DNA of 63,780 bases, the filler included, from Caldilineae bacterium (GTDB taxonomy: Bacteria > Chloroflexota > Anaerolineae > DTLA01): NCBI GenBank assembly GCA_037446815.1. It is 7 parts of 7 records of this genome, joined end to end, with 100 filler letters (N's around TTAATTAATTAA, not from the genome) between each part and the next. Parts side by side here need not be neighbours in the genome. Positions count along the whole stretch, not along the records: positions 28,019 to 37,200 come from JBBIHX010000119.1; 6 more parts are not named here. One strand, written 5' to 3'. Within the stretch, counting starts at the first letter, position 1; each line of letters starts with the position of its first letter. A model generated the notes under the pieces. That model did not search any database. It saw nothing but the letters and a program-made list of their open reading frames with translations, and had not been told where the DNA came from. Below are positions 1-63,780 of the stretch, piece by piece. The position numbers were made by a program, and so were the translations under genes.

Positions 1-213
1 CTGCTGGCATTTGTCATTGCGAGGGCGCGGAGCGCCCGAAGCAATCTCCGGGGCGCGGGAGTGCTTCGCTTCGCTCGCAGTGACACCATGAGGATTGTCA
101 TTCTGAGCGGCGAAGCCGCGAAGAATCTCGCAACCCGAGACCCTTCGCTTCGCTCAGGGTGACAGGTGGGGAGGCGACGCGCGGGACAGACCAACACAAG
201 ATGGAGCCGAATC
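1..213. mobile_element. MITE-like element, left end cut off by window edge, carrying two CGTC-type hairpin modules in tandem
   Basis: Right terminus CCAACACAAGATGGAGCCGAATC at 191-213 matches other copies; internal TGTCATTGCGAG...CTCGCAGTGACA and TGTCATTCTGAGC...GCTCAGGGTGACA hairpins. Confidence 0.75.
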
Positions 214-278
214 CGCGGGGCGGGCGACCGTGGCCCGCGCCTTGCACATGCCCGTTTGGTCAGGGATGCCGCTGCTGG

Positions 279-307
279 TTGCGTCGTTATGTTAGGCGTG
301 CTATAAT
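279..307 (+). promoter_or_regulatory. sigma70-type promoter
   Basis: TTGCGT-N17-TATAAT with TGn extended -10, upstream of the response regulator. Confidence 0.65.
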
Positions 308-398
308 GAGCCAACAAAGCAGTTGCGGGGTCGCCCACCTCACCCCACGCAATCTGCGCGACGGTCAGGGTGTGTTTGCGACCGCGGAGGAAAGGCAC

Positions 399-1079
399 AT
401 GCACGTTCTGGTAGTAGATGACGACGCCCCCAGCGTGAAGATGATCGCCTTCCTGCTCCGTGAGGAGGGGTATACCGTCAGCACGGCGGACAATGGAGTC
501 AAGGCCCTGGAACTTGTGGAACAGGAGTCGCCCGACCTGGTGATCCTGGACGTGATGATGCCGCACATGGACGGGCACGAGGTCTGTCGGCGCATTCGCA
601 GCAAGCGGAAGGTGCCCATCATCTTCCTGTCGGCGCGCGGCGAGACGGCGGACCGCGTGCAGGGGCTGGAACTGGGCGCCGACGACTACCTGGCGAAGCC
701 GTTTGAGCCGGCCGAGTTGCTGGCCCGCGTCAAGGCGGTGCTGCGGCGCACCGAGGCGTACGCAATGAGCGAGCCGCAGGGACGGCTGGTCGTGGGCGAT
801 TTCGTGCTGGACCCGCTGGAGAACAAAGCCACCGTCCGCGGCAAGACGGTGGACCTGACGCCGATTGAATTCCGGCTCCTGTACTGCCTGGCGCGGAACG
901 CGGGCCGTGTGCTGTCGCAGGATTTTCTGCTGTCGGCGGTCTGGGGCTACGACTACGAAGGCTACAGCAACCAGGTGGCGGTGTACATCCGCAGGTTGCG
1001 GAACAAGATAGAGATTGACCCGGCCCACCCGGAGTACCTGCTCACCGTGCGAGGGCTGGGGTACCGGTTTGAAGCGTAG
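399..1079 (+). CDS. OmpR/PhoB-family response regulator
   Basis: REC domain (VLVVDDD, ILDVMMP, GADDYLAKPF) plus winged helix (VYIRRLRNKIE, TVRGLGY); GGAGG RBS before ATG 399. Confidence 0.95.
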   Translation: MHVLVVDDDAPSVKMIAFLLREEGYTVSTADNGVKALELVEQESPDLVILDVMMPHMDGHEVCRRIRSKRKVPIIFLSARGETADRVQGLELGADDYLAKPFEPAELLARVKAVLRRTEAYAMSEPQGRLVVGDFVLDPLENKATVRGKTVDLTPIEFRLLYCLARNAGRVLSQDFLLSAVWGYDYEGYSNQVAVYIRRLRNKIEIDPAHPEYLLTVRGLGYRFEA

Positions 1080-1122
1080 CGCCCGGCGTGTCCGGGTATT
1101 CGGTGTGCGGAGCGGTGGTGTG

Positions 1123-4100
1123 ATGACAAGTTGCGGAGCGAGACGACAGCAGGCCGTTCGCATTTCTTTGGCGATGGGCGTGGCCGGCTTCTTGTTGCTA
1201 GGCGTCTTCCTCGCGGGCGGTTTGGTGGCCCACGCGGGGGTCAATCCCGCTGCGGGCTTCATGGACGGCCCGTCGTCGCCTCCAACGCCGCCAGGGGCTG
1301 CCGAGGCCGCCACGTGGAACGAGTTCGTGCCCACGGGCTGGGTTACGCAGAGCCTGGTCTCGGCGAGCGTGTCGGTTACGGACTCGGACGGCCTGCAAGA
1401 GGTAACGGCGCAGTATTCCTATTCCACCGACGGCGGCGGTTCCTGGTTCTCGTGGGGGCAGACCGGCCTGTCCATCACCGGCGACCTCACCACAACGAAG
1501 CGGATGACGGTTACCAATCTGTTCCTGCCCGACTCTGCTACGAACAATCTCCTCATGTTCCGCATCCTGGACGGCGCGGCCATGACGGAGACCAGTCCCG
1601 CCTATCCGATTCAGGTGGATTCCACCGCGCCCTCCTCGTCGGTGGGAACGAGTGGCTGGTTCAAGACGCTGTCGGTGATCACGGGCACGGCGTCGGATGC
1701 GACGTCGGGCTTGGCGCGGGTGGACATCCTGATTCAGCGCGGCGACACCAACCAGTACTACAACGGGAGCGGATGGCAGGCGAGTCCCCTGTGGCTGCTG
1801 GCCACCGGTACGGCGAACTGGTCCTACACCTTCGTGCCCACGGAAACCGTAACGTACACCGTGTCCTCACGGGCAACGGACCAGGCGGGGCTGGTGCAGT
1901 CGGCGTTGGGCACCGGCACCATCTACTTTGACAACACGCCGCCCACCTCAAGCGTCGGCACGTCGGGGTTCTACCGCGCGGCCACCTGGACCGGTGCCAT
2001 CACCGGCACGGCCAGCGACAGGGGCGCAGGCGTCCAGAAGGTGGAAATCGTACTCAGGCGCGTGAACGATGGCTTGTACTACGACGGCAGCGGCTGGGTG
2101 GGTTCCGCCGTGTGGCTGTTGGCCTCGGGCACCGAAGCCTGGTCCTACCCCTTCGCGCCCACGCCTGGGATGACTTACGAAGCGCGTTCCCGCGCGACGG
2201 ACAACGTGGGCAACGTGCAGGCGCCTCCCTCCGCCGCGACGACGTTCATGCTGGACACCGGCCTGCCGACTTCGGCTGTGGGCACCAGCGGCTACTACGG
2301 AACGCTCACGTGGACGGGCAACATCACCGGGACGGCTAACGACGCCGAGTCGGGACTCGCCCGCGTGGACGTGATGATTCAGCGGCAAGAGGGCAGCCAG
2401 ACGCAGTACTACAACGGCTCCTGGTGGCAGACGACGCCTATCTGGCTACTGGCCAACGGCACGGACAACTGGTACTACCCCTTCGCGCCCGAGCACGGGC
2501 GGACGTACACCATCCAATCCCGCGCCCAAGACCTGGCCGGAAATCAGCAGGTCGCCTATGGCATGGGCACGCTCACCTACGATAGCGGGATTCCCACATC
2601 CTCGGTAACCACCAGCGGCCTGTTGGGCAAGACCGCGTGGACGGGGACGATTGCCGGCTTGGCGTCCGATGACTTCGTGGGCGTGGATGTGGTGCACATC
2701 ACCATACGGCGGCCCGATGGGCAGTACTACACCGGCTCGGGCTGGGTGACCGTCACCACATGGCTGACGACTTCCGGCACGACCGCGTGGACGTACCCGT
2801 TCACGCCGACCCAGGGCATCACGTACACGGTGCAGTCCCGCGCCACCGACCGCGCCGGCAACGTGCAGACGACCTTCGGCACGTCGGCCTTCTCCTACGA
2901 CGGCACCGACCCCACGTCAACGGTGGGCGTGTCGGGGTTCTACGGGCCGGTAACGTGGACCGGCGCTATCACCGGCACGGCGACTGATGGAGAGTCGGGC
3001 GTGCAGTCCGTGGTCCTGTCCATCAAGAACTCGCTGAATCAGTTCTGGAACGGCACAGCGTGGCAGCCGATTGAGGTCTGGCTGCCGGCAACTGGCACGA
3101 CCGCCTGGTCTTATCCGTTTGCGCCGCAGAACGGCGAATCGTACACGGTGCGTGCCAAGGCTACAGACCGCGCCGGCAACGAGCAGGCAACGCCGTCGCA
3201 ATCCACCTTTGCCTACGATGCGTCCGCTCCGGTGTCGGCCATCGCCACGTCTGGCTTCTATCGGCTGGAGACGTGGCCGGGGCAGATTGACGGCACCGCT
3301 TCCGACGAAGGCGCGGGCCTACAGCGGGTGGAACTGACCGTTCAGCGGCCCGATAATTGGTACTACAACGGCACGACGTGGCAGCCCACGGAGTTCTGGC
3401 TAACGGCGACCGGCGCGATTACGTGGCAGTACGCTTTCGCGCCCACCGACGGCATGACGTACACGATTCGCTCGCGGGCTGTGGACGCGGCGGGGAACAT
3501 CCAGGCGGTGTATGCCACCGGCTCCTTCTGCTACGACTTGCAGCCGCCGGATTCGCAGGTGGGAACCAGCGGCTACTACAATGCCCTCACCTGGACGGGG
3601 GCCATCACGGGCACGGCCACCGATGCGACATCGGGCGTGTTGGGCGTGGCCATCGTGCTGCAGCGTTCCGTCGCGCCGCACTATTGGAATGGCACCATCT
3701 GGCAAGCCGCGCAAACCTGGGTTACGGCGACCGGCACGGTAACGTGGTCCTACCCCCTCACGCCGGATTCGGGCGTGGTGTACACGGTAACGTCGCGCGC
3801 AGTGGACAAGGCGGGCAACACGGAGATCACCTACGGCACGGGTTCGTTCGCCCTGGACTTGCAGGAGCCGGATTCTGCGGTGGGCACGTCGGGGTTCTAC
3901 CGCGCGGCCACCTGGACGGGGGCCATCACCGGCACGGCCGAGGCGGGGGTGTCGGGCGTGGCGCGGGTGGAAATCACCGTGCAGCGCAGCACGGACGACA
4001 AGTACTACAACGGCTCCGCCTGGCAATTGGCGCCCCAATGGCTCACGGCGACGGGAACGCTGAACTGGAGTTATCCCTTCAGCCCGACGGAGTCCGTTAC

Positions 4101-7100
4101 GTACACCGTGCAGTCGCGCGCGTGGAGCGTGTCGGGCAATCCGGAGTTGACCCTGGGCGTGGGCCAGTTCATCTACGACAGCATGCCGCCAACCGCGACG
4201 CTGGGCACGTCTGCCGCGTACCGCACGGCGACGTGGACGGGGGCCATTACGGGCACGGCCACCGATGCGGGCGTGGGCGTGGACTTCGTGGACTTCACCC
4301 TGCAGCGCAGTACGGACAGCCGATACTTTTCGGGCAGCGCATGGTTGACGACCCCCACCTGGCTGCGCGCCACAGGCGCGGAGAACTGGGCCTACACCTT
4401 CTCGCCGCCCGAGGAGGCCATCTACACCGTCCGGATGCGCCCGGCGGATAGGGCAGGGAACGTGCAGGATCCGCCCTCCACGGCCACGTTTATTCTGGAC
4501 AACACGGCGCCCTATGCGCCCACCGAGCCGCACTACTACGACGGGTGGAAGAACACCAACGTGTTCACGGTAACGTGGACGAACGCGCCCGACCTGTCGG
4601 GCATCGCGGGCGCATACTACAAGTTCAGCCCGCCTACGTCGCCCACCGACGCCGTGCGCTTCGTTACCACGACGAACGCCATCACGGACATCAGCGTCCC
4701 CGCCGAGGGGGTCTGGGATTTGCACCTGTGGCTCCAGGACAATGCCGGGAACGTGAATCACAACCGCCGCCTCGTATGGCCGGCCATGTTCAAGTACGAC
4801 GCCACCCCGCCCCAGACGACTCATGCCTTCGCCGGCCCACTGGGGGACAATGGGTGGTTCCGGGGCGCGGTAACGGCGACCCTGACTTCGTCCGACCAGC
4901 CCGGGCTGTCGGGCGTCAACCAGCAGTTCTACCAGATTGACGCCGGGGCATGGATGACAACCACGGGCTCCTTCCTGATGTCGGGCGATGGCGTGCACAC
5001 CTTCAATTACTACGCGACGGACAACGCCGGCAACGTGGAAGCCACGAAGACGTACACGGTGGGCATAGACACGGTGCCCCCGTCCGTTACGCATACGTTG
5101 TCGGGCACGCTGAGCGCGTCGGGATGGTACACCGCGCCGGTTACCGTGATCTTGGAGGGGACCGACGCGACATCGGGCGTGGACGATGACGGCTACCGCT
5201 ATCGCATGGGGACCATCGGCGCGTGGCTTTCGGGCAAGACGTTTGTCGTCGGCGGCGAGGGCACGCGCACGTTCTACTACTACGCCATTGACCGCGCCGG
5301 CAACGCGAGCGAGGTCATGTCCGGCACCGTGCGGGTGGACACCATCCCGCCCACCAGCGGCATCCAAATCAGCGGCGCGGTGGGCGACAACGGCTGGTAC
5401 CGGTCCTCGGTTGGCGTTACCATCTCGGTTACGGATACCATGTCCGGGCCGGCTCCCGGCGAGGTGTACTACCGCCTGGACGGCGGGCCGTGGGTCAAGG
5501 GCAATACTGTGGGCATCTCCGCCGACGGCGACCACGTGCTGGAGCACTACGGCGTGGACGTGGCAGGCAACGTGGGCGTGCCGGTGGAAAGCCCCGTGCG
5601 CATAGACACCACGGCTCCGGGCATGCCGCTGGACCTGACGCCTTCGCCCGCTACCTGGACCAACATCAACCGCTTCAGCATATCGTGGACTCCGCCCGCG
5701 GACACGTCGGGCATTGCGGGCGCCTACTACAAACTGGATGCCGAGCCGCTGCATAACACGGACGGCACCTACGTACCCAACGGCACCCGAATTGACGACA
5801 TCGCGGTTTCGGGCGAGGGGAGGCACAGCATCACCGTCTGGCTGCGCGATGTGGCGGGGAACACGAATTTCGTGAATCGGGCGGCCCGCATCAACGCCTT
5901 CCTGTACGACCCGCTGCCGCCGACGACCAACGCTTCGCAGAGCGGGACAATGGGCAACAACGGCTGGTTCACCTCGCCGGTTACCGTTACCTTTGTGTCG
6001 CAGGACCAGGCCGGACTGTCGGGCGTCTTTGGCGTGGCCTATCGCGTGGACGCTTCGGCCTGGGTTACGGAGACTGGCGTGGCCTCGGCGGCGACCGTGA
6101 TTAGCGCCTCCGGCAAGCATGTGGTGGAATACCGCGGGCTGGACGCGGCGGGCAACGTGGAGTCCGTGCGCTCGCTGACCGTCCGTGTGGATACCCGCCC
6201 GCCCGCTGCGCCGACGGACGTGCGCGTAACGCCATCCGGGTGGTCCAGGGGCAGCACGTTCACGATTACCTGGAAGAATCCTGTGCCCGCCGACGACTCG
6301 GGCATCGCGGCCATGTACTACAAACTGAACGCCCCGCCCTCCGGCCCGACCGACGGCACGCGGGTGGCCATCGTCGCCCCGAGCGCGCAAATCAACGTTA
6401 CGGCCAATGGCGAGCACGACGTGTACGTGTGGCTGGAAGACCTGGCCGGCAACGTCGGTTACCAGAACTACGCGTGGCTTCCGAAGGCGATTCGCCGCGA
6501 TGCGCTGCCGCCCACCGTGACCCACGCGCTGGCGGGCACGCTGGGAGCCGAGAACTGGTACGTTTCGCCCGTAACCGTAACGTTGACGGCCACGGATACG
6601 CTGTCGGGGCTGGCCGCCACCCGCTACCAGGTGAACGGCGGCGCGTGGACCGCCGGCAATTCCGTCGTGGTGAGCGCGGACGGGATGCACACGGTGGCGT
6701 ACAAAGCCGAGGACATCGCAGGCAACCAGTCCGGGGTGATCACGGTCTCGTTCCGCATTGACCGGACGACGCCGTTCGTAAGTTTCATCCCAAACGGCTC
6801 GTTCCAGTCCGGCACGACCTTCACCGTCTCGTGGACGGGGACGGATCCTGCGCCTGGCTCCGGGCTGGATCGCTACGACGTGCAGGTGGCCGACGGGCTG
6901 ACGGGCGCGTGGGTGGACTGGCTCACCAACACCGACCTCACGTCGGCCCCATATGTGGGCCAGCGCGGGCACACCTACGGGTTCCGGGCGCGGGCGCGCG
7001 ATGTGGCGGGCAACCAGGGCGACTACCCGCCCTCGGCCCAGATTCTCGTGCAGGTTGCGCCTATCGTCAACGGGGATTTGGAGACCGGCAACTTCAGCGG

Positions 7101-7770
7101 GTGGACTCTGGGGTGCACGCCGACGTTCAATCGCAGCGTGGTGCGCGCGCCCGACTCCCGCGGAGTGGAGACGTGGGTGGCCCGCCTGGGCGACCCCGCC
7201 TACACGCGCATGGACACGTTGCCGAGCGTGCCGGTCGGCGCGGCCTGCATGTCTCAGACGTTTGCCGTGCCGCCCGCCAGCCAGATGTTGACCCCGGTCC
7301 TGAGTTTCTGGTATCATGTGTACACGTATGACGTCGTTGTGGGCAGCGATGGCAAGCTCTACGATTCATTTGATGTAACGATCACTCGGCAGGGCGGTTC
7401 GCCGCAGTTGGTCCTGCGCGACGGGAACTTCACCGAGCCGATTACGTCGGTGCTGGTGCTGAGGGACCTGGGCTGGCGCTACGCGCAGATAGACCTGTCG
7501 CCGTATGCCGGGCAGACCATCACCGTGCAGTTCGCCAACTGGAACCGCGAGTACGACTACAATCCCCAGTTGGGGCTGGGGTGGTACAACACGTGGACGC
7601 TGGTGGATGGGGTGCAGGTGCGCACGCGGCTGTCGCCCAGAATCTATCTGCCCGCGGCAATGGTGAACTTTGACGGGACGCGCGCTGTGCGCACGCTGGA
7701 AGTGAGCGCGGAAGCGATGCCGGAGGCCCCGCTCTCTATCCCCATAGGGGAAGAACGGCCGAGGCGCTAG
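1123..7770 (+). CDS. Giant secreted/surface protein (~2,215 aa) with tandem Ig-like repeats, an FN3-like domain and a C-terminal jelly-roll-like domain
   Basis: N-terminal hydrophobic signal; nine ~107-aa repeats (TSG..W.G.ITGTA.D...YYNG..W...WSYPF.P...SRA.D.AGN), then two other repeat types; C-terminal IYLP motif; start codon uncertain (1120/1123/1174). Confidence 0.85.
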   Translation: MTSCGARRQQAVRISLAMGVAGFLLLGVFLAGGLVAHAGVNPAAGFMDGPSSPPTPPGAAEAATWNEFVPTGWVTQSLVSASVSVTDSDGLQEVTAQYSYSTDGGGSWFSWGQTGLSITGDLTTTKRMTVTNLFLPDSATNNLLMFRILDGAAMTETSPAYPIQVDSTAPSSSVGTSGWFKTLSVITGTASDATSGLARVDILIQRGDTNQYYNGSGWQASPLWLLATGTANWSYTFVPTETVTYTVSSRATDQAGLVQSALGTGTIYFDNTPPTSSVGTSGFYRAATWTGAITGTASDRGAGVQKVEIVLRRVNDGLYYDGSGWVGSAVWLLASGTEAWSYPFAPTPGMTYEARSRATDNVGNVQAPPSAATTFMLDTGLPTSAVGTSGYYGTLTWTGNITGTANDAESGLARVDVMIQRQEGSQTQYYNGSWWQTTPIWLLANGTDNWYYPFAPEHGRTYTIQSRAQDLAGNQQVAYGMGTLTYDSGIPTSSVTTSGLLGKTAWTGTIAGLASDDFVGVDVVHITIRRPDGQYYTGSGWVTVTTWLTTSGTTAWTYPFTPTQGITYTVQSRATDRAGNVQTTFGTSAFSYDGTDPTSTVGVSGFYGPVTWTGAITGTATDGESGVQSVVLSIKNSLNQFWNGTAWQPIEVWLPATGTTAWSYPFAPQNGESYTVRAKATDRAGNEQATPSQSTFAYDASAPVSAIATSGFYRLETWPGQIDGTASDEGAGLQRVELTVQRPDNWYYNGTTWQPTEFWLTATGAITWQYAFAPTDGMTYTIRSRAVDAAGNIQAVYATGSFCYDLQPPDSQVGTSGYYNALTWTGAITGTATDATSGVLGVAIVLQRSVAPHYWNGTIWQAAQTWVTATGTVTWSYPLTPDSGVVYTVTSRAVDKAGNTEITYGTGSFALDLQEPDSAVGTSGFYRAATWTGAITGTAEAGVSGVARVEITVQRSTDDKYYNGSAWQLAPQWLTATGTLNWSYPFSPTESVTYTVQSRAWSVSGNPELTLGVGQFIYDSMPPTATLGTSAAYRTATWTGAITGTATDAGVGVDFVDFTLQRSTDSRYFSGSAWLTTPTWLRATGAENWAYTFSPPEEAIYTVRMRPADRAGNVQDPPSTATFILDNTAPYAPTEPHYYDGWKNTNVFTVTWTNAPDLSGIAGAYYKFSPPTSPTDAVRFVTTTNAITDISVPAEGVWDLHLWLQDNAGNVNHNRRLVWPAMFKYDATPPQTTHAFAGPLGDNGWFRGAVTATLTSSDQPGLSGVNQQFYQIDAGAWMTTTGSFLMSGDGVHTFNYYATDNAGNVEATKTYTVGIDTVPPSVTHTLSGTLSASGWYTAPVTVILEGTDATSGVDDDGYRYRMGTIGAWLSGKTFVVGGEGTRTFYYYAIDRAGNASEVMSGTVRVDTIPPTSGIQISGAVGDNGWYRSSVGVTISVTDTMSGPAPGEVYYRLDGGPWVKGNTVGISADGDHVLEHYGVDVAGNVGVPVESPVRIDTTAPGMPLDLTPSPATWTNINRFSISWTPPADTSGIAGAYYKLDAEPLHNTDGTYVPNGTRIDDIAVSGEGRHSITVWLRDVAGNTNFVNRAARINAFLYDPLPPTTNASQSGTMGNNGWFTSPVTVTFVSQDQAGLSGVFGVAYRVDASAWVTETGVASAATVISASGKHVVEYRGLDAAGNVESVRSLTVRVDTRPPAAPTDVRVTPSGWSRGSTFTITWKNPVPADDSGIAAMYYKLNAPPSGPTDGTRVAIVAPSAQINVTANGEHDVYVWLEDLAGNVGYQNYAWLPKAIRRDALPPTVTHALAGTLGAENWYVSPVTVTLTATDTLSGLAATRYQVNGGAWTAGNSVVVSADGMHTVAYKAEDIAGNQSGVITVSFRIDRTTPFVSFIPNGSFQSGTTFTVSWTGTDPAPGSGLDRYDVQVADGLTGAWVDWLTNTDLTSAPYVGQRGHTYGFRARARDVAGNQGDYPPSAQILVQVAPIVNGDLETGNFSGWTLGCTPTFNRSVVRAPDSRGVETWVARLGDPAYTRMDTLPSVPVGAACMSQTFAVPPASQMLTPVLSFWYHVYTYDVVVGSDGKLYDSFDVTITRQGGSPQLVLRDGNFTEPITSVLVLRDLGWRYAQIDLSPYAGQTITVQFANWNREYDYNPQLGLGWYNTWTLVDGVQVRTRLSPRIYLPAAMVNFDGTRAVRTLEVSAEAMPEAPLSIPIGEERPRR

Positions 7771-7907
7771 CGCCCGCTGCGGGATTTCGTGTACGCAGCG
7801 GCGGGGACGAGGCCAAGATCACCGCCGCCATTTTGCTTTGGAATGCTTGGGGGGAGAAGAATGCAGTTTGCGAGATGCTCCAGCACGCCTGGACGTCGGG
7901 AGGGGCT

Positions 7908-9277
7908 ATGGACGATACACTGAACCCGATGGCCCAGGGAAGCGAGGCAGACCCGAATCCCGACGAGCAACTGGATGCGGAGGCCCTGTACGCGCGGGGC
8001 ATGGCCCACTATCGCCGCCGCGAGTGGCAGAGGGCCATGGAGTACTTCGTGCGGCTCAAGGCCCTGGAGCCCAATCGGCCTGGGATTGATGCCCTGCTGG
8101 ACGAACTGGACTGGTTTATCCAACTCCAGGCGATGGGCCCCGAAGGCCAGACAGCGGAAGCGGATGCGACTCAGGCCAGGCCGGCACCCGAGCCGGAGGT
8201 CCGGGAGGTTGCGCCGCGCCCGGCCAAGGTTCGCCGCGCGCCGGTGCGCTTCAACTGGCGCGTGCTCATCTGGCCGCTGGTGTTGCTTCTCGTCGCCGCC
8301 GGAGCCTATCTCATCTTCAAGACGCAGCAACCCGACCCGATAGACGTGCTCTACAACCGCGCCCAGGCCAAGATGACCGTGGGCGACTACGAAGAGGCCA
8401 TTCAAATCTACGAGCAGATTCTGGAGCGCGACCCCAATCACAAGGGCGCGCAGTTCGGCCTGGATAAGGCGCGCCGTCTCGCCAACCTCAGCCTGCTGTA
8501 TCAGAACGCCAGGACGTACATCGCCAACGAGCAGTGGGACCAGGCTTGGGCCGAACTCAACAAGATTCTGGAGATAGACCCCAGTTACAGCGACGCGAGT
8601 ACCCTGGCTTCCTTTGTGGAGCGGCGCAAGGCCGTTGCTGACCTATACAAGGAGGGGCAAGGGTTCTACGACAGCGGCGAGTGGGGCAAGGCGATAGACC
8701 GATTTGAGCGCATCCGAAGCCTGGATGCCACGTATAATGCGCAGCCGGTTCGCGCCATGCTGTTTGAGTCCTACATCAGCGAGGCCAAGCGGTTGTTGGA
8801 TGACCCGAGAAGCCAGGCCGCCGACATTCGCCTGGCCATCCAGCATCTTTCCAGCGCGCTCACCATCAATCCGCAGGCGAGCAACGTGGCGGCCATCAAG
8901 AGCGACGCCGAGGCGTACCTGGCAGGCGTGGTGGCCTTTGACAACCGCGAGTTTGACCTGGCCCACGCGCGTTTCAACAAACTGTACAGCGCGCCGGGCG
9001 AATACCCCATCCGCAATGCGGGCTTGTGGCTGTACAAGACCTTTGTTGCGCGCGGCGATGCCCTGAGGGACGCCGGGCGCTACTCCGACGCGCTGGCGCA
9101 ATACCGACAGGCCCAGGCCATCGCGGGCGTGGACACGACAGAAGCGCAGGAACGGATAACGGACATCCTCAGCCACTACGCGACGCCGACGCCGACGCTG
9201 ACGCCGACGCGGACACCGACGCGGACTCGCGCGCCGACCAACACGCCGGTGCCGCCGACGCCGACGCCGGTGCCGCC
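7908..9277 (+). CDS. Membrane-anchored TPR protein with Pro/Thr-rich linker, 3' truncated at contig end
   Basis: TPR-like helices on both sides of a TM segment (VLIWPLVLLLVAAGAYLIF); runs into the gap within TPTPT repeats. Confidence 0.85.
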
Positions 9278-9377
9278 NNNNNNNNNNNNNNNNNNNNNNN
9301 NNNNNNNNNNNNNNNNNNNNNTTAATTAATTAANNNNNNNNNNNNNNNNNNNNNNNNNNNNNNNNNNNNNNNNNNNN
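9278..9377. other. Artificial contig linker
   Basis: N-run containing TTAATTAATTAA (stops in all six frames). Confidence 0.97.
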
Positions 9378-9422
9378 GGGAGGCGGCGTGCGGGGCAGAC
9401 CAACACAAGATGAAACCAACTC
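9378..9422. mobile_element. Right end of MITE-like element at contig start
   Basis: GGGAGGCGGCGTGCGGGGCAGACCAACACAAGATGAAACCAACTC matches the right ends of the copies at 1-213 and 58232-58382. Confidence 0.7.
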
Positions 9423-9558
9423 CGGTCTTGCTATCCACACGCGGGAGGAGACGGCTCGCGAATGCGGCGGGGGCGCAGCAATGACAGCCCGTAGGCCGCA
9501 CGCGGCGACCTACGGGCCTGCCAAAAGCTGACCGCTGACGGCTTTCCGCTGTCTGCCC

Positions 9559-11028
9559 CTACCACCGATACCGCACGGTGTAGGTGATCTTCGCCTCGCC
9601 ATCCTTGGGCACGTTCACGCGGAACTCCACGCTGCTGGAGTCCAGTTTGGTGTACTCGTGGCTCTTGGCCGTGATCTCCCACTCGCTCCAGCGGAACAGA
9701 TGCTCCACCACCCGCACCTCAACGGCCTCGCTCTTGTGGTTGCGGATGCTGATCTCAAAACTCTCTTCTATCGTCCGCTCGCCCAGTTTCTTGAAATCCG
9801 TCTGCTTGCGCTCGCCCACGATGTCAAAGGCGTCGCCCAGATACAGGCGCACGCGCTCATCCCTGGGCGTGTGGTCAATCTGGTCCTCGCCGACAAACTC
9901 GGCCCCGCCGCCCGTGTCCTCTTTGTACACGCGCACGCGGCCCTTGGGCAGCGGCACGCCCAACCCGTCCGCCTCGGAATTCTTGAATTCCACCAGCACC
10001 ATGACCTTCTTGTTGCTGGTGGGGCCGTAGGTGGGATCGGTGATGGGGCCGTAGGAGTACCAGTAGCCGCTCCCCAGGCCATCGTACACGAAGATCTTCT
10101 CGGCTTTCACGCCTTCCGCGCCGACGAACTCAATCTGCTTGGTCTGCTGATCCTTGACGGTTACGGGCCGCTGGATTTCATACAGGTGGTACTCAAAGAA
10201 CTCCCGCTCGGCCACCTGTTCGGGGGTGAGGGCAGCGCCCGCCTTGCGCGCCATGTCGTAGGCGGTCAGTTCCTGGGGAGGCTGCACGCGGTGGATGTCG
10301 CCGGCGATGAGTTTCAGCCGCGCATCCTTATACGTGGCGCCGCTGCGATTGTCCACCGTAACCCAGCCGTTCAGCCCCAGCGAGGCGTCGTCGGCGGCCA
10401 GAACCACCACGTAGTCGGCGGACCACGTGATGCCGGCGGTCAGGTACGTTACCTCCACGTCATGGGCGCCGGCCTTGGCCGCGTTCACCTGCCACAGGAG
10501 CGACGGCTTGGTGATAAGCCCCTCCGGCAGCGCGGGGAACTGGAACTCCCGCACCTGGTTCGCCTTGACGACGGTTACCTTGCCGTCCGAAGCCTGAAGG
10601 ATGATGTCATCGGCCCCGCTGAGCAGTTTGCCCGTGTAGACGCTGCCATCCTCTGTAACGAGCGTGATTTGCTCATCCAGGTACTTGCGCAGGAGTTTGG
10701 CCGAGCCTACCACATCGTACTCGTAGTTCTGCTCCAGCACCGCGGTCCCCTCGGGGTCGGTCAGCGAGCGGAAGTGAACGGACGTGGGGTCAATGCCCGA
10801 GGCCACGTCGGAGAAGCGGACGAAATTCAGGCCCTTCTCCAGCGTCATCGGACGGTGATCCTTGACCAGCCCCAGGTCGGAGTTGTACACGGTCAACTCC
10901 ACGCCCGGCGACTCGGCATGGGCGGGCGTGGGCGACAACCGCGCGACCAGATTGCTGCCGGCGGAACACGCGGCCAAAGCCAGCGTGGCCACCACAACCA
11001 GGATGCGAATCCCTCGTGCGTGTCTCAT
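9559..11028 (-). CDS. DUF4139-domain lipoprotein
   Basis: Lipobox LALAAC; VELTVYN..LGLVKD, LEQNYEYD, FFEYHLY and PLPKGRVRVY motifs typical of DUF4139/DUF4140 proteins; GGAGGG RBS. Confidence 0.85.
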   Translation of the reverse strand: MRHARGIRILVVVATLALAACSAGSNLVARLSPTPAHAESPGVELTVYNSDLGLVKDHRPMTLEKGLNFVRFSDVASGIDPTSVHFRSLTDPEGTAVLEQNYEYDVVGSAKLLRKYLDEQITLVTEDGSVYTGKLLSGADDIILQASDGKVTVVKANQVREFQFPALPEGLITKPSLLWQVNAAKAGAHDVEVTYLTAGITWSADYVVVLAADDASLGLNGWVTVDNRSGATYKDARLKLIAGDIHRVQPPQELTAYDMARKAGAALTPEQVAEREFFEYHLYEIQRPVTVKDQQTKQIEFVGAEGVKAEKIFVYDGLGSGYWYSYGPITDPTYGPTSNKKVMVLVEFKNSEADGLGVPLPKGRVRVYKEDTGGGAEFVGEDQIDHTPRDERVRLYLGDAFDIVGERKQTDFKKLGERTIEESFEISIRNHKSEAVEVRVVEHLFRWSEWEITAKSHEYTKLDSSSVEFRVNVPKDGEAKITYTVRYRW

Positions 11029-11241
11029 ATTCCCTCCTAAAGGTAAGTGTAGTTTGGAACTGTGGATAGCCTTCCCTTCCGTTGTTGCGGATAGCCTGCG
11101 GCTCGTATCGGGCCGCAAAGAGCGCAAAGTTTCCTTGGATTCCTCCTTAGGCTGATTTCTCTGCGTTCTCTGTGCCTCTGCGGTGAATTCCGCTGCCCTT
11201 TGCCAACAACACTCCAAGGAGATGAGCGGACTGTGCGAGTT

Positions 11242-11270
11242 TCAGACGCCTGCCGGTGGGCATTTGTTCC
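11242..11270 (-). promoter_or_regulatory. Putative ECF-sigma promoter
   Basis: GGAAC-N17-CGTCTGA on minus strand upstream of the DUF4139 gene. Confidence 0.45.
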
Positions 11271-11392
11271 GTGCAAGCGCCGCGCGGCCTCCGCGCCGCC
11301 CGACCCCATCGCGCGCCCGTTGCGCAGGGGGCGAGAGTTGCAACGCCCAACTTCGCCGCGACGCTTGACCGCGCGTCCGGAGGACGGCCGCT

Positions 11393-11515
11393 CTGTCATG
11401 CTGAGCCGAAGGCGATACGCCCTCGCCCTTCGGGAGAGGGCTGGGGTGAGGGGCGAGATTCTTCGCTCTCCGCCGCTCAGAATGACAGTTCATGCGAACA
11501 AACTTGGGGACATCC
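11393..11515. repeat. Degenerate composite repeat: CGTC-type hairpin with an embedded CCCTC/GAGGG module and an eroded MITE end
   Basis: CTGTCATGCTGAGC...GCTCAGAATGACAG enclosing CCCTCGCCCTTCGGGAGAGGGCTGGGGTGAGGG (also at 53646-53678). Confidence 0.7.
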
Positions 11516-11528
11516 CATCGCGCCCGAC

Positions 11529-11556
11529 TTGACAAAGCGGCGCCAGGGTGTATGCT
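11529..11556 (+). promoter_or_regulatory. sigma70 promoter, probably giving a leaderless arsR mRNA
   Basis: TTGACA-N16-TATGCT; ATG 11564 lies 7 nt after the -10 with no RBS. Confidence 0.55.
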
Positions 11557-11563
11557 AATGTGC

Positions 11564-11941
11564 ATGAACGAAGACAAGCACACAGACGGATACGCCGCTA
11601 TGGCGAAACTGCACAAGGCGTTGTCTCACCCGGCGCGACTGCGGATCCTGGAGATGCTGGGGCAGTGCGGCGAAGCGTGCGTGTGCCACCTGACCGCGGC
11701 CCTGGGCCAGCGCCAACCCTACGTCTCGCAACAACTGGCCATCCTGCGCGAGGCCAACCTCATCGCCGAGCGCCGCGAGGGTACGCTCGTGTACTACCGG
11801 CTGACCGACGAGCACGTGCCAGACGTTATCGCCGCGAGCCGCAAATGGGTGGCCGGCAGGCAGGGTGAGTCGGGGCAATTCCCCACGGTGCCGGAGGGGC
11901 CCCTCCCGGGATGTTCCTGCCCCGCGTGCACCCGAGAGTAA
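11564..11941 (+). CDS. ArsR/SmtB-family transcriptional regulator
   Basis: KALSHPARLRIL, EACVCHL, SQQLAILR, VYYRL; C-terminal CSCPAC metal-binding tail. Confidence 0.92.
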   Translation: MNEDKHTDGYAAMAKLHKALSHPARLRILEMLGQCGEACVCHLTAALGQRQPYVSQQLAILREANLIAERREGTLVYYRLTDEHVPDVIAASRKWVAGRQGESGQFPTVPEGPLPGCSCPACTRE

Positions 11942-11965
11942 TCCTCTTCCGCCGTCCCTCTCCGA

Positions 11966-12012
11966 CATTCAGAATAATGCATATTTGACAATCGGGTCTT
12001 GCCAGGTATACT
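11966..12012 (+). promoter_or_regulatory. sigma70 promoter with possible ArsR operator
   Basis: TTGACA(11985)-N16-TATACT(12007); AT-rich imperfect dyad ATTCA-N6-TGCAT immediately upstream. Confidence 0.55.
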
Positions 12013-12084
12013 TGCGTGTGGGAAGACCGCCGGCACATCAGCCTTTCTGAGCCACACCGACGCACTGCGAAGGGAGGACGCACA

Positions 12085-12612
12085 ATGTTGTGCAAGGAAT
12101 ACGAATTGGAGGTCATCTCGCCACCCTGCGACCCGGGTTCGGAGCGCTGGAGCGCCTTCGCGCGGCTGCGCGAGGATATCAGCGACGTCATGCCCTATCT
12201 CAACACCGTCTGGAAGAACGCCATCTACGACCACGAGAACCACATCCTGACCGTGGTGCGCGGAGGCCGGCGCTACACCCTTCGCTCCCATGAGATCGCC
12301 ATCAGCAATCTGGAGGACCGCCAGGAGGCCCAGCGCATCGCCGAGCGCATCCTGGACGAGGTCAACCGAGTCTGGGACCGGCGGCGCGAGATCGTGCCCT
12401 CCTACGAGAAGCGGCATCAGCCCACCGTGATGGAAATCTACAAACTCCTGCCGGGCGGCAACTGCAAGCAGTGCGGCGACCCCACGTGTTTCGTATTCGC
12501 GAGCAAATTGGTGGCGGGCACGACAGACCTGACACGGTGCGTCCGCCTCTACGAAGCGGAATTCGCCGACAGGAGAGCGCGCCTGGAGGAAATCCTGGGC
12601 CTGGGCGAATGA
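12085..12612 (+). CDS. (Fe-S)-binding protein (COG4871-like, C-terminal FeS domain)
   Basis: LLPGGNCKQCGDPTCFVFA...C motif; GGAGG RBS. Confidence 0.85.
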   Translation: MLCKEYELEVISPPCDPGSERWSAFARLREDISDVMPYLNTVWKNAIYDHENHILTVVRGGRRYTLRSHEIAISNLEDRQEAQRIAERILDEVNRVWDRRREIVPSYEKRHQPTVMEIYKLLPGGNCKQCGDPTCFVFASKLVAGTTDLTRCVRLYEAEFADRRARLEEILGLGE

Positions 12613-12636
12613 GTCGCGCGATGCAGGAGGTAGGCG

Positions 12637-13530
12637 GTGTTTGAACGGGTGCTATTCCCCACAGACTTCTCCGCCTACGCAAACGCGGTGTTCGCGTGCC
12701 TGCCCGACCTGAAATCGGCGGGCATGCGCCATGTGCACTTGCTCGCCGTCATCGCCACGTCCCAGGTGCCGCTGGGCCACACGGCTTGGAACGAGGACTC
12801 GCTGGCCCGCGTCAAGTGGAGCATGGAGGAGCACCTGCACATCGCGTCCATGGCGCTGGAGGGGCAGGGCTTTTCCACCAGCACCGAGGTCGTGTACGGC
12901 AACCCCGCGCGGGAAATCGTGCGCGTTGCGCAAGAAGAACGGGTAGATATGATCGTCATGGGCGCGCAGGGCCAGAGCGCGTTCCAGGAAATCCTCCTGG
13001 GCAACACCGCCTTTGATGTCCTGCGCATGTCGCCCGTGCCTGTGCTTATTGAGAAGTTTGAGGTTGTGCGGGAACTGGGAAAGGTGGAGTGCCGGCGCGT
13101 GTGCGGCGCGACGTTTCAGCGGGTGCTCCACCCCACAGACTTCTCAGAGTGCGCGCGTGCTGCTTTCAACATCGTCAAGCGGCTCAAGGGCGCGGGAACC
13201 GAAGAGGTGCTCCTGGCGCATGTGCAGGACGAGCGCGTCATGCGCCGGCGCAGCCCTGAGCAACTGGAGGAGTTTGACCGCGAAGACGTGGCCCGCCTGG
13301 AGCGCATGGCCCGCGACCTGGCGCTCTACCGCCTGCCCGCCAAGGTCATCCTCAGGCACGGCCTGCCCCATGTGGAGACGCTTAAGGTGGCCGACGAAGA
13401 GGACGCCTCGCTCATCGTCTTGAGCGTATGCGGGCGCAACGTGATGAACGAAATCCTGGTGGGAAGCACGTTTGAGAAGATCGTGCGCACCAGCCGCAGG
13501 CCCGTATTGGCCGTCCATTGTGAGAGGTAA
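12637..13530 (+). CDS. Tandem-domain universal stress protein
   Basis: Two USP domains (FERVLFPTDFS...GAQG...LLGN; RVLHPTDFS...LVGS). Confidence 0.92.
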   Translation: MFERVLFPTDFSAYANAVFACLPDLKSAGMRHVHLLAVIATSQVPLGHTAWNEDSLARVKWSMEEHLHIASMALEGQGFSTSTEVVYGNPAREIVRVAQEERVDMIVMGAQGQSAFQEILLGNTAFDVLRMSPVPVLIEKFEVVRELGKVECRRVCGATFQRVLHPTDFSECARAAFNIVKRLKGAGTEEVLLAHVQDERVMRRRSPEQLEEFDREDVARLERMARDLALYRLPAKVILRHGLPHVETLKVADEEDASLIVLSVCGRNVMNEILVGSTFEKIVRTSRRPVLAVHCER

Positions 13531-13531
13531 A

Positions 13532-13987
13532 ATGGCAGACACGCAGCACCGCAAACGGGTACTGGTCATCTGCACCGGCAACTCGGCTCGGTCGCAGATG
13601 GCCGAAGCGCTGCTGCGACACCTGGGCGGGGATCGCCTGGAGGTCTTCAGCGCCGGTTCCGCCCCCGCGCCTGCCGTACACCCCCTCGCCGTGCGCGCCA
13701 TGGCCGAGATGGGCCTGGACATCTCCGCCCACCGCCCGAAACCGCTGGCCGACTTCCTCGGCCAACCCTTTGACTATGTCATCGCCGTCTGCAGCAAAGC
13801 GGCCGAGGCGTGCCCCTTCTTCCCAGGCCCGGCCGAGCGCATTCACTGGTTCTACGATGACCCCGCGGCCGTGGAGGGCAGCGAAGCCGAGCGCATGGCC
13901 GCCTTCCGCGCCGTCCGCGACGACCTGAAGGTTCGCATCGCCGAATGGCTGACATCCCTGCCGAGGCGAGCCGATGCCCCCCTATGA
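13532..13987 (+). CDS. arsC: Thioredoxin-coupled arsenate reductase (LMW-PTP fold)
   Basis: CTGNSARSQMAE P-loop, resolving pair VCSKAAEACP, DDPA. Confidence 0.88.
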   Translation: MADTQHRKRVLVICTGNSARSQMAEALLRHLGGDRLEVFSAGSAPAPAVHPLAVRAMAEMGLDISAHRPKPLADFLGQPFDYVIAVCSKAAEACPFFPGPAERIHWFYDDPAAVEGSEAERMAAFRAVRDDLKVRIAEWLTSLPRRADAPL

Positions 13988-14033
13988 CAGCACCCGTGCG
14001 CCCAGCCTCAAACCTCATGAGAACGGAGAAGCC

Positions 14034-15944
14034 ATGACACAACCCAAACCCATTGCCCGCCTGCTCACCCTGATTGCCATCCTGGCCCTGGCCCTAGTGC
14101 CGACGCTGGCGCACGCCCAGCAGCCGGTCGTTCGCGCCGTGCTGTTCTACTCGGACACGTGCCCCATCTGCCACACCGTTCTGGAGCAGGTTCTGCCGCC
14201 CCTCCAGGCGCAGTACGGCAGCCAACTGGAAATCGCCAAGGTGGAGATTACGCCCCCCGCCAACTACGAACTCCTCCTGCGCATGGAGCAGACGCACGGC
14301 GTCCCGCCGGAGAAAGGCGTTGTGCCCGAACTGTTCATCGGCGACCGCGTGCTTTTCGGAGCCGATGAGATTCGCGACAACCTGCCGTCGCTCATCCAAT
14401 CCTACGCGGCGCAGGGCGGCGTGGACTGGCCCGCGGGCTACGGCGAGCAGACGGGGCCTATCACATGGCCCCCCACCGGCGCCCGGCCCACGCCCAAAGC
14501 GTGCCACATCTGCGACGAGGGCGACCCCGTCGTGAAGATGTACTTCTTCTGGAGCAGCCTCTGCCCCGAATGCCACCGCGTGCAGGATGAGGTGCTCAAG
14601 CCCTTGCAGCAGCGGTACGACCGCCAGTTGGTGGTGGACGCGCGCGACGTAGAGAAGTCTCCCGCCGACTACGACCTGCTGACGGCGCTGGAGCGGCAGT
14701 TCGGCACCGGCGAAGGCGCGTTCCCCGTCATCTTCATCGGCGACCACGTGCTGCACGGCGAGCAGGCCGCCCGCGAGCAATTGGCCGCGCTGGTGGAGTA
14801 CTACATGAACGAGGGCGGCGTGGACTTCCCGAAACTCACCGGCCCCGCCGCCCCATCCGGCAATCCGACCGCCGGGCAGCCTGCCATCCATCTGGCCTAC
14901 TTCTTCCAGGTCGGCTGCCACGAATGCGACCGCGCCCAATATGACCTCAAGTACCTGCAGAGCAAGTATCCGCAGTTGCAGATTCACGAGTACGACATCC
15001 GTGAGCACGCCGCCCTGGCCGAGTGGCTGGGCGAACGCAACCGCGTGCCCCTGAACAAGCGCCTCACCGCTCCCGCCGCCTTCGTCGGCTCCGATTTCCT
15101 GCTGGGCGACGGCATCAACGTGCAGGCGCTAGAGGCCATCTTGCAGAAGTACGTCGCGACGGGCAGCGAAGCCTACTGGCAGGAACAGGAGGACGCCGCC
15201 CAGGCCGGCGAGAGCATCCTGAGCCGCTTCCGCTCGTTCGGCGCGCTCACGGTTGTGGCCGCCGGCCTGGTGGACGGACTGAACCCCTGCGCCTTCGCCA
15301 CCATCGTCTTCTTCATCTCCTACCTGGCCTTCACCGGACGCAAAGGCCGCGACATCCTGCTGGTGGGCGGCATGTTCGCGCTGGGCGTGTTCCTGGCATA
15401 CCTGGGCGTTGGCGTGGGCCTACTCAAGTTCCTGGCAAGCCTGCCGTTCCTGCCGGCCATCAGCCGCTACCTGTACGGCTTCACGGCGGCCCTGTGCCTG
15501 CTGCTCGCTGTGGGCAGCCTCTACGATTGGTACCAGGCGCGGCGTGGGCGACCGGAGGCGATGAAACTCAAACTGCCCACGCGGATGCGCCGCTGGGTCA
15601 ACCGCGTCATCCGCGAGGGAGCCAGCGCGCGGGCCATCGCGGGCGTCGCATTCATCACCGGCGCGGTTGTGTCCCTGATAGAGTTGGCGTGCACCGGCCA
15701 GGTGTATCTGCCCACCATCCTGTTCGTGCTCGGCGTGCCGGCCCTGCGGGTGCGCGCGCTGACCTATCTCGTCGTGTACAACCTGGCGTTCGTCCTGCCC
15801 CTCATCATCGTGTTCCTCACGGCCTACTGGGGCACGACATCGGAGCGCCTGGGGCAGTTCATCAGCCGCCGCGCCGGCGCCATCAAACTGGCCACGGCGG
15901 GGCTATTCGCCCTGCTCGCCGCCTGGATGATCACGTTCCTGTAG
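14034..15944 (+). CDS. Secreted triple thioredoxin/glutaredoxin-like domains fused to a CcdA/DsbD-like membrane domain
   Basis: Signal peptide; FYSDTCPIC, FWSSLCPEC and FFQVGCHEC plus a linker CHIC; TM domain with GLVDGLNPCAF and ELACTGQVY cysteines. Confidence 0.85.
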   Translation: MTQPKPIARLLTLIAILALALVPTLAHAQQPVVRAVLFYSDTCPICHTVLEQVLPPLQAQYGSQLEIAKVEITPPANYELLLRMEQTHGVPPEKGVVPELFIGDRVLFGADEIRDNLPSLIQSYAAQGGVDWPAGYGEQTGPITWPPTGARPTPKACHICDEGDPVVKMYFFWSSLCPECHRVQDEVLKPLQQRYDRQLVVDARDVEKSPADYDLLTALERQFGTGEGAFPVIFIGDHVLHGEQAAREQLAALVEYYMNEGGVDFPKLTGPAAPSGNPTAGQPAIHLAYFFQVGCHECDRAQYDLKYLQSKYPQLQIHEYDIREHAALAEWLGERNRVPLNKRLTAPAAFVGSDFLLGDGINVQALEAILQKYVATGSEAYWQEQEDAAQAGESILSRFRSFGALTVVAAGLVDGLNPCAFATIVFFISYLAFTGRKGRDILLVGGMFALGVFLAYLGVGVGLLKFLASLPFLPAISRYLYGFTAALCLLLAVGSLYDWYQARRGRPEAMKLKLPTRMRRWVNRVIREGASARAIAGVAFITGAVVSLIELACTGQVYLPTILFVLGVPALRVRALTYLVVYNLAFVLPLIIVFLTAYWGTTSERLGQFISRRAGAIKLATAGLFALLAAWMITFL

Positions 15945-16129
15945 CAGGCATGGGGACGCGGATGGGCCTCGCCCCTCCTGCAGGGACACCGCGGCGACTC
16001 CCCTGCTGAGGCGCGAAGGATCTCCTTCCCCAATCGTGTAGATTCGTGTTATCCGTGGATACACTCCAGCGCACGCCTCGCCTGCGGCCTTCGGCTGCCC
16101 CAATGACAGAAGCAGGGCGGCATGACAAT

Positions 16130-16487
16130 GATTCGGTTCCAAACTGTGTTGGTGAACCGTAGGCGCACTCTCTTCGCGTGTCATTGCGAGCGAAGCGAAG
16201 CCATCCCACGCTGCGGCGATTGCTTCGGGCGTTCCGCGCCCTCGCAATGACGGCCACCCGCAGACACTGGAACCGAATGCGGGGCGCCATCGCGTAGGGG
16301 CGACCGATCGGTCGCCCCTACTCTCCCCAATCCCCGCAATCCGTGCCATCCGTGGATGCACCCCAACCCTGTTCGCGTGGATTCGCGTTATTGACGGTTG
16401 CACTCCTCCGAAGTTGCCTCGTGTCGTGCGGCATTGTGCGCGACGCCAAGCCGCGTGAACTGCACCAACACTTTTTGGAACCGAATG
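16130..16487. mobile_element. Long-form MITE (358 bp) with 8-bp target-site duplication
   Basis: Termini GATTCGGTTCCAAACTGTGTTGG / CCAACACTTTTTGGAACCGAATG; ATGACAAT at 16122-16129 and 16488-16495; ~200 bp of interior near-identical to 46546-46902. Confidence 0.85.
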
Positions 16488-16636
16488 ATGACAATCGCGA
16501 TTTTGGTACAAGCGCGCATTCCGTAGTATTATCAATCGCACCAATCGGAGCCGACCGATGCGCAGGTGGGGTGGGAGTCGCCCGCGTGTATTGGCCCAGA
16601 TTCAACTCCCATGTGCGCCCGAGAGTGAGGTGAAGC

Positions 16637-17713
16637 GTGGCGAAGAAACGGAAGAAGAAGCAGACCCCAGGGCAGGCCCCGCGCCCGGCAGAGGCGACGA
16701 CCCAGAAGGGCGAAACGAAGCCAAAGCCCAAGAAGAAGGCAGCCCCCAGCGCGGGCATCAAACGCTGGATCGCGCCTGTGGTGCTGGCGCTCGTCGTGGT
16801 GGCGGCCCTCATCACCGCGCAGGCGCTCATCCGCCGCAACGCCGCGCGTCCCACCGGCCCCTGGACCCTGACCATCCTGCACACCACCGATGTGGAGGGC
16901 TACGTAGACCCCTGCGGCTGACGGCCCCCCAAGGGGGGTGTGGCCCGTCGGGCCACCGCCATCAAGGACTACCGCGCCAAGACGCCCTATCTCCTCGTCC
17001 TGGACGCGGGCGACGCGCTCTTCGGCCAGCCGGTCTCCGACATCAGCCAGGGCAAGGCGCTCACCGAGGCGATGAACCTGATGAAGTACGACGCCATGGC
17101 CATCGGCGAGCGGGATTTGGCCCACTTTCCGGAGTTGCTGGATCGTTCCCGCGAGGCCAAGTTTGCCTTCCTGTCGGCCAACCTGGTGTACGCCAGCACG
17201 GGCAAGCCAGTCTTCACGCCCTACGTCGTGCAGAACGTGGGCGGGCGCAAGGTTGCCATCATCGGCCTGACACCGGCCGACGACACGTTCAAATCCTTCG
17301 TCCCATCGTCCGCCGACATCACGGCGAAAGATCCCGTGGAGACCGCCCGTGAGTACGTCGCCAAGGCCCGCGCCGAGAAGGTGGACGCCGTCGTCATCCT
17401 GTCGCACCTGGGCAACGTCATGGATCGCAAGATCGCAACCGAGGTGAACGGCATCACGGCCATCGTGGGCGGGCACTCCTACGACCTGCTCCAAGAGACG
17501 CTGCAACTGAACAACACGGTCATCGGGCAGGCAGGGTACGGCGGCGAATGGCTGGGCGAGATCACCGTGGACTTTGACGGCGAGGGCAACGTGGTCTCGG
17601 CCAAAGCCGGCGTCATCCCGCTCTCTGCCGACTATGCCGACGATCCCGAACTGGCCGCGTTGGCCGCCCGCTACAACGCCGCCCTGCCCCCGACGCCAAC
17701 GCTCCAGCCCTAG
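16637..17713 (+). CDS. UshA-like (metallophosphoesterase-fold) selenoprotein, Sec at codon 95 (TGA 16919-16921), 358 aa
   Basis: ORFs 16637-16921 and 16940-17713 are in one frame, separated only by TGA in LTILHTTDVEGYVDPCG-U-RPPKGGVARRAT; DAGD, FLSANL, LSHLG and GGHS motifs continue the same fold; hairpin after TGA; yqeB next. Confidence 0.88.
16922..16960 (+). promoter_or_regulatory. Candidate bacterial SECIS element
   Basis: GGT-GTGGCCC-GTC-GGGCCAC-C-GCC stem-loop; the G-starting apical loop begins 25 nt after UGA. Confidence 0.7.
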
Positions 17714-17732
17714 CGGGCAAGGAGGCTTTGCC

Positions 17733-18542
17733 GTGGCCGTGTTGGGCAGAATCATCACCGTCGTGGTGAAGGGAGGCGGGGATTTGGCGTCCGGCGTCGC
17801 CTGGCGTCTGTGGAACTGCGGGTTCCACGTTGTCGTTACCGAAATCCCCGCCCCCACCGTCATTCGCCGCAAGGTTGCCTTCGCCGCGGCCGTATGGGAG
17901 GGCGAGACGGTGGTAGATGGCGTGCGCGCCCGTAGAGTAGAAGGCGCAGAGGGCGTTCGGGCCGCCTGGGATGAGGGCGTTCTGCCCGTCATCGTGGACC
18001 CCGAAGCCACCATTATCCGTGCGCTGAAGCCCGACGTAGTGGTAGACGCCATCCTGGCCAAGCGCAACCTGGGCACGCGCATCACCGATGCTCCCCTCGT
18101 CATCGGGCTTGGGCCGGGGTTTACCGCCGGAGAGGATGTGCACGCGGTGATAGAGACCATGCGCGGCCATACCCTGGGGCGCGTGATTTGGCGCGGCCAG
18201 GCGCTGCCCAACACGGGCGTCCCGGGCGAAGTGGGCGGATATGCCGAGCAGCGCGTGGTGCGCGCCCCGTGCGCGGGGACGTTCCGGGCCGTCCGCGATA
18301 TCGGCGACATGGTGAACGAGGGCGACGTGGTTGCCTACGTGGACGCCGAGCCGGTGCGCGTGCGGCTGAAGGGCGTCCTGCGCGGGCTGCTCCGCGATGG
18401 GATGGCCGTGCACCCCAACATGAAGGTTGGCGACGTGGACCCCCGCGCCGCCCGCGAGCACTGCTTCACCATCTCGGACAAGGCGCTGGCCATCGCTGGC
18501 GGCGTGCTGGAAGCCATTCTCCACGCCCTGCGCGAGGGCTGA
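17733..18542 (+). CDS. yqeB: Selenium-dependent molybdenum hydroxylase system protein YqeB
   Basis: KGGGDLASGVA, PTVIRRKVAF, VVDAILAKRNLGT, IETMRGHTLG, KVGDVDPR, ISDKALAIAGGVLEA; AAGGAGG RBS. Confidence 0.93.
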   Translation: MAVLGRIITVVVKGGGDLASGVAWRLWNCGFHVVVTEIPAPTVIRRKVAFAAAVWEGETVVDGVRARRVEGAEGVRAAWDEGVLPVIVDPEATIIRALKPDVVVDAILAKRNLGTRITDAPLVIGLGPGFTAGEDVHAVIETMRGHTLGRVIWRGQALPNTGVPGEVGGYAEQRVVRAPCAGTFRAVRDIGDMVNEGDVVAYVDAEPVRVRLKGVLRGLLRDGMAVHPNMKVGDVDPRAAREHCFTISDKALAIAGGVLEAILHALREG

Positions 18543-18628
18543 CATCCCCCGTCCCTGGCGGCGCAGCGAAGGAATCCCCAGGGGGTGTATTCACGGATGA
18601 CACGGATGGCGCGGGATTGCGCATGTAG

Positions 18629-18728
18629 NNNNNNNNNNNNNNNNNNNNNNNNNNNNNNNNNNNNNNNNNNNNTTAATTAATTAANNNNNNNNNNNNNNNN
18701 NNNNNNNNNNNNNNNNNNNNNNNNNNNN
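18629..18728. other. Artificial contig linker
   Basis: N-run with TTAATTAATTAA. Confidence 0.97.
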
Positions 18729-18823
18729 TCGTGCCCGTGGCGTTGGAAGTGGGGTCGCGGTTTGCGATCCGCGAAGGCGGGCGGACGGTCGGCGCAGGCG
18801 TCATCACCGAGATCGTGGAGTAG
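18729..18823 (+). CDS. tuf: Elongation factor Tu, C-terminal fragment
   Basis: [34 protein letters not shown]. Confidence 0.95.
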
Positions 18824-18869
18824 CCTACACGGAGAGGGGGAAGGAAGCCGAGGCTTCCGGATTTGAGAT

Positions 18870-19037
18870 ATGGCGAAGAAAAAGGACATCCGAGCAGTCA
18901 TCACGCTGGCTTGCACCGAGTGCAAGGAGCGCAACTATACGACGCAGAAGAACCGTCGCAATGACGCGGGCCGGCTGGAGTTGAAAAAGTACTGCAGCCG
19001 CTGCCAGAAGCACACCTTGCACCGGGAGACGAAGTAG
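18870..19037 (+). CDS. rpmG: 50S ribosomal protein L33 (zinc-binding form)
   Basis: [55 protein letters not shown]; too short for the ORF track. Confidence 0.96.
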
Positions 19038-19076
19038 GAGCACGCCCGGCAGGCCCGAAAGGGCTTGCCTGTGCAC

Positions 19077-19150
19077 AGGCCAGTAGCTCAACTTGGCAGA
19101 GCATCGCTCTCCAAAAGCGAGGGTTGCGGGTTCAAGTCCTGCCTGGCCTG
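19077..19150 (+). tRNA. tRNA-Trp (CCA)
   Basis: Acceptor AGGCCAG/CTGGCCT, anticodon arm TCGCT-CTCCAAA-AGCGA, T-loop GGTTCAAGTCC; usual position between rpmG and secE; 3' CCA not encoded. Confidence 0.96.
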
Positions 19151-19257
19151 CCTCTGGTGGAGAAGACACCGCCGCACGAGGCCTGCAGTCCGAATGTGCG
19201 CGGTGTCTTGAAATGTTTGCATCCGAACTTATCACGAGTGCTTGCCGAGGGTGAAGA

Positions 19258-19467
19258 GTGGCGAAGACGTCAGCACCGAAAAAAGAGAACCGTATAGTCC
19301 GCTACCTGCGGGAGACGCGGGCCGAATTGGCCAAGGTTACCTGGCCCACACGTGAGGAGGCATTGCGCCTCACCGGCATCGTCCTGGCGGCGACGGTGGG
19401 GTTTGCCCTGTTCCTGGGGGTTGTGGACTACATTCTCTCCAAGTTGTTCGCGTTGCTGGTAAAGTAG
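19258..19467 (+). CDS. secE: Preprotein translocase subunit SecE
   Basis: ETRAELAKVTWPTREE plus one TM helix. Confidence 0.95.
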   Translation: MAKTSAPKKENRIVRYLRETRAELAKVTWPTREEALRLTGIVLAATVGFALFLGVVDYILSKLFALLVK

Positions 19468-19518
19468 CGGATTCGGAGCGACTCGCCCAGGCGTAGATTC
19501 AGAGCGTTCAGGAAGTTG

Positions 19519-20241
19519 ATGGAAGAAGAGAAAGCAGTATCGCCCGAGAATCCAATAGAAGAGCCCGCGGAGTCCATGCCCGCGCCGGAGGAAGCCGAGC
19601 CGGTGGTCGAGGACGCCGTGGAAGCGGCTGCCGAGGATACGGCCGCAAGCGGTGAGGAGACCGCCGAGGCCGAATCCGAGGATGCCGAAAGCCCGTACCA
19701 GAAGGCCTGGTTTGTCATCCACACCTACTCCGGCTACGAGAACAAGGTCAAGAAGAACCTGGAGCAGCGCATTGAATCCATGGGGATGCGGGAGTGGATT
19801 CTCCAGGTTGTGGTCCCGACCGAAGAGGAGATAGAAATCCGCGACGGGCAGCGCCGCATGGTGGAGCGCCGCATTTTCCCGGGCTACGTCCTTGTGCAGA
19901 TGCGCGTCCCGAAAGATTCGCTGACCCCAACCGAGCAAGCGTGGTATGTGGTGCGGAATACGCCGGGCGTAACGGGCTTCGTCAGTTCGGGGACCAAGCC
20001 CATCCCGCTGCGCCAGGAAGAGATTGACAAGATCATCAAGCGGATGGAGGCCGAGGAGCCGACCATCAAGGTCAGTTTCCACCGAGGCGAGAAGGTGCAG
20101 ATTATCAGCGGCCCCTTCGCCGAGTTCATGGGAACGGTGGACAGCATCAGCATGGAGAAGGGCAAGGTTACCGTGCTCGTGTCCTTCTTCGGGCGGGAGA
20201 CGCCCGTGGAAGTGGATTTGACCCAGGTTTCCAGACTGTAA
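19519..20241 (+). CDS. nusG: Transcription termination/antitermination factor NusG with acidic N-terminal extension
   Basis: WFVIHTYSGYENKVK, FPGYVLV, VRNTPGVTGFV, KOW (ISGPF), FFGRETPVE. Confidence 0.96.
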   Translation: MEEEKAVSPENPIEEPAESMPAPEEAEPVVEDAVEAAAEDTAASGEETAEAESEDAESPYQKAWFVIHTYSGYENKVKKNLEQRIESMGMREWILQVVVPTEEEIEIRDGQRRMVERRIFPGYVLVQMRVPKDSLTPTEQAWYVVRNTPGVTGFVSSGTKPIPLRQEEIDKIIKRMEAEEPTIKVSFHRGEKVQIISGPFAEFMGTVDSISMEKGKVTVLVSFFGRETPVEVDLTQVSRL

Positions 20242-20291
20242 CGTACACCGCGGGGCGGGCTTTCGCCTGCTCGGCAGGTTGAGGAGGATGC

Positions 20292-20717
20292 ATGGCAAAG
20301 AAAGTTGTCGCGGTCGTAAAACTGCAGATTGAAGCCGGCAAGGCGAACCCAGCGCCCCCGGTGGGCCCTGCCCTGGGCCAGCATGGTCTGAACATCATGC
20401 AGTTCTGCAAGGAATACAATGCCCGGACGGCCAACCAGGCCGGGATGATCATTCCGGTGGAGATCACCGTCTATCAGGATCGGTCGTTCACGTTCGTAAC
20501 CAAGACGCCGCCGGTGCCCGACCTGTTGCGGCGCGCCGCGGGCGTGCCCAAGGGCTCGGGCGAACCCAACCGCAAGCCCGCCGGCTCCATCACCCGCAAG
20601 CAGTTGCGGGAGATCGCCGAAATCAAGATGAAAGACCTCAACGCGCTGGACATTGAAGGCGCCGAGCGCATGATTGAGGGCACCGCCCGAAGCATGGGCA
20701 TCACTATCAAAGACTAA
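20292..20717 (+). CDS. rplK: 50S ribosomal protein L11
   Basis: [25 protein letters not shown]. Confidence 0.98.
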
Positions 20718-20739
20718 CCCCCGGCCCTAATGCGGGCCA

Positions 20740-20777
20740 GTGGGAGGGCCTCGCCCGACGGGGTCCAATGGAACCAC
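20740..20777 (+). promoter_or_regulatory. L1-binding autoregulatory RNA site upstream of rplA
   Basis: GTGGGAG...AACCAC kinked hairpin just before the rplA RBS. Confidence 0.65.
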
Positions 20778-20790
20778 AAAGGGAGGAAAG

Positions 20791-21504
20791 ATGCCAAAGA
20801 GAGGAAAGAAGTACCAAGAAGTCGCAAAACTGATTGACCGAGACAAGGTCTACTCGCCGGAAGAGGCGATGGCGCTGGTGAAGCAGGTCGCGTACACCAA
20901 GTTTGACCCCACGGTGGAGTTGCACATGCGCATGAACCTGGACCCGCGCCAGGCCGACCAGCAGATTCGCGGCGTCGTGCCCCTGCCGGCAGGCACAGGC
21001 AAGCCCAAGCGGATTCTGGTCTTCGCCGAGGGCGAGGCGGAACGCATCGCGCGGGAGGCCGGCGCCGATTACGTCGGCAGCGACGAGTTCATCGCCAAGA
21101 TTCAGGAGGGCTGGTTTGAGTTTGACGTGGTGCTGGCCGTGCCCCAGATCATGGGCAAGATCGGACGCCTGGGCCGCCTGCTCGGCACCCGCGGCCTGAT
21201 GCCCAGCCCGAAGACGGGGACCATTGTACAGCCCGAGGACTTGCCCCGCACCATTGAGGAGATTCGCAAGGGGCGCGTAGAGTACCGGCTGGACAAGACC
21301 AGCAACCTGCACATTCCCATCGGCAAGGCCAGTTTTACGGAGCAGCAACTGCTGGAGAATTTCGCCGCGGTGATGGAAGCCATCGTGCGCGCCAAGCCCG
21401 CGAGCGTGAAGGGCGCCTATATCAAGAAGATCGCGCTGGCCCCGACCATGGGGCCGTCGGTGCGCGTGGACGTCTTCCAGGCGATGAACCTGCGCCTGAC
21501 GTAG
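20791..21504 (+). CDS. rplA: 50S ribosomal protein L1
   Basis: [26 protein letters not shown]. Confidence 0.98.
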
Positions 21505-21538
21505 CGCCCATACGTTCCCAACCGAATATGTCCCTGTG

Positions 21539-21712
21539 CCCATGACAGCAGGTGCACTTCGGTGCGTAAGTCCTGCCGAGGCAAAGGATGCGAATGCCCC
21601 ATGCGTTCGGCGTTGGGCGCGCGGAAACGGTTCGCGCACCCGACGCTGTCGGAGTGTATGCCCGCATGGATGGCCCTCAAGCCTTTGCGTCGGCTGGCGC
21701 AAAGGCTTTTTT
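21539..21712 (+). ncRNA. L10 leader (ribosomal protein autoregulatory RNA)
   Basis: CCATGACAGCAGG...TAAGTCCTGCCGAGG core upstream of rplJ, followed by an attenuator hairpin. Confidence 0.8.
21679..21712 (+). terminator. Intrinsic terminator/attenuator within the L10 leader
   Basis: GCCTTTGCG-loop-CGCAAAGGC followed by TTTTTT. Confidence 0.8.
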
Positions 21713-21766
21713 GTTTGCGGAAGGGCATCCCAATTTGGAACTCAAGTCGTAAGGAGGTGATACAAT

Positions 21767-22300
21767 TTGGCGATAACGAAAGAGATCAAGGAAACCCGTG
21801 TTGCGCAGTACAAAGAGATGTTGGCTTCCTCGCAGGCGGTGGTCGTAACGCAGTACCATGGGCTGACGATGGGGCAGTTGAACGACCTGCGGGCGCGGCT
21901 TCGGCCCACAGGCGGGCGGTTCCAGGTTACGAAAAACACCCTGTTCCGCCTGGCCCTGGCCGAGCAGAAAAGCCCCGCGCTGGACGACATCCTCGTGGGG
22001 CCCACGGCCGTAGCCTACCTGAGCGGCGACATCGCAAGCGGCATCAAGGCGCTCATCGCCTTCGCCGAGGAAACCAATGCCATTGAGGTGAAGGGCGGGC
22101 TATTCGGCGACCGCGTGCTGTCCGCGGAGGACGTCGTTACCCTGTCCAAACTGCCGTCCCGCGAAGAACTGCTGGCGCAGGTGGTATCGCGGCTGCAGGC
22201 TCCGCTCTACGGCCTGGTCAACGTGCTCAGTGGCCCCATGCGAGGGCTGGTGTATGCCCTCAAAGCGCGCCAGGATCAACTGGCGAACACTGCCGCCTAG
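21767..22300 (+). CDS. rplJ: 50S ribosomal protein L10
   Basis: YHGLT..QLNDLR, VTKNTL, LSKLPSREELLA; TTG start after TAAGGAGGTGA. Confidence 0.96.
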   Translation: MAITKEIKETRVAQYKEMLASSQAVVVTQYHGLTMGQLNDLRARLRPTGGRFQVTKNTLFRLALAEQKSPALDDILVGPTAVAYLSGDIASGIKALIAFAEETNAIEVKGGLFGDRVLSAEDVVTLSKLPSREELLAQVVSRLQAPLYGLVNVLSGPMRGLVYALKARQDQLANTAA

Positions 22301-22342
22301 TCGGCACATCACAATCTGAAAACCAAAAGGGAGGAAAATAGA

Positions 22343-22735
22343 ATGACGAAGGAAGAGATTTTGCAGGCGATTGAGAAGATGACGGTCTTGGAACTGGCCG
22401 AACTGGTGAAGGCGCTGGAAGAGAAGTTCGGCGTCAGCGCCGCTGCGCCCGTTGCCTTTGCGGCCATGCCTGGTGTTGCGGCTGCAGGCGCTGCTGGGGC
22501 TGCCGCGCCCGCCGCTGAGGAGAAGACCGAGTTTGACGTCATCCTCAAGGAAGTCGGCCCCAACAAGATTCAGGTCATCAAGGTCGTGCGCGAACTGACC
22601 AACCTGGGCCTGAAGGAAGCCAAGGAGTTGGTGGACGGCGCTCCGGCCACCATCAAGACCGGCGTCCCGAAGGAAGAGGCCGAGGCTGCCAAGGCCAAAC
22701 TGGAAGAGCAGCAGGCCGTCGTAGAACTGAAGTAG
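22343..22735 (+). CDS. rplL: 50S ribosomal protein L7/L12
   Basis: [30 protein letters not shown]. Confidence 0.98.
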
Positions 22736-22759
22736 TTCGCCCACCTGGTCGCGTCAACT

Positions 22760-22788
22760 GTAGGGGCAGGTCTCAGACCTGCCCCTAC
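22760..22788. repeat. GTAG-type REP palindrome between convergent genes (possible bidirectional terminator)
   Basis: GTAGGGGCAGGTCTCAGACCTGCCCCTAC; relatives at 41609-41660, 16294-16321, 43095-43121 and 46709-46736. Confidence 0.8.
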
Positions 22789-22791
22789 GAC

Positions 22792-23625
22792 TTACGTGCC
22801 CCAGTCGCGCGGCATGCGGAATTCCCAGTCCAGCGTGCGGCTACTCACCTTGGCGATAACCGGCGGGCAGCGTTTGTACTGATTGCGTTGCACCATCCGC
22901 CACACCTGCCGCACGAAGGCCTCCGCGAACCCCATGCTCACCACCTCGGCGGGCGTTCGGCGCTCGTCCACCAGAAGGTACAGCACCTTGTCCACCTCGG
23001 CGTAGGTCAGCCCCATCTCGCCCTCGTCGGTCTGGCCGGGCCACAGGTCTGCCGAGGGCGGCTTGGCGATAATGCGCTCGGGGACGCCGACGGCGCGGGC
23101 CAGTTGCCGCACCTGCGTCTTGTACAAATCCCCCAGCGGGTTCACCGCCGACGCCATGTCGCCGAAGAGCGTGCCGTAACCCAACAGGAGTTCGGTCTTG
23201 TTGCTGGTGCCGATGACCAGCCCGCCCCACTCCTCGGATTGATCGTACAGGACGATCATGCGCGCCCGCGCCATGACGTTGCCCCGTCGGCGCTGGCTCA
23301 TGCTCGGCACCTGGGCGAAGAGCGGATCCACCATGTCGGTGATGTCTATCGTAAGGTGGTCCAGGCCCAGGATTCGGATGACCTCCAGCGCGTCGGCGGT
23401 GGATTCGGGCGCGCTGGTGCGGTAGGGCATCAGGACGGCGCGCACGTTTTGCGGCCCTAGCGCCTCCGCCGCGAGAAACGCCGCCAGCGACGAATCCACC
23501 CCGCCCGACAGGCCCAGGACGCCCCGCGTGAACCCGAAGCGCCCCAGTTCCGTGCGGATGGTGCCCACCAGCATCCGCCGCACAAGCGGGATGTCTTGGA
23601 CGAGTAGCGCTTCAACGTTCGTCAT
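22792..23625 (-). CDS. nadE: NAD+ synthetase, synthetase subunit
   Basis: LGLSGGVDSS, GNVMARARM, GTSNKTE, GYGTLFGD, PSADLWPGQTDE. Confidence 0.95.
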   Translation of the reverse strand: MTNVEALLVQDIPLVRRMLVGTIRTELGRFGFTRGVLGLSGGVDSSLAAFLAAEALGPQNVRAVLMPYRTSAPESTADALEVIRILGLDHLTIDITDMVDPLFAQVPSMSQRRRGNVMARARMIVLYDQSEEWGGLVIGTSNKTELLLGYGTLFGDMASAVNPLGDLYKTQVRQLARAVGVPERIIAKPPSADLWPGQTDEGEMGLTYAEVDKVLYLLVDERRTPAEVVSMGFAEAFVRQVWRMVQRNQYKRCPPVIAKVSSRTLDWEFRMPRDWGT

Positions 23626-24493
23626 CGCGATGTTCTCCGGATAGGATGCGGGAGAGTTCGTGGAGCACCAGGAGGGGCTTCTCGTCGCGCAGGAGGGGAA
23701 GGCGCTGGCGCGCGGCGCGGACGAGGCCCGGGTCAATCTCCACGGGCACGAGCGCCTCCTCAAAATAGGGCGCCTGAGCCAGGACCTGCCCGCGCGGGGA
23801 GACGGCCAGGCTCCCGCCCCAGAACGAAATCCCCTCCTCCACGCCGACGCGGTTCACGTGGACGGCGAAGGAGGTTAACAAGCCCGCGTAGGTCTTGGTG
23901 AACTGGGTTACGGTGGCCGCGTTGGCCGTAGCGCCTTCCTGATCGGTCCCCACGCCGTAGGCCGGCGATGCCGAGCAGAAGATGAGGTAGTCGGCCCCAT
24001 CCATCCACAGGAGGTAGGGCGTGCTGATGTGCCAGGCGTCCTCGCAGATCGCCATGCCGCAGCGCCCGAAGCGCGTGTCAAAGGCGCGGAATCGGTCGCC
24101 GGGACACAGGTAGCGCCCCTCCTCAAACAGGCCGTAGGTCGGGAGGTACACCTTGCGGTGGACGTGGACGACGCGCCCGCCATCCAGGAATGCCGAGGAC
24201 ACGAAGAACCGATGCCGCTCGTCTTCCTCCACGAAGCCAACGACGAGGGCGAGGCTCGCGCTGGCCTCCAGGAGCGGCTTCCATATCGGGTGCTCCTCCG
24301 ACGGGCGAATCGCCACGTGGGGCACCAGTTCGCGCAGGGTGTATCCCGTCAACGACAGTTCGGGGAAGATGAGCAGGTCTATCCCCAGGCCCTGGGCCTC
24401 GCGTGCCAGTTGCAGGTGCCGTTCCAGGTTCGCTCGCACATCGCCGAGACGGGGAAACGTCTGGGCGAGACCGACGGTGAACTTCTTACCCAA
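23612..24493 (-). CDS. Carbon-nitrogen hydrolase (nitrilase fold), probable glutaminase subunit of NAD synthetase
   Basis: FPELSLTGY, HRKVYLPTYGLFEEGRY, ICEDAW (E-K-C triad); overlaps the nadE start; TTG start after AGGAGG. Confidence 0.88.
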   Translation of the reverse strand: MGKKFTVGLAQTFPRLGDVRANLERHLQLAREAQGLGIDLLIFPELSLTGYTLRELVPHVAIRPSEEHPIWKPLLEASASLALVVGFVEEDERHRFFVSSAFLDGGRVVHVHRKVYLPTYGLFEEGRYLCPGDRFRAFDTRFGRCGMAICEDAWHISTPYLLWMDGADYLIFCSASPAYGVGTDQEGATANAATVTQFTKTYAGLLTSFAVHVNRVGVEEGISFWGGSLAVSPRGQVLAQAPYFEEALVPVEIDPGLVRAARQRLPLLRDEKPLLVLHELSRILSGEHRDDER

Positions 24494-25274
24494 GGGCGAC
24501 CTCCTGAACAGATGGGGCATCGGACGGGCGTGCGGCGCGCCGACGCAGGACGGCCAGCAGAATCACTCCCGCGACGACCGCGGCGGCGTCCAGCCACTGG
24601 GCCAGCCGTAGCCCGCCGATGAGCAGCGTGTCATCGCCCCGCGTGAACTCCAGGGCGAATTGCGTCGCGCCGACAAGCAGCAGGTAGGCGGCGAACGGGA
24701 GCCCGGGCCACGGCCGCCGATGCAGCAGGACCCACAGGCCCCCGAACAGCAGCGCGTACACGATGGCAGCCGCCGCCTGGGTCGCGAAACGGTACTCCAC
24801 GTACCCGTAGATGTCCGGCAGGAACAGGTAGCCGAAGCCACGGCCCGGCCTGCCGTAGGCGCTGCCCGCGAGCAGGTTGCCCACCCATGCCAACGCCGAC
24901 GCGATGGCCAGCGCAGGGGCGAGGGGGTCTAGCAAATCCCAGACGCTGAGGCGCCGCGCCCTGGCCACCGCCCAACACGCCGCCAAGCCCGCGATGAAGC
25001 CGCCCCCGAAGGCCATGCCGCCCCTCCAGAACTGGACAATCTCGGCGGTCCTGACGGAATAGTAGTCCCAGTTGGCCAGGACGAAATGGGCCCTGGCGCC
25101 GACCATGCCCGCGACGATGCCCCACAGGGCGGCGTCCAGTACGGGTTCGGCCGGCAGGCGGTAGCGGCGGGCAAGACGGTACGCCGTCCACAACCCCACC
25201 AGCACGGCCAGGTCCAGGAACACGGTGTACGAGAGGAGCGTGATGTTGCCGATTTGCAGCAGGACGGGGCGCAT
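24486..25274 (-). CDS. lgt: Prolipoprotein diacylglyceryl transferase (Lgt) family protein, divergent active site
   Basis: Lgt topology and motifs (GMVGARAHFV, WRGGM, GNLLAGSAYG, EFTRGD) with several catalytic positions altered. Confidence 0.75.
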   Translation of the reverse strand: MRPVLLQIGNITLLSYTVFLDLAVLVGLWTAYRLARRYRLPAEPVLDAALWGIVAGMVGARAHFVLANWDYYSVRTAEIVQFWRGGMAFGGGFIAGLAACWAVARARRLSVWDLLDPLAPALAIASALAWVGNLLAGSAYGRPGRGFGYLFLPDIYGYVEYRFATQAAAAIVYALLFGGLWVLLHRRPWPGLPFAAYLLLVGATQFALEFTRGDDTLLIGGLRLAQWLDAAAVVAGVILLAVLRRRAARPSDAPSVQEVALG

Positions 25275-25276
25275 GG

Positions 25277-27775
25277 TTATCCTTTCAGGCTCTCCACGAT
25301 GCGGGCATATCGCTCGGCCAGTTCTTGGGCGAAGTCGTCCGATTCGGCTTCGGCGTGCACGTGGAACATGGGGCGGTCGGGGTCGGGCAGGACGATGACC
25401 CAGCGGCGGTCGGACAGCCAGATTTTCAGGCCGTCAATGGCCTCGGTGCGCTGGCCCTTGTGTTGCTCGTGGAGCCGCCGCATGACGGCCCCCTTGACAT
25501 CCCACGAGCAGGGCACGTCCTTGCCGGCCATGTGCCATTCGGGGAGACCCGCGATGACCTCCGAAAGGCGCGTCTGCCGGGTTTCCAGATACTCCATGAG
25601 TTTCGCCACGGCCATCATGGCGTCGGCCATGCTCTGGAACGCGGGGAAGACGAAACTGCCGCGCCCATCCAGCGCCAGGGCCGCTTGGCAACCGGCGGCT
25701 TCCTGGGTCAGCGAGTGCAGGTCCAGTTTGGTGCGCACAAGGGTTCCGCCGCGCTTGCGGGCGATGTCGTCAAACAGCGCGGGCGCGGACACGGGCAGGA
25801 CGAGCGTGCCCCCAGGCCCGTAGGCGGCCAGCGCCAGGTCCGCGAGGGCGGCCGACAGGGTTGTGGGGTGCACAATGCGCCCCTTGTCGTCCACGGCGTA
25901 GATGATCTCCCCTCCGGCGTCCACGCGAATCCCAAAGTCCGCGTTCAGCACCTGGCAGATGCTGGCGAGTTGCGCGAGGCCCTGCTCTAGCGCCTCCTCG
26001 GTTACGGACACTCTGGACTCATCCACGCGCTCGTTGAGCCCCACGACGGAGCAGTTCAGGTCGTCCAGCAGTTCAGGCAGCACTAGGGAGACGGGTGAGT
26101 TGGCGTAGTCCAGGACCAGGCGGAACCCGTGTCTGCGGATGGCTTCCATGTTCAGAGCGCGCTTGAACCCGTCGGCGTACAGTTCCACCACATTCGCGGC
26201 ATACTGGATGGTGCCGATTTCGTCGCTGTGGACGCGGCGGAAGTCCTCGCGGAAGAAGACGCGCTCAATCTTGCGTTCCTCCTCCTTGCTCAAGTTTCTG
26301 CCCTCCGCGTCCATGATGCGGATGTCCACGATGCGGGCGTCAAAGGGCGAGACGCGGACGTGGATGCCCCCCGCCGCGCCGGTGGAGCGGGTGTAGTACC
26401 GCGCGACGGGAATGGGAACCGTGCGCAGGTCCAGGACGTTGACTCCCGAGGAGGGCAGGCCCGAGATGATGGCGCGCTTGATCATGCGGGCGCTGCGATG
26501 GGCGTCGCGGTTGATGGTTACCGTCGCGCCGCGCGGCAGGGTTGCGCCGTAGGCCGCGCCCAGTTTGGCCGCCAGTTCGGGGGTGAGGTCCACGTTGACC
26601 AGGCCCGACACGCCGTACCGGCCGAAGAGGACCTTGCGCCCCTGGGCCCCCCAGATGAGGCTGGTGCGGACGATGGCCCCGGCCTCAATCTCCTTGCCCG
26701 GCCAGATTTTCACGTTGGGGTGGATCACGGCCTGCTGGCCGATGGTGGTGCCATCGCCGACGACCGCGCCTTCAAAGATGACGGCCTGCCCCTTGACGTT
26801 GCACTGGCTCCCGACGATGCACCCGCGCACGTCGGCGGCCTCGCCGATGTACGAGTTGGCCCAGACGACGCTGCGCTCCACGTGGGCGCGCGCGTCCACG
26901 ATGGTGTTCTCCTTGATGACCGCCGGGCCGACGATGTACGCGCCGCCGCGCACGCGCACGCCGCTCCCCAGGAACACGGGGCCGTCCAGCACCGCGCTCG
27001 GGGCGATCTGCACGTCGTCCTCCACCCACACGCCCGGCTGCGTCTCGGTGCCCAGCGGGCCGACTTGCACGCGCCCCTCCAGGATGTCGCCGCTGGCGCG
27101 CAGGTACTCCTGCAGGTTGCCCACATCGCACCAGTAGCCATCGGCCACGTAGCCGAAAAGCGGGTCGCCTTTTTCCATCATCAGCGGAAACAGGTTCTGG
27201 CTGAAGTCAAAGACCTTGTCGGCCTCAAAGTAGTCCAGGACTTCCGGCTCAATGACGTAGATGCCCGTGTTGACTGTGTCGGAGATAACCTCGCTCCAGC
27301 CGGGCTTCTCCAGGAACCGCTGAATGCGCCCGTTGGCGTCGGTGATGACCACGCCGTACTCCAGCGGGTCGGGGACTCGGAACAGGGTGATGGTTACTTT
27401 GGCGCGCTTCTGCTTGTGGAAGGCGATGACCTTCGTCAGGTCTATGTCGGTGAGCGCGTCGCCGCTGATGACGATGAACGGCTCGTCCAGGAACGCCTGG
27501 GCGTTCTTCACGCTGCCCGCCGTGCCGAGAGGGGTGTCCTCCACAGAGTAGTAAAGGCGCATGCCCAGGCCGTGGCCATCGCCGAAGTAGCGCTGAATCA
27601 TGTCGGCCATGTATTGCACGGTTACGACGACCTCGGTGATGCCGTGTTTCTTGAGGAGCGCCAAGATGTGCGCGATAACGGGCTTGTTGACCAGGGGCAC
27701 CATGGGTTTGGGCCGCCCCAGGGTGAGCGGGCGCAGCCGCGAGCCCTCTCCGCCGGCCATGACCACTGCTTTCAT
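25277..27775 (-). CDS. Mannose-1-phosphate guanylyltransferase-like nucleotidyltransferase / phosphomannomutase-like fusion
   Basis: [21 protein letters not shown], hexapeptide beta-helix region, C-terminal PGM/PMM fold ([19 protein letters not shown]). Confidence 0.92.
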
Positions 27776-27819
27776 CGGTTCGCCTCCGCCATTGGGATAG
27801 CGATGAAGCAAGCGGGACT

Positions 27820-27848
27820 ATCATAACACAGGCGGGCCGGAATGTAAA
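27820..27848 (-). promoter_or_regulatory. sigma70 promoter
   Basis: TTTACA-N17-TATGAT on minus strand, 15 bp from a MITE end. Confidence 0.6.
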
Positions 27849-27863
27849 CTGCGCCGCGGCGCG

Positions 27864-27918
27864 GATTCGGTTTCATCTTGTGTTGGTGAAACGCATGGAC
27901 ACTCTCCTCGTGTGTCGT
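27864..27918. mobile_element. MITE end at contig break
   Basis: GATTCGGTTTCATCTTGTGTTGGTGAAACGCATGGACACTCTCC, near-identical to 46546 onward. Confidence 0.8.
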
Positions 27919-28018
27919 NNNNNNNNNNNNNNNNNNNNNNNNNNNNNNNNNNNNNNNNNNNNTTAATTAATTAANNNNNNNNNNNNNNNNNNNNNNNNNN
28001 NNNNNNNNNNNNNNNNNN
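27919..28018. other. Artificial contig linker
   Basis: N-run with TTAATTAATTAA. Confidence 0.97.
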
Positions 28019-28042
28019 CGGTGTCAAGCGAAATTCACCGCG

Positions 28043-28192
28043 GACTCGGTTGCAAAGTCTGTTGGTATTTGTCATTGCGAGGGCGCGGAGCGGCCGAAGC
28101 AATCCCTGGGGCGTGAGGTTGCTTCGCTTCGCTCGCAACGACACACGGGGAGAGTGTCCGTGCGTTTCACCAACACAAGATGAAACCGACTC
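28043..28192. mobile_element. Short-form MITE (150 bp) with 8-bp target-site duplication
   Basis: GACTCGGTTGCAAAGTCTGTTGG...CCAACACAAGATGAAACCGACTC flanked by TCACCGCG at 28035-28042 and 28193-28200. Confidence 0.85.
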
Positions 28193-28200
28193 TCACCGCG

Positions 28201-28380
28201 GACTCGGTTCCAAAGCCTGTTGGCATCTACTGTCATTCTGAGCGGCGGAGAGCGAAGAATCTTGGGATAACGTGCGACGCACCTCGGAGGTGCGTCGCAC
28301 GTAACCCTCTCCGCGCGGAGGTAAAGCCACCGCGCTAAAAAGCCCAAATTCCTCTGCGAACTCTGCGCCCCCGCGGTGCC
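28201..28380. repeat. Second MITE left end plus nested palindromic repeats
   Basis: GACTCGGTTCCAAAGCCTGTTGG, half CGTC module, hairpin ACGTGCGACGCACCTC-G-GAGGTGCGTCGCACGT (28270-28302; also 36987-37019). Confidence 0.7.
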
Positions 28381-28405
28381 ATCAAACTCACCGCAGGCAT
28401 GCGGT

Positions 28406-28987
28406 CTATGCGGCGGCCGCGGCGTGTGCAGGCATCGGTTCGGCGGCGTAGTATGGAGCCAGATGCGCCCGCAACGCCTCGCGTGCATAAAACAGGCGCG
28501 ACTTGACAGTGCCCACCGGGCACCGTAGCGTGTAGGCAATCTCCTCCACCGAGAAACCCTGGAGGTAGTACAAGATCACCACGGTTTTGTGGGCAAACTC
28601 CAGGCTGTCTATCCCCTCCTGGATGGCCGCCTGCAATTCCGCGCGCAGGGTGTGCCCCTCGGGGCCGGATGCGAGGCCACAGGGCAGCGCCTCCGCCACA
28701 TCATCCAGAGAATCCGTGTTCGGCCGGTTGCGGGTCAGGTGGGAATAGCACAGGTTCACGGTAACCCGATGGAGCCAGGGGGCCAACCCGCGCTCGCCAT
28801 CCAACTTGTGCAGATTCGCGTGGACGCGCAGGAAGCAATCCTGCACGATCTCGTCGGCGACGTCGGCGTTGCGCACCAGCCCCATCGCGGTGCGGTACAC
28901 CTGCGTGCGGTACTTGTTGTAGATGGCCTCAAAGGCGACCATATCGCCCTGCCGGGCTTTGAGAATCAGCATGCTATCTTCTGTCAT
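28406..28987 (-). CDS. ECF-type RNA polymerase sigma factor
   Basis: Region 2 (ADEIVQDCF, WLHRVTVN) and region 4 (GFSVEEIA, PVGTVKSRLFYAR). Confidence 0.93.
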   Translation of the reverse strand: MTEDSMLILKARQGDMVAFEAIYNKYRTQVYRTAMGLVRNADVADEIVQDCFLRVHANLHKLDGERGLAPWLHRVTVNLCYSHLTRNRPNTDSLDDVAEALPCGLASGPEGHTLRAELQAAIQEGIDSLEFAHKTVVILYYLQGFSVEEIAYTLRCPVGTVKSRLFYAREALRAHLAPYYAAEPMPAHAAAAA

Positions 28988-29102
28988 CGCGCCTTCCCCC
29001 AACCCTCAGACTACCTGCCGTTGCGAGCGAATCAATCCCGCAAGGGTAGCAGCGAAGCGAACCGCGCCTGTTGCGCAACGGTAACTATAGCGTGCCTTCG
29101 GG

Positions 29103-29131
29103 TCAGACGTATCGGGCATCCGCCGTATTCG
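29103..29131 (-). promoter_or_regulatory. Putative autoregulatory ECF promoter
   Basis: CGAAT-N17-CGTCTGA on minus strand upstream of the ECF gene. Confidence 0.35.
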
Positions 29132-29253
29132 CGCTACGCGGTTGCGCCTACCCGCTACGCAATTTGGCGTAGGCCGCCGACGCGGTTTGCCACAGGCGCG
29201 GCAGATGCTATAATCCCCACAGACGGGTCTGGGCCCATGGTCGGGAGAGCCAC

Positions 29254-31467
29254 ATGTCTCTGTTCTATAGCCTGGGTGCTATCGTGGCCATCGGGGCGCT
29301 GGCAGGGCTTGGCGTGTTGGTCGTGGAGCGGCAACGCGGCCGCTGGGCGAACCGCCTGCTGGGGGGCTTTCTCCTGACGGTGGCCGGCTTCCTCGTGTCG
29401 TCCCTCGCGTATCAGTGGATCGCGAGCGGCTCTTCCATCTGGCCGTTCACGGGGCTGACGGTGCGCGACGCAACGGCGTGGATGGATGCGGCATACGTGC
29501 TGTCCACCCTGTTCGCGTCGGTGTTCCCTTCCCTCATCCTGCACTTTGCGCTGGAATTCCCGCGGCGGCACGTGCTGGCGCAAAGCGCGCGGGTGAACCT
29601 GCTGTACCTCCCCGGCGTGGTGCTGTTTCTGCTGGGGATTGCCGGCGGCTCGGATGCCCTGCGGCCATCGCCGAGTGGGTTCGCGTCGGCGTGGCTGTGG
29701 GAGTGGCGCAGCTGGGCGTTGTCCTACTTCCTCCTGGCGCTCGCCATCCTGTTCGCCCGATACCGCCAAGCGTCGGGGCAGGTTGAGCGGCAGCAACTTG
29801 CCCTGGTGTTGCTGGGCCTCGGAGCGCCGTTCCTGGCACTGCCCCTGGGCTGGGTCTCCCCCGCCTGGAATCGGTCGGGGTGGAACCATGTGGCCTGGAC
29901 GTTCACCGCTGTGCTGCTGGCATACGGCATCGCGCGGTACCAGTTGCTGGATGTGCGCGTGGTGATCCGCCGCGCCCTGCTCTACTCGCTGCTCACGGTT
30001 GTGGTGATGGTGGGCTACATCGGCGCGGCGCTGGCCCTCGGCATCCTCACGGCGGGCCTGCCCGACTCCCTGGAACGCGTCCTCAATGCGGTGCTCATTG
30101 TGCTCATCGCCATGCTGGTGTCGCCTACAAAGGACCGATTGCAGGCCCTTGTGGACAGGACCTTCTTCCCCGGAGAGGTGGGACGGGCCGATGTGCTGCA
30201 CCGCTTCAGCCGCGATCTCCACGCGGAACTCTCCGAAGACGGCGTCGCCGAGCGAACGCTGCACTGCATCCTGGAGAACCTGGACGCCCGCGCCGTGTAC
30301 CTGCTGCAGGAGCGCGACGGTATCTTCACCCCGGCATATCACGCCGGCCATCCACCCCCGCGCGCGTTGGAACAGCGATTCGCGCGCGACGATGACCTCA
30401 TCCGCTGCCTCGGCCAACGCCAGGATGCGGTTACCGTGGACCAGATGCACGTGGACCCTCGCTTCGGCCCCGCGTACGTGCGCAGTTGGACGCGGCTGGA
30501 CGCCATGGACGCGGCGCTGTGCGTGCCGCTGCTGGACAGCGAGGGCGCGCTGGTGGGCCTTGTGCTGGTGGCGCGGAAGCGCACGCGGGGTGCCTACAGC
30601 GCGGCCGACGTCCGCTTCGCGCAGGGCGTGTGCAATCAGGCCGCCATCGCGCTGGAGAACGCGCGCTTGCACCGCCAGGCGTCGGAGGCCGAGCGGCTGG
30701 CGGCGCTTGGGCGCATGGCCAGCGCCATCCTCCATGACCTGCGCACGCCCATCGGCGGGATGATGCGCTGCGTGGAGGCGCTGGGGCAACAGGAATTGCC
30801 CCACGACGCGCGCAACCGCCTGGCCGTGTCCACCCTGGAGATGATGAACCGACTGTACCGCATGGCCCAGCAGGTCTTGGACTACTCGCGCGGCGGTTGG
30901 ACGCTGGAGATGAAGGCCGTGCCGCTGGGCGACTTTGTGCGCGGCCTGCTGCCCGTCATCCAAGCGGACGTGGAGGAGCAGGGGATTGAGGTGCGGTTGG
31001 CCCTCGCGTATGAGGGCATCGTTCTGATGGACCCGACCCGCATGTCCCAGGTTGTCTACAACCTCGTGAGCAACGCGCGGGACGCGATGCCCAACGGCGG
31101 CGTTCTGACCATCGGCTCCAGCGCGTCGGACAGCGAGATTTCGCTCAGTGTCGCGGATACGGGGGTGGGCATCCCGCCCGAACGCCTCCAGCGCATCTTT
31201 GAGCCGTTCGTGAGTTACAAGAGCGACCGAGGGGCCGGCCTGGGGCTTGCCATCTCCAGCAAGATCGTGGCCGACCACGGCGGGCGCATCCTGGTGGAGA
31301 GCGCGGTGGGCGTGGGGAGCACGTTTACCGTCGTCCTGTCCCGCCAACATGAAATTCACCGCGGAGACGGAGAAGACACAGAGAACGCAGACTCCTCGGC
31401 GTCCTCCGCGCCTCGGCGGTGCACAGGTCTCACCGCGGAGACAGAGAGGACGCAGAGGAACAAATAG
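29254..31467 (+). CDS. Multi-TM GAF-domain sensor histidine kinase
   Basis: About 8-9 TM helices, GAF (LCVPLL..AAIALENARLH), HDLRTP, NLVSNARDA, DTGVGI, GAGLGL; extended -10 TGCTATAAT at 29206-29214. Confidence 0.92.
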   Translation: MSLFYSLGAIVAIGALAGLGVLVVERQRGRWANRLLGGFLLTVAGFLVSSLAYQWIASGSSIWPFTGLTVRDATAWMDAAYVLSTLFASVFPSLILHFALEFPRRHVLAQSARVNLLYLPGVVLFLLGIAGGSDALRPSPSGFASAWLWEWRSWALSYFLLALAILFARYRQASGQVERQQLALVLLGLGAPFLALPLGWVSPAWNRSGWNHVAWTFTAVLLAYGIARYQLLDVRVVIRRALLYSLLTVVVMVGYIGAALALGILTAGLPDSLERVLNAVLIVLIAMLVSPTKDRLQALVDRTFFPGEVGRADVLHRFSRDLHAELSEDGVAERTLHCILENLDARAVYLLQERDGIFTPAYHAGHPPPRALEQRFARDDDLIRCLGQRQDAVTVDQMHVDPRFGPAYVRSWTRLDAMDAALCVPLLDSEGALVGLVLVARKRTRGAYSAADVRFAQGVCNQAAIALENARLHRQASEAERLAALGRMASAILHDLRTPIGGMMRCVEALGQQELPHDARNRLAVSTLEMMNRLYRMAQQVLDYSRGGWTLEMKAVPLGDFVRGLLPVIQADVEEQGIEVRLALAYEGIVLMDPTRMSQVVYNLVSNARDAMPNGGVLTIGSSASDSEISLSVADTGVGIPPERLQRIFEPFVSYKSDRGAGLGLAISSKIVADHGGRILVESAVGVGSTFTVVLSRQHEIHRGDGEDTENADSSASSAPRRCTGLTAETERTQRNK

Positions 31468-31509
31468 AGTCAAAGTCTCTCTGCGCGCTCTGCGTCTCCG
31501 CGGCGAAAT
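31352..31509. repeat. Two CACCGCGGAG...CTCCGCGG(C/T)G-type palindromic repeats overlapping the kinase 3' end
   Basis: TTCACCGCGGAGACGG... and TCACCGCGGAGACAGAGAGGACGCAGAG...CTCTGCGCGCTCTGCGTCTCCGCGGCGAA; same family at 11156-11188 and 34381-34435. Confidence 0.7.
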
Positions 31510-32490
31510 CTACCCCCGGCGCGGGTGGGGCGGGATGGCCCCGCGGCGCCGCAGCCGCCACCACACGCCCGCAGGGTACCCCGCCATCTTGGCCCAGTCG
31601 CCCACGATGCGAATGACGGGCACCCAAAGGATGGCCTTCACCTTCTCGCGCGCGGGCAGCCCCGCCATTCGCGGCAGGAGCCGCCGGTAGGGCGTGCGGA
31701 ACATCGCGGCAGCCCCCACCAGGTACAGCAGGCACACCGCCGGATGGAACACCAGGCCCGCCAGCGCAATGAGCGGCACGGCGACGAAGTACGTTCCATA
31801 ACGCACTGCCTGCCGCATTCGCCACAGGTCGGCCTTGCCATCGCCGCGCGCGTAGCGGTAGTACTGGCGGGCGAAGGCGCGCAGGCTGGGCCTGGGGCGA
31901 AAGTAGGCGATGGCCCTCGGCGCAAAGGCGAAGGCCCCGTACCGCCCGCGCAGTGCGAAGTCAAAAATCAAATCCTCGCAGTAATCCAGCCATTCGGGAT
32001 AGCCGCCCACCTCTTCCCATGCGCTCCGCAGGAATGCCACCGAGCGGCTGGAAGGCAGGAATCGCTCCGGGCGGATGTCCCCCAGGTCGGGGAGCGTGGT
32101 CGCGCCCAGGGCGATCTCAAACGTCGTCTTCGGGTCAGAGACGAAGAACCCCGCCACCACCGCGGCCTCGCCCCGCTCAATGGGCGCCACAATCTCGGCC
32201 AGCCACTCGGGCACCAGGCGCGTGCCCGCGTCGGTGGACGCGATGATGTCGCCGGTGGCGTGCTGAATCGCGTAGTTGCGGCCCTGCGAGATGTTGGCGC
32301 CGGGCAGGAACAGCAACTTCAGCGGCAGCCGATCCAGGTAGCCGGCCATGATGTCCAGCGTGCCGTCGGTGGAGCCGCCGTCCACGATGACGATTTCGTC
32401 CGGCGGGCGCGTCTGGGCGGCGAGCGAATCCAGCAGCGCGCCGATGCTCTCGCGTTCGTTCAACACCGTGGCGATCACCGATACTGTCAT
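31510..32490 (-). CDS. Family 2 glycosyltransferase
   Basis: VSVIATVLNE, VDGGSTDGT, TDAG, CEDL; C-terminal TM segment. Confidence 0.92.
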   Translation of the reverse strand: MTVSVIATVLNERESIGALLDSLAAQTRPPDEIVIVDGGSTDGTLDIMAGYLDRLPLKLLFLPGANISQGRNYAIQHATGDIIASTDAGTRLVPEWLAEIVAPIERGEAAVVAGFFVSDPKTTFEIALGATTLPDLGDIRPERFLPSSRSVAFLRSAWEEVGGYPEWLDYCEDLIFDFALRGRYGAFAFAPRAIAYFRPRPSLRAFARQYYRYARGDGKADLWRMRQAVRYGTYFVAVPLIALAGLVFHPAVCLLYLVGAAAMFRTPYRRLLPRMAGLPAREKVKAILWVPVIRIVGDWAKMAGYPAGVWWRLRRRGAIPPHPRRG

Positions 32491-32491
32491 C

Positions 32492-34897
32492 TCATCGCAC
32501 CACCTTGAGCGTGCATAGGAACACCGCCTGGCTCCATTTGCCATCGGGCAGGGCGCGCGCCGCGATGTACAAGTCGTACCGGCCTGCGGGAAGGTCGGCG
32601 GGAATCTGCATGAAGCGGTCGTCGCGGACGACTTCGCCCTCCTCCCACCGCGTCGTGGAATACCGGCTCTCGGCAGGCTGGCCAGTGCTGGACAGCGCCG
32701 CCCCTCGGTCGCCGATGGTCATCTCGTAATCCACGCCGGGCGCAGCGGTGGCCCGCCAGAACAGCGTGAGGTGCACCACGTCGCCCGGGCGGATGTCCAC
32801 CTGCTGCCCCTCAAACCCCAGTTTGTGCACATCCACGCCGCCCAGTTCCAGCGGGCCGAACCGCGCGGAAAGGCGCTTCTGCATGGGGATGGCCGACAGC
32901 GGCGGCTGGCGCGGCGGCTTGGACACGCGAATCGGATCCAGCAGCAGATGATCGCCCGCAGCCGCGCCGCCCAGGGTGATGGGCAGGCGCGCGCCATCAC
33001 TCAGGCGGTACATGCCAATCTCCAGCCGATACTCGCCCGGCGGGGTGCCTGGCGGAACGGGCACGCCGTAGTTGTCGGCGATGCGGTCGCCCGCGCGCCA
33101 CGACGAGGTGATGGCCGCGCCGCCTCCGGGCTCCGCGTCGCGCTGGCCCACCACGTGGCCGCCCCCGTCCAACAGGTGCACGAAGACCTTGTACCGCTCG
33201 GATATGGCGTCCAGCGCCTCCCAGAACAGCGTGATTTGCACGATGCCGCCCGAGGCCACGTCCTCGCTCAGCAGGCTGTAGCCGCGCAGCCGAATACGGT
33301 CGCCCAGGCGGGCATCCAGCGGGTGGGCGATGTCGGCCATGGGCTTCTGCGGCGCCGCATAGACAACGAAGCGCACGTTGCCGTACCAGTCATCCGATGC
33401 CTTGAAGGCGTGGCTATCCATCCACGACTCAATGAACCGCTCGGGGTCGCTCTCGTCGGTCGCCCAGAAGATGGCGAAGACGCGCTCCTTGCCCGCCAGC
33501 ATCTGCGCGAGGTCGCGCTCCGTCGCGGCCTTGTCCAGCGGGCGCTGGCGCGGCAGCGGATAGACCGGGCTGGCGCCGCGGTAGTACAAGGTGAACGTCT
33601 CCACCTGGCTAGGCGCGTTGATGAGCACGGCGTCGTTCGGCCCGCCGAATGCCTCAATGTAGCGGGCCATGCCTCGGTAGTCATCGCGAGCATAGGCCGG
33701 GTCAAAGTAGTAGTTTTGTAGCGCCTGGGCCCCCGTGGCGGCCAGCACAACGACGGCCAGCAGCAGCCACAGCCGCGCCCACAGCCGGCCCGTGCGCGCC
33801 GCGGGCCGATTGTGCAGCGGCCACAGCGCCCCCCGCGCGATGAGAATCGCGAACGCGGGCGCGCAGACGAGGAAGAACTTGGGGCGGTAGGCCGGCTTCA
33901 GGAGCGAGAGCGCCCATTGCGCCAGGACGGGCACCGCCAGCCACGCGCCGATCAGCCCCGACCGCAACCACCAGGGCAGGTCGGCGCGGCCGTTCGCCTC
34001 TCGGCGCAGCGGCAGGAGCCCCGCCAGCGCCACCGCCCCCAGCGCCGCCGCCAACACTAGCAGGTCGGCGCGGGACAGGAGCAGGGAGTGCCCCCCGACG
34101 AGCAGCGCGAATGCGTCCTTGACGAAGAAGGCCAGCGAGTGGGGTTCGCTGATGGCGGGCCACTGCGTCATCTGGCGCAGGCCCGTGGGCAGCCACGGCA
34201 GGTACAGGGCGAACGCCGCAACCTGGAGCGCGGCCCATCGCGCCAGCGGCCCGCCGCCGCCTTGTCGCCACAGCCACAAGGCCACATACGCCAGGTTCCA
34301 CACGCCCCACAGGATGGGAAACGAGTAGTGGGTGTACAACCCCATGGCCACGGCCAGCACGTACAGCGCCGCGGGAAAGTTCACCGTGGAGGCGCGGAGA
34401 GTATCTGACGCGGCCCCTCTGCGCCGCTGCGGTGAGATCGCCTCGGCCTGCGCGTACCGAATCAGGGCGTAGGTGCCCAGGCAGACGACGGCGGCCAACA
34501 GCATGTACATGCGCGTCTCCTGGGAATAGTACACCTGGAAGGGCGACAGCGCCGCCAGGAACGCCGCCAGCAGCCCCACCTGCGCGCCGAACAGCGCCTC
34601 GCCGATGAGAAACACGAGCCCCACCGCGGCCACGCCCAGCAGCGCCGACAGCGATCGCAGGGCCGCTTCGCTCACGCCCCACAGGCGCACCCAGAAGTGC
34701 AGCAGCCAATAGTACAGCGGCGGGTGGATGTCGTGGGCCGCGTCGCGGGTGATGGCCGCCAGGTCGCGCAGGGCCAGGGCCGCGCTCGTCCCCTCGTCGT
34801 TCCACAGGCTCTGCGCGCCGATGCCGTAGAAGCGCAGGAATGCCGCCAGCGCCAGAATGAGGACAAGGACGATCCAGATGGCGCGCCGCCGAGTCAT
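32492..34897 (-). CDS. GT-C fold membrane glycosyltransferase (GT39/PMT-like) with two C-terminal extracellular beta domains
   Basis: QSLWNDE, DIHPPLYY, YSQETRMY, YTHY; many TM helices. Confidence 0.88.
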   Translation of the reverse strand: MTRRRAIWIVLVLILALAAFLRFYGIGAQSLWNDEGTSAALALRDLAAITRDAAHDIHPPLYYWLLHFWVRLWGVSEAALRSLSALLGVAAVGLVFLIGEALFGAQVGLLAAFLAALSPFQVYYSQETRMYMLLAAVVCLGTYALIRYAQAEAISPQRRRGAASDTLRASTVNFPAALYVLAVAMGLYTHYSFPILWGVWNLAYVALWLWRQGGGGPLARWAALQVAAFALYLPWLPTGLRQMTQWPAISEPHSLAFFVKDAFALLVGGHSLLLSRADLLVLAAALGAVALAGLLPLRREANGRADLPWWLRSGLIGAWLAVPVLAQWALSLLKPAYRPKFFLVCAPAFAILIARGALWPLHNRPAARTGRLWARLWLLLAVVVLAATGAQALQNYYFDPAYARDDYRGMARYIEAFGGPNDAVLINAPSQVETFTLYYRGASPVYPLPRQRPLDKAATERDLAQMLAGKERVFAIFWATDESDPERFIESWMDSHAFKASDDWYGNVRFVVYAAPQKPMADIAHPLDARLGDRIRLRGYSLLSEDVASGGIVQITLFWEALDAISERYKVFVHLLDGGGHVVGQRDAEPGGGAAITSSWRAGDRIADNYGVPVPPGTPPGEYRLEIGMYRLSDGARLPITLGGAAAGDHLLLDPIRVSKPPRQPPLSAIPMQKRLSARFGPLELGGVDVHKLGFEGQQVDIRPGDVVHLTLFWRATAAPGVDYEMTIGDRGAALSSTGQPAESRYSTTRWEEGEVVRDDRFMQIPADLPAGRYDLYIAARALPDGKWSQAVFLCTLKVVR

Positions 34898-36615
34898 CGC
34901 CGCCTCCCGCCCTGGAAGGGCGCCGACAGGAGCCCCAACGCGCCCACGGCAAGCGCCAGCAGCCCCAGGGCCTTGCGGGCCGCGTAAATTCCTGGACGGT
35001 TCACCACAATCAGCCCGTCCAGGCCTGCGCCGTCGTCCGCGTAGATGGCGACCTCGTGCTCGCCGCCCTGCACGTTGCGCGCCACCGGAACGATGATTCC
35101 GGGCATGTCGGCCTCCGCGCGGAGGTTGATGACCGACTCGTGGCCGTCAACGAAGACGCGGAGCGCGCCCGCCTTCGGCCCCTTGGCCACGACCAAATCC
35201 AGCCCCGTGCCGATGAAGCGGAACCGCACCTGCCCCTCCCCCTGGCTGCGACGATAGCGCCCCAGGACGGCATCCGGGTTGCGCACGTCTTGCCACGCGC
35301 CCGCGTAGGCCAGTGCCCAGTGATCCTCCTGGTGCCAGCCCACGTAGACTTTCGCTGGCTCGGCGGTGAGTTGGCGCATGGCCTCGTACACGGGCATGGG
35401 GGTGAAGTCCGGCTCCACCATGCGAAAGTAGTAGAAGACCTCGCCGGTCTCGGTGTCGGTAGCGCGCTTGAAGAACCAATAGTTCATGACGCCCATCCAG
35501 GGCCATTCGGCCTGGGCGCGGCGATACGCTTCCACCGCGTAGCGCGCCTGCTGCTCGGGCGTAACGCGCCCGTAGATGGCCGGCTTGGGGAAATCGGCGG
35601 GCACGGCATTCCAGCCCACCTCGGTGGCCCAGATGGGCTTGTCGGCGTCGCCGTTGCGCACCATGATTTCGCGGATGAGTTGGGGGCGGGCGAAGTTGGT
35701 GCGGTCGGGCGTGGCGCGGCGGTCGGTCGGGCCGGTCCACAGCCCGTAGGCCATGACGCCCATGATGTCAAAGTAGCCGCGCGCGCCCGCATCGTACATG
35801 CGCTGCAGGTACACCAGGTCGTTCATGTTGCGCCCGCCGGGTTCCAGCGTCTGGGCCAGCCCCGCGCAGAGGATGACGCACTCGGGGTCGGCGGCCTTGG
35901 CGCGGGTGTAGGCCACCTTCAGCAGCGCGACGTACCCCTCGGGGTCCACCGGCTGCTCCCCCCACTCCGGATAGATGTTCGGCTCGTTCCAAATCTGATA
36001 GTAGCGGATGCGGCCTTTGTAGCGGGTTACGACGGCTTCCACGAAGTCGCCGAAGTCGTCCAAGTTGTCGGGCGGGGCCAGGGTGCCGCGGGCGTCGCCA
36101 TCGGCGCGGGACCAGGCGGGCGGGTTGTCCAGTCGCGCGATGATCTCCAGGCCGTACCTCTCGGCCAGTTCCACGATGCGGTCGTACTTCTCCCACGCCG
36201 AGCGCGGCGGCTCGTTGCGGCGGTCGGTGAAGTCGCCTTTGCCGTGAATCTCAATGTCCTCCCACGGGAACTCCTGCCGAATCCAGTGGAAGCCGGCGTC
36301 GCGAATCATGCGAATCGCCTGCTCCACCTTGGCAGGCTCCACCTCCTGCTCCAGGAAGGTGTTGACGCCGTAGGGGTTCACGCCCGCGTGGGCGACGGGG
36401 GTCATGGGCGCGGTTTGCAGGGGCGGGCGGGTGAGTTGGATGAGCGCCCAGGCCACCGTGCCCTTGATCTGCTCGCGCAGGTCTTCCTCGCCGGTGAGGC
36501 CGTACATGGCCGCGCGCATGGAGTTGCGGCCCATGTACGCCCCCGCGCCCAGGAGCACGGCGAGGGCAACGAGGGCAAGGGCCCAGGCGAGACCGCGTCT
36601 AGAGCGTCTTCGCAA
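34894..36615 (-). CDS. Membrane-anchored GH-A clan (GH5/GH39-like) glycoside hydrolase
   Basis: WIRQEFPW, QIWNEPN (acid/base), IWATEVGW (nucleophile); N- and C-terminal TM helices. Confidence 0.88.
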   Translation of the reverse strand: MRRRSRRGLAWALALVALAVLLGAGAYMGRNSMRAAMYGLTGEEDLREQIKGTVAWALIQLTRPPLQTAPMTPVAHAGVNPYGVNTFLEQEVEPAKVEQAIRMIRDAGFHWIRQEFPWEDIEIHGKGDFTDRRNEPPRSAWEKYDRIVELAERYGLEIIARLDNPPAWSRADGDARGTLAPPDNLDDFGDFVEAVVTRYKGRIRYYQIWNEPNIYPEWGEQPVDPEGYVALLKVAYTRAKAADPECVILCAGLAQTLEPGGRNMNDLVYLQRMYDAGARGYFDIMGVMAYGLWTGPTDRRATPDRTNFARPQLIREIMVRNGDADKPIWATEVGWNAVPADFPKPAIYGRVTPEQQARYAVEAYRRAQAEWPWMGVMNYWFFKRATDTETGEVFYYFRMVEPDFTPMPVYEAMRQLTAEPAKVYVGWHQEDHWALAYAGAWQDVRNPDAVLGRYRRSQGEGQVRFRFIGTGLDLVVAKGPKAGALRVFVDGHESVINLRAEADMPGIIVPVARNVQGGEHEVAIYADDGAGLDGLIVVNRPGIYAARKALGLLALAVGALGLLSAPFQGGRRR

Positions 36616-36644
36616 GCGTCCCCTCCACAGTAGGCGTTTTGCAG

Positions 36645-36673
36645 ATTATACGTTGGCTGCGGGCCTGTGCCAA
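36645..36673 (-). promoter_or_regulatory. sigma70 promoter
   Basis: TTGGCA-N17-TATAAT on minus strand, 14 bp from a MITE-like end at 36688. Confidence 0.65.
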
Positions 36674-36687
36674 ACGCCCCCGCGCGG

Positions 36688-37200
36688 GATTCGGTTTCAC
36701 GGTTGTTGGTGCCCACTGTCATCTGAGCCGCGAAGCGGCGAAGAATCTCGCTGCCCGCAGGCGCGGCGGGGCCACCCCCCGTGCGGGGCTAAAGCCGCCG
36801 CGCTACGAGCGGAAGCCCCTTTGTGGCTAACCCCAGCCCGCAGGGCTTTATGCGCTCAGCCCGATGCTTTAGCGTCGGGCGGCCACGCCACACCTCGCCC
36901 TGCCCCCATCCGCGCCATCCGTGGTGTACGGGGGACCGGCCGGTCGTCCGTACAGGCGCGGCGGGGGACATCTCCCCCGTGGGACAACGTGCGACGCACC
37001 TCCGAGGTGCGTCGCACGTACTCTCCGCGCGGGGCCAAAGCCACCGCGCTACGAGCGGAAGCCCCTTCGGGGCTGTTCTGCGTTCGCGTGGATTCGCGGC
37101 TCTGGTGCTGTCATTCTGAGCCGCGGAGCGCCGGGAGCAATCTCCCCCTCACCCCAGCCCTCTCCCGATGGGCGAGGGAGCGGCGCCTCATCGCGGGCGC
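36688..37200. repeat. Dense mosaic of palindromic repeat modules beginning with a MITE-like terminus
   Basis: GATTCGGTTTCACGGTTGTTGG end, two CGTC half-modules, two GGGGC(T/C)AAAGCC.CCGCGCTACGAGCGGAAGCCCC copies, ACGTGCGACGCACC palindrome, CCCTCACCCCAGCCCTCTCCC module. Confidence 0.75.
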
Positions 37201-37300
37201 NNNNNNNNNNNNNNNNNNNNNNNNNNNNNNNNNNNNNNNNNNNNTTAATTAATTAANNNNNNNNNNNNNNNNNNNNNNNNNNNNNNNNNNNNNNNNNNNN
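37201..37300. other. Artificial contig linker
   Basis: N-run with TTAATTAATTAA. Confidence 0.97.
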
Positions 37301-37355
37301 ACGACACACGAGGAGAGTGTCCATGCGTTTCACCAACACAAGATGGAACCGAGTC
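37301..37355. mobile_element. MITE right end at contig start
   Basis: ...GCGTTTCACCAACACAAGATGGAACCGAGTC. Confidence 0.8.
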
Positions 37356-37371
37356 CAGACCCCCGCTGCAT

Positions 37372-37400
37372 TTGCCAAAGGCGCTGGGCTATGCTAGAAT
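37372..37400 (+). promoter_or_regulatory. sigma70 promoter of htrA
   Basis: TTGCCA-N17-TAGAAT with TGn extension, 16 bp after the MITE end. Confidence 0.65.
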
Positions 37401-37429
37401 ACCGCCTACCACTAGGAGGGTAAGGGGTA

Positions 37430-38596
37430 ATGACCCGTGAGCGTTCCGGGTGCTGGACGCTGACGCTGGCGATCGTTTTCTCGCTGATATTCGGCACCAT
37501 AGCCGGCGGGCTGGCCGGGTTTGGCGTGGCCCGCTGGATGGCCGCGCGCGCCGTTGTGCCCCCGCCAACGCCCACGGCCCAGGTCGCTCAGCAGCCCACC
37601 CCCGCCCCCGCCTCGCCCTCGCCCGGTGTCCTCACGCTCCAGGAAGAATCGGCCACAACGCAGGTGGTGGCGAAAGTGGGGCCTTCGGTCGTTACCGTCG
37701 TCAACCTCAAGACGCCGCAATGGGATTTCTTCGGCAACCTGCGCCAGCCGCAATCGTTGGGCAGCGGCGTTGTCCTGGCGCCCGACGGATATGTGGTTAC
37801 CAACAATCACGTGGTGGAAGGCAACGCCTCGCTCAGCATCATCACCTCCAATGGGAAGAAGTACGATGCCGAACTGGTGGGCGCGGACGAGTTGAGCGAC
37901 CTGGCGGTGTTGCGCATCCTGGGCGATCCGGGCCTGCCCATGGCCGAACTGGGCGACTCGGACATGCTCGTGCAGGGGCAGCGTGTGGTCGCCATCGGTA
38001 GCGCGCTGGGCGAGTTCAAGAACACGGTTACGGTCGGCGTCGTCAGCGGACTGGACCGTTCCATAGACATGGGCGAAGGGTTCCGCATGGAGGGCCTCAT
38101 CCAGACCGACGCGGCCATCAACCACGGCAATAGCGGCGGGCCGCTGGTGAACCTCCAGGGCCAGGTCATCGGCATCAACACCCTCATCATCCGCGGCGAC
38201 GGCACCACCCTGGACGTGGCCGAGGGCCTAGGGTTCGCCATCCCTAGCAACACCGTTCGCGTCGTAACCGCGCAACTCATCCAGTACGGCTACGTGCGCA
38301 GGCCATACCTGGGCATTAGCCACGTGGAACTGACGCCCGGCATGGCGACCTACTACGGGCTGTCGGTTACCGAGGGGACGCTGGTTGTGCGCGTCGTGCG
38401 CGGGTCGCCGGCGGAACAGGCGGGCCTGAAGCCCGGCGACGTGCTCCTGGCGATCAATGACGAGGCGTTGGACGAGGAGCATCCCTTCGTCAACGTCCTG
38501 TTGCACCATCAGCCCGGCGAAACGGTTACGCTCCGCGTGAACCGATACGGGCAGGACCTCACCCTGCAAGCGACGCTGGGCGAGAGTCCGCGATAG
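37430..38596 (+). CDS. HtrA/DegP-family serine protease with one PDZ domain
   Basis: N-terminal TM; TNNHVV, DLAVL, IQTDAAINHGNSGGPL; PDZ. Confidence 0.95.
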   Translation: MTRERSGCWTLTLAIVFSLIFGTIAGGLAGFGVARWMAARAVVPPPTPTAQVAQQPTPAPASPSPGVLTLQEESATTQVVAKVGPSVVTVVNLKTPQWDFFGNLRQPQSLGSGVVLAPDGYVVTNNHVVEGNASLSIITSNGKKYDAELVGADELSDLAVLRILGDPGLPMAELGDSDMLVQGQRVVAIGSALGEFKNTVTVGVVSGLDRSIDMGEGFRMEGLIQTDAAINHGNSGGPLVNLQGQVIGINTLIIRGDGTTLDVAEGLGFAIPSNTVRVVTAQLIQYGYVRRPYLGISHVELTPGMATYYGLSVTEGTLVVRVVRGSPAEQAGLKPGDVLLAINDEALDEEHPFVNVLLHHQPGETVTLRVNRYGQDLTLQATLGESPR

Positions 38597-38649
38597 TCGC
38601 TGAACGCAGAACAACCGCATCACCACACCGAAAGAGGAGTACAGAAGAC

Positions 38650-41529
38650 ATGCAAAACGGCAACTCCATCTGGAAGTGGCTCTCGGGCCAGCGGGCGGAG
38701 CAGATCGTAACCTTTGCGATCATTCCCCTGCTGCTGGTCGCGAGCCTGCTACTGCCACCCTTCCGAGTTGTAACGCGCATCTCCGACATCGGCTGGACGG
38801 CCATCAAGTACGATGGCGCGACCCTGGAGGACCCGGACGGGACGGTGGTGAACATTCCCGCGGGGCTTCCGGGCAAGACGCTGAAAGCGCGCTTCTCGTC
38901 GGTGCCGCGCGAGCGATTCCTCGCCGGCGAGGCGGGCGAGGAATTGGCCAAGGCGGCCAGCGCCATCCCGCAGACGATCCTGCCGCGCAGCCCGCTGTAC
39001 CAACTGCGCTTCAAGCAGGCCGCGTCGGTGCCCGTAACGCTGACCATCCCCATCCCCAACGACTCCGAGCCGGTGCAGGCGCTGGACCTATACGCATGGA
39101 CCGGCACGGCATGGCGGTGGCTGCCGTCCACCGTCCACCCGGATGAGGACATCATCACGGCGGAACTGCCCGAAGCGCCTGCCGCGTTCCTGGTCGCATT
39201 GGCCCAGCCCGCGGCGAAGATGAGTTCGTCGTCGGGAGTGAGCGGCAGCAGCGCAGCGGTGGGCGTGGCCGGGACACCGCAGGCCAACGCGCTCGTGCCC
39301 GCGCCGGATGGCTCGGTGCAGGCGGCGTTCCGCGTCGGCGCGTCGGAAATCTCCGCGTCTCTGTGGGCCGCTATGCCCCTGCTCACCAACGTGGACGAGA
39401 ACGGGCAGGCCGACTTCCCGACACTGGACGCCATTTTGGGCGACGAAACCCGCATGGCGAATCACATCGCAGCCATCGTGAAGTGGGTTGCCGATGGCAA
39501 GCACGCGGGCATCACCCTGGACTATCGGGGATTTGACGCGGGGCTGAGCGCCCGCTTCAGCGACTTTGTGGGCGACCTGGCCGACGCGCTCCACCAGGCC
39601 GGCGCGCTGCTGGCCGTGCGCGTGCCCGCGCCGGTGGCGGCCGATGGCGGCTGGGATACGGGCCCCTACGACTGGGCGGCGCTGGGCCAGCGGGCCGATG
39701 TGGTGCGGTTTGCCGCGCCGACCGATCCCAAGGAGTGCGTGGCCGGCGGCGCGCTGGAACGCATCCTCGCCTGGGCGGTGGGCCAGGTGCCGCGCCAGAA
39801 ACTGGCCGTGGAGTTCTGCGCCATGAGCGTGGACGTTTCCGGCTCCCAATCGCGGCACCTGCCCATGGCCGAGGCGTTGCTGCCCCTCAGCCGCCTGGCG
39901 GTGGAGGGCGGCTCGGTTGAGGTGCTGCCCGGCCAGGAGGTCAAACTGAATGCCGGACTCGGCTCCAACGCGAACCTGACGTTGGACCCCGCGACGGATG
40001 CCTATGTTTACGAGTATGCCGACGCTCAGGGCGGCAAGCATACCGTGTGGATTGACGACGGGGCCGCGCTGGCCCGCAAACTCCAGACGCTGGCGCCGTA
40101 CCGCATCGGAGGCGTGTTCCTGACCGACCTCACGGGCGATCCGGCGGAGGCGCGGATGGCGAGTGTCCTGGAGCAGTACCGCGCGGACCAGGTGGCCAGC
40201 GTCAAGCCCAGCGAGATCACGCTGGTGTACACGGTGCAGGGCGATGGCGGCCCGTTGGCCCAGGCGACCCGCTCGCTGCAGGATGGCGCGTACACCTTCG
40301 CGGCCGATCAGCCGGGCGAGTACGTGGTGGCGGCGGGAATCTCGCTGGACGGCGGGCGGACGGTGAGCGGTCGCGGCGACCGCGTTGCCGTCAAGGTGGT
40401 AACGCCGACCCCGACGCCCACGCCGACGCCCACGCCGAAGCCGACGGCGACGCCCGCGCCCAAGGCCGCCGCGCCTGCCGCGCCCAAGGTTGGCGGCTTC
40501 TTCGGCTACGGCATCCAGGCGCACTTCATCAGCCAGGGCGACCACGACCGCATCATCGGCGCCATCAAGGGCCTGGGCTTCTCCTGGGTAAAGCAGCAGG
40601 TGCGTTGGGCGGACATGGAGAAGACCAAAGGCCAGATTGACTGGGGCGAACTGGACCGCATGGTTAGCAACTGCTCGGCCAACGGCCTGAAGATTCTGCT
40701 GAGCGTGGTTACGGCCCCCGACTGGGCGCGCCCCGGCGATACCGATTTCAGCGTCGCTGGCCCGCCGGCCAACCCGGATGATTACGCCAATTTCATCGGC
40801 CAGGTGGCAGCGCGATACAAGGGCAAGGTGCAGGCCTACGAAATCTGGAACGAGCAGAACCTGTACTATGAATGGGGCGGCCGCGGCAAGAAACTGAGCG
40901 CGGCGGCCTACGTGGAGTTGCTCAAGCGGGCCTATCGCGCGGTCAAGGCCGTGGACCCGAACGCCATCGTCGTCAGTGGCGCGCTCACGCCCACCGGCTG
41001 GAACGACTACGATACCGCCGTGGACGACGCCATCTACCTGGAGGAGATGTACCAGGCGGGGCTGAAGAACTACTGCGATGCCATCGGCGCGCACCCCAGC
41101 GGGTACAACAACCCGCCCGATGCCACGGTGGGCTACAACGACCCCAACGAGAGCGGGTGCAAGGGCCACCGTTCCTGGTTCTTCCGCGCCACCATGGAGC
41201 AGTACCGCAACGTGATGATCAAGTACGGCGATGCGGGCAAGCGCATCTGGGTTACCGAGTTCGGCTGGGCGAGCACCGAGAACCTGGGCGCCGGCCCCGC
41301 GCCGGGCTACGAGTACGCCGCCAACAACACCGAGGCCGAGCAGGCGCAGTATATCCGCCGCGCCTATGAGATGGGCAAGAACTGGGGATTCGTCGGCGTG
41401 ATGTTCCTGTGGAACCTGAACTTCGCGCCGGTGGCCGGCCCGGCCGACGAGAAGGCGGCCTTCGGCATCGTGCGGGCCGATTGGAGCCTGCGACCTGCCT
41501 ACGCGGCTCTGGCCAGCATGCCCAAGTAG
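38650..41529 (+). CDS. Membrane-anchored multidomain protein: GH18-like domain (non-canonical), Pro/Thr linker and GH-A hydrolase domain
   Basis: GITLDYRG, PYDWAALG and QKLAV resemble GH18; C-terminal WVKQQVRW, EIWNEQN, WVTEFGW, FLWNL. Confidence 0.8.
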   Translation: MQNGNSIWKWLSGQRAEQIVTFAIIPLLLVASLLLPPFRVVTRISDIGWTAIKYDGATLEDPDGTVVNIPAGLPGKTLKARFSSVPRERFLAGEAGEELAKAASAIPQTILPRSPLYQLRFKQAASVPVTLTIPIPNDSEPVQALDLYAWTGTAWRWLPSTVHPDEDIITAELPEAPAAFLVALAQPAAKMSSSSGVSGSSAAVGVAGTPQANALVPAPDGSVQAAFRVGASEISASLWAAMPLLTNVDENGQADFPTLDAILGDETRMANHIAAIVKWVADGKHAGITLDYRGFDAGLSARFSDFVGDLADALHQAGALLAVRVPAPVAADGGWDTGPYDWAALGQRADVVRFAAPTDPKECVAGGALERILAWAVGQVPRQKLAVEFCAMSVDVSGSQSRHLPMAEALLPLSRLAVEGGSVEVLPGQEVKLNAGLGSNANLTLDPATDAYVYEYADAQGGKHTVWIDDGAALARKLQTLAPYRIGGVFLTDLTGDPAEARMASVLEQYRADQVASVKPSEITLVYTVQGDGGPLAQATRSLQDGAYTFAADQPGEYVVAAGISLDGGRTVSGRGDRVAVKVVTPTPTPTPTPTPKPTATPAPKAAAPAAPKVGGFFGYGIQAHFISQGDHDRIIGAIKGLGFSWVKQQVRWADMEKTKGQIDWGELDRMVSNCSANGLKILLSVVTAPDWARPGDTDFSVAGPPANPDDYANFIGQVAARYKGKVQAYEIWNEQNLYYEWGGRGKKLSAAAYVELLKRAYRAVKAVDPNAIVVSGALTPTGWNDYDTAVDDAIYLEEMYQAGLKNYCDAIGAHPSGYNNPPDATVGYNDPNESGCKGHRSWFFRATMEQYRNVMIKYGDAGKRIWVTEFGWASTENLGAGPAPGYEYAANNTEAEQAQYIRRAYEMGKNWGFVGVMFLWNLNFAPVAGPADEKAAFGIVRADWSLRPAYAALASMPK

Positions 41530-41592
41530 GAGACAAACCGGGCGCCGACATGTACGGAGCACGGGCCGGCTTCTGACCCGTGCTCCGATTTT

Positions 41593-41664
41593 CACCGCGG
41601 GGCAGGTCGTAGGGGCAGGCCGTAGGGGCAGGTCTGAGACCTGCCCCACCGACCTGCCCCACCG
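41593..41664. repeat. Cluster of GTAG-type REP units
   Basis: GGGGCAGGTC GTAGGGGCAGGCC GTAGGGGCAGGTCTGAGACCTGCCCCACC GACCTGCCCCACC. Confidence 0.75.
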
Positions 41665-41691
41665 GATTTCACGACAGGAGCACAACGCTAC

Positions 41692-43098
41692 ATGCGAAGA
41701 CAACGCTGGCAACCGATTGACGGGCTGGAACCCGAGCGCCCGCCCGAGGCAACATGGCTCAAGGTGGCGACCATCGCCGTCGTGTTCCTCCTTGTGCTGG
41801 CGGTGCTGTTTGCCGTCTGGGCGGTGTTCATCTACCAGCCCGCAGCCAGCGTCGCGCCGACGCCGACGAAGACGCCACGCCCCCCGGCAACGGCGACCCT
41901 TGCGCCCGCGACGGCCACGCCCCTCCCGCCGACGGCCACGCAGGCCCTCCCGACCGACACGGCGGCGCCAACGGCCACCGTCGCCCCGACGGATACACCC
42001 GCGCCGACGGCCACCGCGCCCGCGCCGACCCCCACGCCGAAGCCCACGAAGGCGGCTGCCCCGCGCATGAAGTCGCCCGACTACGGCATGCAAATCTTCG
42101 GCTGGTGGCGGCCCGAAGTCGCCGACCGCGACATGGGCTACGTGCGCGACGCGGGCTTCACCTGGATCAAGCAGATTTTCGCCTGGTACGATATTGAGGG
42201 CGCAGGCAAGGGACAGTACGACTGGTCGCGGAGCGACCGAATCGTGGCCCAATCGGAGCAGTACGGGCTGAAGTTGCTGGTGCGCGTGGACACGGCCCCC
42301 GACTGGGCCAAGGGCGGACTCGGCCCCATGCGCGATTTCAACGACTTTGGCGACTTTTTGTACGCCATGGCGAGTCGCTACAAGGGCCTGGTGGACGCGT
42401 ATCAAATCTGGAACGAGCCGAACCTGTCCCGCGAATGGGGCGACCAGCCGCCCGACCCCGCCGCCTACGCGCGAATGCTGAAGGTAGCGTACACGCGCAT
42501 CAAGCAGGCCGACCCCAATGCCCTTGTGGTCTCGGCGGGGCTGGCCCCCACCACGCGGGACGATGCCGTGGCCATGCCCGACGAGAAGTTCGTGCGCGGG
42601 ATGTATGCCGCCGGCGCCAGGCCCTACTTTGACTTCCTGGGCGTCCACGGCGCGGGGTACAAGGCCCCCCCAGAGGCCGACCCGGGCGACGTGGCCCGCG
42701 ACCCGGTGCTCACCAACAACGACCCCTCGCCCGAGAGCATGAAGCGCATCTACTGCTTCCGCCATGTGGAAGACCTGCGCAAGATCATGGTGGAGGCCGG
42801 CGACGCCGACAAGCAGGTGGTGGTGTTGGAGTTCGGCTGGACGACGGACGCCCGCCCCGATTCGCCGTATCGCTGGCACGCGGTGTCGGAGGAGGAGCAG
42901 GCCGACTATCTGGTGCGGGCCTATCGGTGGGCCAAGGAACACTGGCAGCCGTGGATCGGCCTGATGAGCCTCATCTACATCGCCAATCCCGACTGGACGG
43001 AGAACGACGAGCAGTATTGGTGGGCCATCACGTATCCATCGTGGCCCGTGCCGAAGGTGCGCCCGGCCTACGAGCGGCTGAAGGCGATGCCCAAGTAG
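41692..43098 (+). CDS. Membrane-anchored GH-A clan glycoside hydrolase with Pro/Thr/Ala linker
   Basis: TM, long PTATP linker, WIKQIFAW, QIWNEPN, LEFGW. Confidence 0.88.
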   Translation: MRRQRWQPIDGLEPERPPEATWLKVATIAVVFLLVLAVLFAVWAVFIYQPAASVAPTPTKTPRPPATATLAPATATPLPPTATQALPTDTAAPTATVAPTDTPAPTATAPAPTPTPKPTKAAAPRMKSPDYGMQIFGWWRPEVADRDMGYVRDAGFTWIKQIFAWYDIEGAGKGQYDWSRSDRIVAQSEQYGLKLLVRVDTAPDWAKGGLGPMRDFNDFGDFLYAMASRYKGLVDAYQIWNEPNLSREWGDQPPDPAAYARMLKVAYTRIKQADPNALVVSAGLAPTTRDDAVAMPDEKFVRGMYAAGARPYFDFLGVHGAGYKAPPEADPGDVARDPVLTNNDPSPESMKRIYCFRHVEDLRKIMVEAGDADKQVVVLEFGWTTDARPDSPYRWHAVSEEEQADYLVRAYRWAKEHWQPWIGLMSLIYIANPDWTENDEQYWWAITYPSWPVPKVRPAYERLKAMPK

Positions 43099-43181
43099 GG
43101 CACATTGCCAATTTGCCCTACGACCGTAGCGCGAATTGGCGCGTGCGCCGCGCCAAACCATCAAGGAGATATTGAGCCAAG

Positions 43182-43838
43182 ATGCACGGAATAGAGCAGC
43201 AGATCGTCAATTTCTTGCAAAACTTGTTCAACGCCATCGGCTGGCCCGGCGTGGTGGCGGCGATGACCATTGAGAGCGCCTGCATCCCCTTGCCCAGCGA
43301 GGTTACCATGCCGCTGGCGGGCTGGATGCTGGTGCAGGCCAAGGGGCTTTCGGCGTGGCACGTGCTGTGGGCCGCGTTCTACGGCGGGCTGGGCTGCACC
43401 ATCGGCTCCATCATCACCTACTGGATTGGCGCGTTGGGCGGGCGGCCCCTGCTGGAGAAGTACGGCAAGTACGTCCTCATCTCGCGCCACGACATGGACG
43501 TGGCCGACAAGTGGTTCGCCAAGTACGGCGAGGCGACGGCGTTCTTCTCGCGGCTGCTGCCCGTGGTGCGCACGTTCATCTCGCTGCCGCTGGGCATGGC
43601 GCGGATGAACTTCGCCAAGTTCACCGTGCTGGCGTTTCTCGGGTCATTCCTCTGGTCCGGCGTGCTGGCGTATCTGGGCTATGTCTTCGGCGAGCATTGG
43701 GTGCAGGTGCGCGAGGCCATGCGCCCGTTTGACATCCCCATTCTGGTCGTGCTGGTGGGGCTGGTGGCCTGGTACGTGTACACGCACATCAAGCGGGCGA
43801 AGCGGCAGGCGAAGGCAGACGCCGAACCCGCAGCGTAG
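43182..43838 (+). CDS. DedA-family membrane protein
   Basis: IESACIPLPSE, FFSRLLPVVRTFISLPLG. Confidence 0.93.
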   Translation: MHGIEQQIVNFLQNLFNAIGWPGVVAAMTIESACIPLPSEVTMPLAGWMLVQAKGLSAWHVLWAAFYGGLGCTIGSIITYWIGALGGRPLLEKYGKYVLISRHDMDVADKWFAKYGEATAFFSRLLPVVRTFISLPLGMARMNFAKFTVLAFLGSFLWSGVLAYLGYVFGEHWVQVREAMRPFDIPILVVLVGLVAWYVYTHIKRAKRQAKADAEPAA

Positions 43839-43849
43839 GCGCAAGGGCC

Positions 43850-45001
43850 CTACCCGCCCAGCACGAGAAATCGGATGAGCCCCAGCGCCGCGCCGCCCCC
43901 AACGAGCCATACCGTTTCGGCCCGGCGCTGGAGGAGTAAGAACAGGCTCGCCGCGGCAATGAGCGCGGTGAAGGCGTCCCGAATGGCCGTCCGCGCCAGC
44001 CCGACGGCGATGGACAGAATCAGCGCGACGACGGCGGCGTTGACGCCTTTCAGAAACGCCTGTCCCAGAGGCCAAGCGCGCATCCTGGGCAGGTACTTCC
44101 CAAGAAGCGCGGTGATGAAGAACGACGGCAGGAACACCGCGATGGTCGCCACGACCGCGCCCTGCCAGCCGCTGACTAGGTAGCCGATGAAGGTGGCCGA
44201 GGACAGCACCGGCCCCGGCGTCATCTGCCCCACCGCAATGGCATCCACCAGTTGGCGCTGCGTCAGCCAGCCCAGGCGATTCACCACGTCCTGCTGGATG
44301 AACGCGAAGAGCACCATCCCGCTCCCGAAGATGAGCGCGCCGACCTTGAGGAAGAACAGCCCCAGGCGGATGAGCCGATCGTCCACGGGCAGGGCGGCCA
44401 TGGGCAGCGCCACCGGCAGCCCAGGCGCGACCCACGCTAGAAGCGCCACGCTCGCCCGCGGACGGCTGTACAGCGCGACGCCTGCAAGCCCGCCCGCCAG
44501 GATGATGAGCACCTGATCCACGCCCAGCAGCGCGGCGGCCAGGCACGCGGCGAACAGGGCCGCCAGTTTCCAGTCCTTGATGGCGGACCTGCCCAGGCGA
44601 TAGGTCGCCGCCACGATGATGGCGATGATGGCCGGGTTGATGCCGTAGAAGAGGGCCTCGGTTTGCGGCAGCGCGCCGTAGGCTACGTAGGCCCAGGCCA
44701 GCGCGCCGGAGATGAGCGCGGCCGGCAGGATGAACGCTGCCCCGCCCACCAGCAGGCCCGGCCATCCGGCCCGCAAGTACCCCACGTGGATAGCCATCTC
44801 CGTGGCGTTGGGGCCGGGGACCAGATTCGTGGCGGCGAGCATGTCCAGGAAGTACTCGCGCGTGAGCCACTTGCGCTTGTGGACCGTTTCGGTCTCCATG
44901 AGCGCGATGTGCGCCGCGGGCCCACCGAACGAAATCGCGCCCAACTTCAGGAACAGCGCCGCGACCTCCCACAGGCGACGCAGCGGTGTGCTTTCGCTCA
45001 T
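43850..45001 (-). CDS. chrA: Chromate efflux transporter (CHR family, long form)
   Basis: LGAISFGGPAAHIA, NLVPGPNATE, IFGSGMV, GQMTPGPV. Confidence 0.92.
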   Translation of the reverse strand: MSESTPLRRLWEVAALFLKLGAISFGGPAAHIALMETETVHKRKWLTREYFLDMLAATNLVPGPNATEMAIHVGYLRAGWPGLLVGGAAFILPAALISGALAWAYVAYGALPQTEALFYGINPAIIAIIVAATYRLGRSAIKDWKLAALFAACLAAALLGVDQVLIILAGGLAGVALYSRPRASVALLAWVAPGLPVALPMAALPVDDRLIRLGLFFLKVGALIFGSGMVLFAFIQQDVVNRLGWLTQRQLVDAIAVGQMTPGPVLSSATFIGYLVSGWQGAVVATIAVFLPSFFITALLGKYLPRMRAWPLGQAFLKGVNAAVVALILSIAVGLARTAIRDAFTALIAAASLFLLLQRRAETVWLVGGGAALGLIRFLVLGG

Positions 45002-45016
45002 GCGGATGTCGCGCGC

Positions 45017-45412
45017 CTAGTGCAGCAATTCGGTGTGGTCCACGATGGTGCCCTTGGCGTAGGCGAGAACGGCGTCGTCAATGCGGGCGATGTCGGTTAC
45101 CACCGGCTTGATGCCCAGCCGCCTCATGCTGTCGTAGGCGCCCCAGCCCATGCCTCGGCACAGAAGCGCCTCGCAGTCGGCGATGGCATGGGCCATGCGG
45201 ACGTGCTTGTCGTGGCTGGCGGCGTCGGTGCCGTGGCGCGCGCCATGCTCTTCGGTGTGGTGTTCGCCGACAAAGTGGTTGTGCCCCAGTTTGTCGCGCA
45301 GTTCGCGGCCCACAATCTGGCCGTTCTCCACGGTCAGGACGGCGTAGTAGGGCGCGCGCCCGAAATGCTGGCTGATGGTGATGCCGTCGTCGGTTACGCA
45401 TGCGATCTTCAT
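45017..45412 (-). CDS. NifB/NifX-family (FeMo-co-binding-like) protein
   Basis: MKIACVTDDG.TISQHFGRAPYY, His-rich loop, DCEALLCRGMG. Confidence 0.88.
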   Translation of the reverse strand: MKIACVTDDGITISQHFGRAPYYAVLTVENGQIVGRELRDKLGHNHFVGEHHTEEHGARHGTDAASHDKHVRMAHAIADCEALLCRGMGWGAYDSMRRLGIKPVVTDIARIDDAVLAYAKGTIVDHTELLH

Positions 45413-45542
45413 GGTCTGCTTTCTCCTTGCTGTTGGTGTTGTGTGGTACGTGTCGTTTCTTGCGGGCGACGCATAACCAAGGCGCGCCGCAGGTTGCCAG
45501 CGCAGCCGTGCGAGCGGCATCGCGCTCGCGCCGTGTTGGGTT

Positions 45543-45956
45543 CTAGTGCAGCCACTCGGTGTGGTCGGTGATGGTCCCCGCCGCGTAGGCTTGGGCCGCC
45601 TCCTGCACGTCCGCGATGTCCGTCAGGATGGGGCGGATGCCGTTGGCGGCCAGGCACTCCCTGGAGGCCCAACTCATCCCGCCCGCGAGCACAGCCTCGC
45701 AGTCGCGGATGGCGGTGGCGACCGCCTGGTGAGCGGCTGCGCCCGCAGCGCCCGCGCCGTGGCAATCGGGCACCGAGCCCGGGCTACCCCGTCGCAGTTC
45801 GTGGGCCTCCAGGTCCAGTTTGTCGCGGCCCGGGTTGGGGCGCATCTCCACACCGCGGACCTTGCCGCCGTCCAGGGTCAGCACCGCGAAGTGCGCCGCC
45901 CGCCCGAAGTGCTTGCTGATCGTCTTGCCGTCGTCCGTTACCACCGCGATTTTCAT
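45543..45956 (-). CDS. NifB/NifX-family protein (paralog)
   Basis: MKIAVVTDDG.TISKHFGRA, DCEAVLAGGM, same C-terminus GTI.DHTE.LH. Confidence 0.88.
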   Translation of the reverse strand: MKIAVVTDDGKTISKHFGRAAHFAVLTLDGGKVRGVEMRPNPGRDKLDLEAHELRRGSPGSVPDCHGAGAAGAAAHQAVATAIRDCEAVLAGGMSWASRECLAANGIRPILTDIADVQEAAQAYAAGTITDHTEWLH

Positions 45957-45961
45957 CTCCC

Positions 45962-46390
45962 TTACCTCCCTTGGCCTTTCGGCTCATCCCCAATGGGTGG
46001 GGGCTGTTCCGATTCGTGGAACTCGCCGCGCGCGTTCTCCATGTGGTGGTCGTAGGCATCCAGGAATCGGTGCAGGATGCGGTCGGTGGCGCGCAATTCC
46101 TCTACCCATGCCTTCAGGTGCTCGTCGCCCTCGTCGGTCAGTCGGTAGACGCGACGAGGGGGACCGCCGGTCTCCTCGGTGTCCCACTCCGAGGTGATCA
46201 TCCCCGCGCGCTCCAGGTCGCGCAGGATGCGGTAGACGACGCTCTGGTCCGCCGGATAGGCTTCCAGGCCGAGGCGCGTCAGCCCGTCCAGCAGGCCGTA
46301 GCCGTGGGTTGGCCGTTCGTGGAGCAGGAGCAGGACCGCCGGCTCCACGAATCGGCGGATGCGGCGCGGCCTTACGGCGTCGTCATCGCA
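45962..46390 (-). CDS. PadR-family transcriptional regulator, 5' truncated at contig end
   Basis: EPAVLLLL..PTHGYGL, VYRILRDLE..G, GPPRRVYRLT. Confidence 0.88.
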   Translation of the reverse strand, partial: CDDDAVRPRRIRRFVEPAVLLLLHERPTHGYGLLDGLTRLGLEAYPADQSVVYRILRDLERAGMITSEWDTEETGGPPRRVYRLTDEGDEHLKAWVEELRATDRILHRFLDAYDHHMENARGEFHESEQPPPIGDEPKGQGR

Positions 46391-46490
46391 NNNNNNNNNN
46401 NNNNNNNNNNNNNNNNNNNNNNNNNNNNNNNNNNTTAATTAATTAANNNNNNNNNNNNNNNNNNNNNNNNNNNNNNNNNNNNNNNNNNNN
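46391..46490. other. Artificial contig linker
   Basis: N-run with TTAATTAATTAA. Confidence 0.97.
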
Positions 46491-46500
46491 CACATGGGAT

Positions 46501-46530
46501 ATTGTACACGCACTTGTGCGGATATGTCAA
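46501..46530 (-). promoter_or_regulatory. sigma70 promoter pointing off the contig end
   Basis: TTGACA-N18-TACAAT on minus strand, 15 bp from the MITE end at 46546. Confidence 0.65.
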
Positions 46531-46545
46531 CCGTGCCGCCTGCAT

Positions 46546-46902
46546 CAGTCGGTTTCATCTTGTGTTGGTGAAACGCATGGACACTCTCTCGTGTGTCATT
46601 GCGAGCGAAGCGAAGCAATCGCACGCCTCGGAGATTGCTTCGGGCGCTCCGCACCCTCGCAATGACGGCCACCCGCAGACGCTGGAACCGAATGCGGGGC
46701 GCCATCGCGTAGGGGCGACCGATCGGTCGCCCCTACTCTCCCCAATCCCCGCAATCCGTGCCATCCGTGGATGCACCCCAACCCTGTTCGCGTGGATTCG
46801 CGTTATTGACGGTTGCACTCCTCCGAAGTTGCCTCGTGTCGTGCGGCATTGTGCGCGACGCGAATTCGCATAGACTTGACCAACACAGTTTGGAACCGAG
46901 TC
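46546..46902. mobile_element. Long-form MITE (357 bp) with near-perfect 8-bp target-site duplication
   Basis: CAGTCGGTTTCATCTTGTGTTGG...CCAACACAGTTTGGAACCGAGTC; GCCTGCAT (46538-46545) and GCTTGCAT (46903-46910). Confidence 0.85.
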
Positions 46903-46954
46903 GCTTGCATGATTGCATTGGGGTTCACTGGCGAGCACCGCCGAGCAGCGTCTA

Positions 46955-47038
46955 CCTCACCAATCCCCACCCCAACCCTCCCCTTTCCTCTCCGCCGGCG
47001 GAGAGGAAAGGGGAGGGCCTGGGAGGGGTTAGGTGAGG
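46955..47038. repeat. Long CCCTC/GAGGG-type palindrome downstream of the pseudokinase gene
   Basis: CCCTCCCCTTTCCTCTCCGCCGGCGGAGAGGAAAGGGGAGGG core with CCTCACC/GGTGAGG outer arms. Confidence 0.7.
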
Positions 47039-47136
47039 TCCGAATCCGCGCATTACAGCAGACTTGCCCCAGAACCCAAACGCGGCCGCCTCCCCACCAC
47101 CGCGCGGTCTGCCCGGCGCGGCGGCCCGCAGCCGCC

Positions 47137-48870
47137 CTACTGCCCCACCGTTACGCGATGCACCACCAGCGCGTTCCCCTCGGAATCGGCCCGCCCGGGC
47201 TGGACGACGGGCACGCGCTCGTTCGCCTCGGGCAGGTACAGCCCCGCCAGGACGCGATACTCGCCGGGCGCGGCGTCCGCCGGCAGGGTCAGCGCGTGCG
47301 GGTCTGGGATGACCTCGCCGGCGGCCCATGTGGGCGTGGGGCGGCTCCCCCGCGCCGGCTCGCTGTCGTCTTGGGTAACGATCTGCCCGCTCGCGTTCAC
47401 CAGGTGCACGAAGACCGAGTAGCGATTCTGAACGGGCCTCAGCGCCTGCCAGCGGAACGTCATATGCAGCGTCTCGCCGGGGCGCAGCGTCCCCCGGTCC
47501 GCCTCGGCGGTGAGCAGGCGCGCCACATCCCCCAGTGTCGCGCTGATGCTGAGCGTCCGCCCCGCCGACACCCTCAGCAGCACCGTCGTGCCCGGGATGA
47601 CCTGCGTTCCGGCGGGCGGGTCCTGCGCAACGACGGTATCCGACGGGCTCTCGCTCCAGACATCCTGGCGCGTCGCGTTCAGGTTGCTCCCCGCCAGCGC
47701 CGCCTCTGCCGCGCCGTAGGACTGCCCGACCACGTCCGGCACCGTCGTCTTGCCTGCCCCCTTGCTGAGCACGAGCCGCACCACGCTCCCGCGCGGCGCG
47801 CGCTCCCCGCCGGGCGGCTCTTGCCTCAGAACCCTGCCCAGGGGAACCGCGTCCGAGTATTCTTGCCCCCCAATCTCGGCGAGCAGCCCCGTCTGGGCCA
47901 GCACAGACCACGCCGTCGCCTCATCCAGCCCGGTCAGGTCGGGGACGACGACGCTGTTGGCGTCCGGCGCGCCCGGCGATGGCGCAAAGGCCACCGGCGC
48001 GGCGTAGCGCGCGTACACCGTGGCCCACAGCGGCACCAGACCCAGGATCGCGATGAGGGCAATCACCGCCAGGGCGACGCCAAAGGCATCCCACTGTTGC
48101 GCGGGCCGGGGCTGACGAACGGGGGCCGACGGCGCCGCAGCCCGCCGCGCCGGAGTCGGTGCGAGCGCGAGAGACCGAAACGCCGGCCGATCGGGCAGCG
48201 CCCGCCACCGCGCCTGCCAATAGGCAGCCAGCGCCTGGGCAAGGGCGCGCACGTCGGGATAGCGATTCTCGCGCAGGAGCGACGCGAAGTCCGCCGGCGC
48301 CGTCCGGGCGTCGCCCAGCATGGCGCGAAGGATGGCAACGACGGTGCTCACGTCGGCCTGCGCGGGGTGGGCAGGCGCCTGCATTGCAGCGCGAACAAGG
48401 GCGGCGGGCAGCAATCGCATGTTGCCCCGCCCATCCAGCGCGATGTCTTCCAACGTCAGAGGCGCGAGGGGAACCCCGGCCTGCCGCGCGTGCGCCAGAA
48501 GCGAGCACAGTTGCAGCCCGATGTCCACAGCGCGGGCCACCGAAAGGCCGCCCGCTTTCTGGACAAGGCGCGGGAGCCAGAAGTCGCCGGGCCACTCGGT
48601 AACGGCGTATTGCACGCCGCGATCGCGCCCGAAGTCCAGGATGGCCGGCAGCGCAGGGTGCGACACGTCCACCCAACGCCGCAGCGCCTGCGATAGGTCG
48701 GGCGCCCCCCGCGCGGCTTCGCCCGACGGCGCGCGTGACACCAACAAGGCCACCACCTCGCCGGAGCGAGCGTCCTCGGCGCGGTAGGTGATGGCCCGCG
48801 CATCGGCATAGGCCCGCGCGAGAATGCGATAGCGGCCGCCCACTAGGCCCTGAGGAGTTCCAGCGTCCAT
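47137..48870 (-). CDS. Degenerate Ser/Thr kinase-like domain, TM, two PASTA domains and a C-terminal beta domain
   Basis: GRYRIL...YRAED...VAL, HPALPAILDFG, YAVTEW kinase scaffold without catalytic motifs; VVPDLTG and VPDVVG PASTA repeats. Confidence 0.8.
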   Translation of the reverse strand: MDAGTPQGLVGGRYRILARAYADARAITYRAEDARSGEVVALLVSRAPSGEAARGAPDLSQALRRWVDVSHPALPAILDFGRDRGVQYAVTEWPGDFWLPRLVQKAGGLSVARAVDIGLQLCSLLAHARQAGVPLAPLTLEDIALDGRGNMRLLPAALVRAAMQAPAHPAQADVSTVVAILRAMLGDARTAPADFASLLRENRYPDVRALAQALAAYWQARWRALPDRPAFRSLALAPTPARRAAAPSAPVRQPRPAQQWDAFGVALAVIALIAILGLVPLWATVYARYAAPVAFAPSPGAPDANSVVVPDLTGLDEATAWSVLAQTGLLAEIGGQEYSDAVPLGRVLRQEPPGGERAPRGSVVRLVLSKGAGKTTVPDVVGQSYGAAEAALAGSNLNATRQDVWSESPSDTVVAQDPPAGTQVIPGTTVLLRVSAGRTLSISATLGDVARLLTAEADRGTLRPGETLHMTFRWQALRPVQNRYSVFVHLVNASGQIVTQDDSEPARGSRPTPTWAAGEVIPDPHALTLPADAAPGEYRVLAGLYLPEANERVPVVQPGRADSEGNALVVHRVTVGQ

Positions 48871-48901
48871 ATCCTCGTTACTCTCACCTCAACATGCGCC
48901 C

Positions 48902-48951
48902 ATTCTACACGGGTTCGCGGCTTTGTTCAAACTCATCTTCAATGCTATAAT
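48902..48951. promoter_or_regulatory. Overlapping divergent sigma70 promoters
   Basis: Minus: TTGAAC(48925-30)-N17-TAGAAT(48902-07); plus: TTGTTC(48923-28)-N17-TATAAT(48946-51). Confidence 0.55.
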
Positions 48952-48983
48952 CTATCAGACCTCACGGGTGGCAGGGGTAAGGT

Positions 48984-49913
48984 ATGAGAGCCAGACTCAT
49001 CTACAACCCGCGCGCGGGGCAGCGGGATTTGACCCAAGACATTCTCGCTGCGAAAGACTACTTGGCGGCCCACGGTTGGACTGTGGACTGGTTTGTGGAG
49101 AACGATGCCCGCCGCATCACCGAACTCTCCAGGCAGGCCGCGGAGGCAGGCTACGATGTGGTTATCGCGTCGGGCGGCGACGGCACCATCAGCCGCGTCG
49201 TGAACGGCCTGGCCCGCACCGAGACCGCGCTGGGCGTGCTGCCCGCAGGCACCGGCAACGCCTGGGCGGAGGAAATGGGCATCCCCGTGTCCAAGGTGTT
49301 CACGCGACGGGCGCTGCTGGACGCCGCCGACGTGCTGCTGAAGGGCGAGATTCGCACGGTAGACCTGGGCACGGCGGGCGAGAACTACTTCCTCATGTGG
49401 GCAGGCGTCGGCTTTGACGCCCGCGTAACCGAGGAGGTGAGTTGGGAACTGCGCCGCCACATCGGCAACCTGGCCACGTGGCTCACCGGCTTGCAGGTAG
49501 CCGCCGACTACTCGGGCACGCCCGCCACCATCACCGTGGACGGCAAGTCGCATCGCAGCCAGTTCATCCTCACCGTCATCGGCAACGCCCAGTCCTATGC
49601 CGGCGCCGTCCGCATGACGCCCATCGCCCGGCTGGATGACGGCCTGCTGGATGTGTGCGTGTTCAAGGGCAAAGGCTTCGCCGATACGCTGAAGCATCTG
49701 GTCAACGTCCTTTCGCAGACCCACATGATTAGCCCAGACGTGGAGTACTACCAGGGCGAGTGCATCCGCATAGAGGCCGATGAACCGCTGCCGGTGCACC
49801 TGGACGGGGACGCCATGGGCCACACGCCCATGGATTTCGGCATCGCGCCCAAGTCGCTGCGCGTGATCCTGCCCCACAACGCGCCCGAGCGGCTCTTCAT
49901 CTCGCAACCGTGA
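48984..49913 (+). CDS. Diacylglycerol kinase family (YegS/BmrU) lipid kinase
   Basis: IYNPRAG, GGDGT, LPAGTGNAWA, LDDGLLDV, HLDGD. Confidence 0.93.
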   Translation: MRARLIYNPRAGQRDLTQDILAAKDYLAAHGWTVDWFVENDARRITELSRQAAEAGYDVVIASGGDGTISRVVNGLARTETALGVLPAGTGNAWAEEMGIPVSKVFTRRALLDAADVLLKGEIRTVDLGTAGENYFLMWAGVGFDARVTEEVSWELRRHIGNLATWLTGLQVAADYSGTPATITVDGKSHRSQFILTVIGNAQSYAGAVRMTPIARLDDGLLDVCVFKGKGFADTLKHLVNVLSQTHMISPDVEYYQGECIRIEADEPLPVHLDGDAMGHTPMDFGIAPKSLRVILPHNAPERLFISQP

Positions 49914-49920
49914 ACAGGGT

Positions 49921-50967
49921 ATGAGCGCACTCTACTACCTTATCGTCGCTGCCCCGATCGCGATTCTAGGCGATTGGCTGGGCTGGGATCCGGTCATCGT
50001 CTTTGCCCTATCGGCAGTGGCCTTGATTCCACTGGCGGGGCTCTTGGGAAGGGCCACGGAAGAACTCGCTACCCACACCGGCCCGCGCCTCGGGGGCCTG
50101 CTCAACGCCACGCTGGGCAACGCCGCCGAACTCATCATCACCATCTTCGCCATCCGCGCGGGCCTGCTGGAATTGGTGAAGGCCTCCATTACCGGCTCCA
50201 TCCTCGGCAACATCCTGCTGGTGCTGGGCCTGGCCATGTTCCTGGGCGGCCTCCGCAACGGCGCCCAGGCGTTTGACCGAGAACACGCGGGCCTGAACGC
50301 CACGATGATGATCCTCGCTGTCATCGCGCTCATCGTGCCATCGGTATTCAGCCACACCATAGGCCTGGTGGATCACCACGGCGTGGAGGCGCTCAGCATC
50401 GGCGTGGCCATCGCCATGATCGTCCTGTACGCCATGAGCCTGGCCTACGCCTTCCTGCCGGGCGGGTTGCCCGCGACGGAGCACGGCCACGCCCCCGGGC
50501 AAGCCCACTGGCCGGTGCGGAAGTCGCTGCTGTACCTGGCATTCGCCACAGTCCTCGTTGCCTGGCTCAGCGAGGTGCTTGTCGGCGCGGTGGAGCCGGT
50601 GGTGGAAGTCTGGGGCATCAGCGAGTTCTTCCTGGGCATCGTCATCATCCCGCTCGTCGGGAACGTGGCCGAGCACCTGGTGGCGGTGCAGGCGGCCTGG
50701 AAGAACCACATGGAACTGGGTATGGCGGTGGCTGTCGGGTCAAGCCTGCAAATCGCGCTGTTCGTCGCGCCCCTGCTGGTCTTCATCAGCCTGCTGTTCG
50801 GCAACCCGCTGACGCTGGTGTTCAACGAGTTTGAGTTGGTAACCCTGGCGGGGGCTGCGCTTGTGGCGGGGATCGTCGCCTTGGATGGCAAGAGCAACTG
50901 GCTGGAGGGAGCGCAGTTGCTCGCGGTCTACGTCATCACCGCGTTGGCATTCTACTTCCTGCCCTAG
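49921..50967 (+). CDS. Ca2+/H+ exchanger (CAX/ChaA family)
   Basis: LNATLGNAAELI, GSILGNILL, VGNVAEH, GSSLQIALF. Confidence 0.93.
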   Translation: MSALYYLIVAAPIAILGDWLGWDPVIVFALSAVALIPLAGLLGRATEELATHTGPRLGGLLNATLGNAAELIITIFAIRAGLLELVKASITGSILGNILLVLGLAMFLGGLRNGAQAFDREHAGLNATMMILAVIALIVPSVFSHTIGLVDHHGVEALSIGVAIAMIVLYAMSLAYAFLPGGLPATEHGHAPGQAHWPVRKSLLYLAFATVLVAWLSEVLVGAVEPVVEVWGISEFFLGIVIIPLVGNVAEHLVAVQAAWKNHMELGMAVAVGSSLQIALFVAPLLVFISLLFGNPLTLVFNEFELVTLAGAALVAGIVALDGKSNWLEGAQLLAVYVITALAFYFLP

Positions 50968-51026
50968 GCCGGCGCCGGCCCGTCGGGGGGAATCGCCATC
51001 TACACCATCGGACGGAGGAAGACCCC

Positions 51027-53482
51027 ATGCTCCGCAGAATATGCCCGCTTGCCCTGGCGATGGGCATCCTCCTGGGCGTTGTGGCCGTGTCTGGCGCGCC
51101 CAGCACCGGCCCCGCGCCCGTCGCCGCCGACGCGCCGCCTCGCCCGAGTTTCATGGGGCTGAATGCCTACTTCGGCGAACTCCACCAGCACACGGGGTAC
51201 TCCACCGATGGCTGCGGCCTGCCCGAGGAGGCCATCATCGCCGCGCGGAACACCCGCCACAACGACTTCATGGCGCTGACCGAGCACAACAACTCGTTCC
51301 ACGTGCCCGAGATTGGGTCGCTGGCCCGCGGCTGCCGCATCTCCCAGACCGACCCGCGCAAGTGGCAAACCCTGGGCGAACTCGCGGCCCGATATACACA
51401 AGATGGCTAATTCGTCCTGCTGCGCGGCTACGAACACACCCGCGATGAGGGCCACATCAACGTGTTCAACTCCGAGGAGGTGGTCTCGCCCGTCTGGGTG
51501 GACGACTTCTATTCGTGGCTGGCCGGGCAACCTCCCGACGTGTTCGCGCAATTCAACCACCCGATGCCCTTGAGTTGGGTGGGCGGCATGGGCGACTTCA
51601 ACGGTTCCCGATTCTTTCCGCCTGCCGCGGCCAAGATCACGCTGATTGAGAACGCAGCCTCGCCGCCCTTCTACTTCGCCTACCCGCGGGCGCTGGCGAG
51701 CGGCTGGCAGGTGTCCTCGGTGGGATACGGCGACGGCCACTACGCCAACCAGGCGGGCAGCCTGCGCTACGGCATCTTCGCGCCGAACATCACCAAGCGC
51801 GACCTGATTGACGCGCTCCGAGGCGGACGCACCTTCCCGACGGGCAATTGGCCGTCGCGCTGGTGGGCAACGGCCGTTGGATGGGCGAGTCGACCTCCGC
51901 CGACGAGATTGCATTCCGCGCCTACGCCGCCGACCGCACCGGCGACGCCATCGTGAAGATGGAGTTGCTGGGCAAGGATGGCTTCATCGCGGCGTGCGCG
52001 CCAATGACCACCCCCGCCGAGTGCAGTTTTCACGTCGGCGAGGTGCGCCCGGGCGACTTCTTCTACGTGCATGTCATAGACGCGCGAGGCGACCACGGGT
52101 GGAGCGGTTCCATCGTGAGGCCGCTGTACAGCCGCCTGCGAACAAACCCCGCCACGCTCTCCTTTGCCTTCAGCGACAGCGCCAGCCCGGCCCAATCGCA
52201 GACGTTTCTGCTGGAGGCCAACGATGGCCGCGATGTGCCCTGGCAGGCGTTCCCACAGGCGGGCTGGATTGACATCACGCCGTCCCACGGCGAACACCTG
52301 CCCGCCGTCATCACGGTAACGGTCTCACCCTCGGATTTGCAGCCAGGGCTCCACATCTCTGGCATCCTCGTTCAGGCGACGGGAAGCGATCACCTCCCAT
52401 TGGTGGAGGGCATCCAGGCCACCGTTGGCTCCGCGTCCGGGGCGACGATTGCTGTGTCGCCGCGGGTTACGGAGACCGTGCTCCCGTTTGAAGCGCCCAC
52501 CGTGTCGGGCACGTTGTTCGTGTCCACCTCCGCGCCGGGCCTCACGTGGTTCGCCACGCCATCGGTGCCCTGGCTGTCGGTGTCGCAAACTGCCGGAACG
52601 GGGAGCGGCACCATCGCGTTCGCCGTCAACCTGGCCGGGTACGAGCCGGGCCTGTACGCGGGGCAGGTTGTCGTCATGGCCGGAGCGCAAATCCGCGTGG
52701 CCGAGATTCAGGTCGCGCTGCGGCCCTACCGGGCCAGTGCGCTCACGCTGCAGCAGGGCAAGGACGGCTACAGCGGCGTAGGCGACACGTACCTGAACCA
52801 GTACGCCCCGACCACCCCTCACGGCCAGAAGGGCGGCCTCCTGGTGCGCGCGAATGGGCTTCAAGCGCCCCTGCTGCGGTTTGACACGTCCCTCATCCCG
52901 ACGAACGCCAAGGTGCTCACCGCCACGTTGTCGCTGTACGCGCTGGAGAAAAGCACCCAGTCGGGACTAATGATGCGCGTCTACGAGGTGCTCAACTCGT
53001 GGGATGAAAACAGCGCCACCTGGGAGGAGCGTTCGCCCGGCGTGCCGTGGAACGAGAAAGGCGCGGCCCTCCGCTGCGAGGACACCGCCTGCGAACCCAC
53101 CACAAGCATGGGGGTCAACGAGGTCAAGCGGTGGTACACCTGGGACATCACCCCGCTGGTCAAGAAGTGGGTGGCCCATCCGGAGACGAATCACGGGGTG
53201 CTGCTCTTCGGGGAATCCACCGCCAACATCGGCTTCACCTTCTACTCCTCGCAGACGCACCCCTACCAGGCCGCATTCCGGCCGCGCCTGGACCTCGTGT
53301 ACGGCGAGCCAACGCCTACGCCGACGGCCACGCCCACCCCGACGCCGACCGAGACGCCCACGCCTACGGCGACGCCCACACCTACGGCGACGGCCACCGC
53401 GACGGCTACACCGACGCCCACGTCCACGCCCACGCCGCCGTCCTACGAACTGCGCTTGCCGTGCCTGTGGGTCGGCCGGTAG
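51027..53482 (+). pseudogene. Disrupted secreted PHP-like metallohydrolase with BACON-like and DNRLRE-like domains
   Basis: Signal peptide, GELHQHTGYSTDG, LTEHN, GHINVF, QFNHP; in-frame TAA at 51408-51410 and a frameshift near 51836-51841; distal part open to 53482 (DTYLN..P, LLRFD, W.E..ATW, WDIT.LV..W, NHGVLL). Confidence 0.75.
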
Positions 53483-53542
53483 CCCGCAGCGAGGCGCTCT
53501 TGAGGTTGCATCCACGGATAACACGGATAGCACGGATGGGGA

Positions 53543-53642
53543 NNNNNNNNNNNNNNNNNNNNNNNNNNNNNNNNNNNNNNNNNNNNNNNNNNNNNNNNNN
53601 NNNNNNNNNNNNNNNNNNNNNNNNNNNNNNNNNNNNNNNNNN
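53543..53642. other. Scaffold gap (100 N, no linker) within repeat DNA
   Basis: Flanked by CACGGAT repeats and a CCCTC/GAGGG module. Confidence 0.9.
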
Positions 53643-53696
53643 GCTCCCTCGCCCTTCGGGAGAGGGCTGGGGTGAGGGTGTTCACATGCGCGCACG

Positions 53697-53725
53697 TTGC
53701 GAAGAGCGAAGGCCCGTTGTATAAT
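53697..53725 (+). promoter_or_regulatory. sigma70 promoter of tsaE operon
   Basis: TTGCGA-N17-TATAAT. Confidence 0.6.
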
Positions 53726-53759
53726 ACCCCCCGCACAGACCAGCCAGGGGAGGCGCAGC

Positions 53760-54281
53760 GTGTCACCCATCTTGGATGAGCGGATGCTGGACTTCATCAG
53801 CCACAGCGACGCCCAAACGCGGCGGCTTGGCGCGCGCCTGGCTGCCCTCCTGCGCGGCGGCGAGGTCATCTGCCTGGAGGGCGAACTGGGCACCGGCAAG
53901 ACCTGCCTCGCCCAGGGCATCGGCAAGGGCCTGGGCGTGGAAGAGCCCATTGTCAGCCCCAGTTTCACCCTCATCCGCGAGTACGCCACCGCCCCCTCGC
54001 GCCCCAAGTTCATCCATGTGGACCTCTACCGCCTCGGCGAGGACGACCTCCCCGGCCTCGGCCTTGAGGAGTACATGACCCCCTCGTGCGTCGTGGTCAT
54101 TGAGTGGGCCGACCGCATGGGCGCGAGCACGCCGGAGCAGCGCCTGGAAGTGCGCCTGCGGTTCGTGGACGACACCAAGCGCGGCCTGACGTTTGTCGCC
54201 TACGGCGACGGGCATCGGCAACTGCTGGACGCATTCCGTCAGAGCATGTTCGGGAGCGCCGAGATGGGAGGGAAGCGGTGA
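53760..54281 (+). CDS. tsaE: tRNA threonylcarbamoyladenosine biosynthesis ATPase TsaE
   Basis: GELGTGKT, SPSFTLIREY, HVDLYRL, IEWAD. Confidence 0.95.
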   Translation: MSPILDERMLDFISHSDAQTRRLGARLAALLRGGEVICLEGELGTGKTCLAQGIGKGLGVEEPIVSPSFTLIREYATAPSRPKFIHVDLYRLGEDDLPGLGLEEYMTPSCVVVIEWADRMGASTPEQRLEVRLRFVDDTKRGLTFVAYGDGHRQLLDAFRQSMFGSAEMGGKR

Positions 54282-54970
54282 TCGCCAGGGACGCCATCGT
54301 GTTGGCCATAGACACGGCCACATCCATCGCGGGGATCGCCCTGTACACCGAGGACGGCGTGCTGGCCGAGGCCACGTGGGTAACCCAGGGCAACCACACG
54401 GCGGAACTCATGCCGACCCTGGCCTTCGTCATGGAGCAACAGCGGATGAAGACGCAAGACCTGGGCGGATTGGTCGTCTCCATCGGGCCTGGCTCGTTCA
54501 CCGGCACGCGCATCGGGCTGGCCGTCGCCAAGGGCCTTGCGCTGGCGCACAACCTGCCTCTGGTCGGCGTGCCCACGCTGGACGCGCTGGCCTACGCCCA
54601 CGCGCCCCTGCGCCTGCCGACGTGGGCGGTCGTGGAGGCGGGGCGGGGGCGCTACTGCGCGGCGCTGTACGGCATCCAGCGCGGGCAGTGGCAGAAGGTC
54701 TCGCCCTACCGCATCGTCAAGTTGGACGCCCTGGCCCCCGACGGCAACCACAAGACCCTGTACTGCGGCGAACTGAACCGCGCAGCGCGGGAACATCTGC
54801 GGCAGAAATTCGCGGACTTGGCGATCCTGGCCCCCAGCGCCGCCTCGCTCCGCCGACCCGCATTCCTCGCCGAATTGGGCTGGCGTCGGCTGCTGGCGGG
54901 GGAGGCGGATGATGTCGCCACCCTCAGCCCGATTTACCTGCAGCACCCGGTCTCGGAGAGAGAGCCGTGA
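54278..54970 (+). CDS. tsaB: tRNA threonylcarbamoyladenosine biosynthesis protein TsaB
   Basis: LAIDTAT, GPGSFTGTRIG, PIYL; overlaps the tsaE stop. Confidence 0.95.
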   Translation: MIARDAIVLAIDTATSIAGIALYTEDGVLAEATWVTQGNHTAELMPTLAFVMEQQRMKTQDLGGLVVSIGPGSFTGTRIGLAVAKGLALAHNLPLVGVPTLDALAYAHAPLRLPTWAVVEAGRGRYCAALYGIQRGQWQKVSPYRIVKLDALAPDGNHKTLYCGELNRAAREHLRQKFADLAILAPSAASLRRPAFLAELGWRRLLAGEADDVATLSPIYLQHPVSEREP

Positions 54971-55563
54971 ACGGCGAGGGCTTGCCCTACCTCCTGGAGC
55001 CCATGCGGGTACAGGACATCCCGGAGGTGCTGGAGATTGAGCGCGCCTGCTTCTCCATGCCTTGGTCGGCGCACGCCTACCGCTACGAGATTGAGGAGAA
55101 CACCCTATCGTGGTACGTGGTGGCGCGCCCGGCCCCGACCAGGAAAGAGCGTGGCGTCCTGAGCAAGGTGCTTGCCCTACGTCCCGGGGCGCAAGGGCGG
55201 ACGCCCATCATCGGATATGGCGGCTTCTGGATGATGGTGGACGAGGCGCACATCAGCACGCTGGCCGTCGCGCCCCCCTATCGGCGACGCGGCATCGGCG
55301 AGTTGTTGCTCCTGACGATGATAGAGGAGGCCGAGCGGCGCGGCGCGGCGACGGTAACGCTGGAGGTGCGCGTCAGCAACCTGCCGGCGCAGCGCCTGTA
55401 CGAGAAGTACGGGTTCACGGTGCAGGGTCGGCGCGTGCGCTACTACAGCGACAACGGCGAGGATGCCTACATCATGACGACGCCGCCCCTGCGCCTGGCG
55501 TCCTACCGGAGGACGCTAGCGGATCTCAAGGCCCGCCTCTACGCGCGGCTGGCATCGGCGGAG
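54967..55563 (+). CDS. rimI: Ribosomal-protein-alanine N-acetyltransferase, 3' truncated
   Basis: EAHISTLAV, RRRGIG, TLEVRVSN..AQRLYEKYGF, YYSDNGEDA. Confidence 0.92.
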
Positions 55564-55663
55564 NNNNNNNNNNNNNNNNNNNNNNNNNNNNNNNNNNNNN
55601 NNNNNNNTTAATTAATTAANNNNNNNNNNNNNNNNNNNNNNNNNNNNNNNNNNNNNNNNNNNN
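55564..55663. other. Artificial contig linker
   Basis: N-run with TTAATTAATTAA. Confidence 0.97.
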
Positions 55664-57993
55664 TACGGCATCCAGAGGGTGTCCGCGGAGACCTTGATCC
55701 AGTACCCCACGCCCGGCTGGAACGTCGCCAGGCCGTTGGCCCATGCGGGCGCCCCGGGATTGTACCGCAGCCATCCGCCAGGAGTGGCCGGGTCGGCGGC
55801 ATACACCAACACCACCTTCCCCGCGATGGACGCCAACGCCTCGCTCACTGCCTTCGGGGACATGCGCGGGTACGCGACCAGGTTCCAGCCCGCGTACAGC
55901 GGCACAGCCCCCCCGGACGACAGCGCGCTGCCGCTCGTGTAGGTCAGCGTGCAGGGCGATGTAACCTCCACCCAGTAGCCGTGCACGCCGTCCACCACCG
56001 TCAGCGTATTCTCCGCCGGGTTGCCTCCCGGCACATAGTGGAGCCACGGCCCGCCGGGGGTCCGGGGATCGTAGGCATAGACCTGGGTATAGGAGCCATT
56101 GATGGACGCGAACGCCTCGGCGATGGGCACTGCCGTGGACAGATTGGAGAACGAGAGCAGGTTCCAGCCCGGCGCCAGCGGCTTCTCCAGCGTTACGCCC
56201 GACGGCCACAGCCCCACCGACGGATCGCCGTGCAGGTTGATTCCCATCAGGTTCTGCAGGTCGCCGGTAAACCAGACATACGACTGGGCGTAGAGCGCCT
56301 TGGTGTCGGCCAGCGCGGCCCCGGCCGTGTCGCGGTCGCTCACCAGATTCTGGCCGAAGAAGTAAGCCATGGTGGCGTTGCCGCCGTCGTAATAGGCGTC
56401 CCAGTACAAGTAGTACCAGGTCAGCGACGTGCCCGCAACGGTAACCACGGCGCCGCGCCTCAGCAGTTCCGAAGCCAGGTTGGTGTAGCCCACCTGGGCG
56501 TTCAGGCAGGAGTTCTGGAACACGATGGACGGCTTGGAATCATCCAGCCCCGACAGGTCGTCGTAGGTGATGAACGGCGTGTCGTAGGCGCCGTCACTGC
56601 CCCACAGCCGCCGATAAGCGCCGTAAGCGTTGCCGTGCCCCCACCAGGTAACCAGGCCGTACCCGCCCGCCCACGTGGACGTCATGCTGGACAGGGTCAG
56701 CGCCGCCTCGTGCGGGAGTGAAGTGGCCGGCGGATTCTCCTCGTACAGGCGATAGGAAGTGAACCCCGCCGCGTTCAGGTAGCGGTTGCGCATCTCCTCG
56801 CCCAGGTATCCGCCGTCGGTCTGGATCGCCACGCCGCTGGTGTACCCCTGTATCGCCATGGCCAGCAGGGCCTTGCGCCGCCAATTGCCGTCGGTCGTGG
56901 CGTACGTGATGGTCTTCTGCAGGATTGGCCCCACAACCGACTCGGTGTCAAAGGGAATGCGCCCCACCCACAGTTCGGCGGCAAAGTCGGGCGCGTCCTC
57001 GCCCCGTTCCCCGAAATACCCATCGCCATCGGCATCCCAGTTGCCCGTCAGGTCGGCGTAGTATGCATCCGTCGGCGTGGGCCAAGCGCCGTGGTCCGTC
57101 GGGCTTGGGTAGACCGTCTTCATCGGGATGGCGGACGCGCTCCCGATGATGAGCAGATAGCGCAGGTTCCACGGGCCATACCGGTTGATGAGGAAGTTGC
57201 GGATCTGGTCGGCGGGGTCGCCGGGAAAACTCGCCCAGTCCGACGGCGTGGCGATGTACACCGAGAACCCCAGGCTGGCCTTGTGCGCCGCGAAGTCCTG
57301 CACCGCCTGGGAGCCGGCCAAAGTGGCGCTGGTCAGGATGAGGTAGCCGTCGGCCGACTGGGCCACGGGACCGGTCTCGTACCATTCGCGGGCCTGCTCG
57401 GCGTTGGCGAGAGGCAGCGCCTCCAGGTCGCCGCGCCGCACCGGCAGGGACGGCCCCTCCGCGCGCACGTACCGCACGCTCACCGACACGCGCCGCGTCA
57501 GGGTCAGCGCGCCGGTGCGGGGATCGTAGCGGAACGGGAAGTAATGCAGCCGCGCGAACACAACGCCGCCCTGGGCGTGGGTGCCCTCCAGCAGCACAGG
57601 CGCATCGGGGAACGCATCGGTGAGGTCCAGTTGCACCATCTGCCCGTCGTCGGAGACCTGGGGCGGCACGCGCGCGAGGCGCCACCCTTCGCCCAGGGAC
57701 TCGGTCTGCGCCTCGCCGATAACCACGCCCACCGCCCGCGTTCCTGTCGGCAACGCCACGTCCACCACGCGCACGGGCAGCGCCGGATACCCGGGGATGA
57801 GGGCGGTCTGGAAGCCGTCCATGGCAAGGCGCACCGCGCCGTCGTCTTCGGGCAGCGCCTGATACGGGCCGCTCTCCAGGGTGAGGGCAACGGCGGAGCC
57901 GCCGGCGGCATCCTGCGCCAACGCAGGCGCAACCGGCGTCAAGACGAACGCAACGACGAGCACCAGCGAGACGACACGAATAAGGACGCGCAT
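55664..57993 (-). CDS. Secreted C25 (gingipain-like) cysteine peptidase with propeptide and two C-terminal repeats
   Basis: Signal peptide; PGYPALP propeptide; YLLIIG, TDAYYADL, VGRIP, WGHG (His), NSCLN (Cys), LHGDP; stop codon probably TA(N) at the contig edge; promoter TTGCAG-N17-TACAAT at 58025-58053. Confidence 0.88.
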
Positions 57994-58231
57994 CCTCTTC
58001 CCTCAAACGGTATTGTACGCCGTCATTGTACTTCGCGCGGAGCCCGCCTGCAATGGGAAATGCGTACCATACGCCCCGACTCGCTTCCAGACGGGCTTGG
58101 CGCGCCCCGCGCTGCCGTTTCCTGCGATGCTGAGCCGAAGGCAGCGCACCCGGGCAGGATTGCATCTGCAAATCCACAGGATAAAACGCGGCTCGCGCCC
58201 CGCAGGTACGTGCCCGTTCGCGAGCCCCGCC

Positions 58232-58382
58232 GATTCGGTTCCAAAGTCTGTTGGCACCTACTGTCATTCTGAGCGGCGAAGCCGCGAAGAATCTCGCTGA
58301 CCGAGATGCTTCGCCTTCGGCTCAGCATGACAGAGTGGGGAGGCGGCGCGCGGGACAGACCAACACAAAATGAAACCGACTC
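58232..58382. mobile_element. Short-form MITE (151 bp) with the alternative hairpin cargo
   Basis: GATTCGGTTCCAAAGTCTGTTGG...CCAACACAAAATGAAACCGACTC enclosing CTGTCATTCTGAGC...GCTCAGCATGACAG; no convincing TSD. Confidence 0.8.
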
Positions 58383-58456
58383 CACCCACCCCGCCCGCTT
58401 GGCCTTCGCCGCCGTTTCGGAGTATAATCACCCCGATACTCGCATCGGAGGATTGC

Positions 58457-59956
58457 ATGGCATCCCAGACCGTGCGCGTTCGTTTCGCGCCCAGCCCAAC
58501 CGGATACCTACACGCCGGCGGCGCACGCACCGCCCTGTTCAACTTCCTGTTCGCGCGCCATCACGGCGGCTCCTTCATCCTGCGCATTGAGGACACCGAC
58601 CGCACCCGCTACGAACCCGATGCCCTCGCCGACATCATGGACAGCCTCCGCTGGCTGGGCATCCTCTGGGACGAAGGTCCCGAGGTCGGCGGCCCCTACG
58701 GCCCCTACTTCCAGTCCGAGCGCCTGCACCTGTACAAGCACTACGCCGAAGAACTGGTGCGCATGGGCGCGGCCTATCGCTGCTACTGCTCGCCCGAACG
58801 CCTGGAAGCCATGCGCCAGGAGCAGGCCGCCCGCGGCGAACCGCCCGGCTACGACCGCCACTGCCGCCACCTCACCGCCAAGCAGATCGCCGACTACGAG
58901 GCCCAGGGCATCGTGCCCGTCATCCGTCTCGCGTCTCCGCTAGAGGGCGAAACGTCGTTCCACGACGTCATCCGCGGCACCATCACCGTGGACAACCGCA
59001 CGCTGGACGACATGGTGCTCCTGAAATCCGACGGCTTCCCCACCTATCACCTGGCCAATGTGGTGGACGACCACCTGATGGAGATCACCCATATCATGCG
59101 CGCCGACGAGTGGATTCCCTCCACCCCGCGCCACCAGATTCTCTACAAGGCGCTGGGCTGGACGCCGCCCGTCTACGCCCACCTGCCCGTCATCCTAGAC
59201 CCCAGCGGCAAGGGCAAGATGAGCAAACGCAAGAAACGCACCCCCGACGGGCGCGAGTTCCCCGTCCTTATCCGCGAGTTCCGCGCCGCCGGCTACCTGC
59301 CCGAGGCCATGTTCAACTTCCTGGCCCTCGTCGGCTGGTCCTACGACGACAAGACGGACATCCTCACGCCCGAGCAAATCATCGCGCGCTTTGACCTGCC
59401 CGCCATCAACGCCGCCCCCGCCGCGTTCAGTTATGACAAGTTGGAATGGATGAACGGCGTGTACATCCGCGCCCTGCCCGCGCCAGACCTGGCCCGGCGC
59501 ATCCAGCCCATCCTGGCCCAGGCCGGCCGCGCCGCGGACCTGCCCCTGCTGGAGCGCATCGTCCCGCTCATCCAGGAGCGCATCAAGACGCTGAACGACG
59601 CCGTGGAGATGACCGACTTCTTCTTCTCCGACCCGCAGGGCTACGACCCGCACCTGCTCATCGGCAAGAAGATGTCCGCCGAGTCCACCGTGGCGGCGCT
59701 CCGCCATGCGATTCAGGCGCTCCGCGCCGCAGAGTTTACCGAAACCGGCCTGGAAGAATCCTTGCGGGCCGCCGCCGAGTCCCTGGGCGTCAAGCCCGGC
59801 GACTTCTTCACGCCCATTCGCGTCGCCGTTACGGGCCGAACCGTCTCGCCGCCGCTGTTTGGCACCCTGGCCATCCTGGGCCGCGACTGCGTCCTGCGGC
59901 GGCTTCAGCACGCCCTGCGCCTGCTCTCCGAAGCAGGCATCGCCGTGTCCGACTAA
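58457..59956 (+). CDS. gltX: Glutamate--tRNA ligase
   Basis: RFAPSPTGYLHAGG, LRIEDTD, PTYHLANVVDD, KMSKR; promoter TTGGCC-N18-TATAAT at 58399-58428. Confidence 0.97.
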   Translation: MASQTVRVRFAPSPTGYLHAGGARTALFNFLFARHHGGSFILRIEDTDRTRYEPDALADIMDSLRWLGILWDEGPEVGGPYGPYFQSERLHLYKHYAEELVRMGAAYRCYCSPERLEAMRQEQAARGEPPGYDRHCRHLTAKQIADYEAQGIVPVIRLASPLEGETSFHDVIRGTITVDNRTLDDMVLLKSDGFPTYHLANVVDDHLMEITHIMRADEWIPSTPRHQILYKALGWTPPVYAHLPVILDPSGKGKMSKRKKRTPDGREFPVLIREFRAAGYLPEAMFNFLALVGWSYDDKTDILTPEQIIARFDLPAINAAPAAFSYDKLEWMNGVYIRALPAPDLARRIQPILAQAGRAADLPLLERIVPLIQERIKTLNDAVEMTDFFFSDPQGYDPHLLIGKKMSAESTVAALRHAIQALRAAEFTETGLEESLRAAAESLGVKPGDFFTPIRVAVTGRTVSPPLFGTLAILGRDCVLRRLQHALRLLSEAGIAVSD

Positions 59957-59975
59957 CTTCACGAAGGAGGTGGAC

Positions 59976-60398
59976 ATGCAACTGAGCCGACGAGCCGACT
60001 ACGGTATCCGACTGCTCCTGGAACTCGCGATGCTCCCCGAAGGGACACGCACATCCACCGAGGAAATCGCCAACAAGCAGCGGATTCCGGTTACGTTCCT
60101 GAGCAAGATCGCCCGGCAACTCGCCCAGGCCGGCCTAGTCCGCGCCTACCCCGGACTTGGCGGCGGGCTGGAACTCGGGCGCGCTCCGCACCAACTGACC
60201 ATGCTGGACGCCATCCAGGCGCTGGAGGGGCCGATCGCCATGGCGCGCTGCACCCTGTATCCGCACGAATGCCCGCGCAGCCATTACTGCCCCATGCACC
60301 AAGTCTGGAAGAAGATGGAAGCCAACATGCGCGCCGAACTATCCCAAATCACCTTTGACCAACTGGCGCGCTCCGAGCAGAAGGCCATCGCCGGCTAG
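59976..60398 (+). CDS. Rrf2-family transcriptional regulator (Fe-S ligating)
   Basis: ADYGIR, GLGGG.EL, C-x6-C-x5-C-x2-H. Confidence 0.92.
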   Translation: MQLSRRADYGIRLLLELAMLPEGTRTSTEEIANKQRIPVTFLSKIARQLAQAGLVRAYPGLGGGLELGRAPHQLTMLDAIQALEGPIAMARCTLYPHECPRSHYCPMHQVWKKMEANMRAELSQITFDQLARSEQKAIAG

Positions 60399-60458
60399 GC
60401 CCGCGTGTTCACGTCGGCGGCCAGACCGGCGCGCACGACAAGGGGACTGGAGGGAGAT

Positions 60459-61367
60459 ATGGCGCAATCCAAACCGACCATCGGGTTCATCGGCCTGGGC
60501 ATCATGGGCAAGCCCATGGCCCGCAACTTGATGCGCGCGGGGTATCCGCTGATCGTCTTCAACCGCAGCCGCGCCCCCATGGACGAACTGGCCGCAGAGG
60601 GCGCGGCGACGGGCGCATCCCCCGCCGACGTAGCCGCCCGCGCCGACATCATTATCCTCATGCTGCCCGACTCGCCCGACGTGGAACAGGTCGTCTTCGG
60701 CCCTGTGGGCGTCGCCGAGGGCATCCGCCCGGGCAGCATCCTCATAGACATGAGTTCCATCTCGCCCGTTACCGCCGTCAAGGTCGCCCAGGAACTGGGC
60801 AAGAAGGGCGTCAAGGTGCTGGATGCCCCTGTCAGCGGCGGGGACGTGGGCGCGCGCCAGGGGACGCTCTCCATCATGGTTGGCGGCCCCGAAGAGGTCT
60901 TCAACGAGGCCCTGCCCGTGTTCCAGGCCCTGGGCAAGAACATCGTCCTGTGCGGCGCGCACGGCGCGGGGCAGATTACGAAACTGTGCAACCAGATTCT
61001 CGTCGCGCTGCAACTGGAAGCCGTGGCCGAGGCGCTTGTGTTGGGGGCCAAGGCCGGTGTGGACCCGGCCAAGATCGTGCAGGTGCTCGGCGGCGGGCTG
61101 GCGCGGTGCGGCGTCCTGGAGACGCGCGGCATGCGCATCCTGAACCGCGACTTCGCGCCCGGATTCCGCGTGCGCCTGCACTACAAGGACCTCAACAACG
61201 CGCTGGCCGCCGCCAAAGCCTACGAGGTGCCCCTACCCGTTACCGCCCTGGTCGCCGAGATGTTCAAGCGGCTCAACGTGGCAGGCCGCGGCGACCTGGA
61301 CCATTCGGCCATCACCACGCTCTTGGAAGAATTGGCCGGAACCGTGGTGCAGAAGCGGGAAGAGTGA
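60459..61367 (+). CDS. 2-hydroxy-3-oxopropionate reductase / beta-hydroxyacid dehydrogenase
   Basis: GFIGLGIMGKPMA, DAPVSGG, GQITKLCNQ, F.PGF...LHYKDL. Confidence 0.9.
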   Translation: MAQSKPTIGFIGLGIMGKPMARNLMRAGYPLIVFNRSRAPMDELAAEGAATGASPADVAARADIIILMLPDSPDVEQVVFGPVGVAEGIRPGSILIDMSSISPVTAVKVAQELGKKGVKVLDAPVSGGDVGARQGTLSIMVGGPEEVFNEALPVFQALGKNIVLCGAHGAGQITKLCNQILVALQLEAVAEALVLGAKAGVDPAKIVQVLGGGLARCGVLETRGMRILNRDFAPGFRVRLHYKDLNNALAAAKAYEVPLPVTALVAEMFKRLNVAGRGDLDHSAITTLLEELAGTVVQKREE

Positions 61368-61380
61368 GGCGCGTCGGCCC

Positions 61381-61959
61381 ATGTACGTCCTGGCGTTCGC
61401 GGCCAGCCCCCGCCGTGGAGGGAACACGGACACCCTGTTGGAGCACGTCATCGCGGGCGCGCGCGCCGAGGGCGCCAACGTGGAGCGCATCGTCCTGGCC
61501 CAGTACCGCATCGCCCCATGCATAGAATGCAATGGCTGCTGGAAAGAGGGCGTCTGCATTGTCCAGGACGACTTTCAGCGCGTGTACCCCAAACTGGAAC
61601 TCGCCGAGCGCATCATCTTGGCCACGCCCATGTTCTTCGGCCACGTCTCGGCCCAGGCCAAGAGCCTCATAGACCGCTGCCAGTGCTTCTACGCCCGCAA
61701 GTACATCGTGCGGCGTCCCATGCCGCCCGTGCCGCACCCTCGCCGGGGCTATCTCGTCGCGGCGGCGGGCCACCCGCGCATCAAATTTGATTGCATGGGC
61801 CTGACCATGCGCGTGTGGATGGACGCGCTGGACGCCACTTACGGCGGCGCGCTGGCGTTCAACAATCTGGAAAACGCCGACGATGCCGCGTCCAACCCCG
61901 ACATCCTGGCGCAGGCCCGCCAATTCGGCAGGGACATCGTCCTGGCGCCCCTACCCTAA
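61381..61959 (+). CDS. Flavodoxin-family iron-sulfur flavoprotein
   Basis: ASPRRGGNT, CIECNGC...C, ATPMFF, IDRCQ. Confidence 0.9.
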   Translation: MYVLAFAASPRRGGNTDTLLEHVIAGARAEGANVERIVLAQYRIAPCIECNGCWKEGVCIVQDDFQRVYPKLELAERIILATPMFFGHVSAQAKSLIDRCQCFYARKYIVRRPMPPVPHPRRGYLVAAAGHPRIKFDCMGLTMRVWMDALDATYGGALAFNNLENADDAASNPDILAQARQFGRDIVLAPLP

Positions 61960-63539
61960 TTGGACGGCACGGCGAAAAACCAATCAAAATCCGCATTCAC
62001 GCCCGGGTCGTTCAAGTCCATGTTCCCGTTCCACGCCCCAAGCCCCACGCGAGGCGTCGTCATCGTCTCTGCCGACAGCGAATTGAAAAACGTCCAGTTT
62101 GTCCCATTGGCGCTGACGTAGGCCGTGTACTGCGCGTTGTGCCGCACCAGGCGCAGGTACATGACGGGGTACGGCGGGGCAGGCACCGTCGTCTCCTGGT
62201 AGTACGAGAAGTCATGCCCGGGCTTGCGCTTGGCCAGCACGAGCACCCGCGTCCCGTTCTCGTAGCGCACGGTCAGTTTCACGTAGTGGTTGGACTCCTG
62301 GTAGACCACGAGGCCCGCTTCGTGCTTGTTCCGCGCCGGCGTCCAGTCCAGCGCGGTGCGGATGTCAAAGTTCGGCGTCGGGAATTGCTGGAGCACGATG
62401 CTTCGCGCCGTGTCGTTGAAGTTCAGTTCGCCGATGTCGGTCTTGATGCGCAAGTAGCCCGGACGCTCGGTCAGGCTCCATTTGCTCATGGCGGGCCGCA
62501 GCCAGGACCAGCGCGCGTTGAGCGGCGGCCCCGAGAAGTGATCGTACTTGTCAAACGGCTGAATCGCCAGCGTATACGGCTGGGTAAGGCTAGACCCGCC
62601 GTGCCCGTACACGTGGAACACGTAGTATCCCGACTCGTTGACCACGTACCAGCCCTCTTCCGCGCCTGCGCCTTCGTGATCAATGGACGCCACCGACTCG
62701 CCGCTGGGATTGAAGATCTCCAGGCCCAGGTCCAGCGTGGGATGGTACAAGGTTAGGGTTACGAACTTGGTGTCGTCAATCCACACGCCGTAGAAATCCT
62801 CGTCGGTTTGCGTGCAAATGTAGGCATCGGCAATGTTGATGGGCACGCCCATGAAAGCGGCGGCCGTGTCATACGAATCGTTCGGCTCGTATGGGTCGTT
62901 GCACGGGATGGGCGTGGGCGTGCGGGTGCGGGTCGGCGTGCGCGTGGGCGTAACGGTGGCCGTGGGCGTGGCGGTGGCCGTATGCTCCGGCGTGGGCGTG
63001 TGGGCCAGCGCCGCGAAGTCCAGGATGCGCACCGAGTAGCCGTAGTAGTGCCGCCACTGCGCCTGCGGCGGGTTGAACGTGTACCCGTCCTTCTCGGGCC
63101 AGATGGTTACTGTCTCATCCCCCGGAATGGGCTGGAACGGCGACTGGTAGAATCCGCTGGCGTCGGTCGTGGCGACGGGCGTGGCCGGGTACGACGCGAA
63201 CCGCCGATAGATGGTAACGCCCGCCAACCCGGGCCCCGATTCATCGTTCAGCCGCACATACCCCTGCACCACCAGGCCGGGGCCTTGCGTCGGCGTGGGG
63301 GTAGCCGTGCGCGTGCCCGCGGATGTGGCCGTTGGGGTAGCCGTCGGCGTGCGCGTAGGCGTCCTGCTCGCCGTGGGCGTAGCCGTGGCGGAAGCGGTGC
63401 CCCTGCTCCCGACCGCCACGCACGGCAGATACACCCGCGGCGTTGGAGACGCGCCTGCGGATGCCGAAGCCCAGACGCCAGCAGCCACCACGCCCATGGC
63501 GACTGCCAGCACCCCAAAGATAAGCGCATGTTTCCTCAC
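61956..63539 (-). CDS. Secreted multidomain protein (Pro/Thr linkers, PPC-like domain, concanavalin/GH43_C-like domain)
   Basis: Signal peptide, VYLPC motif, DPYEPNDS...DEDFY, WSLTERPGYLRI, YLRLVR...YVSANG.NW. Confidence 0.75.
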   Translation of the reverse strand: MRKHALIFGVLAVAMGVVAAGVWASASAGASPTPRVYLPCVAVGSRGTASATATPTASRTPTRTPTATPTATSAGTRTATPTPTQGPGLVVQGYVRLNDESGPGLAGVTIYRRFASYPATPVATTDASGFYQSPFQPIPGDETVTIWPEKDGYTFNPPQAQWRHYYGYSVRILDFAALAHTPTPEHTATATPTATVTPTRTPTRTRTPTPIPCNDPYEPNDSYDTAAAFMGVPINIADAYICTQTDEDFYGVWIDDTKFVTLTLYHPTLDLGLEIFNPSGESVASIDHEGAGAEEGWYVVNESGYYVFHVYGHGGSSLTQPYTLAIQPFDKYDHFSGPPLNARWSWLRPAMSKWSLTERPGYLRIKTDIGELNFNDTARSIVLQQFPTPNFDIRTALDWTPARNKHEAGLVVYQESNHYVKLTVRYENGTRVLVLAKRKPGHDFSYYQETTVPAPPYPVMYLRLVRHNAQYTAYVSANGTNWTFFNSLSAETMTTPRVGLGAWNGNMDLNDPGVNADFDWFFAVPSN

Positions 63540-63660
63540 GGCGATCCCTCCTCCCCAGCGGCCGACCGAGGCCGCGCGTCCACGGTCTCAAACCATTCTA
63601 CTGGACATTAGGGAGGCGGGGCAATGGGAAAAAAGGCCTGTTACAGAGCCCCAAAACCCG

Positions 63661-63780
63661 GATTCGGTTCCAAAGTCTGTTGGTATTTGTCATTGCGAGG
63701 GCGCGGAGCGCCCGAAGCAATCGCCGGGGCGTGAGGTTGCTTCGCTTCGCTCGCAACGACACACGAGGAGAGTGCCCTTG
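63661..63780. mobile_element. MITE, right end cut off by window edge
   Basis: GATTCGGTTCCAAAGTCTGTTGGTATTTGTCATTGCGAGG..., near-identical to 28043-28192. Confidence 0.8.

Follow-up and report, generated by a model that had tools for sequence, protein, structure and literature searches.

A MITE family of a Caldilineae genome with ends 14-16 nt upstream of putative sigma70-type promoters, and a candidate Mutator-superfamily transposase in its relatives

Here we describe a family of MITEs in a draft genome of the Chloroflexota whose ends lie at a near-constant distance upstream of promoter-like sites. In our judgement it is highly probable that these elements are mobilised in trans by an insertion sequence (IS) of about 1.5 kb that carries the same termini and belongs to the Mutator superfamily, and that insertion is aimed at sigma70-type promoters. 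The window, which is the whole stretch of 63,780 nt that was analysed, consists of at least seven draft contigs joined end to end through artificial spacers (N44-TTAATTAATTAA-N44).

Anatomy of the MITE copies

An earlier note on this DNA had described about a dozen ends or copies sharing imperfect inverted termini of about 23 bp. Searching the window with the left-type and right-type terminus patterns (at most three mismatches) returned six and seven matches, respectively, and none in 100 shuffles, and a looser core search combined with inspection raised the number to 17 termini of about 23 bp, which derive from about 11 MITE copies. Thirteen of these termini are outer ends (213, 9422, 16130, 16487, 27864, 28043, 36688, 37355, 46546, 46902, 58232, 58382 and 63661), two are internal (16279 and 46694) and two abut each other (28192 and 28201). 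Automatic pairing of termini produced false pairs in the window, namely 27864-28192, which spans a spacer, a pair involving a chance site with three mismatches at 58078, and 16130-16279 and 46546-46694, in which the outer end of a composite was joined to an internal terminus; the tallies for the window were therefore drawn from terminus inspection and PWM counts instead. The terminus consensus reads 5'-GAyTCGGTTyCA-N5-TGTTGG, is imperfectly inverted and gives ...CCGAGTC at the 3' end. Alignment of the window copies shows that the ends are conserved across copies; the interior is non-coding and is made of one or more strong palindromic modules. Copy sizes range from 150 to 358 bp, with single units of 150 bp and composites of 230-358 bp. 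The copies and their target duplications are as follows (no strand assigned):

1..213: E1, MITE copy truncated at the start of the window; two tandem palindromic modules, right terminus at 191-213, no promoter there
9378..9422: E2, 45-nt terminal piece at a contig start; no promoter at the 9422 end
16122..16129: left target duplication of E3, ATGACAAT, 8 bp
16130..16487: E3, 358-bp composite MITE; 150-bp unit 16130-16279, then a 208-bp extension that has a third terminus at its end
16488..16495: right target duplication of E3, ATGACAAT, 8 bp
27864..27918: E4, 55-nt terminal piece at a contig end
28043..28192: E5, complete 150-bp MITE; duplication TCACCGCG at 28035-28042 and 28193-28200
28201..28260 (right limit approximate): E6, one-ended copy; terminus with half a module, followed by short palindromic repeats of other kinds
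36688..36770: E7, one-ended copy; terminus with a 1-nt deletion, then a mosaic of other short repeats to the contig end
37301..37355: E8, 55-nt terminal piece at a contig start
46546..46902: E9, 357-bp composite MITE with the architecture of E3; duplication GCCTGCAT at 46538-46545 and GCTTGCAT at 46903-46910 (7/8 identical)
58232..58382: E10, complete 151-bp MITE with an alternative central palindromic module
63661..63780: E11, copy truncated at the end of the window; promoter-like site at d = 36 and none at 14-16 nt

Target duplications of 8 bp flank three of the four complete copies (E3, 8/8 identical; E5, 8/8; E9, 7/8), and none was recognisable when both flanks of E10 were inspected. The 150-bp unit of E3 has its own internal terminus at 16257-16279, and E3 is 94% identical to positions 46589-46888 within E9; the E3 composite moved as a single unit. 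Concerning the hairpin modules, a search of the window with Rfam at gathering thresholds returned only a tRNA, so the modules match no described RNA family, and searching papers for the module sequences gave unrelated primer matches only. A terminator scan of the window found no excess over shuffles, and we accordingly claim no terminator role for the MITEs.

About eight of the 14 contig or window ends fall in, or at most 60 nt from, a MITE copy, and the MITE repeat, within which the assembly breaks, accounts for the many copies at contig ends. In a window of concatenated contigs, such a distribution could also arise if repeats had been collapsed at contig ends and joined to unrelated flanks, in which case the arrangement of ends and flanks would be an artefact of assembly or concatenation. 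We rejected this explanation as scarcely credible, given that the complete copies E3, E10 and E9 (the last of which is 55 nt away from the start of its contig) are contig-internal and bordered by unique sequence left and right, that every junction between flank and terminus falls within one contig, and that the pattern recurs in independent assemblies, among them the closed MAG chromosome L028.

Spacing between element ends and promoter-like sites

We define d as the distance from the element end to the first T of the -35 hexamer. Outside all seven ends for which the earlier note had listed such a distance (16487, 27864, 28043, 36688, 37355, 46546 and 58382), a -35-like hexamer lies at 14-16 nt, and each distance proved correct as written. 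At six of the seven, a TAnnnT -10 box follows 17-18 nt further on, in the order TATTAT, TATGAT, TATAAT, TAGAAT, TACAAT and TATAAT; the flank of 28043 ends at 28019, where the contig starts, and so lacks the -10 region, as had been noted. The sites are:

16503..16532, plus strand: promoter-like site TTGGTA-18-TATTAT, 15 nt from E3, upstream of an ORF starting at 16637
27820..27848, minus strand: promoter-like site TTTACA-17-TATGAT, 15 nt from E4, upstream of the NTP-transferase/phosphomannomutase gene 25277-27793
28022..28027, minus strand: TTGACA hexamer, 15 nt from E5, -10 region lost at contig start 28019
36645..36673, minus strand: promoter-like site TTGGCA-17-TATAAT, 14 nt from E7, upstream of ORF 34894-36615 (GC3 0.89)
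37372..37400, plus strand: promoter-like site TTGCCA-17-TAGAAT, 16 nt from E8, upstream of the HtrA-like protease gene 37430-38596
46501..46530, minus strand: promoter-like site TTGACA-18-TACAAT, 15 nt from E9, gene lost at contig start 46491
58399..58428, plus strand: promoter-like site TTGGCC-18-TATAAT, 16 nt from E10, upstream of gltX (frame 58370-59956, likely start near 58460)

These flanking promoters are consensus matches and hence putative. For scoring, we used a sigma70 PWM with our own approximate frequencies and took a score of at least 13 to indicate a strong promoter; the separate consensus rule of our promoter scan gives the same picture. Eleven outer ends have 71 nt or more of flanking sequence, and five of these show an outward-reading match at or above this cut-off, all at d = 14-16. 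With a background of 1.27e-4 per position, the binomial probability of five in 11 is about 3.7e-15, and chance does not explain the spacing (P about 4e-15). Inward-reading matches scoring at least 13 were absent from the same outer ends, and end 46546, with a flank of 55 nt only, is a sixth strong end (score 18.0 at d = 15). Scanning the whole window for promoters returned 19 sites, compared with about eight expected from shuffles, and six of the 19 are the MITE-adjacent sites; among sites with at least 10 of 12 consensus matches, half (5/10) adjoin MITEs.

Exactly one end faces a promoter in all three complete copies with readable flanks (E3, E9 and E10), and in the six copies with one visible end a promoter faces that end in three, which is the expected half. 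The ends at 213, 9422 and 63661 do not fit the spacing, as the earlier note had stated; each is the sole visible end of a copy (E1, E2 and E11) cut by a contig or window boundary.

A fixed distance between terminus and -35 would also be obtained if the promoter belonged to the element, that is, if the MITE carried a mobile outward-facing promoter and its true terminus lay further out. The target duplications decide against this arrangement, which we regard as extremely improbable and have rejected: the 8-bp repeats abut GAyTCGG, inside the supposed extension, so that duplicated target sequence separates the element end from the -35, and the promoter belongs to the target and not to the element. 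Moreover, the sequence from terminus to -35, that of the spacer and that past the -10 are unrelated between copies, the -10 boxes differ, and a promoter adjoins one end only of each complete copy and can adjoin either, with E3 and E9 sharing a common internal orientation and having the promoter at opposite ends.

At one site the window preserves two successive events. E5 directly adjoins the terminus of E6, which before the arrival of E5 lay 15 nt from the same TTGACA; each of the two copies is positioned 15 nt from this one hexamer because E5 inserted exactly beside the E6 terminus. One site was thus used twice, by E6 and then by E5.

The genes downstream of the MITE-adjacent sites encode, by Pfam, an HtrA-like protease, gltX and an NTP-transferase/PGM protein, in addition to two ORFs with GC3 of 0.87-0.89. 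The hairpins could insulate these putative promoters or change their UP region and, if copies do alter promoter strength, the family would hypothetically represent a genome-wide regulatory layer.

The family and its transposase in related genomes

A scan of reference genomes for the same termini yielded at least 53 loci, which is a small sample, including loci in Anaerolineae and Caldilineales MAGs; family and non-family loci were separated by eye, based on the terminus and the record title. In the loci listed, 27 of 63 family ends have a consensus promoter at 0-40 nt, and of these 15 are at d = 2-8, 11 at d = 13-16 and one elsewhere. Chance terminus matches in unrelated phyla had a promoter in three of 24 cases, all in genomes of 30-36% GC. 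Among the 20 paired elements in the loci listed, 14 have a strong promoter (PWM score of at least 13 at d = 2-9 or 14-15) at an end and six have none at the expected distances; perfect 8-bp duplications flank seven of the 20 (L010, L022, L032, L043, L044, L046 and L050). Two spacing classes are apparent from these distances, one at about 15 nt, with the 14-16 nt spacing of the window also found in L008, L022 and L028, and one at about 4-5 nt, in which the duplication overlaps the -35. None of the terminal-sequence features that we compared separates the two classes cleanly, and no transposase signature can be derived for either class because each is represented by a single intact IS, L008 (class A) and L004 (class B).

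These distances bear on whether the pattern might result from random insertion followed by selection, with only the copies just upstream of promoters surviving. Every copy is intergenic, and intragenic insertions would be purged. Nevertheless, a precision of +/-1 nt is beyond what selection can yield. Insertions 20-100 nt upstream of a -35 ought to do no more harm, but 26 of the 27 promoter-adjacent ends lie at d = 2-8 or 13-16, and E5 and E6 are two separate insertions at an identical site. We consider survivor bias very unlikely and rejected it for its failure to account for this precision.

Insertion sequences of about 1.5 kb bounded by the same termini are present in the genomes of relatives and encode a transposase of 429-448 aa with an N-terminal zinc ribbon. 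Full ISs were found in L004 (1520 bp) and L008 (1548 bp), the copy in L029 is frameshifted, that in L015 is internally deleted, and L026, L028, L040 and L052 contain fragments. In L008 and L015 it is the 5' end of the transposase gene that faces the promoter, in L004 and L029 the 3' end; a target duplication was looked for at the L008 IS and none was found. Pfam assigns the transposase to PF00872 (Transposase_mut) with 35.9 and 35.0 bits, where the gathering score is 21, and the same domain is annotated in most of the 120 homologues listed. Enzymes of this superfamily are marked by a DDE triad with a C/D-x-x-H signature behind the second Asp and a long helical insert ahead of the Glu. In an alignment of 28 sequences, D191, D254, C275-x-x-H278 and E374 are invariant, and by our own reading they are candidate catalytic residues; helices are predicted at 259-418 in an AlphaFold2 model built from this alignment, the mean pLDDT of which is only 51.9. 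A profile search of PDB sequences gave a marginal match only (6xg8, E = 0.74), and a tblastn search of 72,556 plasmids with the transposase gave no match. Scored with the NCBIfam models of ISLre2, ISKra4, IS256 and ISH6, the transposase stays below the cut-off in every case, and by its profile scores it is assigned to an unnamed lineage of the Mutator superfamily nearest to IS256 and ISH6. Prokaryotic Mutator-like elements are described in the available text of PMC3942029 as having inverted repeats of 18-39 bp with a terminal C and target duplications of 8-9 bp, and the termini of about 23 bp with ...CCGAGTC at the 3' end and the 8-bp duplications of the present family agree with this.

The earlier note had stated that the window contains no transposase, and a tblastn search of it with the family transposases gave no match. 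It contains no full-length IS either and, as the loci listed all come from other genomes, trans-mobilisation in this host is proposed from the genomes of relatives. The core idea of a non-autonomous derivative mobilised in trans held up: relatives do encode a Mutator-superfamily transposase between the same termini, and their insertions, too, abut promoter-like sites, but the attribution to the TnGBS/ISLre2 type was not borne out by the NCBIfam models and by insertion in both orientations. Likewise, the full-length IS that was to be searched for turned up in related MAGs, but scores below the cut-offs of the four families that had been suggested.

In the reading that we prefer, the transposase of an IS with matching termini would mobilise the MITEs in trans, and insertion, aimed at sigma70-type promoters, would duplicate 8 bp of the target and, whichever way round the element lies, put its end 14-16 nt ahead of the first T of the -35. 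The promoter itself would remain intact, with the sequence further upstream than about -50 being replaced, and the region upstream of a promoter may represent a low-cost landing place. By analogy with TnGBS, ISLre2 and ISKra4, the transposase might find its site through contact with RNA polymerase holoenzyme bound at the promoter, or through a DNA shape peculiar to promoters, and the elements might move by copy-out/paste-in through a circular intermediate. Alternatively, the transposase could read promoter DNA directly, as a loose TTGnnn-N17-TAnnnT motif or a bend, with RNA polymerase uninvolved. A protein measuring from a DNA feature would fit the tight spacing of 14-16 nt with both hexamers always present, and also the second class in relatives, which docks about 10 nt closer. 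However, the -35 hexamers vary widely (TTGGTA, TTTACA, TTGGCC, TTGCCC), the duplicated 8-bp sites and the 6-8 nt up to the -35 have no common sequence, a single transposase seems poorly suited to reading a motif that extends over about 45 bp and, for TnGBS, the proposal in the available text of PMC3942029 is contact with the initiation complex. Direct reading seems unlikely to us, if deserving of serious attention.

Returning to the preferred reading, we can extend it to a broader picture that, taken as a whole, we offer tentatively and hold to be somewhat more doubtful than even. An unnamed branch of the Mutator superfamily that has a zinc ribbon and belongs to neither ISLre2 nor ISKra4 would target sigma-A promoters of Chloroflexota, with two sub-lineages docking about one helical turn apart (about 15 versus about 5 nt from the -35, the latter with a duplication overlapping the -35), and its MITEs may occupy about half of the genome's best consensus promoters, replace the UP-element/activator region genome-wide and could serve as promoter markers in uncultured Anaerolineae.

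Relation to known elements

Correia elements, RUP and Nezha are classical bacterial MITEs. Like the copies described here, classical bacterial MITEs and Pack-MULEs are short, non-autonomous elements with TIRs, target duplications and strong self-pairing that depend on an IS transposase; to our knowledge, none of the Correia, RUP or Nezha elements docks at a fixed distance from a -35. Our literature search found no published description of a MITE that does so, and none of promoter-targeting MITE derivatives, the present transposase lineage or a second spacing class. Pack-MULEs, which are eukaryotic, prefer the 5' ends of genes according to the available text of PMC3942029.

It is rare for elements to insert at a fixed distance upstream of a bacterial promoter, and this behaviour has been linked to two lineages of Mutator-like elements and to a single proposed motif of the transposase. 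Another lineage that shares it, together with a sister class shifted by about 10 bp, would supply natural variants for studying how transposases sense promoters. On a practical level, the MITEs break short-read assemblies of Chloroflexota, and their termini point at likely promoters in organisms without transcription data.

Promoter targeting as such is already published for TnGBS/ISLre2 and ISKra4-group elements, and the statement in the earlier note that some Mutator-like DDE elements target promoters and duplicate 8-9 bp agrees with the available text of that paper (PMC3942029). TnGBS ICEs and ISLre2 (p-MULT 3; Guerillot et al. 2014) resemble the present family, as far as that text goes, in their Mutator-superfamily transposase (here a putative DDE enzyme), duplications of 8-9 bp and the terminal C of the IR. 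At sigma-A promoters, their insertions lie 15-17 bp upstream of the -35, compared with 14-16 here, and the 2-8 nt class of the relatives does not fit their spacing. Furthermore, insertion of ISLre2/TnGBS is described there as oriented, with IRr next to the promoter, whereas the present family inserts in both orientations; their hosts are Firmicutes instead of Chloroflexota, and the window copies are non-coding MITEs. The ISLre2 model NF033529 (cut-off 200 bits) is matched by one of 28 members at E = 0.059, and by two of nine distant relatives at 16.1 and 22.4 bits.

The ISKra4 group of p-MULT 4 (ISKra2/4/5/6, from Ktedonobacter and others) is described in the available text of PMC3942029 as inserting upstream of promoters in both orientations, with near-symmetric IRs and hosts among the Chloroflexi; two-orientation promoter insertion is reported there where inverted repeats are near-symmetric, and both end types of the present family face promoters as well. 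For the ISKra4 group, a conserved motif containing an Asp between domains N1 and N2 has also been published (PMC3942029, Fig. 8). The ISKra4 model NF033572 (cut-off 205 bits) is absent from the 25 families listed for the 28 members, and reaches 15.4 bits in one of nine distant relatives. The NCBIfam model scores thus set this putative promoter-targeting transposase outside the named promoter-targeting families.

IS256 (p-MULT 1; solved example 6xg8, 'Mutator family transposase', the ISCth4 transpososome), the insertion of which is reported as random in the available text of PMC3942029, is the best-scoring named family, matched by all 28 members with a best E of 6.7e-13. With the IS256 model NF033543, the L008 and L004 transposases score 39.4-42.5 bits and distant relatives at most 63, far under the cut-off of 150 bits. 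IS256 and the present transposase have in common the PF00872 core, a C-x-x-H motif after the second Asp and an 8-bp duplication, and NCBIfam describes IS256 variants with an N-terminal zinc-binding domain, as is found here.

Predicted promoters beside the MITE ends

By a looser core search and inspection we found 17 MITE termini in the window, with the consensus GAyTCGGTTyCA-N5-TGTTGG reading inward; the two terminus patterns of the earlier note match six and seven times with up to three mismatches, and not once in 100 shuffles. Thirteen are outer ends (213, 9422, 16130, 16487, 27864, 28043, 36688, 37355, 46546, 46902, 58232, 58382 and 63661), 16279 and 46694 lie inside composites, and the remaining two, 28192 and 28201, are side by side. 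The window (G+C ~65%) is a concatenated draft assembly and not a single chromosomal stretch: pieces of ~9.2 kb each (1-9277, 9378-18628, 18729-27918, 28019-37200, 37301-46390, 46491-55563 and 55664-63780) are joined by six artificial N44-TTAATTAATTAA-N44 spacers (9278-9377, 18629-18728, 27919-28018, 37201-37300, 46391-46490 and 55564-55663), so that features seeming to cross a spacer are not true neighbours in the cell; the sixth piece is itself interrupted by a plain N100 scaffold gap (53543-53642). Of the 14 contig/window ends, about 8 fall in a MITE copy or no more than 60 nt from one, which is the expected effect of a high-copy repeat on short-read assembly.

Seven ends had been reported to lie 14-16 bp upstream of sigma70 -35 boxes, and all seven do have TTGnnn 14-16 nt outward from the element; as also claimed, TAnnnT follows 17-18 nt beyond the -35 at six, the seventh being cut by the contig start. 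The ends said not to fit (213, 9422 and 63661) indeed do not, each being the lone visible end of its copy; a promoter-like site lies beside 63661 at d = 36, where d is the distance in nt from the element end to the first T of an outward-facing -35 hexamer. Flanks were scored with a sigma70 position weight matrix (PWM) whose frequencies we chose ourselves, scores of at least 13 being called strong. The window ends show enrichment at d = 14-16 over background (P ~3.7e-15): among the 11 outer ends whose flank is 71 nt or longer, 5 have a strong site, at d = 14, 15, 15, 16 and 16, with a per-position background of 1.27e-4 in the window. End 46546, with 55 nt of flank, scores 18.0 at d = 15, and no inward-reading site at the window ends scores 13 or more. 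A separate consensus scan returned 19 window sites (5 + 7 + 2 + 5), where shuffled sequence gives 8.1 as the summed mean. Six of the 19 are MITE-adjacent promoters, and so are five of the ten that match at 10 or more of 12 positions. The element-promoter association is real and far beyond chance. Five sites with no MITE terminus at that distance would be candidate empty targets for a comparison in related strains.

Strong promoter-like sites (at least 10/12 matches) without a MITE terminus 14-16 nt upstream
7288-7317, +
11529-11556, +
11985-12012, +
29187-29214, +
53697-53725, +

Outward from the element stand an 8-nt duplication, 6-8 unrelated nt and then the -35. Since the duplication lies between end and -35, and since spacer, -10 and downstream sequence are unlike between copies, the promoters belong to the target DNA rather than to the element. 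Each of the three complete copies with readable flanks has exactly one promoter-facing end, and among copies with a single visible end three of six face a promoter, the half that is expected. Judged from sequence, the genes downstream of the flanking promoters are real genes.

Genes downstream of element-adjacent promoters
16637 onward, ORF with third-position G+C 0.87-0.89
25277-27793, nucleotidyl-transferase/phosphomannomutase gene (Pfam)
34894-36615, ORF with third-position G+C 0.87-0.89
37430, HtrA-like protease gene (Pfam)
start near 58460, gltX (Pfam)

The promoter beside E3 (the copy at 16130-16487) serves a gene that consists, at 16637-17713 (+), of two in-frame ORFs (third-position G+C 0.87 and 0.89) parted by a single TGA at 16919-16921 (...VDPCG-TGA-RPPKGG...), which may be read through as selenocysteine. 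Elsewhere, 1015-7770 (+) is a 2251-aa ORF with ~320-nt tandem repeats and bacterial Ig-like domains (Big_13, Big_3_2 and Big_3_3), and Pro/Thr-rich linker-coding repeats also occur at 9171-9279, 40390-40510, 41848-42088 and 53306-53462.

Element structure and order of insertion

Complete copies in the window are either single units of 150-151 bp or composites of 357-358 bp.

Complete MITE copies and their target duplications
16130-16487 (E3), composite; ATGACAAT on both flanks
28043-28192 (E5), single unit; TCACCGCG on both flanks
46546-46902 (E9), composite; GCCTGCAT on one side, GCTTGCAT on the other
58232-58382 (E10), single unit; no target duplication in the flanks inspected

The duplication of the composites, which are 94% identical across 300 nt, sits at their outermost termini, so that composites transpose as whole units; E3 and E9 have the same internal orientation and the promoter at opposite ends, hence insertion occurs in both orientations. 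The terminus of E6 (the copy with its terminus at 28201) directly adjoins the right-hand duplication of E5. Until E5 arrived, therefore, the TTGACA hexamer that now flanks E5 was likewise 15 nt away from E6: one target site was hit twice, by E6 and then by E5.

Alignment of the copies reveals an interior of at least one long palindromic module, and the folding energy of a single-stranded 150-nt unit is -33.5 to -40.4 kcal/mol (z -3.1 to -4.8 against shuffles). There are two module types, interchangeable or stacked, with the alternative type in E10 and both in E1 (1-213); an Rfam search of the modules matched no family. Modules are also present without termini, and a wider pool of intergenic palindromes seems to be the source of the MITE interiors. 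Such terminus-free modules, alone or in mosaics with other small repeats, lie for example at 11395-11486, 28230-28400 and 36700-37200; terminus-free repeats include GTCATTCTGAGC... types, a perfect ACGTGCGACGCACCT hairpin and AAAGCCACCGCGCTA units. A 42-nt repeat unit of the TCCCCAATC...GGATACACTCCA type is tandem within the composites (16324-16407 and 46739-46822) and occurs once outside E3, in its upstream flank (16027-16068).

Relatives in other genomes and published elements

A reference-genome scan with a degenerate 22-mer returned at least 53 loci. Judged by terminus and record title, 29 of those listed were assigned to the family and 24, from unrelated phyla, were treated as chance matches; L036, whose flank duplicates that of L025, was left out, and the matches listed do not include the genome of the window itself. 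Most family loci among these matches belong to MAGs of Anaerolineae, Anaerolineales, Caldilineales and other Chloroflexota; one is labelled Planctomycetota and one Actinomycetota. With a consensus rule like that of the promoter scan, a promoter stands 0-40 nt away from 27 of the 63 family ends in the matches listed and the window together, with d = 2-8 at 15, 13-16 at 11 and 36 at one; among the listed chance matches 3 of 24 loci have one (d = 2, 14 and 32), all in genomes of 30-36% G+C. Of the full-flank locus ends in the matches listed, 17 of 42 reach PWM 13 (d = 2, 3, 4 at four ends, 5 at seven, 7, 8, 14 and 15) over a background of 3.0e-4 per position, and no inward-reading site does. A strong promoter stands at an end of 14 among the 20 listed copies with both termini seen, and at both ends of three of these; two further copies have weaker sites, and at the expected distances nothing is seen beside the other four.

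MITEs between divergent strong promoters (~116-140 bp; -35 3-9 nt from each end)
L001, 344-459
L003, 2000-2136
L039, 2000-2139

Two spacing classes emerge among the matches listed. The first, d = 14-16, is that of the window and is common to L008, L022 and L028, with L022 also containing the internal module of the window copies; in the second, d is ~4-5 (range 2-8) and the duplication overlaps the first -35 bases, as with TCAAATCA (L032) and GTGAATTG (L046). The gap between them is about one helical turn, and no terminal-sequence feature separating them was found in these matches. Perfect 8-bp duplications flank L010, L022, L032, L043, L044, L046 and L050 among the matches listed.

According to Guerillot et al. 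2014 (PMC3942029), TnGBS and ISLre2 insert 15-17 bp upstream of the sigma-A -35 in a single orientation, thirteen ISKra4-group ISs, Ktedonobacter elements among them, do the same in both orientations and have near-perfect IR symmetry, and IS256 inserts randomly. Mutator-like elements are described there as sharing circular intermediates, duplications of 8-9 bp and IRs of 18-39 bp that end in C, and targeting is proposed to work through contact with the RNA polymerase initiation complex. The published promoter-targeting Mutator-like elements match the window MITEs in insertion behaviour, the ISKra4 group most closely, as both insert in either orientation. The words MITE, miniature and non-autonomous are absent from that text, and in the openly accessible literature searched, including passages of PMC9208149, we found no earlier description of promoter-docking MITEs or this transposase lineage, nor of non-autonomous derivatives, such density at strong promoters or the second spacing class. 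We infer mobilisation of the MITEs within the window's host, and likewise the mode of promoter sensing and any regulatory consequence of the insertions.

The autonomous element and its transposase family

The window had been described as lacking a transposase, and a search with the family transposases likewise finds neither copy nor fragment there. The full-length element with the same termini that the earlier note suggested looking for exists in L004 (1520 bp) and L008 (1548 bp), whose proteins (433 and 448 aa, stop-to-stop reading) are 61% identical, share an N-terminal four-cysteine zinc ribbon and match Pfam Transposase_mut (PF00872) at 35.9 and 35.0 bits (gathering score 21). Degraded copies are frameshifted in L029 and internally deleted in L015, fragments occur in L026, L028, L040 and L052, and tblastn of the transposase on plasmids gave no match. 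D191, D254, C275-x-x-H278 and E374, invariant across 28 aligned members, fit the Mutator DDE/CxxH signature as given in PMC3942029, with a putative catalytic role. The solved Mutator-family transposase 6xg8 matches only marginally (E = 0.74), and the predicted structure (pLDDT 51.9) is too low in confidence for use.

The interpretation as promoter-targeted, Mutator-like elements is right in substance, the suggested ISLre2 membership excepted, as the family transposase falls short of the NCBIfam models for ISLre2, ISKra4 and IS256. Among the 28 members, NCBIfam IS256 (28/28, best E = 6.7e-13), ISH6 (28/28), IS1249 (21/28), ISL3 (20/28) and ISLre2 (1/28, E = 0.059) all score far below their curated cut-offs, and ISKra4 is absent from the 25 families listed. 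Nine distant full-length relatives reach at most 63 bits for IS256 (cut-off 150), 16-22 bits for ISLre2 in two and 15.4 bits for ISKra4 in one. On these profile scores, no named IS family claims the transposase family. It is abundant, with 1579 proteins at E <=1e-3 among 8000 scored candidates, and 622 cluster representatives at E <=1e-3 (150 at <=1e-30); the proteins are typically 427-435 aa long and lie mostly on contigs of 1.4-4.5 kb.

Follow-up and report, generated by a model that had tools for sequence, protein, structure and literature searches.

Gene calling in a 63,780-nucleotide stretch of DNA from a Caldilineae bacterium (the window) places two short open reading frames next to each other between positions 16637 and 17713, which raises the question of whether this locus holds two genes or one, and, if one, what its product does. 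The window strings separate contigs together, and therefore only positions 9378–18628, which represent contig C117 and carry the locus, count as true gene context. A table-11 listing returns an upstream piece at 16637–16921 (94 aa) and a downstream piece at 16940–17713 (257 aa, GTG start). Both lie in one frame on the plus strand that runs from GTG at 16637 to TAG at 17711–17713, comprising 358 codons with a sole in-frame TGA at 16919–16921. The read-through translation around this codon is HTTDVEGYVDPCG-U-RPPKGGVARRAT, or, with a longer upstream stretch included, LHTTDVEGYVDPCG-U-RPPKGGVARRAT. The first-pass annotation had proposed one selenoprotein gene split at this TGA by the ORF caller, and we conclude that 16637–17713 is indeed a single intact gene and not two broken ones. 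Its product is predicted to be a 358-residue type-II membrane-anchored selenoprotein. The features of the locus are shown in Table 1.

Table 1. Features of the selenoprotein locus and its neighbours, in window coordinates.
Feature	Position	Strand	Basis and remarks
Complete selenoprotein gene	16637–17713	+	358 codons + TAG; GTG start after GAGGTGA (16627–16633); NF041198 best family match
Lys-rich N-terminal tail, aa 1–43, inferred cytoplasmic	16637–16765	+	Sequence; topology from the positive-inside rule
Putative signal-anchor transmembrane helix, ~aa 44–65, WIAPVVLALVVVAALITAQALI	16766–16831	+	Hydrophobic stretch in the translation
Metallophosphatase-fold domain (5'-nucleotidase N-domain type), degenerate dimetal site	16862–17671	+	Foldseek, CD73 alignment, ligand statistics
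P92-C93-G94-U95 motif; Sec codon TGA 16919–16921	16910–16921	+	Family alignment, DNA pattern scan
bSECIS-type hairpin GUGGCCC-GUC-GGGCCAC	16940–16956	+	Covariation; its GTG is a false start for ORF callers
Trx3-CcdA, candidate electron donor	13974–15944	+	Pfam Thioredoxin, Glutaredoxin, Thioredoxin_2
yqeB, selenium-dependent molybdenum cofactor biosynthesis protein	17733–18542	+	TIGR03309, 385.7 bits (cut-off 220)

Decoding of the in-frame TGA

The first-pass annotation had suggested that its reading be checked against the selenocysteine machinery of the genome, the residue present at this position in homologues, and the underlying reads or assembly, and it withstood all three comparisons. The source genome (93.6% complete, in 265 contigs) encodes the full machinery, with selA (587.5 bits), selB (358.3 bits), selD (372.8 bits) and a tRNA-Sec (69.9 bits) all scoring above their cut-offs; ARAGORN assigns the tRNA the anticodon tca (UCA). 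The selD gene itself carries one in-frame TGA (...SCAGUAGK...). Elsewhere on C117 TGA is a normal stop, and ends yqeB, arsC and the Fe-S protein gene.

The read-through protein was compared with 401 genomes of the phylum, with a count of the stops inside each match, and matches at E ≤ 1e-20 were found in 63 of them, a tally that takes in one genome (G038) flagged as unpublished; G038 contributes to no other result. The nine top matches are the query, a paralogue in the same genome (C64:10931–11875) and seven sequences from other genomes. All nine have short frames (338–420 codons) containing exactly one in-frame TGA each; the motif reads C-G-U in six of them and C-x-x-U in the other three. The matches ranked next (E ≥ 1.5e-46) are stop-free proteins of 520–680 aa; these are canonical nucleotidases in which DxH, GD, GNH and GHSH are present, with no Cys at the Sec site. 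A TGA within one further match (G056:C224) was rejected as a Sec codon because it sits upstream of the start of that canonical nucleotidase.

An unbiased scan of a species-representative genome collection, using a DNA pattern that takes TGA, TGC or TGT at the site, gave at least 119 matches, from which 80 loci were retrieved for counting. The codon is TGA at 77 of the 80 loci and TGC at the other three (L084, L101 and L103), and protein conservation runs on past the TGA in all 77. Contigs from other metagenome runs also span 16919–16921 with no difference listed there (X1 is ~98% identical, X2 and X3 ~96–97%), two of the covering runs looking like one dataset deposited twice; since these contigs carry the same codon, we do not consider the TGA to be an assembly error. 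Taken with the machinery described above, these observations indicate that the TGA at 16919–16921 very probably encodes selenocysteine. The UGA would be read as Sec by the SelA/SelB/SelD/tRNA-Sec system of the genome, and the signal for this decoding would be a hairpin located 18 nt further downstream, inside the codons for the invariant peptide V-A-R-R-A-T.

This hairpin occupies 17 nt, encoding x-A-R-R-A-T in the family (x is V in the window gene), and has a 7-bp stem closed by the loop GUC. The single-sequence folding energy of the region after the TGA is no better than that of shuffled sequences (z = −0.09), so that from one sequence alone the hairpin is no more than chance would give. Among 78 homologous sequences, the helix (22–28/32–38) is paired in 92.9% of cells, and pairs 24–36 and 27–33 each show 14 double changes; the observed covariation score and number of double changes were reached in none of 500 shuffles, and every slid control was lower. 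Two of the stem pairs unite third codon positions that are synonymously variable on either side. The first of these is C:G in 63 sequences, U:A in 14 and U:G in one, and the second is G:C in 59, A:U in seven, U:A in four, C:G in two, G:U in two and U:G in one, with three sequences unpaired. The apical loop is limited to GGC, GUC, GGA and GUA, such that base 1 is always G and base 2 is G or U. Each of the two synonymous-position pairs is kept in one of the three Cys forms. The other hairpin in the window (C6/G6, 16924–16939) is not conserved, with 61.5% of cells paired, and Rfam returned no RNA family at the site either at the gathering threshold or at E up to 1. The GTG at 16940, where ORF callers start the 257-aa piece, sits within the stem. 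A bacterial SECIS element is a stem-loop shortly 3' of the UGA with a G in its apical loop; the hairpin at 16940–16956 has both features and is conserved in homologues. That it is maintained through synonymous compensatory changes is strongly supported by this covariation, and the SECIS-like hairpin noted in the first-pass annotation stands on that ground, its folding energy alone being uninformative.

Fold, family and location of the predicted protein

An AlphaFold model of residues 62–358, built with a 76-sequence alignment, has a pLDDT of 95 and a pTM of 0.92, and the first core strand of the fold, encoded upstream of the TGA, is modelled at a pLDDT of ~96. Foldseek matches the model to the N-domains of CD73 and E. 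coli UshA (TM ~0.81–0.87, E ~1e-27, 24–31% identity). With these proteins (COG0737; PF00149 + PF02872) the window protein has in common the N-domain fold, a predicted extracytoplasmic location and the motifs GGxAR, LDAG, MN..YDA, LSAN and PY. In contrast to them, it is without the C-terminal substrate-binding domain, has a Cys-Gly-Sec insert-loop, and has Glu-Arg for the catalytic Asn-His and Glu for the His of DxH. The Pfam Metallophos model (PF00149) scores 17.1 bits, below its cut-off of 21.5, and there is no match to the 5'-nucleotidase C-domain (PF02872) at E up to 1.

The extent of the departure from a phosphoesterase is evident in the alignment with CD73. DxH is replaced by D85-V-E87, GD corresponds to G-D126, GNHE is replaced by G-E158-R159-D160, the His of the SH motif is H257, and GHxN/Q becomes G-H280-S-Y282; at the seven positions that serve metal binding and catalysis, the canonical series D, H, D, N, H, H, H reads D, E, D, E, R, H, H in the window protein. 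The canonical residues at these positions are present, in order, in 64, 2, 28, 0, 0, 33 and 4 of 76 relatives, none of which has the full set, the maximum being four of the seven. The clade that includes the window protein (11 sequences, ≥ 68% identity) conserves D126, E158, R159, H257, H280 and Y/F282; in relatives at 43–48% identity the remaining ligands are lost and PCGU is retained. The D-P-C-G-U sequence is at aa 91–95, in the loop following the first beta-strand, and aligns with the PCGU or PCGC of the 80 loci. P92, C93, R104, R105 and Y151 are invariant in all 76 aligned sequences, and Sec is likewise present in all 76: in 73 it occupies the aligned column, and in three CxxU forms it is shifted one position further along. 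From the loss of ligands on the one hand, and the invariance of P92, C93, Sec, R104, R105 and Y151 on the other, we infer that dimetal phosphoesterase chemistry is gone and that the Cys-x-Sec loop is the conserved novelty. By these residue counts the dimetal site is dead across the family. The first-pass annotation had recognized altered metal ligands and doubted nucleotidase activity, and the computed alignment agrees on both, with the Asn and His of GNHE absent throughout. U95 aligns with a Cys in the N-terminal loop of CD73, where that Cys belongs to a purely structural disulfide.

Comparison with curated families places the window protein closest to NF041198 (UshA_like_PCGU), its best NCBIfam match (182.8 bits; cut-off 275), with the alignment covering model positions 8–269 of 519. 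The remainder of that model is accounted for by three long PCG(U/C) proteins recovered in the scan, L100 (Sec), L084 and L103 (both Cys), which have four CxxCH motifs each and a C-terminal part matching Cytochrome_C554 (E 5e-14 to 5e-18). They score 212–263 bits on NF041198, just below its cut-off, and model positions ~360–518 align to their tetrahaem region. This alignment identifies the latter half of NF041198 as a tetrahaem cytochrome c domain and not as a 5'-nucleotidase C-domain, such that the curated family would consist of a ligand-less UshA-like domain joined to a tetrahaem cytochrome c. The cytochrome-fused forms adjoin a second cytochrome-bearing paralogue; around the fused loci we found this tandem fused paralogue, MatE, a Crp-type regulator, a COX1 fragment and HNH, and no substrate clue among them.

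The window protein contains no CxxCH, and its ORF stops at aa 358 with yqeB 20 nt further on; by its alignment to the model it is the NF041198 N-terminal domain standing alone. Common to the two are the P-C-G-U site, the N-terminal metallophosphatase-like domain, the alternation of Sec and Cys, and the loss of metal ligands, which is also seen in the three long forms. The window protein differs in lacking the haem part (~360–518) and in having an N-terminal transmembrane anchor, and it falls under the 275-bit cut-off because it lacks the cytochrome c554-like part of the model. The absence of a C-terminal 5'-nucleotidase domain, as claimed in the first-pass annotation, is borne out and needs only a shift of emphasis: no PF02872 domain is present, and what is missing relative to NF041198 is a tetrahaem cytochrome c. 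All 76 short forms match NF041198 (best E 1.5e-62), none apparently reaching its cut-off, and at least 72 copies from other species are under 275 bits in the same way. A second model, NF049981 (UshA-like selenoprotein family 2, CxxU), is also short at 262 positions, and 75 of the 76 short forms match it weakly (best E 3.7e-24, below cut-off). The window protein has CxU in place of CxxU and reaches 46.3 bits on this model, for which the cut-off is 140; the CxxU subgroup among the short forms is also under this cut-off.

SoxB is a periplasmic member of the superfamily whose sulfur-compound substrates are attached to a carrier cysteine, and is a dimanganese hydrolase with its ligands intact. Its model (TIGR04486) is the second-best NCBIfam match to the window protein, at 128.5 bits and far under the cut-off of 550, and a SoxB structure (PDB 2wdc) matches it in sequence (E 7e-18). 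A functional analogy between the two is speculation.

A group labelled 'COG0737, UshA-like, CxU', comprising 76 sequences with Sec and 92 with Cys, is tabulated in the Global Ocean Sampling (GOS) selenoproteome of Zhang & Gladyshev 2008, the Discussion of which gives the family one sentence (PMC2398784). Reviews from 2022 and 2026 tabulate it as COG0737/NF041198 (CxU), together with NF049981 as 'family 2' (CxxU) (PMC9312934, PMC13188914). In the papers found by full-text search, there is no functional or architectural account of the UshA-like CxU family. The first-pass description of a recognized but functionally uncharacterized family is in keeping with these sources and with the match to NF041198. 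The family has been known since 2008; it is the stand-alone form that, judging from the scores and records compared here, curated models and public annotation have missed.

An N-terminal hydrophobic segment is present in 69 of 72 complete short forms, 47 of these 69 also having a lipobox-like motif, and two of the three short forms that lack the segment are cut by the edge of the locus. Fusions to c-type cytochromes are extracytoplasmic. On the strength of the hydrophobic segments and the cytochrome fusions, the selenoprotein domain is predicted to be outside the cytoplasmic membrane. This is the topology that the first-pass annotation had proposed from the Lys-rich N-terminus and transmembrane helix.

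Gene neighbourhood

Genes on C117 are arranged in the order DUF4139 (on the minus strand), ArsR, Fe-S protein, tandem Usp, an ArsC/LMW-phosphatase-type protein, Trx3-CcdA, a 690-nt gap, the selenoprotein gene and yqeB, after which the contig ends. The Trx3-CcdA product is a secreted protein that combines three thioredoxin-like domains, in which CPxC-type motifs occur, with a membrane domain resembling CcdA/DsbD. The gap contains a repeat, the ~150-nt core of which has more than 200 matches in the genome and a ~355-nt version of which is on at least six other contigs, and the contigs of relatives part from the window exactly upstream of 16625.

Orthologues of Trx3-CcdA (43–51% identity) were found by tblastn within ~3 kb of the gene at eight of 85 other loci; with the window included, this neighbour is present at nine of 86 loci and absent at 77. 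One of the eight loci is of the CxxU type. The selA gene is near four of the 85, all in one lineage (the C64 paralogue and three orthologues), and a class-V aminotransferase gene adjoins the C64 paralogue. In the same tblastn comparison, yqeB, selD and selB were each found at none of the 85 other loci and arsC at one. We rejected a family-wide link to the selenium genes or to arsC on these counts (0, 0, 0, 4 and 1 of 85 for yqeB, selD, selB, selA and arsC respectively). Across the 86 loci, small thioredoxins lie near the gene at five and an ABC ATPase at 14, and the gene itself occurs in tandem at ~11; the heterogeneous neighbours elsewhere also include sugar-metabolism genes and sigma factors. 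Of all these neighbours, the thiol relay alone has the look of an association at the level of the family, though in a minority of loci.

Proposed function and alternative explanations

The explanation that we favor, and hold to be probably correct, is that the protein is an extracytoplasmic Cys/Sec redox enzyme derived from a 5'-nucleotidase-type fold whose metal site is gone. Cys93-Gly-Sec95 would be the active centre, cycling between a selenolate/thiol and a selenenylsulfide, and would act as reductant or oxidant on a substrate in the periplasm or outside the cell, for which our best guess is either a disulfide or a small inorganic compound of S, Se or As. In the reference family, the UshA-like domain would receive electrons from the fused tetrahaem cytochrome c; in the stand-alone Chloroflexota form, the most likely supply would be a thioredoxin relay of the DsbD/CcdA type, for which the 13974–15944 product is a candidate. 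Electrons would take distinct routes through haems and through a thiol relay, which counts against this explanation, and because the routes differ the haem-fused and stand-alone forms need not do the same chemistry. It also counts against a redox enzyme that Trx3-CcdA is missing from 77 of 86 loci and is parted from the selenoprotein gene here by a repeat element, that neighbourhoods are heterogeneous, and that U95 is opposite the loop Cys of CD73. Since D126, E158, H257, H280 and Y/F282 are conserved within it, the lineage of the window protein may have a residual metal site.

Four other explanations need to be weighed against a redox enzyme. The domain could be a non-catalytic metal(loid) or chalcogen binder, in which Cys-Gly-Sec captures or passes Se, As, Hg, Cu or a comparable species at the cell surface; selenium acquisition and detoxification are examples of roles that it might then have. 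This reading draws on the placement of the window gene between the ArsR/Fe-S/Usp/ArsC-type/Trx-CcdA cluster and yqeB, and on the abutment of selA and the C64 paralogue, with three orthologues arranged likewise. Such contexts are lineage-specific, as the counts above demonstrate, and the tetrahaem cytochrome fusion favors electron transfer over binding alone; we therefore consider it unlikely. A structural selenenylsulfide that replaces the loop disulfide of eukaryotic ecto-5'-nucleotidase, in a pseudoenzyme acting as a binding or scaffold module, would agree with the position of U95 opposite the CD73 loop Cys and with the loss of catalytic residues. However, Sec is present in 72 of 72 complete short forms, and no short Cys form was seen among the 80 loci. 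Since Sec insertion is costly, a purely structural bridge is hard to reconcile with its universal presence in short forms, and both the preservation of the RNA hairpin by compensatory synonymous changes and the retention of Sec through a shift from CxU to CxxU in one subgroup point the same way. We find such a bridge improbable.

Slightly more improbable still is that the protein, at least in the clade of the window, is a metal-dependent hydrolase in which Sec is auxiliary or regulatory. D85, D126, H257 and H280 are kept and E87, E158 and Y282 are potential ligands, and six positions (D126, E158, R159, H257, H280 and Y/F282) are conserved among the 11 closest sequences, although conservation of six residues at 68–93% identity is weak evidence. 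Against a hydrolase, the catalytic His is replaced by Arg159 and its Asn partner by Glu, neither canonical residue being kept in any of 76 sequences; relatives at 43–48% identity lose other ligands but retain PCGU; and the substrate-binding C-domain is missing. The remaining alternative, that the TGA is a genuine stop, and the locus two genes or a pseudogene, is the one that existing annotation suggests: table-11 callers and public records give just the 257-aa downstream piece, and the 19 closest proteins in the public database (E ≤ 4e-103) are all fragments of 226–257 aa that begin past the TGA and cover 63–72% of the query. Yet the first core strand of the fold, modelled with confidence, is encoded ahead of the TGA, conservation crosses this codon in 77 loci, three loci have a Cys codon in place of the TGA, and the SECIS covariation is accompanied by a complete Sec machinery; a genuine stop is effectively refuted.

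The combination of a cytochrome fusion, lost phosphoesterase machinery and export leads, for the preferred redox enzyme, to a testable hypothesis of extracytoplasmic Sec-based redox catalysis by a family whose function, architecture and location go undiscussed in the papers found by full-text search. The short form is widespread, occurring in at least 72 species-level genomes of Anaerolineae and other Chloroflexota. Because it is below cut-off in NCBIfam and truncated at a false GTG in public records, counts of the Chloroflexota selenoproteome are too low. More tentatively, and with somewhat less than even confidence, we propose that UshA-like PCGU proteins may constitute an unrecognized class of extracytoplasmic selenium-dependent oxidoreductases that arose from a 5'-nucleotidase, with a gutted dimetal site, an added Cys-x-Sec centre and two wirings, one through a tetrahaem cytochrome and one through a DsbD/CcdA relay. 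If so, the stand-alone lipoprotein or membrane-anchored form of this class would be one that annotation has systematically cut in two.

Upstream neighbour and intervening repeat

The candidate electron donor Trx3-CcdA, encoded upstream of the selenoprotein gene, combines three thioredoxin/glutaredoxin-like domains (motifs CPICH, CPECH and CHEC) with a C-terminal CcdA/DsbD-like six-helix domain that has conserved cysteines within NPC and ELAC motifs, and it looks like a DsbD analogue. In other Anaerolineae the protein is kept at 43–51% identity, and its gene usually lies immediately upstream of a PCGU gene.

Here the two genes are separated by a gap (15945–16636) containing a highly repeated element that includes a perfect 14+14 palindrome. 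Its core of ~150 nt gives more than 200 HSPs genome-wide in a blastn search of the source genome, and a version of ~355 nt is present at 92–99% identity on contigs C86, C172, C121, C93, C236 and C248. This longer version is frequently found at contig ends, and the repeat is probably responsible for assembly breaks.

Features of the window and source genome
Feature	Location	Strand	Remarks
Trx3-CcdA	window 13974–15944	+	656 aa, signal peptide
Repeated element	window 16130–16487
Palindrome	window 16294–16321
selA	C64:9542–10870
PCGU paralogue (L048)	C64:10931–11875	-	lipoprotein-type
selD (L008)	C13:14206–15138	-

Other selenoprotein genes of the source genome

A second UshA-like PCGU selenoprotein, with 41% identity and a TGA and hairpin of its own, is encoded tail-to-tail with selA, an arrangement also present in three other genomes (loci L060, L102 and L139). 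The selD gene of the source genome is a selenoprotein gene too, its in-frame TGA lying within SCAGUAGKMGP.

Variation among UshA-like homologues

UshA-like genes are often duplicated in tandem or near-tandem (L067, L073, L089, L090, L097, L100, L104, L118, L121, L122 and L137). Four of these loci, L067, L073, L090 and L118, which are labelled Alphaproteobacteria or 'bacterium', are very divergent (21–22% identity), with YSGQFKGH replacing HTNDxxG. In L123 and L134 the PCGU gene is apparently truncated not far past its Sec codon, at distances of 33 and 163 codons, and these two genes may be frameshifts or pseudogenes.

We compared window positions 16922–17710 with homologues P0003–P0020. Residues D126, E158, R159, D160, H257, H280 and Y/F282 are conserved within the window's own clade, composed of 11 sequences with at least 68% identity, and are gone in relatives of 43–48% identity. 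The window's clade may conceivably retain a residual metal site.

Follow-up and report, generated by a model that had tools for sequence, protein, structure and literature searches.

The short repeats of this draft genome, which belongs to an uncultured Anaerolineae bacterium, are in all likelihood true transposed units (we put the probability at about 0.88). They are non-autonomous MITEs of about 150 bp, with further forms of 172–175 bp and about 358 bp, which are positioned with respect to promoters and duplicate 8 bp of their target. This reading draws on the termini of the elements and their 8-bp duplication, on an empty site, on a distance to promoters that is fixed, and on relatives found elsewhere that are autonomous and whose transposase has the DDE triad.

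An earlier sequence-only reading of the DNA studied here had claimed DDE-type transposition with a strong site preference, rather than a spread of the HUH/RAYT type. The claim of DDE-type transposition is supported by variable 8-bp duplications throughout the genome, by an empty site that has a single octamer and by relatives that combine the same termini with a D-D-E triad. The strong site preference is also borne out, as a preference for a position 15–16 nt upstream of −35 boxes of the sigma-70 type.

Genome and window

The assembly has 3.19 Mb in 265 contigs, with 65.6% G+C, 93.6% completeness and 2.9% contamination. The window, that is, the whole stretch of DNA that was analysed, is 63,780 bases long and consists of seven whole contigs (C116–C121 and C133) chained by artificial linkers (Table 1); it also contains one 100-N gap. 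Since the linkers join unrelated contigs, parts that are adjacent in the window are not so in the genome.

Several element ends are cut at the ends of contigs, which shows that the MITE family breaks the assembly. Genome-wide, 135 of the 255 unpaired element ends lie within 200 nt of a contig end. Contig C119 starts 24 nt before the 28043 copy, whose left flanking DNA resumes on contig C264.

Termini and duplications across the genome

The termini are about 23 nt long, and the elements include two subfamilies, type A and type B. A search that tolerates up to two mismatches finds 687 termini in the genome (436 without mismatch, 146 with a single one and 105 with two), while a stricter terminus pattern occurs 557 times and its reversed control never. 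Adjacent plus and minus termini form 216 pairs, of which 172 are 148–152 bp long (125 of exactly 150 bp and 38 of 151 bp) and 22 are 172–175 bp long. The genome contains about 300 copies of the element, about 200 of which are complete. The mean identity to the consensus is 92.8% for 102 oriented copies of type A, and 95.0% for 16 copies of type B.

Every offset and every length was scanned for direct repeats beside the paired termini, and the sole register that works is a length of 8 starting three bases outside TCGG. Among the 212 testable pairs, the two octamers are identical in 86, differ at one position in 43, at two positions in 24 and at three or more in 59, so that 129 pairs match with at most one mismatch and 153 with at most two. 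Shuffled pairing (200 random re-pairings) gives an expectation of 0.46 exact pairs, 0.98 pairs with at most one mismatch and 3.2 with at most two. Many of the pairs whose octamers match poorly are shifted by one base, lie within stacked arrays or have degenerate ends.

Two features of MITEs are thus present, namely a short, multicopy unit without coding capacity that ends in inverted repeats and a duplication whose length is fixed and whose sequence varies.

Copies in the window

The window has 18 occurrences of the terminus pattern, where 0.31 would be expected. Three complete copies had been described as flanked by flush 8-bp direct repeats, and direct reading of the sequence agrees with this description at every coordinate, two of the duplications being exact and one matching at 7 of 8 positions. 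In all three copies, the repeats directly abut inverted termini that read GAN-TCGGTT...AACCGA-NTC. One more complete copy, the fourth of the window, has a duplication that is decayed or absent. The positions are collected in Table 1.

Table 1. Elements, duplications, promoter boxes, cut ends and linkers in the window, and examples of lone core modules in a sister genome.
Feature	Position	Strand	Remark
Cut element ends, similar to that of contig C118	191-213, 9400-9422, 37333-37355, 63661-63780
Artificial linkers (44 N, TTAATTAATTAA, 44 N)	9278-9377, 18629-18728, 27919-28018, 37201-37300, 46391-46490, 55564-55663
Left duplication ATGACAAT	16122..16129	.	read directly
358-bp composite element	16130..16487	+	type-A unit, degenerate inner end at 16257-16279, then about 200 bp with the outer right terminus
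Right duplication ATGACAAT	16488..16495	.	followed by 7 nt, then the promoter
Promoter of the 16130 copy	16503-16508 (TTGGTA), 16527-16532 (TATTAT)		18-nt spacer
Element end cut at the end of contig C118	27864..27918	+	terminus scan
−35 box TTGACA (TGTCAA on the top strand)	28022..28027	-	adjoins the 28043 copy
Left duplication TCACCGCG	28035..28042	.	read directly
Complete 150-bp type-A MITE	28043..28192	+	inverted termini of about 23 nt, palindromic core
Right duplication TCACCGCG	28193..28200	.	doubles as spacer to the next element
Solo left half of a type-B element	28201..28262	+	departs from the family after about 62 nt
−10 box TACAAT of the 46546-copy promoter	46501-46506		18-nt spacer from the −35 box
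−35 box TTGACA	46525..46530	-	15 nt from the tip of the 46546 copy
Left duplication GCCTGCAT	46538..46545	.	read directly
357-bp composite element	46546..46902	+	like 16130-16487
Right duplication GCTTGCAT	46903..46910	.	7/8 match to GCCTGCAT
Fourth complete copy, 151 bp	58232..58382	+	poor duplication, GCCCCGCC versus CACCCACC
Lone core modules (examples, among many others)	G004:C86:45230-45693, G004:C110:7646-8384, G004:C22:117469-117790

The 150-bp element of contig C119 folds, as DNA, into one long hairpin (−33.5 kcal/mol, z −3.08). The longer copies are composites, made of a type-A unit whose inner end is degenerate, then the octamer CGGGGCGC, then about 200 bp with a good outer end; a further composite of about 358 bp is found outside the window, at C172:24-381. 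Since the three copies of the composite carry different duplications, it transposes as one unit.

Landing site

Outward from the tip of an element, one reads the 8-nt duplication, seven more nucleotides, and then TTGAC. Of 559 element ends, 64 have a TTGAC that starts at offset 15 and 11 have one at offset 16, and nearly all the other offsets have between 0 and 5. When the promoter side of each element is picked solely by the presence of TT at offsets 15–16, the picked sides give a TTG(A/C)C(A) logo at positions 15–20, a 17-nt spacer and a TATAAT-like box at positions 38–43. This TT is present on at least one side of 132 of the 194 elements (the background is 3.2% per position) and on neither side of 62. 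With a simple two-box promoter score, 165 of the 191 good calls fall at offsets 14–17.

The TTGACA reported 15 nt from the tip of the 28043 copy is indeed read there directly, on the minus strand, and the window copies fit the general pattern, with TTGACA, 17 nt and TATGAT for the 28043 copy, TTGGTA, 18 nt and TATTAT for the 16130 copy, and TTGACA, 18 nt and TACAAT for the 46546 copy. The promoter of the 28043 copy points leftwards, out of contig C119; it is completed on contig C264, where TATGAT is preceded by TGG.

Both orientations occur: in the clear cases, one end type faces the promoter 29 times and the other 22 times. The tip of the element mimics the target, in that seven bases are followed by TTCCAA, TTGCAA or TTTCAT, and at 65 ends the neighbour, at the standard spacing, is another element. 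The presence of an open frame downstream is not discriminating (85/95 versus 161/189), because long open frames are everywhere at 65.6% G+C.

Empty site

We compared contig C61, which holds four complete copies, with four public runs (X1–X4), in the form of assembled contigs rather than raw reads. A contig of X1 (2419 nt, depth 10, 65 differences) comes from a strain that is about 2.7% diverged. It aligns to positions 11099–12178 of C61 and then straight to 12337–13674. The 158 bp that are skipped (C61:12179-12336) correspond to the 150-bp element at 12186–12335 plus one CGCCGCCC octamer. The prediction that a site without an element should carry a single octamer is thus verified at one of the four C61 sites, in this assembled contig of X1; the other three sites are bridged by no contig, and X2–X4 likewise give no bridging contig.

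The copy at 16130 is absent from all four genomes of the same genus, in which the adjoining promoter is conserved and the bases just upstream are too diverged for an octamer to be read.

Search for the transposase

The genome itself gives no candidate: PF00872 has no match in it. A search for full-length elements, with termini 300–8000 bp apart and matching octamers, returned only eight elements of 309–364 bp. Two solo ends with unusual interiors, on contigs C41 and C47, were considered as parts of a full-length element and rejected, since they border ordinary genes.

In the four other genomes of the genus, the stricter pattern finds 34, 38, 11 and 4 termini, compared to 557 here. We examined 12 termini of G001 and G002 as possible ends of an autonomous element, with 3 kb of inward flank, and all of them turned out to belong to MITEs of about 100 bp with another core. 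A 3.1-kb interval between two termini of G002 contains ordinary genes and no insertion sequence. G001 and G002 each have, once, an IS256-type element (L032:1225-2700 and L028:1330-2700, respectively), which is absent from the present genome; the ends of these elements are quite different, and their genes were rejected as partners on that ground. An IS6/IS26-type partner was also considered, in view of the 8-bp duplications and of a likeness of the termini. It was discarded, as PF13610 (DDE_Tnp_IS240) has no match in the genome and the partner found is of the Mutator type.

That candidate partner came out of a scan of 185,579 species genomes with a pattern for one of the terminus types, in which one position was set against the common MITE interiors; 4 of 140 copies of the present genome pass this filter. 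The scan returned 7 loci in four groups of Chloroflexota. One of them, L055, is an element of 1541 bp that has both terminus types, matches 20 of the 20 bases of the scan pattern and contains an ORF of 434 amino acids. The L055 protein has an N-terminal zinc-binding motif. It matches PF00872 with 23.9 bits, narrowly above the cut-off of 21, and its best NCBIfam matches are ISH6 (47.4 bits, for a cut-off of 240) and IS256 (32.7 bits, for a cut-off of 150). In an alignment of this protein with three high-scoring IS256-type proteins, D176, D239, E359 and H263 are invariant, and a Q-x-C-x-x-H stretch is aligned as well. The models of ISLre2 and ISKra4 are absent from the NCBIfam matches of the protein at E-values up to 1, and BLASTP detects no similarity between it and an ISKra4-type protein (E = 18). 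Judged from its sequence, the transposase would belong to an unclassified, Mutator-type DDE family, which scores below the cut-off of every NCBIfam family.

Relatives of the L055 protein, with 51–59% identity, were found in 22 out of 401 genomes sampled from the class, and at least 440 more are found among 602 candidate stretches from metagenomes, where they are common in sediment and in the subsurface. Full-length insertion sequences of 1.5 kb with the same ends exist in other Chloroflexota and in metagenomes: L055 and L059 are such partners from other genera, both termini are found 1.48–1.70 kb apart in 70 of 80 metagenome loci, and 117 of 140 metagenome tips read GAC, the tip being G on the top strand and C on the other. 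Perfect 8-bp duplications flank L059, L085 and a small element (MITE) in L054. Among the metagenome copies, the duplication is perfect in 11 of 63 and the flanks differ at four or more positions in 49 of 63, which may come from the chimeric assembly of a multi-copy element. L055-type relatives are found in none of the five genomes of the genus, this one included, and a tblastn search of the present genome for this family gives 2.8 as the best E-value. As a driver is assembled neither in this genome nor in the genus, we infer it from other genera.

Proposed mechanism and the two registers

In the mechanism that we propose, a transposase of the L055-type family would act on the termini of the MITE, and the element would be joined to a target whose two strands are cut 8 bp apart, so that repair would produce the 8-bp duplication. 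The target would be picked by its position, so that the tip of the element lies 15–16 nt upstream of a sigma-70 type −35 box, in either orientation; this supposes a step in which the promoter is recognised in some manner. IS256-type elements are known to move by a copy-out/paste-in route, and the elements described here may well follow the same route.

The copies found outside the genus (L054–L088 and L100–L179) mostly land closer to the promoter. Their TTG peak is at offsets 3–7, with a mode at 5: over 130 ends, TTG is found 14 times at offset 5, 8 times at offset 3 and 7 times at offset 7, and 10 of 15 good promoter calls are at offsets 4–6, where the duplicated octamer reaches into the start of the −35 box (TTG). 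Among the metagenome copies, 6 of 24 with a good promoter call have it at offset 13–16. In a quick tree of 80 transposases, four of these six are in one group of 11 rows (support 90); the clustering of the offset label is weak, since shuffling gives an equally low value 28 times out of 500. It thus looks as if the family had two landing registers, separated by about ten bases, or one helical turn, with this genus in the far one. Because the register differs between this genus and the relatives, we have only moderate confidence that this exact transposase family moved the copies here.

A broader scenario is conceivable, and we regard it as doubtful for now: a third Mutator-like lineage, nearest to ISH6 and IS256 and outside the two published promoter-seeking ones, might have gained sigma-70 targeting, with two discrete registers at about 5 and about 15 nt, and produced a burst to about 300 miniature copies here. 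The spacing of one helical turn would then suggest that the promoter is recognised from one face of the helix, possibly via promoter-bound RNA polymerase. If it were so, each copy would displace the DNA upstream of promoter position −43, and a sizeable share of the promoters of the cell would have lost or changed their upstream control region.

Stacked copies

At 28201, the left end of a second element starts directly after the second TCACCGCG, as the sequence-only reading had indicated; a terminus scan of the window finds no right terminus for it. The suggestion that two insertions had occurred at the same nucleotide is supported as to the two insertions at one point, and it is the preference for a position relative to the promoter, not the nucleotide itself, that accounts for them. 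The same spot can be hit again because the promoter and the neighbouring octamer survive the insertion. The element at 28043 belongs to the type-A subfamily and the one at 28201 to type B, so that neither is a duplicate of the other; the half-element at 28201 is probably an older insertion at the same promoter.

This arrangement is not restricted to the window. There are 14 complete stacked pairs in the genome, with 5–8 nt between partners, and in three of them, on contigs C3, C55 and C103, the same octamer is found three times. A shared octamer in stacked copies is what one would expect if a second hit were guided by the promoter to the same eight bases.

Alternative explanations

The same observations can be given other explanations, and the one that deserves most attention concerns the enzyme. 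The copies could have been moved by a different transposase with similar termini, for instance of the ISKra4 or ISLre2 type, in which case the ISH6/IS256-like family would not be the driver. The landing offset of 15–16 found here is the one published for the ISKra4 and ISLre2 families (PMC3942029), while the family that shares the termini lands mostly at offset 3–7, and the genus has no assembled driver. On the contrary, the ISKra4 model has no match in any of the five genomes of the genus, the ISKra4-type loci of other members of the class do not have these termini, and it is the ISH6/IS256-like family that has both terminus types, with, as described above, a quarter of the well-called metagenome copies (6/24) in the far register. 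A search with PF06782 (ISLre2) is blank, but it is blank in every control genome too and is therefore uninformative. All in all, we consider a different transposase unlikely. It is also improbable, and more clearly so, that the end at 28201, and the stacks in general, result from unequal recombination or from mis-assembly at contig edges rather than from two insertions. The proximity of the 28043 copy to the start of its contig (24 nt), the frequency of unpaired ends within 200 nt of contig ends (135/255) and an array on contig C4, whose near-identical units with 7- and 8-nt spacers resemble a tandem duplication, would fit with such artefacts; however, the partners in the 28043/28201 stack belong to different subfamilies, the stacks with three identical octamers are located inside contigs, and stacking with an exactly shared octamer is what a promoter-anchored target predicts.

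Insertion at random, with a distance to promoters that merely reflects selective survival, is highly improbable. An enrichment in intergenic regions is expected anyway, because copies inside genes would be lost, but selection cannot be expected to act with the precision of a single nucleotide that is seen in the 64 TTGAC starts at offset 15, where nearly every other offset has 0–5. As for a spread of REP-like palindromes by a HUH (RAYT) enzyme, it can hardly be credited. The core of the element is indeed a palindromic module, which also exists on its own in sister genomes, in arrays with a spacing of about 80 bp; yet variable 8-bp duplications flush with inverted termini are not expected of REP spread, the empty site has a single octamer, and no Y1 gene is found in the genome (PF01797 is blank here, and the control is positive in 6 of 14 genomes). 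The rejection of HUH/RAYT-type spread in the sequence-only reading is thus upheld, and we retain DDE-type transposition of promoter-positioned MITEs.

Comparison with known systems

Prokaryotic Mutator-like elements have inverted repeats of 18–39 bp that end in C and duplications of 8–9 bp, according to PMC3942029. The termini of about 23 nt, the terminal C and the 8-bp repeats found here agree with this description of the p-MULT group (Guerillot et al. 2014; PMC3942029). The DDE domain that can be aligned with Transposase_mut is found in the protein of the relatives, not in a protein of this genome.

The same paper states that TnGBS/ISLre2 and the ISKra4 group insert 15–17 bp upstream of the −35 box of sigma-A promoters, and that both orientations occur if the two inverted repeats hardly differ; it connects promoter targeting with a signature motif located between the N1 and N2 domains (PMC3942029). 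The likeness with TnGBS/ISLre2 (p-MULT 3) consists of the Mutator DDE class, the duplications of 8–9 bp and the offset of 15–17 bp (PMC3942029); unlike TnGBS/ISLre2, the elements described here are 150-bp non-coding derivatives, occur in both orientations and have a host among Chloroflexota, not Firmicutes. The ISKra4 group (p-MULT 4), whose presence in Chloroflexi is mentioned in the same paper, is similar in that it inserts upstream of promoters in both orientations (PMC3942029). In contrast with both groups, the transposase that shares the termini matches neither the ISLre2 nor the ISKra4 model, and ISH6 and IS256 are its best matches.

Regarding IS256 and ISH6 (p-MULT 1 and 2), the likeness lies in these best model matches, in the D-D-E triad and in the 8-bp duplications. 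The differences are that the scores are far under the family cut-offs and that the elements here seek promoters, whereas PMC3942029 attributes no promoter preference to IS256 and an AT-rich target to ISH6. Promoter targeting as such is already known (PMC3942029); what differs here is the miniature form and the lineage of the transposase.

Our literature search returned nothing on MITEs that target promoters, nor on those of Anaerolineae. Classical bacterial MITEs, such as the Correia elements of Neisseria, are small and non-coding, have inverted repeats and duplications, are present in many copies and are moved in trans. In contrast to these, the target of the elements described here is set by the distance to a promoter and not by a short target sequence.

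A fixed landing position marks promoters genome-wide in an uncultured organism, and thus provides a free promoter map. Insertion may also sever promoters from upstream activator or UP-element sites, and is a possible source of regulatory change.

Other repeats associated with the elements

The palindromic core module (window 16179–16251) stands alone in the sister genomes G003 and G004, with dozens of matches at 86–93% identity. These lone modules are often arranged head to tail with a spacing of about 80 bp, without transposon termini (examples in Table 1). It seems that the MITE captured a separate repeat as its core.

In Rfam, no family matches the elements; the only match in the window is a tRNA gene at 19077–19150.

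Last, motifs of the ATCCGTGGAT / ATTCGCGT kind are present near elements, at window positions 16030–16070 and 16320–16400, and G001 and G002 also have them in their orthologous spacers. They may be another repeat family.
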